DNA from: Batkoa obscura
Taxonomy: Eukaryota
Assembly (NCBI GenBank): GCA_030770535.1
Contig: JASVEC010000023.1
Span: 434,001 to 498,000 of the forward strand
Length of the DNA: 64,000 nucleotides
Reading direction: 5' to 3'
Part shown: one piece after another, positions 1-64,000 of the stretch
Layout of the letters: every line of letters begins with the position of its first letter
Numbering within the stretch: the stretch's first letter is position 1
Position numbers and translations under genes: made by a program
Notes under the pieces: generated by a model
What the model was told of the DNA's origin: nothing
Databases searched by the model: none
The model's input: only the letters and a program-made list of their open reading frames with translations

Positions 1-700
1 CTTGTGAGTCAATTAATAAGTAATTGGGCAACTGATTATAGTTTATTTTTTTTAATGATTCTTTTGAAACAAATTGAGGTGATGCTTTTTTCCATTTATT
101 TATATCATCTCCAAATGCTGGTATAATGTATTCATTCTTATAGCCTTTGTATCTATTAACTAAAGATGGAATATCAAATATACCACCAATAGAAATAACA
201 CCTTTAATATTTTTAAGTTGATTCAACTGTTTATTATCATCAGTATAATTACTACCATCTAATGCCATTAAAGCACTCAAATGAGCACCAGCAGAATGAC
301 CACCTAAATAAATCTTATTATATCCTTTTAAACTAAGTGTGATGTTTGTAAATCCATTTAACGAATCTTTTAAATGAGCTGGATGTTGTATACTTGATAT
401 CTGATTTTTTTGACTTAATCTATAATGTAAGATAGCAGTAGTGATATTTTTTTCAGCTAATTTATTAGCCATAATTCTACTTGGCTCAATATCTTCACTA
501 ACCCAAGCACCACCTAATAACCAAACTAACAATGGAGAATCCTTAACATTTGATTTTGGAGTAACTAATTCATAATAATTGTTTTGTTTGATATTGTAAC
601 TACATCTTAGAATATTAGTAGAACAGCTCTTAAATTCGAATATAAGGTGTTATCATCCTTTCTTTAAACGACCACATAGCACTGATTAAAGCAACTCATA
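1..700 (-). pseudogene. Alpha/beta-hydrolase paralog, probable pseudogene; runs off left edge
   Basis: Core NNYYELVTP...ESLKKINYNQLPNYLLIDSQ is near-identical to the intact copies. The upstream frame hits TGA/TAA with no ATG. A degenerate signal-peptide-like L*VALISAMW ends at a MITE (709). Confidence 0.75.
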
Positions 701-708
701 AAGCATGT

Positions 709-809
709 GGAGATGTTTTTTTTAGTTTCATTATTTTTTTCGATTTTTTAAGTACTATTTCAACAAAAAAAATCGTTGGTAAAATTACTAAATAAAAAAA
801 TACATCCCC
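709..809 (-). mobile_element. MITE (~100-bp family)
   Basis: Matches family consensus GGGGATGTATTTTTGTGTTTAAGAATTTTACTAACAA..TTTCCRCTCAAATAGYGCTTAAAARATGGAAAAAGTAATGAAGCCAAAAAAAACATCCCC. Confidence 0.8.
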
Positions 810-959
810 ATATAACAAAATATAAGTAAATCGAAAAATGAGATTTATATCTATTTTGTTTTGTTGGACTTTTTATACTTTTTAGTAAACTATCATCCCT
901 TTAAAAAGAACCTCAGTTTAAAACTAATTAAACTTTCTGTTCTTGTATTTTCACCAATT

Positions 960-1057
960 GGGGATATATTTTTATGTTTAAGAATTTTGCTATAATCTTT
1001 CCACTCAAATAGCGCTTGAAAAATGGAAAAAGTAATGAAACCAAAAAAAACAGCCCC
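960..1057 (+). mobile_element. MITE
   Basis: Consensus match; TSD AATT. Confidence 0.9.
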
Positions 1058-3303
1058 AATTGTTCTTTTATTGTCATTAAAATTATTTTCATCTTTTTAT
1101 AACTTTATCTCTTAGTCAAAATAAATATCAAGTTTCCAACAAATCCTTTGTCATTACATTGTATAAAAGAATTTATTAAAATAAATTGAATAAATTTACT
1201 TCTATTTTATTTAGTTTAACTAAATAGTTTCATAACAAACATCATTACATAAGGTAATTATAGTCAAAGATTCACTAACTTTTTTCGAACTTCCAAAAGC
1301 TTTCATCTAAATATTTTATTGGCCAATAATAAAAATAAATAAAGAGACTTCAGATGACTAATTGCAGTAAAATTCAGTATAAGAAAACTCATTAAGGCCA
1401 TAACTTAAATATACATATTATGCATCTAATTGCTTATTTGATTTGGAAATAGTATAAGTGTTTTTATCAAAGCTTTTGATGGCCATAATATTACAATAAA
1501 TAGTATAGCCATTTAAGCAAAGTTATACATAGGGTTATGATTTAAGGTAAACATTATAATATGATAAATAATCTTCAAGATGCTTGTATGTTATGTGTTT
1601 GGATACATTGAATTTTGAAAAGCGGCTACCCTTTAATTGTATTATGATTTTTTATTAAGTAATGCAGTAAAAGCTTATTTTCTATAATTAAAAGATTCTA
1701 AATTTACATGTATTAAAGGACAGATACTAATTTAGATGTAATTGATGTATCTACTCAGTACTATATGGCGGGTTTTACCCCAATGTGTTTTTTAGTTAAA
1801 ACAATTTACATAATACTATAAAATTAATGATAATATTTACTTGGAGCTAATCGTGCCTATAAAATAATAGGTAGTTAATATCTTTTTTTGGTTTTTTTAC
1901 AGATACTTGTTTCAAACAAGCAGCTGATTTATTGTAATTCGCTTTTTTAATAAAGTTTATAGTTTTTTAAAGAGTTCAGTTGGTGATGTTTATCTTTTCA
2001 GAAAGCTCTCTAAAGTCTTTAGGGTTATTGAACACACAAGAACTCTTTAATAATAATACAAAGTTATTAATAGTGAGGTATCAAACACATTTATTCTTCT
2101 AATAATACATCTATTTTAATATGATCATAATAATCTTTCTAGCTGCAAGTTAGGCTATTCGCTTTAATATGGTAATACGCTTTTTTATCTAATCTATAAT
2201 TACCCATTGGTGTAATTAAATGCAATTTAACTGATGAACGGTTTGTATATTTGGTGTTGGGCAGTGAGTTGTAGTTTCAAAGTTTAAAAATCTTTGTAGC
2301 AACTCGTAAGTAATAATATGATCCAGTTCTAAATGTAGTCTGATGCTAATATTTGTACGAAAACATTCCACCAAGGGAGGAAGGGTATGGCCTCACTGAG
2401 CGTAAAAAGTGTTAAGGTTTATTAAATGGAATCATTTGGCAATTTTGAAAAACAACACTAAATGATAAACTGGTTTTTTGATTAGCTTATTTTCTTTAAA
2501 GCTGTCAGATGGCACACATCTCCATGTCAAGCTCTGGAATATGAACTGACAAGATCATCAACTTTTACTATAACATGAAGTTAAAGTAAACCCTTCCCTC
2601 TTTAGAGACCGTGCTAACCATCATCAACCAACCTTATGAAGTTTTCAATGTTGTTAAACATTGTTACGAAATATACTAAACATGTGATCCTGTAAAGTAC
2701 AGTCGATAAGGTTTATTAAAGAAGGTGCATGGTAGCTTATATATCCCTTAATTTTAGAGCTTATGGGATCATGTTTCAGCTGAACTTTTGAAGCCAATCA
2801 ATATTGACAACTAAGTTAAAATTCTTGGGTTTTTTTATTAAGTTTAGCATTCTGAATTTAAATTAAAAAAATTAATTTTATAAAATTTAGACTTAAAATC
2901 AAAAATTATAGCCTCATTGTAAGATACGAATAATACAGCTTTACTAATCGACTAGTCATTTTTTAGTCTGGACTAGGACTAATTGATTAATGAACTATAT
3001 TTTACTTATTGTATTTACCCTTTCAATTTATAATTTGTACTATAAATATTAATCATTTTCAAATCTGTCTGTTTACCCGTCAACCTCCAAGTTTAAAATC
3101 CAATTAAACATAAATAGAATTTGTTAATAGTATTATTAAAATTATGATTATTAACATATTAAAAAATAAACCGAAATGAATAAAAACAAAGTAGAAAATA
3201 AAAATGTTTGATATATTTAATATTTAATTTAAGATAATACATATAACGATAGAAAGCATAATAGCATTTAACCTTAAGGCTTAAAGTGAAGGAAGTCTGC
3301 CAA

Positions 3304-4209
3304 TTATTTTGAAATAAACTTATAAATCATGTCAACAACGTTTGCGTTTTGAGGTATGTTATTGTGATCTCCGAATTTATCATCTACTACTTGGATGTTA
3401 TTAAATCCTAATCCTTTTAGATGGGATGCGAATTCAGTTGTTTGTTCGGTATTTACCAGAGTATCTTCTTGTGAGTCAATTAATAAATATTTAGGTAGTT
3501 GATTATAACCTATATCATTTAATGATTCTTTTGAAACAAATTGAGGTGATGCTTTCTTCCATTTATTTATATCATCTCCAAATGCTGGTACAATGTATTC
3601 ATTCTTATAGCCTTTGTATCTATTAACTAAAGATGGAATATCAAATATACCACCAATAGAAATAACACCTTTAATATTTTTAAGTTGATTCAACTGTTTA
3701 TTATCATCAGTATAATTACTACCATCTAATGCCATTAAAGCACTCAAATGAGCACCAGCAGAATGACCACCTAAATAAATCTTATTATATCCTTTTAAAC
3801 TAAGTGTGATGTTTGTAAATCCATTTAACGAATCTTTTAAATGAGCTGGATGTTGTATATTTGATATCTGATTTTTTTGACTTAATCTATAATGTAAAAT
3901 AGCAGTAGTGATATTTTTTTCAGCTAATTTATTAGCCATAATTCTACTTGGCTCAATATCTTCACTAACCCAAGCACCACCTAATAACCAAACTAACAAT
4001 GGAGAATCCTTAACATTTGATTTTGGAGTAACTAACTCATAATAATTATTTTGTTTGCTATCATAGTTATATTTTGAAGTCATAATATATTCTACTTGGA
4101 CATCTGAAGTTGGGATAGCAGCATTCAGCTTTGTGACAGTGCCTGTAGGCCACATACCAATGACGAAAGTAGTCCATAATGTAAATAATGAGAAAGAAGC
4201 GAATTTCAT
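3304..4209 (-). CDS. Secreted alpha/beta-hydrolase (HSL family, kynurenine formamidase-like), 301 aa, intronless
   Basis: ATG at 4209 (the ORF track starts at a TTG). Hydrophobic N-terminus, LGGAW oxyanion motif, GHSAG nucleophile, DTLV acid and GDH histidine. Confidence 0.9.
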   Translation of the reverse strand: MKFASFSLFTLWTTFVIGMWPTGTVTKLNAAIPTSDVQVEYIMTSKYNYDSKQNNYYELVTPKSNVKDSPLLVWLLGGAWVSEDIEPSRIMANKLAEKNITTAILHYRLSQKNQISNIQHPAHLKDSLNGFTNITLSLKGYNKIYLGGHSAGAHLSALMALDGSNYTDDNKQLNQLKNIKGVISIGGIFDIPSLVNRYKGYKNEYIVPAFGDDINKWKKASPQFVSKESLNDIGYNQLPKYLLIDSQEDTLVNTEQTTEFASHLKGLGFNNIQVVDDKFGDHNNIPQNANVVDMIYKFISK

Positions 4210-5543
4210 ATTCAAATCTACAACTGATTTTTTTCTAATTTGTTATGCTATTGTTCTTGCAATTTTGTGGCTTATTTATACTTTTCGAAGATAGCGTTAT
4301 TATTCCCCTAAGAACCTTAATTTGATAAATCTCTTTAGGTTAAACTAATGTTTATATTATCATAGAATGAATACTGTATTACATAAGGTTGTAGCCCTTA
4401 AGTATTATCGCAATTATTCAAATAAACTATTTTTTATATTATTTAACTTCAAAAATAGAAATTTTTCTCCATTTAAAGAATAAAACTTTAAAATATTCAG
4501 ATGGGTAAATTAGTTTAATAAAAAGCGACCTTGAATGAAATGAAATTAAAAATATTAATATTGCCCATGAACCTTTATTTTATTAAAAAAAATAATTAAA
4601 AAATAAAGTTTATAAACTTAAATTATAACTTTTAATTTCTTTATAGCTTATATTAAAAAAATTGATTTCAATTTTACCGATCTATATTTGGAATTTTATA
4701 GTTACTTAATATATGTGTTTTAATGAATTAAATAACGCTATTATCCTTATTGCTATTATTCAATTTAAACATTTAATACGCCCATTAATAAAATTTTTAT
4801 TAAACTATATTCAATATGACTTTTTTTTACTTAAAAGCTTTGTATATTACAACGAGTTACTATAAGCCCTAATTCATATTAATTAACAATCACCTAATTA
4901 TAGTATGCTGGGTCAAATTAATTTTGTATTTCATTTATATATTTATGGTATGTAACATCGTATTAATAATAAGTATAGCTTTTTTTTTGGTTTTACCCGA
5001 TATGAACCATATTATTAATTTATTTTTCACAATACAAATGAGTTGTTTTTGATACAGTAAATATATGGGCTATTATTATTAGTACCGGGTTTATTTTTAG
5101 GGATTTATTTAATTCAATGAAGTGTTACTTAATTGAATTTCGCATTTAATGGCACAATTTTCGATTTGATTAATTAATTTTATAAATTTTATAGCTTTCG
5201 AAAATAGCAACCTTTATCTATTAACCTTAAGCTGACTCGACTTATCTTCTCTTCTGCATATATTATGTCTAATTCATAATTTAGAACTATGAAGTTCAGA
5301 TATCTTTTTTAAGTAATAAAATAATATTTATTTGCATAAAGAAATGAAAAAAGTTGATTGAACATAGAAAAACAAAACTTGTAAGATACAAAATAAGTCA
5401 TATAGGATCAAGAAGGTTTACTAATACCTCAAATTTTTAAGGATTGCTTCATAATCTCTAATTCGATATTTCATTTATTATATCAACCAGTTGAGTAGAA
5501 ATAGCATTTGTAAAATATATTTCTTAAACTTCCGTAAAAACAA

Positions 5544-5549
5544 GCGGCT

Positions 5550-5593
<44 letters not shown>

Positions 5594-5616
5594 GCGTTCA
5601 ATCCGCGGTGGGCGCA
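5544..5616 (+). tRNA. tRNA-Phe (GAA), intronless
   Basis: 73-nt cloverleaf; anticodon arm TCAGA-CTGAAGA-TCTGA; T-loop GTTCAATC. Confidence 0.97.
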
Positions 5617-5713
5617 TTTATACCTTTTATACTATAAACAAGGTATCAGATCTTTTACAGCAGTCAATTATTTACTTTTGAACCAGATATACTTTGTACT
5701 AAATAATAATCTT

Positions 5714-5802
5714 GGGGATGTTCTTCCACTCAAAAAATTTGTCAACATTTTTTTACTGCTTAAAAAGTGAAAAAAATAATGAGACTCAAAATGGGACATC
5801 CC
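5714..5802 (+). mobile_element. MITE, diverged
   Basis: GGGGATGT...ACATCCC ends; partial internal match. Confidence 0.6.
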
Positions 5803-6277
5803 AATTTTGTAAAATAGTACAAGTAAAATTAAACAAAGTTCAAATCTTAATTTTGAAACAAAATCTGGTTTTTATCCAATAAAACAAACGTATACAAAGT
5901 TAGAAGCGAGATTAAGATGAAATACACTGAAAGGTAGAAAGGCCCTTAAAAAGAAAGAGGACTAAGGAGGTGACAAGTTTAAGAGTTATATTAAATAAAA
6001 GTGCTTTAAACAGAGGTCCTAATGGAATACTAAACTATTGTTTAAAATGTAGAATGAATGAAAATTATTTAATAAGACTCTTGAAATCAGGAAAGAGCGA
6101 ATCGAGAGTGGAAGAAAATATCAAATTTAATTTCTGAATTTGATGTCTTGTTTTAAGAACAATATTCGAAATAAAAATTTTGATCAAAATACTGAATCAA
6201 ATTTTTGGAATTTAATAATGAAATAGAATAAACAAAATCTGTGAGCTTTATAATTATTTAAAACTAAAAATCAATAT

Positions 6278-6376
6278 GGGAGTGCTTTTTTTGACTTCAT
6301 TATCTTTTCCATTCTTTAAATGCTATTTAAGCGGAAAATTTATTAGTAAAATTCTTAAACACAAAAATATATCTCC
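6278..6376 (-). mobile_element. MITE
   Basis: Consensus match; TSD ATAT. Confidence 0.9.
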
Positions 6377-7080
6377 ATATAGACGCAATAAATATGTTTT
6401 CTTAAACATATAAATTGAATTTAGTATATTAACCCACATCATAAGATTTTATAATAAAGTTTGCTAAATTTATTAAAAAATTAATATAATGATTGTCATA
6501 TTTAGATACTATTGGTTTGGGTGAAAAATGGCATAAATTTTAATATAAACACTGTCATTTTTCGAACTTGAAGAATAATAAAAGGCAATTTAAAATAAAT
6601 CATTTTTAATTTATTATTAATGGGGAGTAATAGTATATATTTTATAAAAGAATGTAGTATTGCTATTTGTTTATATTTGAATTTTTATGATGTTTTGGTT
6701 TTGATGTATCATGTTCGAATATGATGTTTTTGTTGTTGGATCATTTTTATATTGTAGTTTTGTATAATTTGGAATTTAAAACTACTAGTTTTCTTAGTAA
6801 TTGAAATATATTAATTTAGATTCAAATGCTCCAAACACAATAATTGAAGTCATTTTGTATATTAATAATAAAAATATCAAACCAAAGTTTATTTTTTAAA
6901 TAGAGCTAATAAAAAGTAGTGTAGTTCTGGTTAAAGAATAAAAATTCTAAATTGTAAAAATGAAATATTAACTAATAAAATAGATGAAGATTATGAGCAC
7001 TATATGATTAACAAACCTGATTAAAAAAAACCATAAACTATATATAGCAGAAAAAATGAAACAAAATAAGGTCAAACAAC

Positions 7081-7983
7081 ATGAAGTTAAATAACACTTT
7101 ACTCTTGACTTTTGTATGGATTGCTTCAATCAATAGTGTAGTTATTGGAACCACTGCAACAAACAGTAGCCCCAGTTCAACTCTTATATCTCATCTGAAA
7201 TCTATTGTTACTTCAAAATACGATTATGGAAGTGATGAAAATAATTATTATGAGTTAGTTACTCCAAAATCAAATGTTAAGGATTCTCCATTGTTAGTTT
7301 GGTTATTAGGTGGTGCTTGGGTTAGTGAAGATATTGAACCAAGTAGAATTATGGCTAATAAATTAGCTGAAAAAAATATCACTACTGCTATTTTACATTA
7401 TAGATTAAGTCAAAAAAATCAGGTATCAAGTATACAACATCCAGGTCATTTAAAAGATTCGTTAAATGGATTTACAAACATCACACTTAGTTTAAAAGGA
7501 TACAATAAGATTTATTTAGGTGGTCATTCTGCTGGTGCTCATTTGAGTGCTTTAATGGCATTAGATGGTAGTAATTATACTGATGATAATAAACAGTTGA
7601 ATCAACTTAAGAATATTAAAGGTGTTATTTCTATTGGTGGTATATTTGATATTCCATCTTTAGTTAATAGATACAAAGGCTATAAGAATGAATACATTGT
7701 ACCAGCATTTGGAGATGATATAAATAAATGGAAGAAAGTATCACCTCAATTTGTTTCAAAAGAATCATTAAATGATATAGGTTATAATCAACTACCTAAA
7801 TATTTATTGATTGATTCTCAGGAGGATACCTTGGTGAATTTAGAGCAAACGCTTGAATTCACAACTCACTTAAAAAGATTGGGATTTGCTAAAATTCAAA
7901 TAGCAAGTGGTGTATTTGGAGATCACAACCTTATCCCTCAAAACACAAACGTTGTTGATAAGATCTACAAGTTTATTTCGTAG
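7081..7983 (+). CDS. Secreted alpha/beta-hydrolase paralog, 300 aa
   Basis: Signal-peptide-like N-terminus and the same catalytic motifs; core near-identical to paralogs. Confidence 0.9.
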   Translation: MKLNNTLLLTFVWIASINSVVIGTTATNSSPSSTLISHLKSIVTSKYDYGSDENNYYELVTPKSNVKDSPLLVWLLGGAWVSEDIEPSRIMANKLAEKNITTAILHYRLSQKNQVSSIQHPGHLKDSLNGFTNITLSLKGYNKIYLGGHSAGAHLSALMALDGSNYTDDNKQLNQLKNIKGVISIGGIFDIPSLVNRYKGYKNEYIVPAFGDDINKWKKVSPQFVSKESLNDIGYNQLPKYLLIDSQEDTLVNLEQTLEFTTHLKRLGFAKIQIASGVFGDHNLIPQNTNVVDKIYKFIS

Positions 7984-8731
7984 TATTTACTACTTTAATA
8001 ATAAAAGATGCTTTACGTCTTTAAGTTGTACTTTATGATTTACAATTATTTATGAATAATATTTATAAACAAATGACATGTTTTCTCTTTTCCTAAAACT
8101 TTTTTTTAATCATATGAATTATGTTTTAAATTGCCGTTTTTTTTAAAAAATAATCAATAAAAGCAATGTTTATTGGTGTACTAACACAAATGTAACAGGT
8201 TAAAGGATTTCCATTACTTCATATTTTGTATGGTAGAAAAAGAAATGCCTTTCAAAATAATGAGTAAGGTTATCATAAATAAATTTTTACTTTAAAAATA
8301 GCAACAATGTAAACAGAATCATGAAAGTTTTCGTTAAAATATCGTATATTTTTAATATAACCATATTAAAAACCCGATGGTTATTAAAATTCACAGCATA
8401 ATAACATTTCTTAATAATATTTTATGATAGCGGCACGGCTTAATTAAGACCAATATATAGCAAGCGCCAAAAATTGAAGAAAAAGCACAGTTATACCAAG
8501 CAAAGATAAAGATTAAAAAACCATACAACGGGTAATTTAGATTCTGGTTGATAAATTCCAAAATAAGGTAGTAGGATATAGACAGGAACATAATAAATCG
8601 AAAAGTAATTAAAACGAATAGATCCAGGTATATGATAAAACATCTGACAATGGGCTAAGGTTCTTAGAGAAATAATGTCAATAAGTATAAAAAGGTTAAT
8701 AAAATAAAGCATAACAAATATAAACCTAAAC

Positions 8732-9619
8732 ATGCAATTATTTTATACTCTTTTAACTACATTATGGGTCTTTTCTGTGAAATCAATGTGGTACAACAAT
8801 TCCATGCCAGAACTTTTTGTTAATGCTAATAATATACAAAATATTGTTCCAAAATATTATTATCATAACAACCAAAATAATTATTATGAGTTAGTTACTC
8901 CAAAATCAAATGTTAAGGATTCTCCATTATTAGTTTGGTTGTTAGGTGGTGCTTGGGTTAGTGAAGATATTGAGCCAAGTAGAATTATGGCTAATAAATT
9001 AGCTGAAAAAAATATCACTACTGCTATTTTACATTATAGATTAAGTCAAAAAAATCAGATATCAAATATACAACATCCAGCTCATTTAAAAGATTCGTTA
9101 AATGGATTTACAAACATCACACTTAGTTTAAAAGGATATAATAAGATTTATTTAGGTGGTCATTCTGCTGGTGCTCATTTGAGTGCTTTAATGGCATTAG
9201 ATGGTAGTAATTATACTGATGATAATAAACAGTTGAATCAACTTAAAAATATTAAAGGTGTTATTTCTATTGGTGGTATATTTGATATTCCATCTTTAGT
9301 TAATAGATACAAAGGCTATAAGAATGAATACATTGTACCAGCATTTGGAGATGATATAAATAAATGGAAGAAAGTATCACCTCAATTTGTTTCAAAAGAA
9401 TCATTAAATGATATAGGTTACAATCAACTACCTAAATATTTATTAATTGACTCACAAGAAGATACTCTGGTAAATACCGAACAAACAACTGAATTCGCAT
9501 CCCATCTAAAAGGATTAGGATTTAATAACATCCAAGTAGTAGATGATAAATTCGGAGATCATAACAATATACCACAAAACGTAGATGTTGTTGATCGAAT
9601 TTACAAATTTCTTGTATGA
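8732..9619 (+). CDS. Secreted alpha/beta-hydrolase paralog, 295 aa
   Basis: Same motifs; C-terminal part shared with the 3304 copy. Confidence 0.9.
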   Translation: MQLFYTLLTTLWVFSVKSMWYNNSMPELFVNANNIQNIVPKYYYHNNQNNYYELVTPKSNVKDSPLLVWLLGGAWVSEDIEPSRIMANKLAEKNITTAILHYRLSQKNQISNIQHPAHLKDSLNGFTNITLSLKGYNKIYLGGHSAGAHLSALMALDGSNYTDDNKQLNQLKNIKGVISIGGIFDIPSLVNRYKGYKNEYIVPAFGDDINKWKKVSPQFVSKESLNDIGYNQLPKYLLIDSQEDTLVNTEQTTEFASHLKGLGFNNIQVVDDKFGDHNNIPQNVDVVDRIYKFLV

Positions 9620-10474
9620 TATTTCTTACTACATAAATAAAACTATTTATTGAAATAGTTTATACGACTATTGTCATATATTGGTTGATTCATTGTTTTT
9701 TGTTTAGATATCGTATGTATTAAAATACCTGATAAACTCTTTTGTTTATTATAAGCGGAATTGCACTCATCTTATTTTTTCAAGCCAATCCTTAATGATA
9801 ACGAGCCTGACCCATCAAATTTATCCAGCCTAGTAAAAAATTTGACTTTGACATAAAATTTTAATCAAAAAGCTATGCTTGATTGGGACAAAGTTTTTTG
9901 ATAACTTGGTACCTAGAGGGTTGATAATGATATAGCTACATTTTTGGGGGGCTATATGGCGAAAAAATGCTACTATTATATTGGAAATAATAAATGAGTA
10001 AAAAAATGTTATTTTATTTAAGAGTAAAGTATTTTTATGCTTAATCTTATAAAATCTTAGTTTTTAAAAAAACTATATTAAACAAACTTATATCCTTTTT
10101 AATATAAACTGGTTAAATTCGTGAGATAAAAATTACAAAATTTATAAATGCTAGGATATTATTAGGGGCTGTCCTAATTGGTTTCAGAATCTACTTAGAA
10201 ATTAATCCAAATTTAAAATTCCAAGTTTGTGTTCAATATAACGGTTAAATCTAAAAAGCCTAAAATTAAATGTCTCTATTTAAAACTTATTTTAATTGTT
10301 TCCTTTTCTTAAATAGCTAATTTTCCTAACTATATATTTTATGTTAGTTCTGTTAGATATTTAACAGATATATAATATATAACTATATGATTATATAATT
10401 ATATAAATACATAATTATATAAACACAGTTATTTGACTTTATTTGACTTTATTTTTTGTTGAAATAAAAATAAA

Positions 10475-12178
10475 ATGCAAACTTTCATAACTAAACTTCG
10501 AAATGGAATTTTTGAAAACTTCAATACAATAGGGAGGAGTACACAATATAAACATTGTAATTCATTTACATCAATTTTAAAAGCTACTTATAACAACCCA
10601 AGGTTCATGGAATTTTATAATAAAACAAAACAAAGAAAAGATATATTATCAAAGTTTACTATCGATAATAATAAACTTAATCAAGTAATGTATAAAATTA
10701 GTGCTTTAAGGGAAACAGGAAACAAAAGTCAGCAAGTAGCGTTATTATCAACTATAGCTTCAGTATATTCTTTTGATGAATGTAAGAGTTTTGGGTTTAA
10801 TATAAATAGAAATCAATATGATTATTCAAAAACAAGTAATAATAATAAAATATCAACATTAAAACCTATTATTAAAAATACAAAAAAAATTAAAGATGAC
10901 CAAATTGAAACTATCATACAATATTTACTAAATGATTCAACTATTTCATCAAGATTTAATAAAAAAAATAACGATAGTAAATATTCATCAGATAATATAT
11001 ATATATTAAATAAAAGTAGAAGAATGATATATAGTAAATATTTGAATGATCTAAGAGATAAAGCAGTAGCTAGGTCAACGTTCTTTAAATATATACCAAG
11101 TAATTTCAAAAATCCAGCAAGAAAAACGGATCTATGTAATATATGTACCCAGTATACAGTTAGGAAAAAGTTATTTGAAAATAAAATAAATACAGCAAAA
11201 AACAAAACAGAGATAGAAGAAATTTTCAACGAAGAAGAAAAGTTATACAAATTACATAAATTCTGTGTTGATACTCAAAAAAACACATTTAATGAAACTA
11301 TCAAAAAATTAAATAACAAAAGTTGTATAATAGTTTTAGATTTTAAACAAAATATGGAAATAGGGACAAGACCAGATTCAATAAATCTAGATCATTATAA
11401 TAAACAAGCTATATCAGTATTAGGCTTTGGTGTATTATATTTAAAAGATGATAAAACAATAGGCAAAGTTTACTTTGATTATTTATCTGAAATATTGAAT
11501 CATGATTCAGCATATGCAGGAGATTGTTTAATCGATTTAATCTCTACAGAGCTTCTATTTAAAAAGTTTACAAAAATTAATATATGGGCAGATACAGGAA
11601 ATCATTTTAGATCCCAAGAGTTCTTACATTATATGTTTAAAGAAATTCATAAAATAAATAGTAGTTTGAATGTTAATCTTAATTTTTTTGCTGAGCATCA
11701 TGGAAAAAGTATAGTTGATGGACATTTTGGAAACCTTTCAAAATGGAAAAGTAGTTTTGAAGCGTTAGGTAAAATAGAAGATATCGATCAATTAATTTCA
11801 AGATTTGAGGCTTTTATTTGTGAGCATAATAAAATTAATAACTCGACTGTTAATAATGGGAAAACAGATATAATTTTTAAAAAGTATAAAAGAAACAAAA
11901 ATACAAAAAGAATAATAGAGATGCAGGGCATTAAGAAGTATTTACACTTTATTAAACATAACAATAAACTACATTGTTATCCAGTATCTGATACATCAAA
12001 AAAAAGCGATATAGTCCCAATTAAAGTTATAGAGTCTATAGAAAACAGAAAAATTAAAAGATCGATCCCAGCTTACCTTACGAAGATAACAGAGAATTTA
12101 AAAATTTCGATATTTACTAAGCAAGTAAGTAGTTTGTTGAATGATAGAAATAGATTGTTAAATGTTAGGATTACTTAA
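10475..12178 (+). CDS. DDD-type transposase (Sola superfamily-like), 567 aa
   Basis: Motifs KTDLCNIC..H, VLDFKQN, IWADTGNHFR and FAEHHGKSIVDGHFG; ORF enclosed by TIRs. Confidence 0.85.
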   Translation: MQTFITKLRNGIFENFNTIGRSTQYKHCNSFTSILKATYNNPRFMEFYNKTKQRKDILSKFTIDNNKLNQVMYKISALRETGNKSQQVALLSTIASVYSFDECKSFGFNINRNQYDYSKTSNNNKISTLKPIIKNTKKIKDDQIETIIQYLLNDSTISSRFNKKNNDSKYSSDNIYILNKSRRMIYSKYLNDLRDKAVARSTFFKYIPSNFKNPARKTDLCNICTQYTVRKKLFENKINTAKNKTEIEEIFNEEEKLYKLHKFCVDTQKNTFNETIKKLNNKSCIIVLDFKQNMEIGTRPDSINLDHYNKQAISVLGFGVLYLKDDKTIGKVYFDYLSEILNHDSAYAGDCLIDLISTELLFKKFTKINIWADTGNHFRSQEFLHYMFKEIHKINSSLNVNLNFFAEHHGKSIVDGHFGNLSKWKSSFEALGKIEDIDQLISRFEAFICEHNKINNSTVNNGKTDIIFKKYKRNKNTKRIIEMQGIKKYLHFIKHNNKLHCYPVSDTSKKSDIVPIKVIESIENRKIKRSIPAYLTKITENLKISIFTKQVSSLLNDRNRLLNVRIT

Positions 12179-12179
12179 G

Positions 12180-12540
12180 TTATTAATAGCTAAGTTAATA
12201 AATAGTCAAAGAACAAGTAACTGTAATAATATGTAAAAACTATTATTACTTGTACTATATAGGGATGGTCAATTATAGTTTTGGGGCTGACCACTCCCTC
12301 CCATGCAGCTATTTATTAACTTGGCAATATATTAATAATGTAATTATAACATTAAAGTAGTTTATTTATTTGATAATAAATCTACAATGTTGGTTATAAA
12401 GCAGTTGATAATAAATATTTCTCAATTAAGCTTTATAAGAACATGTATTTAAGATCTAGTAGAAATTCAACTAACTTACAGTATGAGCTATAATATAATG
12501 GTTTAGAACTGTGTTTGGGTACTTTTGTTTTAATAAAAGA
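12180..12540 (+). ncRNA. Candidate structured RNA downstream of the transposase stop
   Basis: At least seven hand-derived stems with G-U pairs on the + strand; pairing-preserving substitutions in relic copies. No expression evidence. Confidence 0.55.
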
Positions 12541-12864
12541 TGTGATTTTATAGAATTTTAAGCGAAGTTTTTAAAATACAAATTTTTTTAAAATTGGATA
12601 AAATAATGAAACTAATTCAGACAACCCCATTAGCTAAAATTATAATAAACTTGTAATATTTTCTAAATAAAAGTTAAAAATTATTTATGTTTTTTTTATA
12701 TTTTAGTCTATTTTAGTTTTAATAAAATTGCAAATTAAACCGTATATACTATAAAATAATTATTTATTACAATATTTTTTTATCGAGTGTTTAATTAGTA
12801 TTTCTTTAAACTTTAGTATATAGTTTATTATAAATTTCATAGCTAGTAAAAAAAATAAAGATAT

Positions 12865-12964
12865 GGGGATGTATTTTGTATTTTTAAGAATTTTACTAAC
12901 AAACTTTCCGCTTAAATAGCGCTTAAAAAATGGAAAAGATAATGAAGTCAAAAAAAGCACTCCC
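12865..12964 (+). mobile_element. MITE
   Basis: Consensus match. Confidence 0.9.
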
Positions 12965-13802
12965 ATGTTTAAAAAATAATTTAGTAACTTTTCGATTACT
13001 TGATAAGGATTTATAAAATTTAACACGACAATCCTAATATTAAACTACCATACTATTAAGTTTAATAAATTTAATAAATTTTATTGTGTAGTTGAAAAAC
13101 AAACAATTCTGAAATTTATTATTATTTTATGCTTTTTTAATGCTCCGGTTTTATAAATTGCTTACTCTTCAACTACTCAATAAAATTTTAATAAACTTCC
13201 ATCAGATAGTTAAAAAATTATTAAATTATCACAAAAACTTTTAGTGAACTCTATGTATCAAAAACATAAAAAAGCGAAATTAAAAAATTTTATTTTGATT
13301 TTAACCAGGCTTTTAAGCCTACTCATATTCGAAATAGAGGTTATAATTTTATTAAAAAGTCATCATTTTTAAATCAAACTTTTAGCTAATAGTTCTCCTA
13401 TCTTATACAATTCTGCCTCTTTTCTATTTTATCTCTGAGTAAACTTATATAAAGCATAGTTTAAGCCTGTTGAATATGACTTGCTCAAGTTTAAAGTAGG
13501 AGCTTGTGCTTTAGAGTATTTTTTCTAATTGAATAATCTATTCCGCTACATCCTCCTACCCCTGTCTTATATAACTTATCCCATTTTTCACTTGAACAAT
13601 TTTTATATTACGATTTAAATGAAACTTAATAATTTCGCACCCTTTGGTTTTGTAAACAGTTAACAACTTACAACATTTAAGATAAAAGATAGTTGATATT
13701 AATAAAACCAATAGCTCGATGTTAAGCCTGTTGTTTAATCCTGGTTAACTAGGATGTTAAAAACGCTATAAAATGGCATAAAGCTACATTTAGTATATAT
13801 AT

Positions 13803-13902
13803 GGGGATGCATTTTTGTGTTTAAGAATTTTTCTAACAAATTTTCCGCTTAAATAGTATTTAAAAAGTGGAAAAAATAATGAAGTTGAAAAAAAGCACTT
13901 CC
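13803..13902 (+). mobile_element. MITE
   Basis: Consensus match; TSD ATAT. Confidence 0.9.
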
Positions 13903-14815
13903 ATATAGTTAATTTAAATTAATAGATTTTGAATCCAGAATCAATCAAATAAGGAAATAAAATACAACGGTGGTTGAAAAGTTTATCTTAACATATAAAT
14001 ATGGTATGTTTAATATTTAAACTACAGGATTCCTTTTAGAGAGAACAAGCTTTATCTTTTTAATGTCCTATCTGCTAGCAAAAAACTATCTTTGATCAAA
14101 AAATTTATAAAAGCACAACTCAAAAATAAATATAAATAGTAAAACGCTTTTGATCAAAAAGCACTACTGGCAAAAACTACATTAACCTATTTTATTGTAT
14201 TAATTAAAGTATATAACGTTTTAAAACAATTTGATCCATAGAGTAACAAAAGATCTTTGAAATATAGTTTAGTAATCGGAATATCTTATTTTTTTATAAA
14301 AAATAGTCGGAAGTAAAATTTAGCAATGGAAATAGCCATATATATAAGTTAAGGTTTTTATAACCTCAATAAAAATGTGAAGACCCATAATCTGGAAAAG
14401 AAGCTTTGAAAATAATTTTGAACTTATTATTATAATCCATATCTACACTGGGCTAGTAAACCGAAAGCCTCTTATCTACATATATCAGCTATTTGGGATA
14501 GCTTTTGTTTTTTATAATAGATTAGAGCCATACCAATTGCTCAGTGTATACTAATATTATACTTTTTTCTTCAAAGTCTTGCCTTTCATTATAAATGCAA
14601 TCACATGAACTACTACAAGCATTTTAATAAATTGGTTCTTAGAAATAATATGATATACTTATAATTAGAAATTATATAAACACAAATAGTAATAAATGGC
14701 TATATAAAAAACGATGGGCTCATGTTTATCCTCTTTTCAATGAATTTATATAATGGATTTTATAAATTAGTAATGTAAACCCATTGACCTGAATTGCGAA
14801 ATTGTGAAACTATAT

Positions 14816-14905
14816 AGGAATGTATTTTTTTAGGAATTTTACTAACAATTTTTCCACTCAAATAGTGCTTAAAAGATAGAAAAAGTGAAGCTAAAAAACA
14901 TCCTC
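14816..14905 (+). mobile_element. MITE
   Basis: Consensus match; TSD ATAT. Confidence 0.85.
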
Positions 14906-16545
14906 ATATAAATCTTAGAAAAAATAAAATAGAAGTGTGAACTAAGGCTCATAGTAATTAATAGTAAGTTTAGTTTTTTTTAAAACTTATTTTTGTGTAC
15001 ATTATGAAGTTCAGTTTTTGAAACTTGATCCAGGAGTAGTTGTCCTAAATAGGCCAAAGTAAAGACAAAAAGACTGAGTACATGTAGTGTTTCCATTAGT
15101 ATTTAAATGTAATATGCACTAATCTACCTCTATCTTTTTTCATTAAGGTTAAGATATTAAATTTGATCATAATTGGTTACTAATCATGAAGTTTTATAAA
15201 GGATTTTGAGGGTTTGTATAGTAATATACTTAGCTCATCGATTTTTTATTATTTTGTCAGATAAAGATAATTTGTATCTATTGACACGTTTTAATACTAG
15301 GGCAGGACGCTTCCTGCGCTGAGTCTAATTGTCTCGTTTACCGAAATTTATAAATTACTACCATTTGTTTTTAAGTGAAAGGCTGCTATATAACAACTTC
15401 TACATGATTTTAAAAGCTTATATTTTAATTATTGTACGTTTTAACGTAATTTTTGTATATTTATAGATATGTCATAGGGTGAAATTCCCATCCCAAAATA
15501 ACATTTTCAAAATTGAGATTTAGGTTACAAAACAATCTCAAGTTCAATTAGACTTAATTATTAATTAATAAACCATTAAATTATTCTTGGTAATTGGAAG
15601 CAGTCATAGCACCACAAAACGCTCCAATACCTTTATATTATAACACTAATACATTGAAATTCAATAAACTTAAATCAAATCTAGAATTATCTAATTGAAG
15701 ACTAGTTTATATATTACAAGGAGAAATAGTTTATAATAATTGAATTATATCTTTTTTGAAAAGTAAAATTGCATCTGTCTGTATTTTATAATGAAAAATT
15801 GTTAATTTTAGACTGGAATTGAATCAGTTAGTGGGTTATAATGAATAGTGAAAAAGTAGCACCGTGTATAAACTTTGTAAAACCTAAAGATGTTATGTTA
15901 AAGCTAGTACTGATCTGAAATTTGGGCACATAACTTTAATCTAATAACTAAAATATATTATATAATAATAAGGTAAATGGCTCCAAATTATCAAAAAAAG
16001 GTGATATGGTTGTCTATTCTGATTTTGATTATAACCCATAGTTTTTATTTGGGTATTTATATCAAATTAATATCAATCGAAACTAAATATAGAATAAGAA
16101 TCAATTGTTTAAATCCGAATGATAAATCAAGATTATAACTGTAGTATTTTTTATACATTAAAGTACCTTTTTTTTTTGAACCTTATTTTTTTATAAACTA
16201 TTTTACATAAAATACATTCTACAATGAGTTAAGCAATACATACTAAAACGTATATGAGTTGGCTTATTTCTTATTTAATACAGCAGCTTTCCTGAATGCT
16301 ACTTAAGGATAACTAGTTTATAGATAATTTAGTATGGAAATGATAAAAGCGACAATACTAGCATAAATTTATTGATAAAGTGAGCTTACTAAATCAATAT
16401 CAAGCTTATGAATAAAAAAGAACTTATAATTTTTGATCCTTAAGCACAATCACTTTATTAATAAAATGTTAAATTTGGTCTAAAAAAAGGAACAAAGCTC
16501 ACAATATAAAACGAGGAGAAAGTAATAAATTATTAACAAAATAAA

Positions 16546-17445
16546 ATGTTTTATAGAGCAATAATCACACTCTCTATTTATATTGGATTATCAACATGTA
16601 TTTGGCCCACTGCTATTATAAAAAATATCTCTACTCCAACTTTGAGAACTGTAGTAGATGTTATTGATACTCCGAAGTATTATTATGACAGCAACCAAAA
16701 TAATTATTATGAGTTAGTTACTCCAAAATCAAATGTTAAGGATTCTCCATTGTTAGTTTGGTTATTAGGTGGTGCTTGGGTTAGTGAAGATATTGAACCA
16801 AGTAGAATTATGGCTAATAAATTAGCTGAAAAAAATATCACTACTGCTATTTTACATTATAGATTAAGTCAAAAAAATCAGGTATCAAGTATACAACATC
16901 CAGGTCATTTAAAAGATTCGTTAAATGGATTTACAAACATCACACTTAGTTTAAAAGGATACAATAAGATTTATTTAGGTGGTCATTCTGCTGGTGCTCA
17001 TTTGAGTGCTTTAATGGTATTAGATGGTAGTAATTATACCGATGATAATAAACAGTTGAATCAACTTAAAAATATTAAAGGTGTTATTTCTATTGGTGGT
17101 ATATTTGATATTCCATCTTTAGTTAATAGATACAAAGGCTATAAGAATGAATACATTATACCAGCATTTGGAGATGATATAAATAAATGGAAGAAAGCAT
17201 CACCTCAATTTGTTTCAAAAGAATCATTAAATGATATAGGTTACAATCAACTACCTAAATATTTATTAATTGACTCACAAGAAGATACTCTGGTAAATAC
17301 CGAACAAACAACTGAATTCGCATCCCATCTAAAAGGATTAGGGTTTGATAGTATTCAAATTACAAGTGGTAAATTTGGAGATCATAATTTAATTCCCAGA
17401 AATAGAAACGTTACAGAGCATATTTTTAAATTTATAAATAATTAA
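16546..17445 (+). CDS. Secreted alpha/beta-hydrolase paralog, 299 aa
   Basis: Signal-peptide-like N-terminus and the same catalytic motifs. Confidence 0.9.
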   Translation: MFYRAIITLSIYIGLSTCIWPTAIIKNISTPTLRTVVDVIDTPKYYYDSNQNNYYELVTPKSNVKDSPLLVWLLGGAWVSEDIEPSRIMANKLAEKNITTAILHYRLSQKNQVSSIQHPGHLKDSLNGFTNITLSLKGYNKIYLGGHSAGAHLSALMVLDGSNYTDDNKQLNQLKNIKGVISIGGIFDIPSLVNRYKGYKNEYIIPAFGDDINKWKKASPQFVSKESLNDIGYNQLPKYLLIDSQEDTLVNTEQTTEFASHLKGLGFDSIQITSGKFGDHNLIPRNRNVTEHIFKFINN

Positions 17446-17676
17446 TCTATAATCCATCTTTAATATAACAAGTTTAAACTATAACTATGTTGATTTGGTA
17501 TTGTTCAATCATTTATTATCTTATTATAGAAATTTTGATTTTCTTCTTTTTAATCAACAAAATAAAGCGATACAATGATAGTATAAGAAAAAAGTATCTA
17601 TTAGTATTTTAAGTTTGTATTACCACTTGTTGATAATTTGAATCAACTTAAAATTATAAGTCCATGTAAAAATTGA

Positions 17677-17699
17677 TGCGCCCACCGCGGATTGAACGC

Positions 17700-17743
<44 letters not shown>

Positions 17744-17749
17744 AGCCGC
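17677..17749 (-). tRNA. tRNA-Phe (GAA)
   Basis: Reverse complement identical to 5544-5616. Confidence 0.97.
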
Positions 17750-18369
17750 CACTCTTATAGTTAAACATTAAAATAAAATTTAATCTTGACTTTTTTCTTC
17801 TATAAAAATTTGTAATTTTATTAAATAAATTTCTAAATAAGCTATTTGTTTTAATTAAAATAGAGGTTGTTTATTTTTAATATTTTTTTAACAGTTTATT
17901 ATTACAATAAAAATTGAATTTATTAACTTTAAATTTGAATAAGCTATTATGAAACATCTCTTTATCAGCTCTATGATTGATTATAACATAACAATCACTT
18001 AAGTTGCCGTGTTCTTAAGTTTAGACACAATCAATCCCAAGCCTTTATTTTGATTTGCTATGATAGTTTCTGTTATGTGATTCCAAAGGATATTATCTCC
18101 CCGTTTTGATATACATACTTGTTAAAGTATAAAAGAGGTTTTAGAACATGGTAACTTAGGACCTTTTAATTGGAATATTCCCTAACATTGTACCTTTAAT
18201 AAAGTCACTAAATCTTTTTGGTAATATTTCATGTGGATTTTACAGTAGTATTGTTTATTATATTTGTCTTACATAATCTATAGCCTATTATGTGCTATTT
18301 TTATAATTTAAATCTATGTCAGTTACACAAACTAATATCTTTTGACTTCAACTACTGAGTATCAGATTT

Positions 18370-18845
18370 CACGATAGTAAATTATAGTTTCAAAGTTAAT
18401 TATTCCCTTCTGTACAGCTATTTGTTAACTTAATTATAAATCAATAATATCATATAATATTATAATCGTTTCTATATTTGTTCAATAGTAAATCTGGGAT
18501 ATTGACCATAAAGCAGCTAGTGATAAATATTTTTAATAAAGCTTTGTAAGAATATATATTTATCTCCATATTATAGCTGTAATTAGTATTAATACATGGG
18601 TTATACTAGCAAAATTTTTGCCAATATAAACAATTTTTGTTAAATTTAGTAGGAATTCTGCTAAACAGATATGGGGATGTATTTTTTAAGAATTTTACTA
18701 ACAATCTTTCCGCTTAAACAGCGCTTAAAAATGGAAAAGTAATGAAATCAAAAAAATATCCTCATATGTACTGTAATAAATAATATAAAACTGTCAGATA
18801 TTTTTGTTTTTAATAAGGGATTTATTTTTATAAATTTTTTAGTTC
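18370..18845 (+). mobile_element. Old relic of the Sola-like 3' non-coding region, interrupted by a MITE
   Basis: Colinear similarity to 12260-12600 (e.g. CAGCTATTT.TTAACTT, ATAAAGCAG, AAGCTTT.TAAGAA). Confidence 0.7.
18673..18763 (+). mobile_element. MITE inside a Sola relic
   Basis: Consensus match; TSD ATAT. Confidence 0.9.
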
Positions 18846-18895
18846 ATATATAAATATATACAAGGCGCTTTTTATAAATCTAATGAAATTTATAT

Positions 18896-18992
18896 GAGGA
18901 TGTGCTTTTTTGTTTAAAAATTTTACTACAATCTTTCCACTCAAATAGTGCTTAAAAAATGCAAAAGTAATGAAACCAAAAAAAATAGCCCC
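18896..18992 (+). mobile_element. MITE
   Basis: Consensus match; TSD ATAT. Confidence 0.9.
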
Positions 18993-19174
18993 ATATGTTC
19001 TTATTGTTGATAGTCTATAAATATATAAAAAGAGTAAGTTACAAAAATTAGCGAAATTCAAAAAAATTGAATATAAGGTATAGTTAGTTTACTAACATGT
19101 AACTGACAAAATTAATAAGATCTTAAACAGATAAGCAAAAATTATATTCATGATATCAAATTACTAGAAATCAA

Positions 19175-19960
19175 TTTAAATGAAATTAAAAAACTGGTCA
19201 ATAGCGTTTGAACTCTGAAGTATAAGATAATAATCCCCAAACTTACTATGGACTATCTCTGGATATTATTGAATCTCAATCCTTTTAAATAAGATGCAAA
19301 CTAAGGTGATTGTTTCGAGCTAAATAAATTGCTTTCTTGTAAATCAATTGATAAATAGTTGGGCAGCTAATCATAGTTTATTTTTTTTAATGATTCTTTT
19401 GAAACAAATTGAGGTGATGCTTTCTTCCATTTATTTATATCATCTCCAAATGCTGGTATAATGTATTCATTCTTATAGCCTTTGTATCTATTAACTAAAG
19501 ATGGAATATCAAATATACCACCAATAGAAATAACACCTTTAATATTTTTAAGTTGATTCAACTGTTTATTATCATCGGTATAATTACTACCATCTAATAC
19601 CATTAAAGCACTCAAATGAGCACCAGCAGAATGACCACCTAAATAAATCTTATTGTATCCTTTTAAACTAAGTGTGATGTTTGTAAATCCATTTAACGAA
19701 TCTTTTAAATGAGCTGGATGTTGTATACTTGATATCTGATTTTTTTGACTTAATCTATAATGTAAGATAGCAGTAGTGATATTTTTTTCAGCTAATTTAT
19801 TAGCCATAATTCTACTTGGTTCAATATCTTCACTAACCCAAGCACCACCTAATAACCAAACTAACAATGGAGAATCCTTAACATTTGATTTTGGAGTAAC
19901 TAACTCATAATAATTATTTCCATCACTTCCATAATAGTGCTTTGGAGTAATAGTAGGACC
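19175..19960 (-). pseudogene. Alpha/beta-hydrolase pseudogene
   Basis: Core near-identical to paralogs; TAG at 19367 replaces Gln; further stops in the decayed C-terminus; no in-frame ATG or signal peptide upstream. Confidence 0.85.
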
Positions 19961-20499
19961 ATTATTGGAATTAAATAAATTATAATCCTAAATTCTAAAA
20001 CCCTTTTTTGAATTAATTCGATTAAAGACTTCTATGTATATAGGATCATTTGAACCAATTTTTATTAAATCAAAGTTAGTTTATTTAGTAAACTTTTATA
20101 TTTAAAAATACTGTCTAGTTTATAGAGCTTTTTCTGCTTTGCGCCATGAAAGTGACTCTGTCGATTTAGAAGTTAAGTATGAATGATAAATATCCTTTTT
20201 ATTTAATAGATTAATTAAAAGTAAATCTTTACCATTTGATTATATATATCAGTATTTATTTGTTATTTAATTCTAAAAAGAGCTTTATGAACATTGCTAT
20301 AATTCCTAAATTTTACTATTTTTTAAATTTTTGATACAATAAACTAAATATAAATTCAATATTTATTACATTCTAATATGATTATCTAAAACTTATAAGT
20401 AGTTTAACAAAAAATTACAAGCATCGTAAAATAATTAACTGTTTGAAATCTCAATAAACTTTACATCAACCTAACTACGAGTACAAAAAATAATGACAT

Positions 20500-20595
20500 G
20501 GGATGTATTTTTATGTTAAGGATTTTGCTAACAATTTTTCCACTGAAATAGTGCTTAAAAGATGGAAAAAGCGATGAAGCCAAAAAAACATCCCC
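20500..20595 (+). mobile_element. MITE
   Basis: Consensus match. Confidence 0.9.
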
Positions 20596-20746
20596 ATGCA
20601 TCTTATATGAAATAAAATAAAACAAAATAAACTTATTTAAGTTACACAAGCCTAAAAATCTAGTTTATACAGTTTTAAATCACTTTTTATAACTCTTGCA
20701 TATTACACTATATAAATAAATTTTTCCTTCATCCTACTGAAAGATT

Positions 20747-20752
20747 GCGGCT

Positions 20753-20796
<44 letters not shown>

Positions 20797-20819
20797 GCGT
20801 TCAATCCGCGGTGGGCGCA
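20747..20819 (+). tRNA. tRNA-Phe (GAA)
   Basis: Identical to 5544-5616. Confidence 0.97.
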
Positions 20820-21272
20820 TATAACTTTAACTTCATTAAGTACTATAATTTTTGTTAATCCTGTAATGTTATGATATTAAAGTTAAATTTTGAATTTTAT
20901 GTAGATAGTTTTAATTGCTTTGATTGAGTTTTAAAAGAACTATAATATTTGAATAAGTCAAGGTTCAATTCTAAATGATGTTAAAGCAGAATTGAATAGA
21001 TTAAATATAACTTTAAACAAAGCACTTTAGAGTTATAAAGTTTGATCTTATTGAAAAAGTATTAAATTGCAAACAATTATTAGAATTTAAATCATCTTAT
21101 TTGAATTTAGTCTATCAAAAACCTATTATTCAAAGCGGTTTGAGGCTTTAAAAATGCAAACTTTACAAACAGTTTAAGTATATGGAGAAGGATTCCACCA
21201 GAGCATCAGTTAATCTCTCTGTTTTTTATCTTTATCATCAAACCCATTTCTCGTTTTTTTTATCAACTATAT

Positions 21273-21362
21273 GTGGTTGTATTTATTTAAGAATTTTGCT
21301 AATAATTTTTTTCACTTAAATAGCGCTTAAAAAATAGAAAAGGTAACAAAATTAAATATCTC
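21273..21362 (+). mobile_element. MITE, degenerate
   Basis: Internal consensus match; ends eroded. Confidence 0.7.
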
Positions 21363-21385
21363 TGCATCATTAGTCATTAACATAT

Positions 21386-21481
21386 GGGAGTGTTTTTTTT
21401 GGCTTCATTACTTTTTCCATCTTTTAACCGTTATTTGAGTGGAAAAATTATTAGTAAAATTAAATACAAAAATACATCCCC
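21386..21481 (-). mobile_element. MITE
   Basis: Consensus match; TSD ATAT. Confidence 0.9.
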
Positions 21482-21641
21482 ATATAGTCAAAAAATAATA
21501 ACTAAAAAAATAATGCTTTTAAAAATTCATAACATAATGAATATTTGTACAGTTATAACATTTTTTTAAAACACAATGTTATAAATAATTATTTAAAACA
21601 GTAATAAATTAATCAGTTATAACTTTATTTGATCCAAGATT

Positions 21642-22232
21642 CTAAACATCAATGAAAAATCTATCACAAGTACTTTGACACTCTTCAAACGTTTTAAAAG
21701 CCAAACAGCCATCATTGCAACCATCAAAAGTTGATTTGATACATTTTTCAGTAGCAATATCAAAGTGATAAGATTCAACACCCATGCGACATTTACCAGT
21801 TTCGGTTTTGACAAAGCATCTAGCTGGTACATCTTCAAATTTCTTCTTCATTGTTTTTGGCTTAGAGACTTTACATTGACTTTGGGAGAAAGATGGCATA
21901 CCAGTTGGGTCAATAGGGTTAATAGTAAATTTAGCGCATTCATTCCTACAATCTTCTTCGGTTCTAAAACCTTGACAACCATCATCACAGTCACCAAATA
22001 TCGATTTTTCACATTGTGTAGTTTTTGGGTCATAATGATAACTTTCAAAGCTACCTCGGCATTTACCAGTCACAGATGGAATGAAACATTTAAAGCTTGC
22101 ATCTTACTGGTGATGTCTAAGTGGGCCGGTATGAGAAGCAACACATCCACTTTGGGAAAAGATTTCGCTAGATGGGACAACAGTGGCAAAAACAGCAGAG
22201 AAAGCAGATAAAAGTAAAGCTTTAGAGTACAT
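21642..22232 (-). pseudogene. Two-domain Kunitz gene with a nonsense mutation
   Basis: ATG at 22232 and full 591-bp length, but TAA at 22104-22106 where paralogs have CAA (Gln). Confidence 0.85.
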
Positions 22233-24724
22233 TGTTATTTTGATTTTAATTATAATTATCAAGATTTGATAATAAAAAAGTAATGTAAATTGTTTGCTTA
22301 TATAGTGCTTTCAGCCCAATAAGAGTATTTAAAATAAATACTATTACTTTATGCCATTCATTTTGTTTTCTATTTTTATCTCTAAAATACAAACTATTAT
22401 TAGTATTTGCTTATTACTATAGTTACCGCTTTTACTACTTGCCTGATATCTATAAATGTAGTATATGTTACGAGTTACGCCGTTATGTCCAAAAAAGTAA
22501 CTAAAATCAAGTAAACTATTTGGGGAATTTCAACTATAATTAAAACTTTATTTTTACAAAGAATATTATACCTATGCATATACTATTTCAATGTTGTGTA
22601 TACTACATCAAATTTAATCAAGATTTTATAGCTTATTGTAGTACCATAAAGTTTTGGATAATTGAACTAAGGTATTTTACTACAAGAATAAATGTGATTA
22701 TATTAATCAAATACCGATTACTTTATCAAGTTGTTTTAATATTGACATGTTTTTATTATTAGAATTAAACATTAATAATATTTTTTAGAGACGGTTTATC
22801 TATAATGAAAATTAAGTATTTTGATGTATGTTAATATTTCAGTTAAAACAGTAACAAAATAATAGAAAGATCTAGTCAATGTTATATAGAACTTTATATC
22901 CAATAGTTAATAGGTATCTTGTAATGATTTCACATTGTATATGGATTCATATTTACATCGATTGAATGGAAATCACTTTAAAGTATCAAACAGAATATGA
23001 ATGTAGTACTATTGTTACTGTACAAATTTTATAAGATGGTACTTAATAGTCTAAATTGTATATTGTACTAAGTCATAAGCCCAAAGGTATATAGAACATT
23101 GAAAGATAAAACGACATTCTTAATTGAAGCTTAAGAAATATTAAGCTTGAACAAACCAGCTGAACAATGGTTTCCGTAGAAATTATAATGTAATAGCTTA
23201 AATTTTATTGATTGTGTTGGCTATTAGCCCTAGTTAGATATAGTATGTTTACTCTATCCTTTATTTTACTTTAGCATTTAAAGTAAGGGTACATCTAATA
23301 TAGACTATCACCGAAATATTATTTAGACTAATATGGATTAGTTATATCTAAGTTTAATTTATTTCTAGCTGATTCTTTGTAAATTTAGCAGATTAAATAT
23401 AAATGCTAACAAAATAATCACTCTTTTGCTTGATTTCAAAATGAGACTGAAATTTGGTTTACAATTCTAGTCAACTGTTTAAGTTTTATTGAATTTTAAC
23501 TAGACCCTTAAAGTACAACAAATTTTTAGCTTATTAAAATTTAAAACTGAATGTTGCATGTAATCATAGCGCTGTAAATATTAACGATGCTTAGTTGTGC
23601 CCTATTTGTAACGATAAGCTTAATTGTTGATAATATTTTCTTTCATCAAAGTATCAAGCTGAGAAGGATACCAAGGACTTAATACTGGGAGTGTTGAAGG
23701 AGTCTAAAGTACTTGAATTAAAAGACAGCAGTGTTAGTCTAGTGGCCGAATTTCGATTAACTTTTAATTATGAAAAACTTACTAGGCATAGTATTAACTG
23801 GAGCGTTCTAATAAAGAAACATATTTAAACTTGAGAGAAAAAACCCATAACTTTATTGGAGAAAAAAATCAAGGAAGACGTATACTAGATATTGAAGACA
23901 CTTTCTCAAAAGAACAAATAAACTATAGATTAATGAAGGTACCAAAAACATCAATCTCAAATCATCTATTACTTTTTAACAAAACTATAGCTGAACTTGA
24001 ATTTATTATATCTAGAAACTATAACCTTAGTGGAAGTAATTCAGTTAATACTTATATGATATTAAACAAGATTTTAATATCGAAATGTTTATAGAAAACT
24101 CTAATTATGCCAATGAAAAAGTATACTATAAAAATAATATAAAGGATAAAAACCTATAAAAAAAGATAAAGTAAGCATTGACGTAGAGATATTATATAAA
24201 GAGGATTCAATCCCGCTTATCCACTTGAGAAATATTGTTAAAAATAAAAATATAGCAAAATATTAAACGGTCCTGCTTTCTAATTAAGAATCAAAATGGA
24301 AAAAAGATTAAGGATTTAAAATTCATAACAGAAGATAAATTTGTGAAATTTAAAGCTTTTAAGAAGCTTAGATAGGAGGATTCAGGATTAAACCATCAAA
24401 AATAGATTGATTGAAAATCCCAATTGCTTGTTGCAGCAGTGCTCAATAACATACTAATAAAAGGCCACCTTATGCTTAATGTATTTTTTGTTTAAGTCAT
24501 TGCTTTAAAAGCTTAAATTTGGCTCAAATTATTAATTAGATTAACAAACAAGAGAACGATGTGTACTATGACCATGATATTGGGAATAAACTCATGTTCT
24601 TTTGTAAAATGATTTTACTGTTTAAACAAAACTTACATAATATAACTCTAGTAACTATCATAATCTTCCAGTTGGTAAAAGCACAAAGAACTTCTGTTTT
24701 TTACATTTTTTTAAAATGGCATAT

Positions 24725-24820
24725 AGGGATGTATTTTTGTGTTTAAGAATTTTATTAACAAATTTTCCGCTCAAATAGTGCTTAAAAAATGCAAAAAAAC
24801 AAAGTCAAAAAAACACCCCC
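24725..24820 (+). mobile_element. MITE
   Basis: Consensus match; TSD ATAT. Confidence 0.9.
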
Positions 24821-25854
24821 ATATGGTATTTTTAGATCTTAAATAATTATTAGATTTATTAAGGTAATAGCAAAAAACTAACCTGTATTTCTCAATGGTT
24901 GAAAATTTATGTAATATGTTAATATGGATGAAACATAAAGCTGTGAAGTCATAAGTCACATTGAATACAACATAATGTATTTAATGGATGATATCAGTCA
25001 AAAGTTAAAAAAAATAGAAGTCCCTAGTTCTATGCTTAATTATAATTTAATAATATCTTAAAAGAAATTCTTGCTCTATTTTAAAGCACTTCCTGTTTTG
25101 ATATTATTTCATTTTGGAAAAAAATGCGAGAATAACTATATAAAACAATTTATTCAAATTTGAACCCTTTTTTAACATGTTAGGGGCGATTACAAAAAAT
25201 ATAAGAGAATAAAAGAATCGGACAATGATACTTGGAAAGAAGTGTTGATTTCAACTAGTCAATTTATTAAAATACTTTGAAATACCACGGCATCATATGC
25301 TTATAGTTTTTAAATAAATATCTCTATTAACCTTTAAAATATAAGATAAAATTACAATCATTACTCTACAGAAACCCTCACTAATTTTATAAGAATTGTT
25401 AGGTTTAACAGATTTAATAAGAAATGATTTAGAGAATAGAGTTTATTAGAAAATCATTAATTCCTCTTATTAGACTGTTTATTAGTACTAATGAGCATCA
25501 GTCCCTTGAACTTTCATTTTATATAAATATTAAATAAAAATTAAAGTAGCCATATATTTTTTAAAAGATGTATCAGCACAAAAGCAATTTAATTTAGATA
25601 TAAATAAAGTTTATAATTCAATAATTGCTATTTAATAGGTCATAGTTTATATATTATATTAATATGAAATCTTAACTGGGGAATCGAAAATTAGGTATAG
25701 TAAGATATATAATATCAAACCAACATTACAACTTACACAAAAAGGATGTAAATCGAGAATTCAAAATAGTATTATGAATTAAAAGATCGATTGATTAAAG
25801 TCGAAGAAAGAAAATATTTACATAAAAATCTAATTTTTTATTTTAAATAATAGT

Positions 25855-26445
25855 TTAAACATCAATAGAGAATCTGTTACAGGTATTTTGACAGTCTTCA
25901 ATAGTCTTGAAACCAAGACAACCATCATCACAACCGCCAAAAGTTGATTTGATACATTTTTCAGTAGCAATATCAAAGTGGTAAGATTCAACACCCATGC
26001 GACATTTACCAGTTTCGGTTTTGACAAAGCATCTAGCTGGTACATCTTCAAATTTCTTCTTCATTGTTTTTGGCTTAGAGACTTTACATTGACTTTGGGA
26101 GAAAGATGGCATACCAGTTGGGTCAACTGGGTCAATAGTAAATTTGACACAGTTATATTCACAATTAGATTTAGTATCAAAAGCTTGACAACCATCATTA
26201 CATCCTCCAAACAATGCTTTTTCACATTGACCAGTTTTAACATTATAATGATAACTATCATTACTACCACGACATTTACCAGTTACAGTAGGGATAAAGC
26301 ATTTATAGCTTATATCTTGTTGATGGAACTTAAGTGGACCAGTATAAGAAGTAGCACATCCACCTTGTGAGAAAGGCTCAATTAATGGAAGAGTAGAAGC
26401 AAGGATAGAAGAGAAAGCAGATAAAAGTAAGACTTTAGTGTACAT
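25855..26445 (-). CDS. Secreted two-domain Kunitz/BPTI-type inhibitor, 196 aa (P1 Arg/Arg)
   Basis: Signal peptide; two C-x8-C-x15-C-x7-C-x12-C-x3-C units with FGGC. Confidence 0.9.
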   Translation of the reverse strand: MYTKVLLLSAFSSILASTLPLIEPFSQGGCATSYTGPLKFHQQDISYKCFIPTVTGKCRGSNDSYHYNVKTGQCEKALFGGCNDGCQAFDTKSNCEYNCVKFTIDPVDPTGMPSFSQSQCKVSKPKTMKKKFEDVPARCFVKTETGKCRMGVESYHFDIATEKCIKSTFGGCDDGCLGFKTIEDCQNTCNRFSIDV

Positions 26446-27662
26446 AATTGATATTATTATAGTTATTGATATTTGATAATTTTAAAATGGTATAAACTAT
26501 TTATTTATATAGTATTTTAAACTCACCTAGAACATTCGAAATAATAATGATTATACGTTTTATCCAGATGATTTACTTTCTACAAATCCCCAAAATAACA
26601 AATATTGGATAATTTATTTATTATTATTGTTTTACCGCTCTCTATAAACAAGTAGAAATAGAGTGATTTCTATGTGTTGCGCTATTAAATCAAGAGCTTA
26701 TTTATAGTTAATTGATCAATTGAAGTAATTTTAATTTCTAATAGAATTTTATGTCTACAAAGAATATTATATAAATAAACATATCAATTCAATGTTACAT
26801 GTTCTAGGTTGAATTTTAATAACACCATTATAATTTAATGAGAATTCCAAGAGAAATAGGATAATAGGATATACTATATTTATAATACAAAACTATGTGA
26901 TATTTTATTTTAAAAGGAACTACTACTACTTTTTAAGGGATTTTTCGGTTTTGACATTTGTTTTCGGGATTAGTTATTAAGAACATCTTTTAAAATAATT
27001 TATCCAAAATTGAACCTTTGTGTTTGACGTATGCTAAAATCAATTATAAAACAACCAAGCAGAGAAGATCCAAAGCATAATATATTCAATATTAACAAAT
27101 GTTTTAAAATCAGATTGATTGTTATACGGTTATACAATTATATTTCTCGAATTAAAATTAAAATATCAAAATACGGTATAGATATTACTACCATCATTAG
27201 TAATCAAAAACCATAGTTAATTTTATAACAATGATTTTCTGCTCAAGTTATAATGAATACTTTATCTATATTCTTGAAAAGGCATACATCCAAGTCGTAA
27301 GTTTCTATAAGCTCAATGTTCATTTGTCTATTTATATATATATATTAGCGCAGATAAATATGAACATCTTTTTTACTACTTTATTTAGAAGGAATGCTAA
27401 AATTATAGCATATCTTAATAAAAACAGTTTACATTGAAAACCGATTTATTTTATATATGAATTTCAACGTTGTAAATTGAGTCTTTTTTTGATATTTCAT
27501 GTTTTTGGGCTCTACCAGATGTAAAAAACATTGAATGTTAGACTTAAAATTTAGGCTTTTATATATAATATGATATACCAAATAAAAGATACCAATTCTA
27601 AAAAGTATAAGTTATAGTATCAGAAAATAATTATGAGTTAAAAAGATAATATGCCAATATGT

Positions 27663-27760
27663 GGGAGTGTTTTTTTCGACTTCATTATTTTTTCCATTTT
27701 TTAAGCACTATTTAAGCGGAAAATTTGTTAGCAGATTCTTAAACACAAAAACATATCCCC
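27663..27760 (-). mobile_element. MITE (in left palindrome arm)
   Basis: Consensus match. Confidence 0.9.
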
Positions 27761-27833
27761 ATATGTTCATATATTAATATATAATGAGATAAATGTTTAT
27801 ATAAAAATCTAATTTTTTATTTTAAATAATAGT

Positions 27834-28424
27834 TTAAACATCAATAGAGAATCTGTTACAGGTATTTTGGCAGTCTTCAATAGTCTTGAAACCAAGACAA
27901 CCATCATCACAACCGCCAAAAGTTGATTTGATACATTTTTCAGTAGCAATATCAAAGTGATAAGATTCAACACCCATACGACATTTACCAGTTTCGGTTT
28001 TGACAAAGCATCTAGCTGGTACATCTTCAAATTTCTTCTTCATTGTTTTTGGCTTAGAGACTTTACATTGACTTTGGGAGAAAGATGGCATACCAGTTGG
28101 ATCAACTGGGTCAATAGTAAATTTGACACAGTTATATTCACAATTAGATTTAGTATCAAAAGCTTGACAACCATCATTACATCCTCCAAACAATGCTTTT
28201 TCACATTGACCAGTTTTAACATTATAATGATAACTATCATTACTACCACGACATTTACCAGTTACAGTAGGGATAAAGCATTTATAGCTTATATCTTGTT
28301 GATGGAACTTAAGTGGACCAGTATAAGAAGTAGCACATCCACCTTGTGAGAAAGGCTCAATTAATGGAAGAGTAGAAGCAAGGATAGAAGAGAAAGCAGA
28401 TAAAAGTAAGACTTTAGTGTACAT
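27834..28424 (-). CDS. Secreted two-domain Kunitz inhibitor (P1 Arg/Arg)
   Basis: Protein identical to the 25855 copy. Confidence 0.9.
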   Translation of the reverse strand: MYTKVLLLSAFSSILASTLPLIEPFSQGGCATSYTGPLKFHQQDISYKCFIPTVTGKCRGSNDSYHYNVKTGQCEKALFGGCNDGCQAFDTKSNCEYNCVKFTIDPVDPTGMPSFSQSQCKVSKPKTMKKKFEDVPARCFVKTETGKCRMGVESYHFDIATEKCIKSTFGGCDDGCLGFKTIEDCQNTCNRFSIDV

Positions 28425-29664
28425 AATTGATATTATTATAGTTATTGATATTTGATAATTTTAAAATGGTATAAACTATTTGTTTATATAATATTTTGAA
28501 GTAGTAGAAATTTCTAAAATAAGTAGTACTGATTTATTTTTTGAATATGGTTTTTTATTTCCAAATCCCCAAAACATATATAATATTAGTATAACCTGTT
28601 TTTTATTTTTATTTTCATTTTTATTTTACCACTTTCTATAAGCTTATAAAAAATATACCAGTTACTATAAAAGTAAGTATGACTCTAAAGAAGTGAAGTC
28701 AGATAATTCTTTAATAAAAAGTTATTTATAAAAAAGTGGACCCTTATTTTGTAAAGATTCTACCATATCTAAATGCGGAATTGATTTATGATATGCATAT
28801 TGTAAACATTTATCCCTAATTTTGTTTTATTAGGATAATCTCAAAACTGTTTTATTAGAGCTATTCTTACCTTTTTCGCACCTTTGATTTTTGTTATAGA
28901 TGAATGACCTTAAACTGAGAAAAAATATTCACTAAAATATTTATCATAGTATATTATTAATTTGACTTCAAATAAAAATAAATTTCCTTAATGAGATTAG
29001 AAATATAATTGTGTTAAAAAGCAATATACTATTATAGAACATCATCACATAGTGGTTATGGTTTATAAATAAAAATAAAAATAAAAATAAAAACAAAAAG
29101 CGTTATTTTTATTATTTATTATTATTCATTATTGTTTATTAAATTCTAGAATTTCAATTTCAAATTCAAATTCATTAATGAAAATATCTTTTGTTTATCC
29201 TAATATTATGATCTGATTATTAGCATCTAGAATGGCTTTTTATAATAATTAGTAATATAGGTATTATATTAAAAAATCAAATTAAATAATTTAGTATAAA
29301 CAAAAGTAAAATCTTTAAATAAACATTTTATATTGTGTTTAATAAAAGCTTGAGAAAAAATCCCAAAATTCACGTTATAATTCTAAAAACATGAGCATTT
29401 TTTCTTTTGTAAAAAAATTGATGACAAATTACACAAATTTTGAATAAAGCTTTATTGTTAAATTTACAACGTGATTTTTTAGTGAAGTTACTTTCTCAAA
29501 TTAGAGTCAAATTTCATGACCTAAATAAGTTTGCTAAAGTTCACTTATTTTAAAGAAAAACATCTCGTGGTTACATTTTAGAAATAGCAAATATAGCAAA
29601 TATAGAAAAGATCAATAAGTTGTAAAATTAAGTATCATCTAAGTTTTATTATTAAATATCAATT

Positions 29665-30255
29665 TTAAACATCAATAGAGAATCTGTTACAGGTATTTTG
29701 ACAGTCTTCAATAGTCTTGAAACCAAGACAACCATCATCACAACCGCCAAAAGTTGATTTGATACATTTTTCAGTAGCAATATCAAAGTGGTAAGATTCA
29801 ACACCCATACGACATTTACCAGTTTCGGTTTTGACAAAGCATCTAGCTGGTACATCTTCAAATTTCTTCTTCATTGTTTTTGGCTTAGAGACTTTACATT
29901 GACTTTGAGAGAAAGATGGCATACCAGTTGGATCAACTGGGTCAATAGTAAATTTGACACAGTTATATTCACAATTAGATTTAGTATCAAAAGCTTGACA
30001 ACCATCATTACATCCTCCAAACAATGCTTTTTCACATTGACCAGTTTTAACATTATAATGATAACTATCAAAACTGCCATAGCATTTACCAGTTACAGTA
30101 GGGATAAAGCATTTATAGCTTATATCTTGTTGATGGAACTTAAGTGGACCAGTATAAGAAGTAGCACATCCACCTTGTGAAAAAGTATTGATTAATGGAA
30201 GAGTGGAACCAAGAACGGTAGAAAAAGCAGATAAAATTAAAGCCTTAGAGTACAT
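29665..30255 (-). CDS. Secreted two-domain Kunitz inhibitor (P1 Tyr/Arg)
   Basis: Same Cys pattern; domain-1 loop KCYGSFD. Confidence 0.9.
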   Translation of the reverse strand: MYSKALILSAFSTVLGSTLPLINTFSQGGCATSYTGPLKFHQQDISYKCFIPTVTGKCYGSFDSYHYNVKTGQCEKALFGGCNDGCQAFDTKSNCEYNCVKFTIDPVDPTGMPSFSQSQCKVSKPKTMKKKFEDVPARCFVKTETGKCRMGVESYHFDIATEKCIKSTFGGCDDGCLGFKTIEDCQNTCNRFSIDV

Positions 30256-33200
30256 TATTATAATCCTTATTATTAGTATCTAACAATACTAAAGTAATAT
30301 GAATTGTTTGTTTATATACCTTATAGTTTACTTTGCAATTTTTTTATTTTGAATTTTTTTGCCCCAAAAATCCATTCCGAATTGATAAAGTTATTAAACA
30401 AGTTATTAAACAAACTTTTGTTTATCCTCAATTATTTTTCCAATGTTTCTATTTATATTTAGAAAATTGATATTTAAGAATACTTAAAACATTTTTGACA
30501 AGTAAGGGTATTTGAATTTATGGTTTATGTATAAAGGTTTTCCTGTATATTTATGGATAATAATAATGATGAAATATTTATAATGTAGATAGCCTATTTT
30601 CATATTACTTCCTAGCGTTTATTTTAATAATAGTGATTTGATGTATTTTCATAATTCACTTTTCTATTGTTTTGATGTATAGCAATAAAATATTATGTTA
30701 TAGTTAAGTTATCAAGGTATATGATTATTGTGGTTGTTAATGTTGTTGATTTACTATAATGTTTTTTGTAGTTTACGAACAAAAAATAAGGATGCGACTA
30801 TAAATTTTTTTATTAATAGGAATGCTACATTTTACCACAAGATGCATGTTGAATTTCATAGAAATGTAATATTTGGGCTATTTCTATGAAAAAAATGCAA
30901 GTGCCGTTATTTGATTGGGTATCTATCCCTGACTTATAATGTCGCAATTTGCTATTATCTAAACTTTTAAAACGCTTCTTAATAGCCGTGTTCTAAAAAA
31001 GTCAATTTTAGATGAAGCCAAATTTGATATCAATTTAAAATTCTATTTCAAAAATTCCGATTTTTTATATTCAGTTAATTTTAATATACCTTGTACCTTC
31101 TGATCAGTCCATATGGTGTTATTTGGAATTTCTAAAATATTAATTTATGATATATATGAACCATACTCAAATACTACGTAATATTATCTTTATGTAAATA
31201 TTCTGAATCTCCATTTCTCAAATATTTTTATCAACGTAATATAGGTTTAACAAATTAGTAAATAAAAGAAATTTTGCTTTGCAGAATTTTATTTTCGATA
31301 CTTAATAATCTCTATTATATTTGGTTATTTTCGTTTGAAATTCGTAACCATGACAATATAAGAATACTAATTATGAGTATTGAATTGAGCTTCGATTTTA
31401 CAGTTTAAATTCCTTCGAATAGTCTTTTAAAAGGATTTTATCAAAAGCAAAAAATTCAATAGACTTGAAATTCGTTTATTATGAAAATAGTATGAACTAT
31501 CAAAAAGAATACAATAAAAGGGCTAAGAAGCCGAATAGGCAAAGTTTTTACCTTGAAATTCTTAGACAATTATATGAAGTGTGTGTAAACTATTTTATCC
31601 CTATCGGATTTTGTTTATACTTATTTGTTTCAAGTTCAAGATAAATCAAAACTTCTATGCTTATTACCATATATTTGATATTATTGTTTTTCAAATTTGC
31701 CTAGCTAATTAAAAATAAAAACAATTCCTATTAAGCGTATTATTAAAAGACATAGTTTTTGATGAAATAAAAGTTTATTTATAGCTTATCTGTTACTGTT
31801 TTCAATAAAATCGCTATGTTTTAGTCTTAGTATTTTTTAATATCTTAGAAATTTTCATATTCATATTTCTCATATTTTTACGAATTGAAAAAATATTTCC
31901 CAAGATACTTCGCTAATAAATTTTATAAACAATATAATATACGAAACTGTATTAAAATGTTTATCAAAAGGCTATAGAGCTAAATGCCACAAAGTCCCAA
32001 ATATTTCATAATTTTATTTGAAATAAGGAACTAAAAATAGTTTGTTTCACTTTCAATAATTTTTTTAAAATTATTAAAAGAATACATAAAAACTAGATAA
32101 AATATAAAAATAAAAACTTAGTTTATACACTAACCAACAAGATCTTAGATTATTAAAAATACATATTCGGTATTGTTCAAATAATTTTTGATAATACAAG
32201 TAATCCATAAAAGTTATATCTAGACTCAAAACAAAATCCAACCTATTTACAATAATGTTTATTTAGCTAATTATATAGCACGGAAAAGGCAAAACTATTA
32301 ATTTTAAAAGAAATTAGAATAATTATTACTCTTGCTTTATTTTCAAAATAATACCATAATGATATAGAATGAACTAGTGAAAAATTGTATATGATAAGCT
32401 TTAAATTATTATATATTTTTGAGACGATAATCAAAATTAAAACTGAAAGGCTATCTAAACGATCTCTTTTTATAATTATATGCCTGAGTCAGTATTTATT
32501 AAAAGAAAAAAAATCAGTGAGGAAACTAAGGGAATACCAAACTTTCATTTCTACAAGAGATAGGAATCTGTTAAATAATAACATTTTAAATTAACACTAT
32601 TAAATTTATATGAAATTTCTAGGAACGATACAAATTCTATATATGATTTAAACAAAATAACGGTAGCATTGTATCTTACACTTATAATTTGTACTCTCAT
32701 ATACTTCAGGGATAAATGTTCAACCCAATAGTATGCCTAAGTTTTATTTTTAGAAAAGATGGAATAACAAATTTATTTAATAAAGTATTATCGATTACTC
32801 CTTAATTTTATTTATAGAATGCAAAAATAGTATAGCAAAACAAAAAGCTTGCATATTAATACTGCATAAACTATAAAAAAGAACTTTGATTTAAACTTGA
32901 AATTATATTTGATATATGCCCAAAAATAAAAGCAAAAACAATGAAAATATTTTAAATGATTATTACCACTATAAACATTGGTGAGTAATGTAAAAACAAA
33001 AGTAACAAGCTGTGTTTTATCATCATTAGCATTAAAAAAGGTATAGGAATTTTTTTACATATGGACTCAAACCCAATTGCTTTCGCATACCAAAAACGCT
33101 TTAAAAGTTACAAAATATTGATCTCAAGGATTTAAATAGGAAAATTGGTGAAAGCTGAGTTAAATAAAAGCTTGCTATATAACCTGCTTCATAACTTGTT

Positions 33201-33333
33201 TAGCGATTTATATTAGATCTTTGGGGCAAAAATAATAATCTGATGACTATGAAATAAACTTTAGGGTATATAAACAAGCAGTTTATACTACCTTAACATT
33301 ATCAAACACTGATAACAATAAAAAAGTATAACA

Positions 33334-33924
33334 ATGTACTCTAAAGCTTCAGTTTTCTCTGCTATCTCTGTTGCCCTTGCTTCTACTGTCCCATCTGGTG
33401 AAATCTTTTCGCAAGGTGGATGCGTTACCTCCTACACTGGTCCTCTTAAGCCTTATCAACAAAATTTAAGCTATAAATGCTTTACTCCCACAGTATCTGG
33501 TAGATGTGCTGCCAGTTTTGAGAGTTATCACTATAACCCCAAATCTGAAAAATGTGAAAAGTCGTTATTTGGAGGATGTAATGATGGTTGTCAAGCTTTC
33601 AGAACTAAATTAGATTGCCAGAATGAATGTTTCAAATTTAGTATTGATCCTATTGATCCTAGTGGCGTACAATCGTTCGTTCAAAGCCAATGTAAAGTTG
33701 TCAAACCAAAGACAATGAAGAAGAAATTTGAAAATGTACCAGTCAAATGCTTTGTAAAAACCAAGACTGGAAAATGTCGTGTAAACACTGATTCATATCA
33801 TTATGATATTATCACTGAAAGATGCGTCAAATCAGTATTTGGCGGCTGTGACGATGGATGCCTTGCTTTCAAAACCATCCGTGATTGCCAAGATACCTGC
33901 AATAGATACTCTATTGATGCTTAA
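33334..33924 (+). CDS. Secreted two-domain Kunitz inhibitor, most divergent copy (P1 Ala/Arg)
   Basis: Same Cys pattern; loops RCAASFE and KCRVNTD. Confidence 0.9.
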   Translation: MYSKASVFSAISVALASTVPSGEIFSQGGCVTSYTGPLKPYQQNLSYKCFTPTVSGRCAASFESYHYNPKSEKCEKSLFGGCNDGCQAFRTKLDCQNECFKFSIDPIDPSGVQSFVQSQCKVVKPKTMKKKFENVPVKCFVKTKTGKCRVNTDSYHYDIITERCVKSVFGGCDDGCLAFKTIRDCQDTCNRYSIDA

Positions 33925-35284
33925 GATTATTATTTAAATAAATAAATTTTATATTTATATTTAATCATATTTTTCTTATTCTTTATTTTTTATTTTTAAA
34001 ATACATTCCATACGATAGCTTTACTTATCATAGAAAATTTTAACTAGCTCTTATTTTGGATCATGTAAGTTTGAAATCTGTTATCAACCTAACCTATTAG
34101 CAAATTCTATACTCATTGTTAATTTGTTATCTTCAAAAATTGGGCAATCAAATTTGTGACTAAAATATAGAGGTAAATTTTATTTTTATAAATTAGCTAT
34201 AACTATACAGTAATTTAAATATTTTGATCTATATTTATTCAAACTTGCCTCGTTTGCTAGTTTAGACACTAATCATACTAAGGACCATTCCGATAATAAA
34301 TCATCATGCAACAATAGCAGTTTGAGTAAGCATTGCTTTTTTTACCTCTTAATTTGTTTACTTCCTGGGCGTAGGATTTAAAATCTTATTAATTAAATTG
34401 AACAGAAATGTCGCCACATTTCTAATATGAGTTTGAATTTGATCATTCTAGAATTATATCGAAGTGTCGATAGCTATAGTTATAGGATTCTGTTATTATT
34501 ACTAGAATTCTTGAGCGTTTTCTGCCTCAATTCTACAAGTTTATATTACCATTTTAATAAAATTCACCAATAGTTATATATATAGAAAGTTTAACTATAA
34601 TATCTCAAGGTAATCAATTGCTACTTATTCGAATCAAATGTGGAATGAACATTTTCAAGTTCATGTTTGATGAATATAAAAATGGAATAATAGTTATTAT
34701 TAGATTTGGCAAGTATATCAAAAATCCTAACCCACCTTTAATTTGAATCAGTAATAAACAAATAAAATACCTTTTATAAAACTTTATAAGAAACTATAAA
34801 GTTTTTTTTATAAGATTTCATAGTTTCCCTCAGTAAAAATTAGAGATGCGAAAAAATTAATAGTTCTAATCAAACAGCCTTGAGATTTATCCTAATGGAA
34901 CAAAGTCAACGATAAATGTTCAAGATATACATATTTCAAATCAATCCGCATTTAGAAAACACAAGAACATTTCATAAAAATAGGGATTAGTTCCTTATAG
35001 ATAACTTTTGATTATCTCATTATGTCACTTAAATTCTTTGAATTAATATTTACTGTTATAGTATCCATTATATTGCTGCATGTTTGTAATAAGTGGTAAA
35101 AATATTAGTAATAAACAAGTAGAACCTACATTATATATTTTGGGGATGTAAAAATAGAAACTAAAACCTAAAAAATAAATCTACATTGTTTATTTGAAAT
35201 GTTCCTGGTAGCCTAGGATACTATATAAACTAGCACTTTACACTACTTTATCATCATCAAATACTGATAAATAATATAACAACA

Positions 35285-35875
35285 ATGTACTCTAAAGCTT
35301 TGATTTTCTCTGCTATCTCTTCTATCTTCGCCTCTACTGTCCCAAACAGCGGAATCTTTTCCCAATCTGGATGCGTTACATCTTACACTGGTTCTATTAA
35401 ACATCATCAACAAGATTTGACCTACAAATGCTTTACCCCTACTGCCTCTGGTAAATGCTATGCTGCTTTCCAAAGCTACCATTATAACGTCAAATCTGGA
35501 AAATGTGAAAAATCTTTATTCGGTGGCTGCGACGATGGTTGTCAAGCTTTCAGAACTAAAGAGGACTGCGAAAATGAATGCGTTAGATTCACTATTGACC
35601 CAGTTGATCCTACCGGTATGAAATCATTCGTTCAAAGTCAATGTAAAGTCTCTAAGCCAAAAACAATGAAGAAGAAATTTGAAGATGTACCAGTCAAGTG
35701 TTTTGTCAAAACCGAAACTGGTAAATGTCGTATGGGTGTTGAATCTTACCACTTTGATATTGCTACTGAAAAATGTATCAAATCAACTTTTGGCGGTTGT
35801 GATGATGGTTGTCTTGGTTTCAAGACTATTGAAGACTGTCAAAATACCTGTAACAGATTCTCTATTGATGTTTAA
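35285..35875 (+). CDS. Secreted two-domain Kunitz inhibitor (P1 Tyr/Arg)
   Basis: Same Cys pattern; loop KCYAAFQ; domain 2 near-identical to the arm copies. Confidence 0.9.
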   Translation: MYSKALIFSAISSIFASTVPNSGIFSQSGCVTSYTGSIKHHQQDLTYKCFTPTASGKCYAAFQSYHYNVKSGKCEKSLFGGCDDGCQAFRTKEDCENECVRFTIDPVDPTGMKSFVQSQCKVSKPKTMKKKFEDVPVKCFVKTETGKCRMGVESYHFDIATEKCIKSTFGGCDDGCLGFKTIEDCQNTCNRFSIDV

Positions 35876-35958
35876 ACTATTATTTAAAATAAAAAATTAG
35901 ATTCCTACTTACTCTTTTTATTCAATTAGCATTTTAATTCAAAGTATTTTCTTGGTAT

Positions 35959-36036
35959 GGGGGTGTATTTAAGGATTTAAGGATTTTACTAAAAATCTTT
36001 CTGCTCAAATAGCGCTTAAACAAAAAATACATTCCC
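35959..36036 (+). mobile_element. MITE, internally deleted
   Basis: Consensus match with about 20 bp missing. Confidence 0.8.
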
Positions 36037-36191
36037 ATATGTGCTATTAGAATGTATAATTATTTAGTCTTTTGTTATTTTTTTATATGGAGGCCTTCGT
36101 TTGATAAATATAGTGGTTTCAAAAATTTCAATGTATAAGATATTAGAAAGATTTTACTATTTTAAAGAATTTCATAACTCTACTACAATAT

Positions 36192-36289
36192 AGAGATGTA
36201 TTTTTGTATTTAAGAGTTTTACTAACAATTTTCCACTCAAATAGCGCTTAAAAGATGGAAAAAGTAATGGAGCCAAAAAAAACATCCCC
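36192..36289 (+). mobile_element. MITE
   Basis: Consensus match; TSD ATAT. Confidence 0.9.
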
Positions 36290-38214
36290 ATATATTGACT
36301 TTGATTACTTTCACAAGTGACTCAGATCATCACTAAGTCAATAAATGGTTCATCTTGTTTGGTCTAACCAAAACTCAAATTTAACTAACATCTGGAGAGA
36401 CGATAGCCAAGCCTATTTAGGCCAACCTCCTTTATATTATTGGTTATTAGTTTTTCTGTATAACAACAGAAACAAATATCAAACACCTTATATCATTCTT
36501 AGTTATGAATACCTTAAAGATTTTTATTGATGTAGCAATTATAGCATATATTTACAAAATAATTTTTGGAATACTTTTGTCTACTTAATGAGGATTTAGA
36601 AAACACAAATGCACATTTCTTTATAAAGATAAAAAGTGATAAAGTTACAATTTAGCGATTTTATCGTTTATTATATTTAAATAGATTTTCAAAAAGCTGT
36701 CTATTTATCAAAAACTATGTCTTTTAATAATACGCTTAATAGGAATTGTTTTTATTTTTAATTAGCTAGGCAAATTTGAAAAACAATAATATCAAATATA
36801 TGGTAATAAGCATAGAAGTTTTGATTTATCTTGAACTTGAAACAAATAAGTATAAACAAAATCCGATAGGGATAAAATAGTTTACACACACTTCATATAA
36901 TTGTCTAAGAATTTCAAGGTAAAAACTTTGCCTATTCGGCTTCTTAGCCCTTTTATTGTATTCTTTTTGATAGTTCATACTATTTTCATAATAAACGAAT
37001 TTCAAGTCTATTGAATTTTTTGCTTTTGATAAAATCCTTTTAAAAGACTATTCGAAGGAATTTAAACTGTAAAATCGAAGCTCAATTCAATACTCATAAT
37101 TAGTATTCTTATATTGTCATGGTTACGAATTTCAAACGAAAATAACCAAATATAATAGAGATTATTAAGTATCGAAAATAAAATTCTGCAAAGCAAAATT
37201 TCTTTTATTTACTAATTTGTTAAACCTATATTACGTTGATAAAAATATTTGAGAAATGGAGATTCAGAATATTTACATAAAGATAATATTACGTAGTATT
37301 TGAGTATGGTTCATATATATCATAAATTAATATTTTAGAAATTCCAAATAACACCATATGGACTGATCAGAAGGTACAAGGTATATTAAAATTAACTGAA
37401 TATAAAAAATCGGAATTTTTGAAATAGAATTTTAAATTGATATCAAATTTGGCTTCATCTAAAATTGACTTTTTTAGAACACGGCTATTAAGAAGCGTTT
37501 TAAAAGTTTAGATAATAGCAAATTGCGACATTATAAGTCAGGGATAGATACCCAATCAAATAACGGCACTTGCATTTTTTTCATAGAAATAGCCCAAATA
37601 TTACATTTCTATGAAATTCAACATGCATCTTGTGGTAAAATGTAGCATTCCTATTAATAAAAAAATTTATAGTCGCATCCTTATTTTTTGTTCGTAAACT
37701 ACAAAAAACATTATAGTAAATCAACAACATTAACAACCACAATAATCATATACCTTGATAACTTAACTATAACATAATATTTTATTGCTATACATCAAAA
37801 CAATAGAAAAGTGAATTATGAAAATACATCAAATCACTATTATTAAAATAAACGCTAGGAAGTAATATGAAAATAGGCTATCTACATTATAAATATTTCA
37901 TCATTATTATTATCCATAAATATACAGGAAAACCTTTATACATAAACCATAAATTCAAATACCCTTACTTGTCAAAAATGTTTTAAGTATTCTTAAATAT
38001 CAATTTTCTAAATATAAATAGAAACATTGGAAAAATAATTGAGGATAAACAAAAGTTTGTTTAATAACTTGTTTAATAACTTTATCAATTCGGAATGGAT
38101 TTTTGGGGCAAAAAAATTCAAAATAAAAAAATTGCAAAGTAAACTATAAGGTATATAAACAAACAATTCATATTACTTTAGTATTGTTAGATACTAATAA
38201 TAAGGATTATAATA

Positions 38215-38805
38215 ATGTACTCTAAGGCTTTAATTTTATCTGCTTTTTCTACCGTTCTTGGTTCCACTCTTCCATTAATCAATACTTTTTCACAAGGTGG
38301 ATGTGCTACTTCTTATACTGGTCCACTTAAGTTCCATCAACAAGATATAAGCTATAAATGCTTTATCCCTACTGTAACTGGTAAATGCTATGGCAGTTTT
38401 GATAGTTATCATTATAATGTTAAAACTGGTCAATGTGAAAAAGCATTGTTTGGAGGATGTAATGATGGTTGTCAAGCTTTTGATACTAAATCTAATTGTG
38501 AATATAACTGTGTCAAATTTACTATTGACCCAGTTGATCCAACTGGTATGCCATCTTTCTCTCAAAGTCAATGTAAAGTCTCTAAGCCAAAAACAATGAA
38601 GAAGAAATTTGAAGATGTACCAGCTAGATGCTTTGTCAAAACCGAAACTGGTAAATGTCGTATGGGTGTTGAATCTTACCACTTTGATATTGCTACTGAA
38701 AAATGTATCAAATCAACTTTTGGCGGTTGTGATGATGGTTGTCTTGGTTTCAAGACTATTGAAGACTGTCAAAATACCTGTAACAGATTCTCTATTGATG
38801 TTTAA
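38215..38805 (+). CDS. Secreted two-domain Kunitz inhibitor (P1 Tyr/Arg)
   Basis: Mirror of the 29665 copy. Confidence 0.9.
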   Translation: MYSKALILSAFSTVLGSTLPLINTFSQGGCATSYTGPLKFHQQDISYKCFIPTVTGKCYGSFDSYHYNVKTGQCEKALFGGCNDGCQAFDTKSNCEYNCVKFTIDPVDPTGMPSFSQSQCKVSKPKTMKKKFEDVPARCFVKTETGKCRMGVESYHFDIATEKCIKSTFGGCDDGCLGFKTIEDCQNTCNRFSIDV

Positions 38806-40045
38806 AATTGATATTTAATAATAAAACTTAGATGATACTTAATTTTACAACTTATTGATCTTTTCTATATTTGCTATATTTGCTATTTCTAAAATGTAAC
38901 CACGAGATGTTTTTCTTTAAAATAAGTGAACTTTAGCAAACTTATTTAGGTCATGAAATTTGACTCTAATTTGAGAAAGTAACTTCACTAAAAAATCACG
39001 TTGTAAATTTAACAATAAAGCTTTATTCAAAATTTGTGTAATTTGTCATCAATTTTTTTACAAAAGAAAAAATGCTCATGTTTTTAGAATTATAACGTGA
39101 ATTTTGGGATTTTTTCTCAAGCTTTTATTAAACACAATATAAAATGTTTATTTAAAGATTTTACTTTTGTTTATACTAAATTATTTAATTTGATTTTTTA
39201 ATATAATACCTATATTACTAATTATTATAAAAAGCCATTCTAGATGCTAATAATCAGATCATAATATTAGGATAAACAAAAGATATTTTCATTAATGAAT
39301 TTGAATTTGAAATTGAAATTCTAGAATTTAATAAACAATAATGAATAATAATAAATAATAAAAATAACGCTTTTTGTTTTTATTTTTATTTTTATTTTTA
39401 TTTATAAACCATAACCACTATGTGATGATGTTCTATAATAGTATATTGCTTTTTAACACAATTATATTTCTAATCTCATTAAGGAAATTTATTTTTATTT
39501 GAAGTCAAATTAATAATATACTATGATAAATATTTTAGTGAATATTTTTTCTCAGTTTAAGGTCATTCATCTATAACAAAAATCAAAGGTGCGAAAAAGG
39601 TAAGAATAGCTCTAATAAAACAGTTTTGAGATTATCCTAATAAAACAAAATTAGGGATAAATGTTTACAATATGCATATCATAAATCAATTCCGCATTTA
39701 GATATGGTAGAATCTTTACAAAATAAGGGTCCACTTTTTTATAAATAACTTTTTATTAAAGAATTATCTGACTTCACTTCTTTAGAGTCATACTTACTTT
39801 TATAGTAACTGGTATATTTTTTATAAGCTTATAGAAAGTGGTAAAATAAAAATGAAAATAAAAATAAAAAACAGGTTATACTAATATTATATATGTTTTG
39901 GGGATTTGGAAATAAAAAACCATATTCAAAAAATAAATCAGTACTACTTATTTTAGAAATTTCTACTACTTCAAAATATTATATAAACAAATAGTTTATA
40001 CCATTTTAAAATTATCAAATATCAATAACTATAATAATATCAATT

Positions 40046-40636
40046 ATGTACACTAAAGTCTTACTTTTATCTGCTTTCTCTTCTATCCTTGCTTCTACTC
40101 TTCCATTAATTGAGCCTTTCTCACAAGGTGGATGTGCTACTTCTTATACTGGTCCACTTAAGTTCCATCAACAAGATATAAGCTATAAATGCTTTATCCC
40201 TACTGTAACTGGTAAATGTCGTGGTAGTAATGATAGTTATCATTATAATGTTAAAACTGGTCAATGTGAAAAAGCGTTGTTTGGAGGATGTAATGATGGT
40301 TGTCAAGCTTTTGATACTAAATCTAATTGTGAATATAACTGTGTCAAATTTACTATTGACCCAGTTGATCCAACTGGTATGCCATCTTTCTCCCAAAGTC
40401 AATGTAAAGTCTCTAAGCCAAAAACAATGAAGAAGAAATTTGAAGATGTACCAGCTAGATGCTTTGTCAAAACCGAAACTGGTAAATGTCGTATGGGTGT
40501 TGAATCTTATCACTTTGATATTGCTACTGAAAAATGTATCAAATCAACTTTTGGCGGTTGTGATGATGGTTGTCTTGGTTTCAAGACTATTGAAGACTGC
40601 CAAAATACCTGTAACAGATTCTCTATTGATGTTTAA
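40046..40636 (+). CDS. Secreted two-domain Kunitz inhibitor (P1 Arg/Arg)
   Basis: Mirror of the 27834 copy. Confidence 0.9.
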   Translation: MYTKVLLLSAFSSILASTLPLIEPFSQGGCATSYTGPLKFHQQDISYKCFIPTVTGKCRGSNDSYHYNVKTGQCEKALFGGCNDGCQAFDTKSNCEYNCVKFTIDPVDPTGMPSFSQSQCKVSKPKTMKKKFEDVPARCFVKTETGKCRMGVESYHFDIATEKCIKSTFGGCDDGCLGFKTIEDCQNTCNRFSIDV

Positions 40637-40709
40637 ACTATTATTTAAAATAAAAAATTAGATTTTTATATAAACATTTATCTCATTATATATTAATATA
40701 TGAACATAT

Positions 40710-40807
40710 GGGGATATGTTTTTGTGTTTAAGAATCTGCTAACAAATTTTCCGCTTAAATAGTGCTTAAAAAATGGAAAAAATAATGAAGTCGAAAAAAA
40801 CACTCCC
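40710..40807 (+). mobile_element. MITE (in right palindrome arm)
   Basis: Mirror of the 27663 copy. Confidence 0.9.
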
Positions 40808-42024
40808 ACATATTGGCATATTATCTTTTTAACTCATAATTATTTTCTGATACTATAACTTATACTTTTTAGAATTGGTATCTTTTATTTGGTATATCAT
40901 ATTATATATAAAAGCCTAAATTTTAAGTCTAACATTCAATGTTTTTTACATCTGGTAGAGCCCAAAAACATGAAATATCAAAAAAAGACTCAATTTACAA
41001 CGTTGAAATTCATATATAAAATAAATCGGTTTTCAATGTAAACTGTTTTTATTAAGATATGCTATAATTTTAGCATTCCTTCTAAATAAAGTAGTAAAAA
41101 AGATGTTCATATTTATCTGCGCTAATATATATATATAAATAGACAAATGAACATTGAGCTTATAGAAACTTACGACTTGGATGTATGCCTTTTCAAGAAT
41201 ATAGATAAAGTATTCATTATAACTTGAGCAGAAAATCATTGTTATAAAATTAACTATGGTTTTTGATTACTAATGATGGTAGTAATATCTATACCGTATT
41301 TTGATATTTTAATTTTAATTCGAGAAATATAATTGTATAACCGTATAACAATCAATCTGATTTTAAAACATTTGTTAATATTGAATATATTATGCTTTGG
41401 ATCTTCTCTGCTTGGTTGTTTTATAATTGATTTTAGCATACGTCAAACACAAAGGTTCAATTTTGGATAAATTATTTTAAAAGATGTTCTTAATAACTAA
41501 TCCCGAAAACAAATGTCAAAACCGAAAAATCCCTTAAAAAGTAGTAGTAGTTCCTTTTAAAATAAAATATCACATAGTTTTGTATTATAAATATAGTATA
41601 TCCTATTATCCTATTTCTCTTGGAATTCTCATTAAATTATAATGGTGTTATTAAAATTCAACCTAGAACATGTAACATTGAATTGATATGTTTATTTATA
41701 TAATATTCTTTGTAGACATAAAATTCTATTAGAAATTAAAATTACTTCAATTGATCAATTAACTATAAATAAGCTCTTGATTTAATAGCGCAACACATAG
41801 AAATCACTCTATTTCTACTTGTTTATAGAGAGCGGTAAAACAATAATAATAAATAAATTATCCAATATTTGTTATTTTGGGGATTTGTAGAAAGTAAACC
41901 ATCTGGATAAAACGTATAATCATTATTATTTCGAATGTTCTAGGTGAGTTTAAAATACTATATAAATAAATAGTTTATACCATTTTAAAATTATCAAATA
42001 TCAATAACTATAATAATATCAATT

Positions 42025-42615
42025 ATGTACACTAAAGTCTTACTTTTATCTGCTTTCTCTTCTATCCTTGCTTCTACTCTTCCATTAATTGAGCCTTTCT
42101 CACAAGGTGGATGTGCTACTTCTTATACTGGTCCACTTAAGTTCCATCAACAAGATATAAGCTATAAATGCTTTATCCCTACTGTAACTGGTAAATGTCG
42201 TGGTAGTAATGATAGTTATCATTATAATGTTAAAACTGGTCAATGTGAAAAAGCATTGTTTGGAGGATGTAATGATGGTTGTCAAGCTTTTGATACTAAA
42301 TCTAATTGTGAATATAACTGTGTCAAATTTACTATTGACCCAGTTGACCCAACTGGTATGCCATCTTTCTCTCAAAGTCAATGTAAAGTCTCTAAGCCAA
42401 AAACAATGAAGAAGAAATTTGAAGATGTACCAGCTAGATGCTTTGTCAAAACCGAAACTGGTAAATGTCGCATGGGTGTTGAATCTTACCACTTTGATAT
42501 TGCTACTGAAAAATGTATCAAATCAACTTTTGGCGGTTGTGATGATGGTTGTCTTGGTTTCAAGACTATTGAAGACTGTCAAAATACCTGTAACAGATTC
42601 TCTATTGATGTTTAA
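42025..42615 (+). CDS. Secreted two-domain Kunitz inhibitor (P1 Arg/Arg)
   Basis: Mirror of the 25855 copy. Confidence 0.9.
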   Translation: MYTKVLLLSAFSSILASTLPLIEPFSQGGCATSYTGPLKFHQQDISYKCFIPTVTGKCRGSNDSYHYNVKTGQCEKALFGGCNDGCQAFDTKSNCEYNCVKFTIDPVDPTGMPSFSQSQCKVSKPKTMKKKFEDVPARCFVKTETGKCRMGVESYHFDIATEKCIKSTFGGCDDGCLGFKTIEDCQNTCNRFSIDV

Positions 42616-43693
42616 ACTATTATTTAAAATAAAAAATTAGATTTTTATGTAAATATTTTCTTCGACTTTAATCGGTTGATTTTTAACTCCTAATATTATT
42701 CTGGAATTCTAGTTTATACTGGTTTTATTTACAAACAAGAATCTATTTGTAAATCTTACTAAACTTTTGAAAAATTATTTTTTTATTAATTTAACTTATT
42801 TTTTTAAACTATAGCTAATATAAAGTCATTTATGTTTAATAAATTTTCAAAGCGGATTGTTGATATATTTTTTTGAAAATATTTTTTTCAAATTTCACAC
42901 TTAAATAAAAAACATGAATCATTGCCTCCATACTATAACACTACCATCTTTATTTCATTTAATTAAAGATATTAAGAATTCAATATATAGGGATGTCCAA
43001 ATTGGTTTTATTCTTTATTTGATTTTTGTAAAAATAAGTCTTCTATTAAAAAACAAAAATACCTGACACTTTTAAATCATTTTAGTATAATTTATATTAA
43101 AAGTTAGCAGAGAATTCCTACTAAATTTAATAAAAATTCCTAGATTAACAAAGTTTTTACTATTAAGTAAATAAATTATTTTAATATTATAATTACATTA
43201 TTAATACATCACTGAATTAGTAAATAGCTCTATATGGGAGGGAACGACTAGCCTTAAAGCTATAATTAGCCATCTTTATATAATATAAGCAATATAATAG
43301 CTTTTACTTATTACTATAACTAATTGCTCCTTACTGTTTATTAACTTAGCTATTAATAATCAACCTAAGTAACATTAACATTTGGGGCTGTCCTAATTGG
43401 TTTCAGAATCTACTTAGAAATTAATCCAAATTTAAAATTCCAAGTTTGTGTTCAATATAACGGTTAAATCTAAAAAGCCTAAAATTAAATGTCTCTATTT
43501 AAAACTTATTTTAATTGTTTCCTTTTCTTAAATAGCTAATTTTCCTAACTATATATTTTATGTTAGTTCTGTTAGATATTTAACAGATATATAATATATA
43601 ACTATATGATTATATAATTATATAAATACATAATTATATAAACACAGTTATTTGACTTTATTTGACTTTATTTTTTGTTGAAATAAAAATAAA

Positions 43694-45397
43694 ATGCAAA
43701 CTTTCATAACTAAACTTCGAAATGGAATTTTTGAAAACTTCAATACAATAGGGAGGAGTACACAATATAAACATTGTAATTCATTTACATCAATCTTAAG
43801 AGCTACTTACAACAACCCAAGGTTTATGGAATTTTATAATAAAACAAAACAAAGAAAAGATATATTATCAAAGTTTACTATCGATAATAATAAACTTAAT
43901 CAAGTAATGTATAAAATTAGTGCTTTAAGAGAAACAGGAAACAAAAATCAGCAAGTAGCGTTATTATCAACTATAGTTTCAGTATATTCTTTTGATGAAT
44001 GTAAGAGTTTTGGGTTTAATATAAATAGAAATCAATATGATTATTCAAAAACAAGTAATAATAATAAAATATCAACATTAAAACCTATTATTAAAAATAC
44101 AAAAAAAATTAAAGATGACCAAATTGAAACTATCATACAATATTTACTAAATGATTCAACTATTTCATCAAGATTTAATAAAAAAAATAACGATAGTAAA
44201 TATTCATCAGATAATATATATATATTAAATAAAAGTAGAAGAATGATATATAGTAAATATTTGAATGATCTAAGAGATAAAGCAGTAGCCAGGTCAACGT
44301 TCTTTAAATATATACCAAGTAATTTCAAAAATCCAGCAAGAAAAACGGATCTATGTAATATATGTACCCAGTATACAGTTAGAAAAAAGTTATTTGAAAA
44401 TAAAATAAATACAGCAAAAAACAAAGCAGAGATAGAAGAAATTTTCAACGAAGAAGAAAAATTATACAAATTACATAAATTCTGTGTTGATACTCAAAAA
44501 AACACATTTAATGAAACTATCAAAAAATTAAATAACAAAAGTTGTATAATAGTTTTAGATTTTAAACAAAATATGGAAATAGGGACAAGACCAGATTCAA
44601 TAAATCTAGATCATTATAATAAACAAGCTATATCAGTATTAGGCTTTGGTGTATTATATTTAAAAGATGATAAAACAATAGGCAAAGTTTACTTTGATTA
44701 TTTATCTGAAATATTGAATCATGATTCAGCATATGCAGGAGATTGTTTAATCGATTTAATCTCTACAGAGCTTCTATTTAAAAAGTTTACAAAAATTAAT
44801 ATATGGGCAGATACAGGAAATCATTTTAGATCCCAAGAGTTTCTACACTATATGTTTGAAGAAATTCATAAAATAAATAGTAGTTTGAATGTTAATCTTA
44901 ATTTTTTTGCTGAGCATCATGGAAAAAGTATAGTTGATGGGCATTTTGGAAACCTTTCAAAATGGAAAAGTAGTTTTGAAGCGTTAGGTAAAATAGAAGA
45001 TATCGATCAATTAATTTCAAGATTTGAGGCTTTTATTTGTGAGCATAATAAAATTAATAACTCAACTGTTAATAATGGGAAAACAGATATAATTTTTAAA
45101 AAGTATAAAAGAAACAAAAATACAAAAAGAATAATAGAGATGCAGGGCATTAAGAAGTATTTACATTTTATTAAACATAACAATAAACTACATTGTTATC
45201 CAGTATCTGATACATCAAAAAAAAGCGATATAGTCCCAATTAAAGTTATAGAGTCTATAGAAAACAGAAAAATTAAAAGATCGATCCCAGCTTACCTTAC
45301 GAAGATAACAGAGAATTTAAAAATTTCGATATTTACTAAGCAAGTAAGTAGTTTGTTGAATGATAGAAATAGATTGTTAAATGTTAGGATTACTTAA
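43694..45397 (+). CDS. DDD-type transposase (Sola-like), 567 aa
   Basis: Five amino-acid differences from the 10475 copy; ORF intact. Confidence 0.85.
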   Translation: MQTFITKLRNGIFENFNTIGRSTQYKHCNSFTSILRATYNNPRFMEFYNKTKQRKDILSKFTIDNNKLNQVMYKISALRETGNKNQQVALLSTIVSVYSFDECKSFGFNINRNQYDYSKTSNNNKISTLKPIIKNTKKIKDDQIETIIQYLLNDSTISSRFNKKNNDSKYSSDNIYILNKSRRMIYSKYLNDLRDKAVARSTFFKYIPSNFKNPARKTDLCNICTQYTVRKKLFENKINTAKNKAEIEEIFNEEEKLYKLHKFCVDTQKNTFNETIKKLNNKSCIIVLDFKQNMEIGTRPDSINLDHYNKQAISVLGFGVLYLKDDKTIGKVYFDYLSEILNHDSAYAGDCLIDLISTELLFKKFTKINIWADTGNHFRSQEFLHYMFEEIHKINSSLNVNLNFFAEHHGKSIVDGHFGNLSKWKSSFEALGKIEDIDQLISRFEAFICEHNKINNSTVNNGKTDIIFKKYKRNKNTKRIIEMQGIKKYLHFIKHNNKLHCYPVSDTSKKSDIVPIKVIESIENRKIKRSIPAYLTKITENLKISIFTKQVSSLLNDRNRLLNVRIT

Positions 45398-45398
45398 G

Positions 45399-45759
45399 TT
45401 ATTAATAGCTAAGTTAATAAATAGTCAAAGAACAAGTAACTGTAATAATATGTAAAAACTATTATTACTTGTACTATATAGGGATGGTCAATTATAGTTT
45501 TGGGGCTGACCACTCCCTCCCATGCAGCTATTTATTAACTTGGCAACATATTAATAATGTAATTATAACATTAAAGTAGTTTATTTATTTGATAATAAAT
45601 CTACGATGTTGGTTATAAAGCAGTTGATAATAAATATTTCTCAATTAAGCTTTATAAGAACATGTATTTAAGATCTAGTAGAAATTCAACTAACTTACAG
45701 TATGAGCTATAATATAATGGTTTAGAACTGTGTTTGGGTACTTTTGTTTTAATAAAAGA
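45399..45759 (+). ncRNA. Candidate structured RNA, copy 2
   Basis: Same as 12180-12540; the two differences noticed fall in unpaired positions. Confidence 0.55.
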
Positions 45760-46231
45760 TGTGATTTTATAGAATTTTAAGCGAAGTTTTTAAAATACAA
45801 ATTTTTTTAAAATTGGATAAAATAATGAAACTAATTCAGACAACCCCATTTAATAATTGATTTTTATCATTTAATAAACTACTCACTTGCTTAGTAAGTA
45901 TTGAAACTTTTAAATTTTCTGTTATTTTTTGTAAAATAAGGTAGAACTAATCTTTTGACTTTTTTATTTTCTATAGACTTTATAAATTTAATTGTAATTA
46001 TATGACTTCTTTTAGTTTATTGAATACTGAATAACAATATATTTTACTATTAAGTCTAATAAAGTATAAACATTTTTTAATATTGTATATTTTTACTGTT
46101 TTTTCGTATCTTTGTTTCTTTCATATTTTCTATAAATTACCTCCATTTTTTTATTATTAACAATTAAGTTGTTAATTCTATTATATTTATTAATAAAAAT
46201 CTCAAATTTTGAAATTCATTGATTAACATAT

Positions 46232-46327
46232 GGGGATGTATTTTTATGTTTAAGAATTTTACTAACTTTTCCGCTCAGATAGCGCTTAAAAAATGGAAAA
46301 ACTCATGGAACCAAAAAAAGCAACCCC
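46232..46327 (+). mobile_element. MITE joining two oppositely oriented Sola relics
   Basis: Consensus match; flanks ATAT / AAAT differ. Confidence 0.9.
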
Positions 46328-46754
46328 AAATGTTAATATTACTTAAATTATTAATAGCTAAGTTAATAAATAGTCAAAGAACAAGTGATTGTAATAATAT
46401 GTAAAAACTATTATCATATTGCTCGTACTATATAGGGATGGTTAACTATAGATTTGGGGCTAACCACTCCCTCCCATACAGTCATTTATTAAGTATCAAT
46501 ATATTAATAATGTAATTATAACATTAAAAAGCTTATCTATTTGATAACAAATACACAATGTTGGTTATAAAGCAGTCAATAATGAATGTTTCTCAATAAA
46601 GTTTTATAAGAATATGTATTTAAGATCTAGTAGAAAATCAGCTAACTTAGATTATAAACTATGATAGAATGATTTGAACTGTGGCTGAGTATTTTTGTTT
46701 TAATAAAAAATATTAAAAATTCAATAAAATAATGAAACTAATTCAGACAATTTC
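46328..46754 (+). mobile_element. Diverged Sola-like 3' end relic
   Basis: Colinear with 12160-12628; ends TGAAACTAATTCAGACAATTTC. Confidence 0.85.
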
Positions 46755-47503
46755 ATATTATAGATATGAAAACTATTGCTCTGATTGTTCACATTTCTAA
46801 ATATAACAATATTGCTAAAGATTCTACCATGTTAATTTATTTTGAAAAGCGATATCAAGAAGACTAACATCTAGTTTATTTTTAACTTTGATAATATAGA
46901 TTTAACATAAGCATAAACTATAGTCAATTCATTTTCTACTCATAAAAAGTATATAAGCAATTAAATCTTTTTCTTTAAGATCTTTTTTCATTGGTGGTTT
47001 TACTATTATTGATTTTGTAAGATAAAGCTACACCCTTCAGCTTTATTAGCTACAATAATATAATTATCTTAGTTCAAAATATACTTTTTACTTTCCACTT
47101 ATTTAAGACTTTAAAATTATTATTACTATTGATCAAGTATTGAGCTTACTTTGTTTTATGTTATGGTCACTTATTGGTTGATATGATACTAGGATTCAAG
47201 GGATTTAAAGCTCTTGTGATTTCTATAGATTATACTGTCACTTTTATTCTCTTCAAAAAATCAAGTCTTCGCCCATTACAATACTCTTAACTAAATAAAA
47301 ATTAGTAATCTAGAACTAATGAAGTTTAATAATCGACTTTGATTAAATTAATAAATAATAAACAACAAACGAAAATGAATAGAAAATTCAACTAAGCGAA
47401 CCACAGCAATCAAGTTTATTAAAAAATAGGTATTATAATAATAAAAACAGTATATAATAAAAGAATAAAATAAACAGCAAAAAGAGATATAAATTTTAAC
47501 ATC

Positions 47504-48512
47504 TTAAACAAATTTACCATTTGTATTGGCCATGGTTTGTTTCCTATCTGATACAAATAAACTTTTATAAAATGAATTAAAATTGTTCCAATCAATGTTA
47601 TTTTTGGATTGATCTTCTATTTGATTTGTTACTGTTAAATTATGAAGAGTCGAAAGATGGCTTTCAAGTTTATTATTATCGTCAGTTGTTGAGCTTTTAA
47701 TAGGTGTACTTTGTTCTTTGATTTTTGTTCTTTTAATATATGTACTTTGTTCATTTATTTCTTCTGTTGGGTTATTTATTGATTTTCGTTTGTTATTGAT
47801 GTTATTGTTAGAAATATTACTATTACTATCCTTACTATTATTCATATCCATATCACTAACGATATCATTAATATTCATAACATAATTATTTGTTGCCATC
47901 CTTGGTTTCTCAAGTCCCAAATCGCTTGATTCACTTTTTGATGGAATACTTTGAGCTACAAGTGATACATTAAATTCATCATCACTAAACTCAATATCAG
48001 ATAAATATAAATTAGGTGAATTGATATTTAATAAATTATTATTATCTTCTGTATTACTGAAGGATGGTAAATCTACATAAAAAAGCATTTTCATTAGAAA
48101 CCATATTAAAAACTTAGATAGCATAATCACTTACCATCAAAATCAATCATTTGATCAATATCTTTTTTGATTTCCAACCTAGCACAAATTAATTCTTCAG
48201 CTATTTCTTCAGCTGACAATCCTTTTGTTTCTTCATCTTCATCTTCATCTTCACTTAATTCTTCAACGGTATAGCTAAATTTTGTTTCAAACCCACGTTT
48301 GAAACGTTCACTAAAATCTATTTTTGTGAGGAGATTATCAAGCTTCATGTTTGGCTCTTTTTTTAAATATTCACCATCTGGAGTTAAGATTAAGAGATTA
48401 GTTATGGAATTGAAGTTAAAAGAAAGATAAATGTAAAAATACCTTTTTTTACATAAAAATTACTTAAGACTAATTGTTTCTGCTTATCTTCCATTCGAGA
48501 TTGTTGATTCAT
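47504..48512 (-). CDS. Hypothetical protein, 3 exons, acidic and Asn/Ser-rich
   Basis: ATG at 48512. GT-AG introns at about 48442-48379 and 48133-48074 join ORFs 48127-48348 and 47504-48130 in frame. No family recognised. Confidence 0.65.
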
Positions 48513-48824
48513 GCTTGATTATAGCTTAATAATTTTAAAAATGGAGGACTTGGTTTTGATACAGCTGCGTTTTATAATTAATAAAAAAATTTAATTATAA
48601 TTTAGTTGATTTTAAAAATAGGTAAAACGCGTAATTTGAGATGATAGGGTTAGGAGGAGAGAATCGACCAATTAAAACAAGCTACAGCACCACCAAAAGG
48701 GCCAAATCATTAGAAAGGCTATAATTTATTACCATTTAAAATCAAAGAGCAAGCTGCCCATATAATTGGTAAAAATTACTCCCCTAGTTCTGAGTAACTG
48801 TCATGGTTTTCGATGTTTTTATAT

Positions 48825-48921
48825 GGGGATGTTTTTTGGTTTCATTATTTTTTCCATTTTTTAAGCCCTATCTGAGTGGAAAATTTGTTAATAAAATTTT
48901 TAAACACAAAAATACATCCCC
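48825..48921 (-). mobile_element. MITE
   Basis: Consensus match; TSD ATAT. Confidence 0.9.
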
Positions 48922-49577
48922 ATATTAAGTTTAATTCATTAATAAAGAGTATATTTAAGTTGATGCATGTGTTTGTATTATAATTTTAAGCATTACAGCT
49001 AAAGCTTATTTTTATAATACCTCTTACAATTATATAGAGGCTTTAAATAAATGAAATATTATAATATATTTGTAATATAGGACAATTATTATGTTTCAAA
49101 TTCCCACCTAATAAACATTAAACATGATATTTATTAAGAATCAGAAGTAATAATTTTTTGAATTAGGTGAATACTAATTAAGATCAATAAAGGCTAAAGA
49201 AGAAAATTAATTTATTTGTCAAAAATAATTGATTTTATACAAATAAAAGTAAAAACAGAAATAGAATAAATTTTATAGTTATAGTTTTATGTTGTTAAAA
49301 CTTTTATTTTAAATTATAAACATTCGAATATTTTATTACTATATATTATACATGTTAAGAGTCTTTTTATTTTTAAAAACAGAATTTTATTATTATTATT
49401 AATTTAACTATCTACATCAATTTCTAAAACATTCACTAATTAGGTATTAATTCTATTGATTTAAATAAAATTAAATAATAAACTCAAACAAAAAATATTT
49501 ATAATAAAAAATATATTTACAATAAAAAATATATCTATAATAAAGAATATTTTTATTTTTATTATTTCTATTGTTGA

Positions 49578-52317
<2,740 letters not shown>

Positions 52318-53232
52318 AATTTTCTATAAAATTAATATTGATTTATTTTTCTATAAAAAATATTCCACTTTGACTAGAATCCAAATCCCTTAATATTATT
52401 CTTTCTCACTACCGCTTATCTATTTCCATCCTATTTTAAGCCCATCAAATAGCTGTTATTGGAATTGTTACAATCTCTATTGGTGCTCGAGTTATTCTAG
52501 CTTAAGCCAATCATTATTGAGTATTAAGGATTTCGAAAAATTTGACAAAAAATTTGAGATTTTATTCTTAGCTTTAGTTTGTCAAATTTAGTCATCTAAA
52601 AAAATTTTAAGTTGCTAAAATTGAAATTTGATTTAAAATTGAACCAAAATAGGTTTAGAACTTTAATCAAACAGTATTATCTATAATATTATAATAAACT
52701 AATTAATTAAATCCACATCACATATATCTGAAAAAACCATATATTTAAGCTGAAAGAGTTTTGAGGCCCTTAAGCTCATTGGTATACTAATAGGTAAATG
52801 GATATAAGGCAAGAGAAAGTAAACTCAATGTTTGACCAACGGTAATGAGAAGATTTAGTTTCTCTAAACAAATGTAAAAATTATACTTTAAAATAAGTAT
52901 TTTAGAGTAGCATAACTAATGATATTTAAGAGCATGGACTGTCTCAAAAAATAGCTGGTAAAACAAATCACAATGAAGAGAGATTTCGGAGGAAGAGATT
53001 CAATCTGTTATATACTTTCTATGAGTATAAAAGGTGTTAGCTAAATTTTGATTCATATTTAATATGCATGACCAGAGTTAGTGGTAAATTTGATATTGGT
53101 TTTCTTTCATTAATTTTTACAATGCACTCAACTTGTATTGAATCATATTCAGTTATAGAATTAGATTTCGAAAAGTAAGCAATCTAATTAATGTCTTGAC
53201 AGTACAGATGAGACAAAGAGATGTTCATTATA

Positions 53233-53272
53233 ATAGCAGTTTAAATATAGCAGTTTAAATATAGCAGTTTAA
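53233..53272. repeat. Short tandem repeat (ATAGCAGTTTAAAT) x~3
   Basis: Read directly from the sequence. Confidence 0.8.
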
Positions 53273-53406
53273 TAAAAGGGATATATATTAGACATAGATT
53301 TGAATATTTACGTTTTTATTGTTTGAAAAGTAATTTTGAATAAAATGTTCATATTTGGCTTTTTTAAATGATTTTATTGTTATTTTAGTTAGTACTGTTC
53401 TCTATT

Positions 53407-53504
53407 GGGGATGTTTTTTTGGCTTCATTACTTTTTTCATCTTTTAAGCACTACTTGAGTAGAAAATTTGTTAATGGAATTCTTGAATACAAAAATACAT
53501 CCCC
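53407..53504 (-). mobile_element. MITE
   Basis: Consensus match. Confidence 0.9.
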
Positions 53505-53842
53505 ATTATTGGATATAAAAACATACATTTATGCATTTATAAAATTCCCATAGGCTAAATATACAATTTTTTTATCTGAAAAATGGTAGACTACAAATAG
53601 AATAATCAAGAGATGTAACTGGAGGAAGGATGGGAGTAAGGAGTTGATATAAGTAGTTAAGAAGGCTGATAGAGTGTCTAATTTTAACTTAATTGTTTTA
53701 ATAATGGATTGATTGAGACATATTTGTATTCTATTTCATCAAGTTTTCATGTCTTAATTTTGTACTTAAACTAAATATAAAATTTCACTATGAACATTTT
53801 AAATTTATGATTTATAAAAGTACAAAATATAACTCCATCAAA

Positions 53843-53928
53843 AGATGTATTTTTTTAAAATTTTACCAACAGTCTCCACTCAAATAGTACTTAAAAAACC
53901 GAAAAAATAATGAAATAAAAAAATCCTC
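53843..53928 (+). mobile_element. MITE, degenerate
   Basis: Internal consensus match. Confidence 0.7.
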
Positions 53929-54485
53929 GTTACATATCCAAAAAGATAACTTAGTTAATTTAATATATGAGAAACTCTGTAATAAACGAGTTAAAGAATA
54001 GCCCTATAAAAAACTAAAAAGTCGAGACATTACTATCATCTTTGCAACCGATGCTCCTTCATCCAGCTACTGGAGACGGAGCTAATTGCTTTTGGTTGTG
54101 TTTAATTCTATGAATGATATACTTAAACTTTTTATTCAAGTTAAAACATATAATTTAGATTATACATGTAGCTAAAAAAGTTCTTGAAGGCTATCTAAAG
54201 TCTGGAAAACAAATGAGGATAAAACAGAGAAATGTTTTAAATGTTTTTATTTGAAAAAATTGATAGAAAATCATTTTTTAAGTATAGTTTAAAATGTAAA
54301 GTAAATTTAAAAAATAATGAGTTTTTTAAAATACCTTCCATACAATGAAAATAAAAATTTCAAGTGTGAAGCTAAAATTTAAGGTAAAACGTTATTAAAG
54401 CCAATATTGGTTTTAATTTTTATATAATGAAAACATAGAAACCTTGGCTAATAGAAAAGAAGTACTAGCTAAAACCAAAGGTTAG

Positions 54486-55230
54486 TTATCTGATTGGAGT
54501 TTCAAAAGTTACGTTAAGTGCCTTTATAATGATTTCATGAACTCTATCCCATTCCTACAGTATATGTGATATGTAGTGAGTTTAATTTAATCTCGTACTT
54601 ACCAGATATATATGGGGGTTTATTTTTTTGTTTAAGAATTTTACTAGCAACTTCTCCATTTAAATAGCGCTTTGAAAATGGAAAGGTGAGGAAACCAAAA
54701 AAAACACCCCCACATGCTGTCCAAGACCTTAGTCCAAAGATGGGCAGTTTTTATTGTTATGAGAGTGATAAAAGATATGGTACTACGGTGCTTCATTTAG
54801 ATCTAGAAGATGCCATAAATATAGTGAACTATTTTCCAGGTGGTCTGAGTGAGCCAGGCATTTTATAACACATTTTAAAGGGCATATGTAAAAGATCGGA
54901 AAATTTACATGAAGCATCAATAAAAAGAAGTGATCCTATGCATAATTAAACTTTTTGTTCTGTCAAGAAACAATTAAAGAAATTATCAAATAACCATAAC
55001 CTAATTAGTTACTAAATATACCAAAAATTTGGTGATCCAGTACTAATTCTGGCTGGTTATACTCATCAAGTTCAAAACTTCCACCACTGCATTAAAATAG
55101 CAATAGGTTTTGTGGCACCAAAAAGTCCATCCGTTTATAACAAATTAATAAAGCAGGCTCAAATTTTATCGTATAATCATTTGAGGTGTGTAGATGTAAT
55201 AAAGTTGTCCAGGCTATTAACTAATAATTA
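54486..55230 (+). pseudogene. KDM3/JHDM2-like JmjC demethylase pseudogene, MITE-interrupted
   Basis: Fragments SDW..LYNDFMNSIPF, FNLISYLP, DLSPKM, GTTVLHLDLEDAIN, DPMHN* and QKFGDPVLILAGYTHQVQNFHHCIKIAIGFVAP, with stops and frameshifts. Confidence 0.8.
54614..54711 (+). mobile_element. MITE inside the JmjC pseudogene
   Basis: Consensus match; flanks ATAT / ACAT. Confidence 0.9.
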
Positions 55231-55987
55231 GAACGTGGTTCAAAAGAATCTTACTAAAAAGCCAACTTTATAAACAAAAATTAACACTAGTTTGTCCAAT
55301 AAAACTAGTTAATATGGAAAGTAAAAACTGCCTATTAATAAAAATTTATAAATTTCAAGGCAAAATTGAGAGGGGCCAAGAATAGGATAGTATCGTATAC
55401 ATCAATGTCAAGCCCAGATGAGATCGAAAATAGCGATATAAACAAAAAGATCCAAACAAGTATCAAGCATAAGAATAAGCAATTAGCTAAGGGTGGTAAA
55501 CAAATTATGGAGGATTAGTACTTTTTTTGAAAAAGTACTAAGGGGCCGCAGAATAAAGGTATTTTCATATAACCAATAGCTTGACTATATAACTATTCTT
55601 ATATTCAGGCTTAAAAAGCAAGCTTAAAGGAATTTACTATTTGCTTTTACTATTGATATTTGTCGAAACTACATAGCCTTATTTATAAAATTTGAAAATT
55701 TATTATATTAAGAACTTTTTTCTAAATTTGAAGAATAGCTTAGCTTTTATATTTATTAGTACAACTAATTATATGTAAAACTACAAATATTAAACTAACT
55801 TATTGTTTATGAGTAAAAACAACAGCTATATTCAAGCCCTTTAGCATTTATTTAAAATTTTGGAAACTTAACAAGAAGGTCTATTTCTGATCATTAGTGG
55901 GCTTAATTATTGTTTAAAATTTCATTCACAATAAATGTTACAATTAGAGCTTAACAAAACATTTTATATCGTCAAATATGTATATAT

Positions 55988-56084
55988 AGGGATGTTTTTT
56001 TGACTTCATCGCTTTTTCCATCTTTCAAGGCCTATTTGAGTGGAAAATTGTTAATAAAATTCTTAATCACAAAAATACATCCCC
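55988..56084 (-). mobile_element. MITE upstream of KRS1
   Basis: Consensus match; TSD ATAT. Confidence 0.9.
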
Positions 56085-56183
56085 ATATGTTAAATGATTT
56101 TTTTTATTGATTTTGATTTTAAATAACTTTAAATTCCAACCAAAATGGAAATGTCAAATCACTCAACAAAAATGTATAAAAAA

Positions 56184-56192
56184 ATGAGTCAT
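56184..56192 (+). promoter_or_regulatory. Gcn4/CpcA-type consensus site ATGAGTCAT
   Basis: Perfect ATGA(C/G)TCAT about 60 bp upstream of the KRS1 ATG. Confidence 0.5.
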
Positions 56193-56251
56193 ACTGCAAA
56201 AATCCCATAAATATAAAGAAAGTTAACTCTAGCTTTGTTTTTTTTTGAAAA

Positions 56252-58349
56252 ATGGCAAGTAATATTGATAACGGAGCTACTCAAGCTGAAAAATTATATA
56301 AAGATGAAGTAACTGGTGAAATGGTTTCTAAATCGTAATATTTTTATCTATTTTTTAATTATTTATTGACTGTTTCAAAGTGAATTAAAACGCCGTATTA
56401 AGCAGCGTGAAAAGGAGCAAAAAAAGGTAAAAAAGGATTAACTAGACAATTCAAAATTATTTAACTTTGAATTTAGGCTGAAAAAGAAGCTGCTACTCCA
56501 AAAGTCGCTAAAAAAGAAAGTGATAACGCTGAAGACTTAGAAGCTGACTTAAACCCAAATGTAAATCTTTTAAACTGTATTTCTGTAATACTAATAAGTT
56601 TTAGCAATATTTTGAAATTCGTTCAAAAGCTGTCAAGAAAATCCAAAATGATGGTGGTAATCCATACCCTCATAAATTCAAAGTCGATATCTCTTTACCT
56701 ACTTTTATTGAAAAATATGGTTCTATCCAAAATGGTGAAAAATCAGAAGATATTGTAACTGTTGCTGGTAATTTTTATAATTGTATAATATGTCCTATTT
56801 ATTAATTCATTTTAGGTCGTATCCATAATAAACGTTCATCTGGTGCTAAATTAAGATTTTACGATTTACACAGCGAAGCCGTTAAAATTCAAATCATGGC
56901 TAATGCCCAGTAGGTTTTATTAATTAATATTTCAGCTTATGTATTTATCTATCTTATAGAGATTCTGAACGTGATTTTGCTGAAGTCCATGACTGCATTC
57001 GCCGTGGTGATATTGTTGGTGTAAAAGGACATCCAGGACGTACCAAGAAAGGTGAATTATCAATTTTGCCTTTAGATGTTCAAGTGTTATCACCATGCTT
57101 ACATATGTTACCTACCGCCCATTTTGGATTTAAAGATTTAGAAGCTCGTTATCGTCAGCGTTATTTAGATCTTATTATGAATAATAATGTTAGGGATAAA
57201 TTTGTTACTCGTTCCAAAATTATCAAGTTTGTCCGTCAATACTTAGATAATAGTGGTTTCCTTGAAGTAGAAACCCCAATGATGAACATGATTGCTGGTG
57301 GTGCTACTGCTAAGCCTTTCATCACCCATCATAATGATCTCAACATGGATTTATATATGAGAATTGCACCAGAACTTTATCTTAAGATGTTAGTTGTCGG
57401 TGGTTTGGATCGTGTTTATGAAATCGGGAGATTATTCAGAAATGAAGGTATTGATATGACCCATAACCCTGAATTTACCACTTGTGAGTTCTATATGGCT
57501 TATGCTGATATGTATGACCTTATGGAGATTACAGAAAATATGCTTTCTTCTATGGTTAAATATCTTACTGGTGGTTACAAAGTTAAATATCACCCACATG
57601 GACCTGAAGGTGAAGAATATGAAATGGATTTCAGCCCGCCATTCCGTAGAATAAACATGATTGAAGGGCTTGAAGAAGCTCTCAATGTTAAATTCCCTCC
57701 AGCCACTGAATTCTATTCAGATGAATTTAATAAATTCTTATCGGATTTATGTATCAAGCATAAGATCGAATGCTCTGCTCCACGTACTAACGCCAGAATG
57801 TTAGATAAATTAGTTGGTGATTTCCTTGAAGTACAATGTATTAGCCCCACTTTTATCACTTGCCATCCACAAATGATGAGTCCATTAGCTAAATGGTAAG
57901 GAGATTTATATCAAAACATTATCTATATTCATAAACTATTTTAGGCATCGTGATTTCCCAGGATTAACTGAAAGATTTGAATTATTCTGTGCTACTAAGG
58001 AAATATGTAATGCATATACCGAATTAAATGATCCATTTGATCAGCGTGAGCGCTTCGGTATGCAAGCTAATGATAAAGCGGCTGGAGATGATGAAGCACA
58101 AGTTATTGATGAAAACTTCTGTACTGCCTTAGAGTACGGATTACCCCCCACTGGTGGATGGGGTATGGGTATTGATCGTCTTACCATGTTCTTAACCGAC
58201 TCTAATAACATCAAGGTAAAATTTTAATATCAATTTACAAGTAGTAATTTTACTTAAATGATGTGATTTTTTAGGAAGTTATTATGTTCCCAGCTATGAA
58301 GCCAGAAGAAGAAGGTGCTAAACCTACTGTTGCTCATGCTGATAATTAA
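56252..58349 (+). CDS. KRS1: Cytosolic lysyl-tRNA synthetase, 8 exons
   Basis: [64 protein letters not shown] and FPAMKP. Confidence 0.96.
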
Positions 58350-59549
58350 ATAGATTTATTTTTAAAATAAAAGAGGTTGAATGTGATTATTATCTAAGGT
58401 CGAATTCATACAAAAACATTTGTTATAGGTATTTTGAAATTTTAGATTAAAACTTCCTTTTAATGGGTTACTTAAATTTTTATAAAAAAATTGTCGAGGG
58501 ATAAAAAATAACCTTTTGAAAAAACGCCAATGAGTTATTTTGGAAGGCGTGGTTTATTATTATAAGTTACTTTTATAATGGATACTACTTGTTAGATGAA
58601 AGTGGCATAATCAAAGCCATTTTTGATTTGGTTTGGTTTATGGTGTAACTGTAAAGTTTGGAATTGTTAGCAGTCTAAATTCGCTTCCAAAAACGAAGAC
58701 CTTTTTAGCATACTAAGTAATACAAATGAATAGCCTTCAAATTGTATCATCTTGAAATGACTTTTACACCTGCTTCAAAAGATAAGTGCTTATGAGGTTT
58801 GATTAAATTATAAAAATAATCAAAATGAAAGTCGTTTTTTATTCATCTTTCAAGTTTAGAATTTGAGCGATTCTTAGACAAATAATCAAAATACAAACTG
58901 TTAAGTCAAAGGTCAAAAAATAATCCCACTAGAGTTTATTTGATCCATATTTGAGTATCTTGTTTATTCTGTTAAACAGTCTCTTTTTAATATAATTATA
59001 AATCAAACTGTTATTGAAAATGATTTTCTATAGCCAATACTGAAGTTTTATGAACGCTTCGTATTTTAATCAAAGAATGTAGATAATAAATAATTATAAA
59101 GCATACATTGGTTTATTTCAAATTACTTTTATATATGGAAATAGCTTCTATTTAATATTTTGTCCATTTTTAGACAATAAAATGTAAAAAATATCTGACA
59201 TAAGTTAAAACATAATCTTTAAAATGAGGTTTTAATTTTTGATTTTTTTAAGTCATCTATTACTAAAACAAAATCTTTTGAGCTCGTAGTAGTGTGTTTT
59301 TACTAAACTTCATGGAAAATAAGGAGTGATGGTTTTAATCACTCAAGAAAAACATTCAATATCTAATATCTAATTATGAGTAATTAAATAGCTATTATTC
59401 TATTTTATTAATCGGTTTTATCAAACACTAATTTGTGCTATTAAAAAAGAAATGTTGCCCAAAAACAAATTAGTTTGAGGATAAGCTTAATTTTCTCGAA
59501 TATATTTTAAAAATTTCTAAATAAAATTGACTTTTTATCAATTTGAAAA

Positions 59550-62143
59550 ATGTAAAATAATAGTAGTGTACATTGGATAGCAGCTAAATTATTTTTAGGA
59601 GTAGAGTTATAATCAAAAATTTACCAAAGCATTTAAAGGAAGACAGATTAAGAGAACATTTTCAAAAACAAGGTCATGTAACCGATGTGAAGTTGATGAA
59701 AAAAAGGTAATTGAATTTATGAATTTATAATAAAATACTAAGTATTATAAAGTGATGGTACTTCCCGAAAATTCGCTTTTATTGGTTTTAAAACAGAGAA
59801 AGAAGCCAAGGCAGCTGTTCGTTATTTTAATAACACTTTTATAGATACTTCAAAAATAACTTTGGAAATTGCTAAACCGGTAATAAAATTGAAAATGAAA
59901 AAAAACAAAGTTTAAACTTAGCTATAGGTTGGTGACTCCAGCTTACCCAAACCATGGAGTAAAATCAGTTTAGAAAAAGCCCAGAAAGAAGAAGAGAAAA
60001 GAAAAGAGTCCGAAGTAAAAATAGTAGAAGAAAGGAAAATGAACCAAAATATGGAACTATTAAAGCAGGCTGAAAAAGACCAAAAATTGAAAGAATACCT
60101 TGAAGTATATCAAAGTAGAACTCAAACAAAGACTTGGGCCAATGAAGATACTGCGAATAGTTTCCAACCTAAAGTTAAAGTCCAAACTGTCAAAAGTAAA
60201 AAGGCTGGTGGTGAAAATGTCGTTCTAACTAAAACTCATCTTACTTTCGATAATGATGATGATGATGAATATCAAGATTTGAATAAAGATACAAAAGTGG
60301 AGGAGGAGAAAGAGAAAGAACTTGAAAAAGATGAACTAGTTTTTGACAATAATGTATCTGATATGGATTATTTAAAGGCAAGAATGAAACAAAATGTTTC
60401 AGACGAAAAGGAAATTGACGACAATAACGAAAAAGAAGAACCAAAACAAGGGTTAAAAGATGAACTAGAAGAGAAAACTCAGAAAACTGAGATAAAAGGT
60501 AAAAATTATTTCATAAACTAGAGACTTTAGTTAATTTGTATTTTTTTAGAAGAATTAAGTCCAGAAGCACAAATTTTAGATAATGGTAGATTGTTTGTAC
60601 GTAATTTACCATATACATGTACCGAAGATGATCTTAGAAAATTATTTGAAAAACATGGTCCGCTATCAGAAGTCCATATGCCAATCTCCAAAGAAAGTAA
60701 AAAACCTAAAGGTTTTGCCTATATATTATATTTGTTACCAGAACATGCTTTGAAAGCATTCAATACTTTAGATAAAAGTTTTTTTCAAGGCAGATTATTA
60801 CATATACTTCCATCCAAAGATAAATTGAATACTGAAGTAAACCTTGATGATCAAAACTTGAGTTTAAGGAAGAAAAAAGAGCTTAAAATGAGACAAATGG
60901 CAACAAATTCCTACAATTGGAATTCATTATTTCTGTCACAAGATGCAGTAGCTGATGCAGTAGCTGCAAAATTAGGTATAACCAAAGGGGAGTTAATGGA
61001 TCCAGCCTCAGATGATTTAGCTACTAAATTAGCTACAGCTGAAACTAAATTACTCATGGAGATTAAAGACTTTTTTGAAGAGCATGGCGTTGATTTATCC
61101 GTTAGTAATAAAGAAAAAAGCGACACTGTGATAATTGTCAAAAACATACCATATGGTACTGAAGAATCTCAATTGCTCGAGTTATTTGGAAAGCATGGAG
61201 AAATAGAAAGAGTTCTCATACCACCATCGAAAACTATTGCTATCATTGAATTCAAGCACCCGACTGAGGCAAGAGCAGCCTTCCGCCACCTTGCATATAG
61301 AAGATTTGGAGACGCACCCCTCTATTTGGAAAAAGCACCTAAAGATGTGTTTAAGATGAAAGTAGAGAAGAAAATTGAACCAAAAGAAGAAAAAGTAGTC
61401 ACTATTGAAAAGATTCTAGCCAAGGAGGAAGAATTAGTCGAAGGAGCTACACTATTTGTTAAAAACTTAAACTTTGAAACAACTAAAGAAAGATTACAAG
61501 AATGTTTTGAAGTATTTTTAGGATTCAAATCAGCAATAGTTAGAACCAAACCAGATACCAAGAATCCTGGAAAAACTTTATCGTTAGGGTTTGGGTTTGT
61601 TGAATTTGACTCTCCGGAAAATGCAGCCTTGGCTATGAGTGGGAGACAAGATTATATGTTAGATGGACATAAATTAGTTATTAAAATATCAGAGAGAGCT
61701 ACAAAACCCAAGAAAGAAGAATCTAAACCTGTTAAAGGAGCCAAATTACTCATAAAAAATATTCCCTTTGAAGCTACTAAGAGGGATATCAGAGAGCTAT
61801 TTAGGTATTTCATAGTGACTAAAGTATTCGTTATTTTTATTTATTTATTTTATTTAGCACCTTTGGTACCATTAAAACACTTAGATTACCTTCTAAATTT
61901 TCTGGAGGACATCGTGGTTTCTGTTTCATAGAGTTCATAACTGAAAAAGAAGCAGCTAAAGTAATGGACAATCTTTCTCATACCCATTTGTATGGTAGAC
62001 ATTTAGTTATTACTTATGCAGACGAAGATGAATCGGTTGATAAGTTAAGAGAAAAAGTTAAATCTCAATTCGATAAAGATAACCAACCCAAGAAGAGAAG
62101 AGTTGTTTTAGAAGATGAAGAAAATGAAGGAGATATGTTTTAA
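59550..62143 (+). CDS. MRD1: Multiple-RRM pre-rRNA processing protein (Mrd1/RBM19), about 6 exons
   Basis: MSRVIIKNLP N-terminus, five RRMs, WNSLF motif and PLYLEKAP; C-terminal HLYGRHLV. Confidence 0.92.
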
Positions 62144-63112
62144 TTATTATAGAATCTATAGAGTAAACTTTTGTTAAATTAACCAACTATTCTTATCGAA
62201 AATATATTAATAAAGTAAGATTAAATTTTTTTACAATGTTATCATTATTGAACATTTTATTGAATGTAGCTTTACAGTTACAGGAATATCATTTAATTAA
62301 TTTATGAGATGGGCTGTAATTGAATTATATAAATTTTTTCCTCTCTAATCTAATGTGAATAGTTTCAAAAAAGTACTTGTCTAAGGCAGTATTTATTTGA
62401 TTCAGCAATATAAGAATAGGATTCGGTTGCATAAATGCTTCAATATTTAAGATTACATCTTTCATAAAGAGCATATTATAGCAAATGATGAATATGAAAT
62501 GTATGGAATCGATGACCTCTTTCATCATGATTTTGTTTATAAATTAGTAATTTATATAAAAAAACCTTTAAATATTATTCGATGTTTTTACAAAATCAGC
62601 AATAATTTTATGTCTATACACATGAAGGTTTCTACATTTGATGCTGTACTATTCAAAGATAAAAATTGACATTGATATATAATTAGAATGTACTTTATAA
62701 TGCTAACGCATTTCTGAAGATACTGTTTATTTTATTACTTATTTTGCTTTTTACTTGATAATTTTTAACTTACCGGGAGTGGTGCAAAAGCTTGGATTTT
62801 ATTTTTTAGTTTCTCAATGACCATGCTTGAACATTATAGTTTAAATCTTATGCAATTAATTATTATACTTCATGAATAAATGAATTTTTCTATAAAACAC
62901 TGTTCAGTAAACAATATAAAGAAGCAATATATTTAACATAATCAAAAATCCAAGAAGAAACTCATCGACCAATTAATAGCCTATATAAATTATACCTTGA
63001 AAGAAGCAGATATTACAATATAAGCTTTAATACTTGATCCATGTTTTAAAGAAATATTAAACTAATATTTTAAACTGCAATTCTAAAAAACACAAGGTCA
63101 AAAATAGAATAT

Positions 63113-63200
63113 GGGCATGTTTTTTTGCGTTTGTTTTACTAACAATTTTTCCGCTCAAATAGTACTTAAGGGAAAAAGCGATGAAGCCAAAAAAATTCCC
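63113..63200 (+). mobile_element. MITE
   Basis: Consensus match; TSD ATAT. Confidence 0.85.
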
Positions 63201-63313
63201 ATATAGCCTTTAAAAAAAATAATGCCAAACGAAGATTGAATAATGATGTATAAAGCAAAAAAAAACTTCAATCTTAAAAGATGTAATTTATTAATATAAT
63301 GAGAGCTCATAAA

Positions 63314-64000
63314 CTAACGAATTCTACAGGTTGAGTTACATTCCTCAATGCTAGTAAAAGCAAGACATCCACCACAACCACCATAAACGTCTTCAACACA
63401 TTTGCCTTTAGATGGATCAAAATGATAAGATGGGAAAGCTCCACGACACATTCCAGAGTCAGTTTTGATGTAACATTTTCTATCAAATTTGACTAAAGGA
63501 TTGAAAATTACATCTGGAATTTCAACTTTGCAAGATTCTTGAGAGAAAGAGCCATTAGTTTTGGGTTCTTCTTTCTTGGCTGGTTGACTGTTCTTTTTTA
63601 CACATGAGCTTTCACATTCTTGCTTACTTTCAAACACAAGACATCCATCAGCACAACCTCCAAAGGAATCTTCAATACATTTACCAGTAGCTGAGTCAAA
63701 GTGATAAGATTCAATAGACATACGACACATACCAGGTTCAGTCTTAATAAAACATTTATCATCTAATTTTTTCAAATCAGCGGATAAGTTATTAGGCTTA
63801 TTAACTTTGCAAGAGCCCTCCATTTTTCGTTCTTGTGGCTTAACTTGAGTAGCTGGTTGGTTACTCTTTTTTACACATGAGCTTTCACATTCTTGCATGC
63901 TACCGAATACGGAGCAACCATCAGCACAGCCACCAAACATACCTTTGATACATTTATTTTGTTTTAAATCAAAGTGATAGGAAGGGAAGCCAGCACGACA
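63314..64000 (-). CDS. Multi-domain (3 or more) Kunitz protein; 5' end beyond the window
   Basis: Frame open to the edge (CRAGFPSYHFD...); same 8-Cys repeat; loops CRAGF, CRMSI and CRGAF. Confidence 0.88.
   Translation of the reverse strand, partial: CRAGFPSYHFDLKQNKCIKGMFGGCADGCSVFGSMQECESSCVKKSNQPATQVKPQERKMEGSCKVNKPNNLSADLKKLDDKCFIKTEPGMCRMSIESYHFDSATGKCIEDSFGGCADGCLVFESKQECESSCVKKNSQPAKKEEPKTNGSFSQESCKVEIPDVIFNPLVKFDRKCYIKTDSGMCRGAFPSYHFDPSKGKCVEDVYGGCGGCLAFTSIEECNSTCRIR

Follow-up and report, generated by a model that had tools for sequence, protein, structure and literature searches.

Behind the stop codon of a transposase gene in Batkoa obscura lies a stretch of DNA that folds better than its shuffled controls, and the question is whether it encodes a functional RNA, how far this RNA would extend and what it might do for the element that carries it. 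The initial annotation had described a conserved, covarying structured RNA of about 350 nt and had named a trans-acting cofactor and a regulatory 3' UTR as its possible roles. Here the whole surrounding stretch of 64,000 nucleotides was analysed (contig JASVEC010000023.1, positions 434,001 to 498,000), which is called the window below and whose own coordinates are used throughout.

A Sola2-type transposon and its copies

The element is present in the window as two young copies and three relics:

10165-12628, plus strand: young copy 1 of the Sola2-type DNA transposon, intact, 2464 bp
10161-10164 and 12629-12632: 4-bp target site duplication (TSD) ATTA of young copy 1
10165-10190, plus strand: left terminal inverted repeat (TIR), 26 bp, matching the right one at 20/26 positions
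12603-12628, minus strand: right TIR, 26 bp
10475-12178, plus strand: transposase ORF in a single frame, 567 aa from the first ATG, with TAA at 12176-12178
43384-45847, plus strand: young copy 2, 99.15% identical to copy 1, TSD ATTT
42989-43383, minus strand: relic A, 3' part with its own right end, about 77% identity, core match at 43224-43288
45852-46231: relic A, coding part
46329-46750, plus strand: relic B, 3' end of a sister copy, about 87% identity, core match at 46423-46487
18260-18600, plus strand: relic C, about 72% identity, core match at 18359-18423

The element has a single long sense ORF. Young copy 2 sits inside relic A, just 5' of the stop codon of this relic, and carries its core at 45477-45526. 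The two differences between the young copies that had been annotated in the structured region, at 12328 and 12386, were confirmed when the copies were compared. Sola2 elements, as Bao defined them in 2009, reportedly have short TIRs and GRG termini; the window element has 26-bp TIRs with GGG termini, and a related metagenome element described below, L001, has an inner TIR of 18 bp, also with GGG. PMC3627910 gives the Sola2 TSD as 4 bp long and AT-rich (AWWT). Both ATTT and ATTA in the window are of this kind, though ATTA departs from AWWT by one base.

Sola2 elements encode a DDD transposase with an RNase H-like fold. The structure predicted for the window protein (pLDDT 88.7) adopts an RNase H-like DDE fold, and the residues D293, D377 and D419 (P0001 numbering) are nearly invariant across 95 homologous sequences. 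The model matches IstA (E 2e-5) and the integrase and Mos1 cores (Z 10-11, rmsd about 3 A over 145-170 residues) and also resembles TnsB. No Pfam family matched the ORF, and its closest named relative is a protein of Neoconidiobolus thromboides (82% identity). Compared by eye with the dictyostelid Sola2 transposases of DFa-2 and PPa-1 in supplement S10 of PMC3627910, the protein agrees in the motifs FYK..P...K..DxC, DFKEN, SxxLNH and FWSDxxxHF. Judged from sequence and model, the Sola2-type label appears well founded because fold, DDD residues, TSDs, TIRs and these motifs agree. The closing helix of the motif starts 1 nt past the TAA, in line with the annotation of a motif right after the transposase stop.

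With 1108 representatives at E 0.001, this transposase clade is a large one, and its members in the protein set P0003-P0158 include named ones from Neoconidiobolus, Conidiobolus and Smittium, whereas the passages of PMC5751038 that treat the subject list one fungal Sola2 case. In a transposase tree of 37 rows, from which the loci L010-L015 and proteins with fewer than 110 core residues were left out, the window protein falls in a group labelled 41/77 and L001 in a group labelled 82/90. A separate model of the last 111 residues of the protein (pLDDT 78) had no match at E 0.001, a result that says nothing either way on RNA binding.

Several minor features accompany these copies. An AT-rich palindrome lies upstream of the transposase ATG (10376-10425; z -5.3 on the minus strand). 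Young copy 2 in relic A (43380-43383/45848-45851) and a MITE at relic B (46329-46332) occupy homologous AAAT sites, which lie a few codons 5' of the end of the transposase frame and form an apparent hot spot of self-insertion. The two relics face each other head to head on either side of this MITE, which suggests a rearrangement. The MITE belongs to a family of about 100 bp with 23 matches across the window (e.g., 12865-12969, 13803-13904 and 46232-46328), GGGGATG ends and ATAT-type target duplications. The MITEs and the autonomous element are alike in only about seven terminal bases. The earlier argument that the structured region is dispensable in cis since the MITEs lack it has therefore little force.

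A module shared with a distant element

From 12170 to 12545 the sequence folds at z -4.43 on the plus strand (0/100 shuffles as good) and at z -2.94 on the minus strand (1/100 as good); the energy gap between the two strands was equalled by 5 of 60 shuffles. The signal peaks in the 180-nt segment 12171-12350 (z -6.3), against a background of 66 segments on two strands in which one of the 132 folds reached z -5. The stems that had been drawn by hand were recovered to different degrees. The outer stem 12180-88/12330-38 is Watson-Crick in 9/9 pairs, the stem 12189-12206/12308-25 has 16 Watson-Crick and two G-U pairs, the hairpin 12261-71/12288-99 has a mean pair probability of 0.96 and the hairpin 12387-12444 is present in all three of its pieces. 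The stem 12213-20/12246-53 can form eight Watson-Crick pairs, but the computed fold picks another register for 12213-12256, and the hairpin 12357-85 appears in the minimum free energy (MFE) fold only. In the second multiloop both inner stems near 12478-12512 are present, but the closing helix 12445-53/12514-22 (five Watson-Crick and four G-U pairs) is doubtful, being absent from the MFE, centroid and MEA folds.

The covariation had originally been read from the relics. The three changes quoted are present in the sequence, but over all 88 pairs the preservation of pairing is at chance: with each relic's own substitution spectrum as the null model, two-sided changes number 1, 3 and 5 against 0.8, 3.6 and 4.5 expected (P 0.54, 0.73 and 0.47), and the pairs kept (74/86, 58/69 and 50/72) lie inside the null. 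The relics also fold no better than their shuffles (z -1.03, -0.36 and +0.26). They have lost 19-56% of their G/C sites through C-to-T/G-to-A change, and since such decay alone turns G-C pairs into A-U or G-U, the argument from relic covariation fails. The use of G-U pairs as evidence of pairing on the RNA strand failed as well, because the new one-sided changes in the relics comprise 20 G-U and 21 A-C. In relic C the decay favours CpA (20/31) over CpT (8/38), and the C-to-T/G-to-A decay is possibly a RIP-like or methylation signature in an early-diverging fungus.

Evidence for conservation came instead from outside the window. A metagenome scan over 39 of 64 parts gave at least 15 related loci; 7/15 end within or just past the ORF, and 8/15 are evaluable, with at least 100 nt past the next in-frame stop, an assignment that is uncertain where introns occur. 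The module was found in one of the eight evaluable loci, L001, the other seven being mostly more distant and without it. L001, a near-complete element whose transposase frame is open, shares 32% of amino acids and 48% of nucleotides with the window element in the coding region. Its ends differ from those of the window element, and its TSD, as the ends are read here, is ATAT. The ends of L001 are nested (1-44 and 2859-2904): the inner TIR of 18 bp is bordered by ATAT on both sides, and beyond it the inverted end of one related element follows on either flank, like an insertion at a head-to-head junction, although an assembly collapse could also have produced this picture. The comparison divides the 3' region as follows:

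12179-12339, plus strand: conserved module, z -7.0 on the plus and -5.2 on the minus strand, equivalent to L001 2166-2264
12180-12206, plus strand: 5' strand of the closing helix (9 bp + 18 bp), beginning 1 nt past the stop codon
12213-12256, plus strand: optional AU-rich hairpin of 44 nt, absent from L001
12258-12307, plus strand: sequence-conserved core, 43/50 nt identical to L001 2191-2242
12308-12338, plus strand: 3' strand of the closing helix, with a 4-nt bulge at 12326-29
12340-12540, plus strand: family-specific hairpins, absent from L001, z -2.25
12532-12537: AATAAA, which may be a poly(A) signal

In L001 the TAA is followed by a 7-bp plus 12-bp helix, the core and the 3' strand of the helix, making a module of about 100 nt, and in both elements alike the helix starts 0-1 nt past the TAA. 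Compared with L001 in a first register, the closing helix has five pairs changed on both sides, one changed on one side, five unchanged and one open in the window; in a second register the numbers are six two-sided, one one-sided and five unchanged. The two-sided changes, transversions included, fall in the inner 11-12 pairs, and a 12-bp stem at the site of the closing helix arose in 10 of 10,000 shuffles. The whole 3' regions of the two elements align with a score of 64 (shuffles 37 +/- 5, 1/2000 as high). A profile built from the window copies only, over the whole 3' region, had one significant match in 17 loci (49.7 kb), namely L001 2198-2246 (E 0.0021), and a covariance model of the window cores alone found L001 at E 0.0015, with model boundaries that were set after L001 had been seen. 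Further downstream, 12340-12627 is without similarity to L001 (score 30 against 34 +/- 5 in shuffles), and four segments of L001 behind its module reach z values of only -0.6 to -2.2. Because the similarity is limited to the module, the conserved unit is 12179-12339, and the proposal of a 350-nt unit has to be given up. A conserved, covarying structured motif thus stands by comparison with L001, though not by way of the relics, and it measures about 160 nt with a core of about 50 nt; the alignments support a module of 100-160 nt counted from the stop codon.

These data also bear on the possibility that the region has no function and consists of AT-rich inverted repeats, a nested foldback element or an exchanged fragment. 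Whole relics decay like neutral DNA, the comparison has n=2 and about 200 of the claimed 350 nt are unshared, all of which would fit such an origin. However, a recent exchange or a nested MITE would share the outer inverted repeat, whereas here the outer part differs yet is compensated and the inner loop is kept, and the window-only profile found its match (E about 0.002) at the expected position. We consider lack of function very improbable. Structured RNAs usually have a variable periphery, optional hairpins and a conserved, loop-rich core. The core identity of 86% beside a transposase identity of 32% and changed ends points to a selected function of an RNA with an uncatalogued fold. The case is one of two independent families and three decayed copies.

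Core, predicted pseudoknot and end-like words

In the core, a central stem of 6-7 bp carries a loop of 16 nt, and the 3' segment is rich in pyrimidines. The core also contains a further pairing that the fold in the initial annotation did not have:

12266-12293, plus strand: central stem 12266-71/12288-93 with its 16-nt loop, 29/30 cells paired in five sequences
12282-12303, plus strand: predicted pseudoknot of loop UGGG (12282-85) with CCCA (12300-03), 17/20 cells paired

UGGG/CCCA is the best extra pairing in both the window and L001 beyond the central and lower stems, CCCA lying 6-7 nt past the central stem. Three of the four pseudoknot pairs are changed on both sides in relic C, one of them from U-A to C-G, and two of the four are broken in relic A. 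Over ten core pairs, picked post hoc, the relics keep 26/30 cells (null 21.3, P 0.031) and have seven two-sided changes (null 2.4, P 0.005), and two changes run against the AT bias (null 0.13, P 0.007, likewise post hoc). The relics likely come from sister families whose core was once under selection and decayed later, to judge from these pairs.

Some words of the core resemble element ends. The word 12283-92 matches the left end at 9/10 positions, with 0.12 such matches expected window-wide, and the arm 12257-67 matches the junction of the MITEs at 10/11 (1/200 shuffles as good) and that of L001 at 7/11. The homologous arm of L001 (2190-2200) matches its own junction at 9/11 and the MITE junction at 6/11; as in the match of the window arm to the MITE junction, a mismatch falls on the first terminal base. 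These matches bring up the proposal, close to the cofactor of the initial annotation, that the transposase binds the module, either processed out or still within the mRNA, and that the module would aid the recognition or joining of the ends, in trans for the MITEs too. If so, the 5' arm would read a target-site-plus-end junction, change together with the ends and help the transposase both on its own ends and on MITEs. The two junction-like stretches (9/10 left end; 10/11 MITE junction) speak for this proposal, as does the better fit of each element to its own family's junction at one homologous site (10 vs 6; 9 vs 7), and the DFa-2 and PPa-1 transposases, the closest published ones, belong to Fanzor-carrying elements. 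However, the match of L001 to its own junction lacks significance when taken by itself (79-92 of 200 shuffles as good), the L001 loop is closer to the end of the window element than to its own, and the window arm fits the left junction of its own young element at 7-8/11 only. Shuffle tests are moreover inflated because the core is the sole G-rich spot in an AT-rich region. For the variable parts of the module, 9-mer matches to ends and flanks were confined to AT-rich words and the neighbouring relic. The protein is also an ordinary DDE transposase similar to IstA, integrases, Mos1 and TnsB, a class that reads element ends by protein domains. We therefore regard an RNA cofactor as quite unlikely and rank it below a regulatory 3' UTR.

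The same words could instead belong to a DNA site, i.e., an internal non-cleavable end-like or palindromic protein site with enhancer or autoregulatory action, whose folding would be incidental. Besides the end-like words, its near strand-neutral folding favours this explanation: the L001 module folds at z -4.5/-4.3 on its two strands, and DNA folding parameters give z values similar to those from RNA parameters. However, a DNA site leaves unexplained the joint change of the arms of a 12-bp helix that are 57-100 nt apart, the two-sided changes in the loop-to-3' pairing and the fixed start at the stop codon, and the MITEs are without the core. Its probability is distinctly small in our estimate.

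Possible roles of the module

Our preferred reading, to which we give a probability of roughly 0.4, is that the module may be a cis-acting 3' UTR element that protects or controls the transposase mRNA. The module would be transcribed on the plus strand, within a transposase mRNA whose end would lie close to the AATAAA at 12532; a place in the 3' UTR is suggested because the module, read on the coding strand, starts at the stop codon, about 200 nt before the AATAAA. In the mRNA it is predicted to fold into a pseudoknotted structure, and the compact tertiary fold would either act by itself or dock a conserved host factor of decay or termination. The persistence of the core at 86% identity, next to a transposase and ends that changed, favours an activity of the RNA fold or docking of a host factor over a site in co-evolution with the transposase. 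The putative role to which we commit is a decay block or mRNA stabilisation, by analogy with the ENE of TWIFB1 but with another fold. MITEs without the region are expected under a 3' UTR role too, because they make no transposase mRNA. Several observations count against the preferred reading. It is based on two independent families only, with 7/8 evaluable loci lacking the module; the strand-neutral fold of L001, the similar z from DNA parameters and the balance of G-U and A-C changes in the relics do not single out the plus strand; the likeness of the core to the ends of its own family is left unexplained; and the data fit stabilisation, self-cleavage and protein binding alike.

A stabilising RNA behind a DNA-transposase gene has a precedent, since an ENE lies behind the rice hAT transposase TWIFB1 (PMC13541005). 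The ENE/dENE is thus like the module in being a structured RNA behind a DNA-transposase ORF with a proposed cis action on mRNA decay. It differs in its defining trait, paired U-rich internal loops that capture poly(A), which the module lacks: the apical loop of the window module holds its single U4 run (12279-82), which no U-rich strand faces, and the module of L001 has no such run. The core of the module is by contrast G/C-rich with a loop-to-3' pseudoknot, and it starts at the stop codon, well before the likely poly(A) signal. Viral xrRNAs, which halt a 5'-3' exoribonuclease by means of a pseudoknot ring, offer a second comparison. They are small, stand at the start of the 3' UTR and have a loop that pairs with the bases following the stem on its 3' side; the module resembles them in these respects. 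Unlike them, it has no Rfam match, is nested in a long closing helix and is not viral, and its resistance would be putative.

The architecture would also suit a small self-cleaving ribozyme of a new class, which would cut the transposase mRNA immediately past the stop and thereby limit expression or set the 3' end. Several ribozymes of the twister, pistol and HDV-like types occur in mobile elements, and the module shares their build: it is about 60-100 nt long, its closing helix is variable, one hairpin is optional, and it has conserved bases in loop and junction and a pseudoknot. An activity intrinsic to the RNA would moreover leave the core independent of the divergence of the transposase. 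However, a search of Rfam 15 at E values up to 5 placed no family, known ribozymes included, on the motif of the window or L001; for the window it gave one weak snoRNA match that lies off the core, and for L001 it gave 17 weak matches to other parts of the element. The HDV-like descriptor had two matches upstream of the core on the plus strand of the window and none in L001, and the hammerhead word CUGANGA was not found. The module thus has no catalytic motif of the testable classes, and its host is a cut-and-paste DNA transposon. Loss of the poly(A) tail from the sole gene would presumably be costly. We consider self-cleavage unlikely.

In the initial annotation the motif had been likened to omegaRNAs and to IS110 bridge RNAs. 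With these it shares a structured non-coding RNA 3' of a mobile-element gene and end-like words in the core, but it comes without an RNA-guided nuclease or an IS110-type recombinase, lies off the element end and has no variable guide that we could find. The partner of the IS110 bridge RNA is an IS110-type recombinase, whereas here an integrase-like DDE transposase works with TIRs and TSDs. The loops of bridge RNA are complementary to donor and target and vary with them; here, end-like core words and a better own-element match at one site were found, with n=2 and an L001 match that is not significant alone.

For omegaRNAs, a more specific proposal is that the module is a Fanzor scaffold orphaned by loss of the nuclease gene. 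According to PMC3627910, Fanzor1 occurs in the 3' parts of DFa and PPa, both of them Sola2 elements, and by eye their transposases have the motifs of the window protein's clade. DFa-2 and PPa-1 further share with the window element a 4-bp AT-rich TSD and short imperfect TIRs (PMC3627910). The window element differs in being compact (2.46 kb), with one gene, without Fanzor and with a structured motif past the stop, for which we found no description in Sola. No frame longer than 52 aa is present in its 3' region or longer than 65 aa in that of L001, so a gene of Fanzor or TnpB size is absent from both. Between the core and the right end lie 321 nt in the window element and about 616 nt in L001, whereas the scaffold of a Fanzor omegaRNA extends to the right end and over the 3' TSD, with a guide drawn from the flank (PMC13565253). 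None of four twelve-letter core words occurred in the Fanzor element file, which gave one unrelated 9-mer. The omegaRNA analogy fails on these features and, like that with bridge RNA, is weakened by the ordinary DDE fold; we find an orphaned omegaRNA scarcely plausible.

Eukaryotic cut-and-paste transposons are treated as systems of protein plus DNA ends, and the descriptions of RNA parts that we found for this group concern ENEs and omegaRNAs that belong to passenger Fanzors. That this transposon clade encodes a functional RNA of its own in a stronger sense, as a new class of self-cleaving ribozyme or as a junction-reading cofactor of a DDE transposase, is doubtful but arguable. Self-cleavage would make the module a ribozyme of a new class, and guiding of the transposase would make the latter a DDE enzyme assisted by RNA; a module that only stabilises mRNA would still be a new 3' UTR element of transposons. 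The module is small and known in two natural versions, and cleavage, exonuclease resistance, stabilisation and transposase binding are all testable.

Further copies were sought in other collections. Among viral contigs, the protein search gave no further homologue with DNA, and motif searches gave 0, 2 and 2 matches, at four loci that all fail the model; prokaryote genomes, plasmids and phages held no further copy. An 11-nt look-alike of the loop past the stop of another metagenome locus, L007, had no model match and was rejected as chance. No description of a Sola-associated RNA motif was found in the open-access literature.

The remainder of the window is rich in duplications. A perfect inverted duplication of 5972 bp (25808-31779 and 36691-42662) is part of a gene array that encodes about ten Kunitz inhibitors, which have two domains and begin like signal peptides. 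Six alpha/beta-hydrolase (BD-FAE) paralogues (1-620, 3304-4242, 7060-7983, 8708-9619, 16537-17445 and 19367-19987) have near-identical cores and unrelated N-termini, suggesting gene conversion or shuffling, and three tRNA-Phe genes are interspersed among them.
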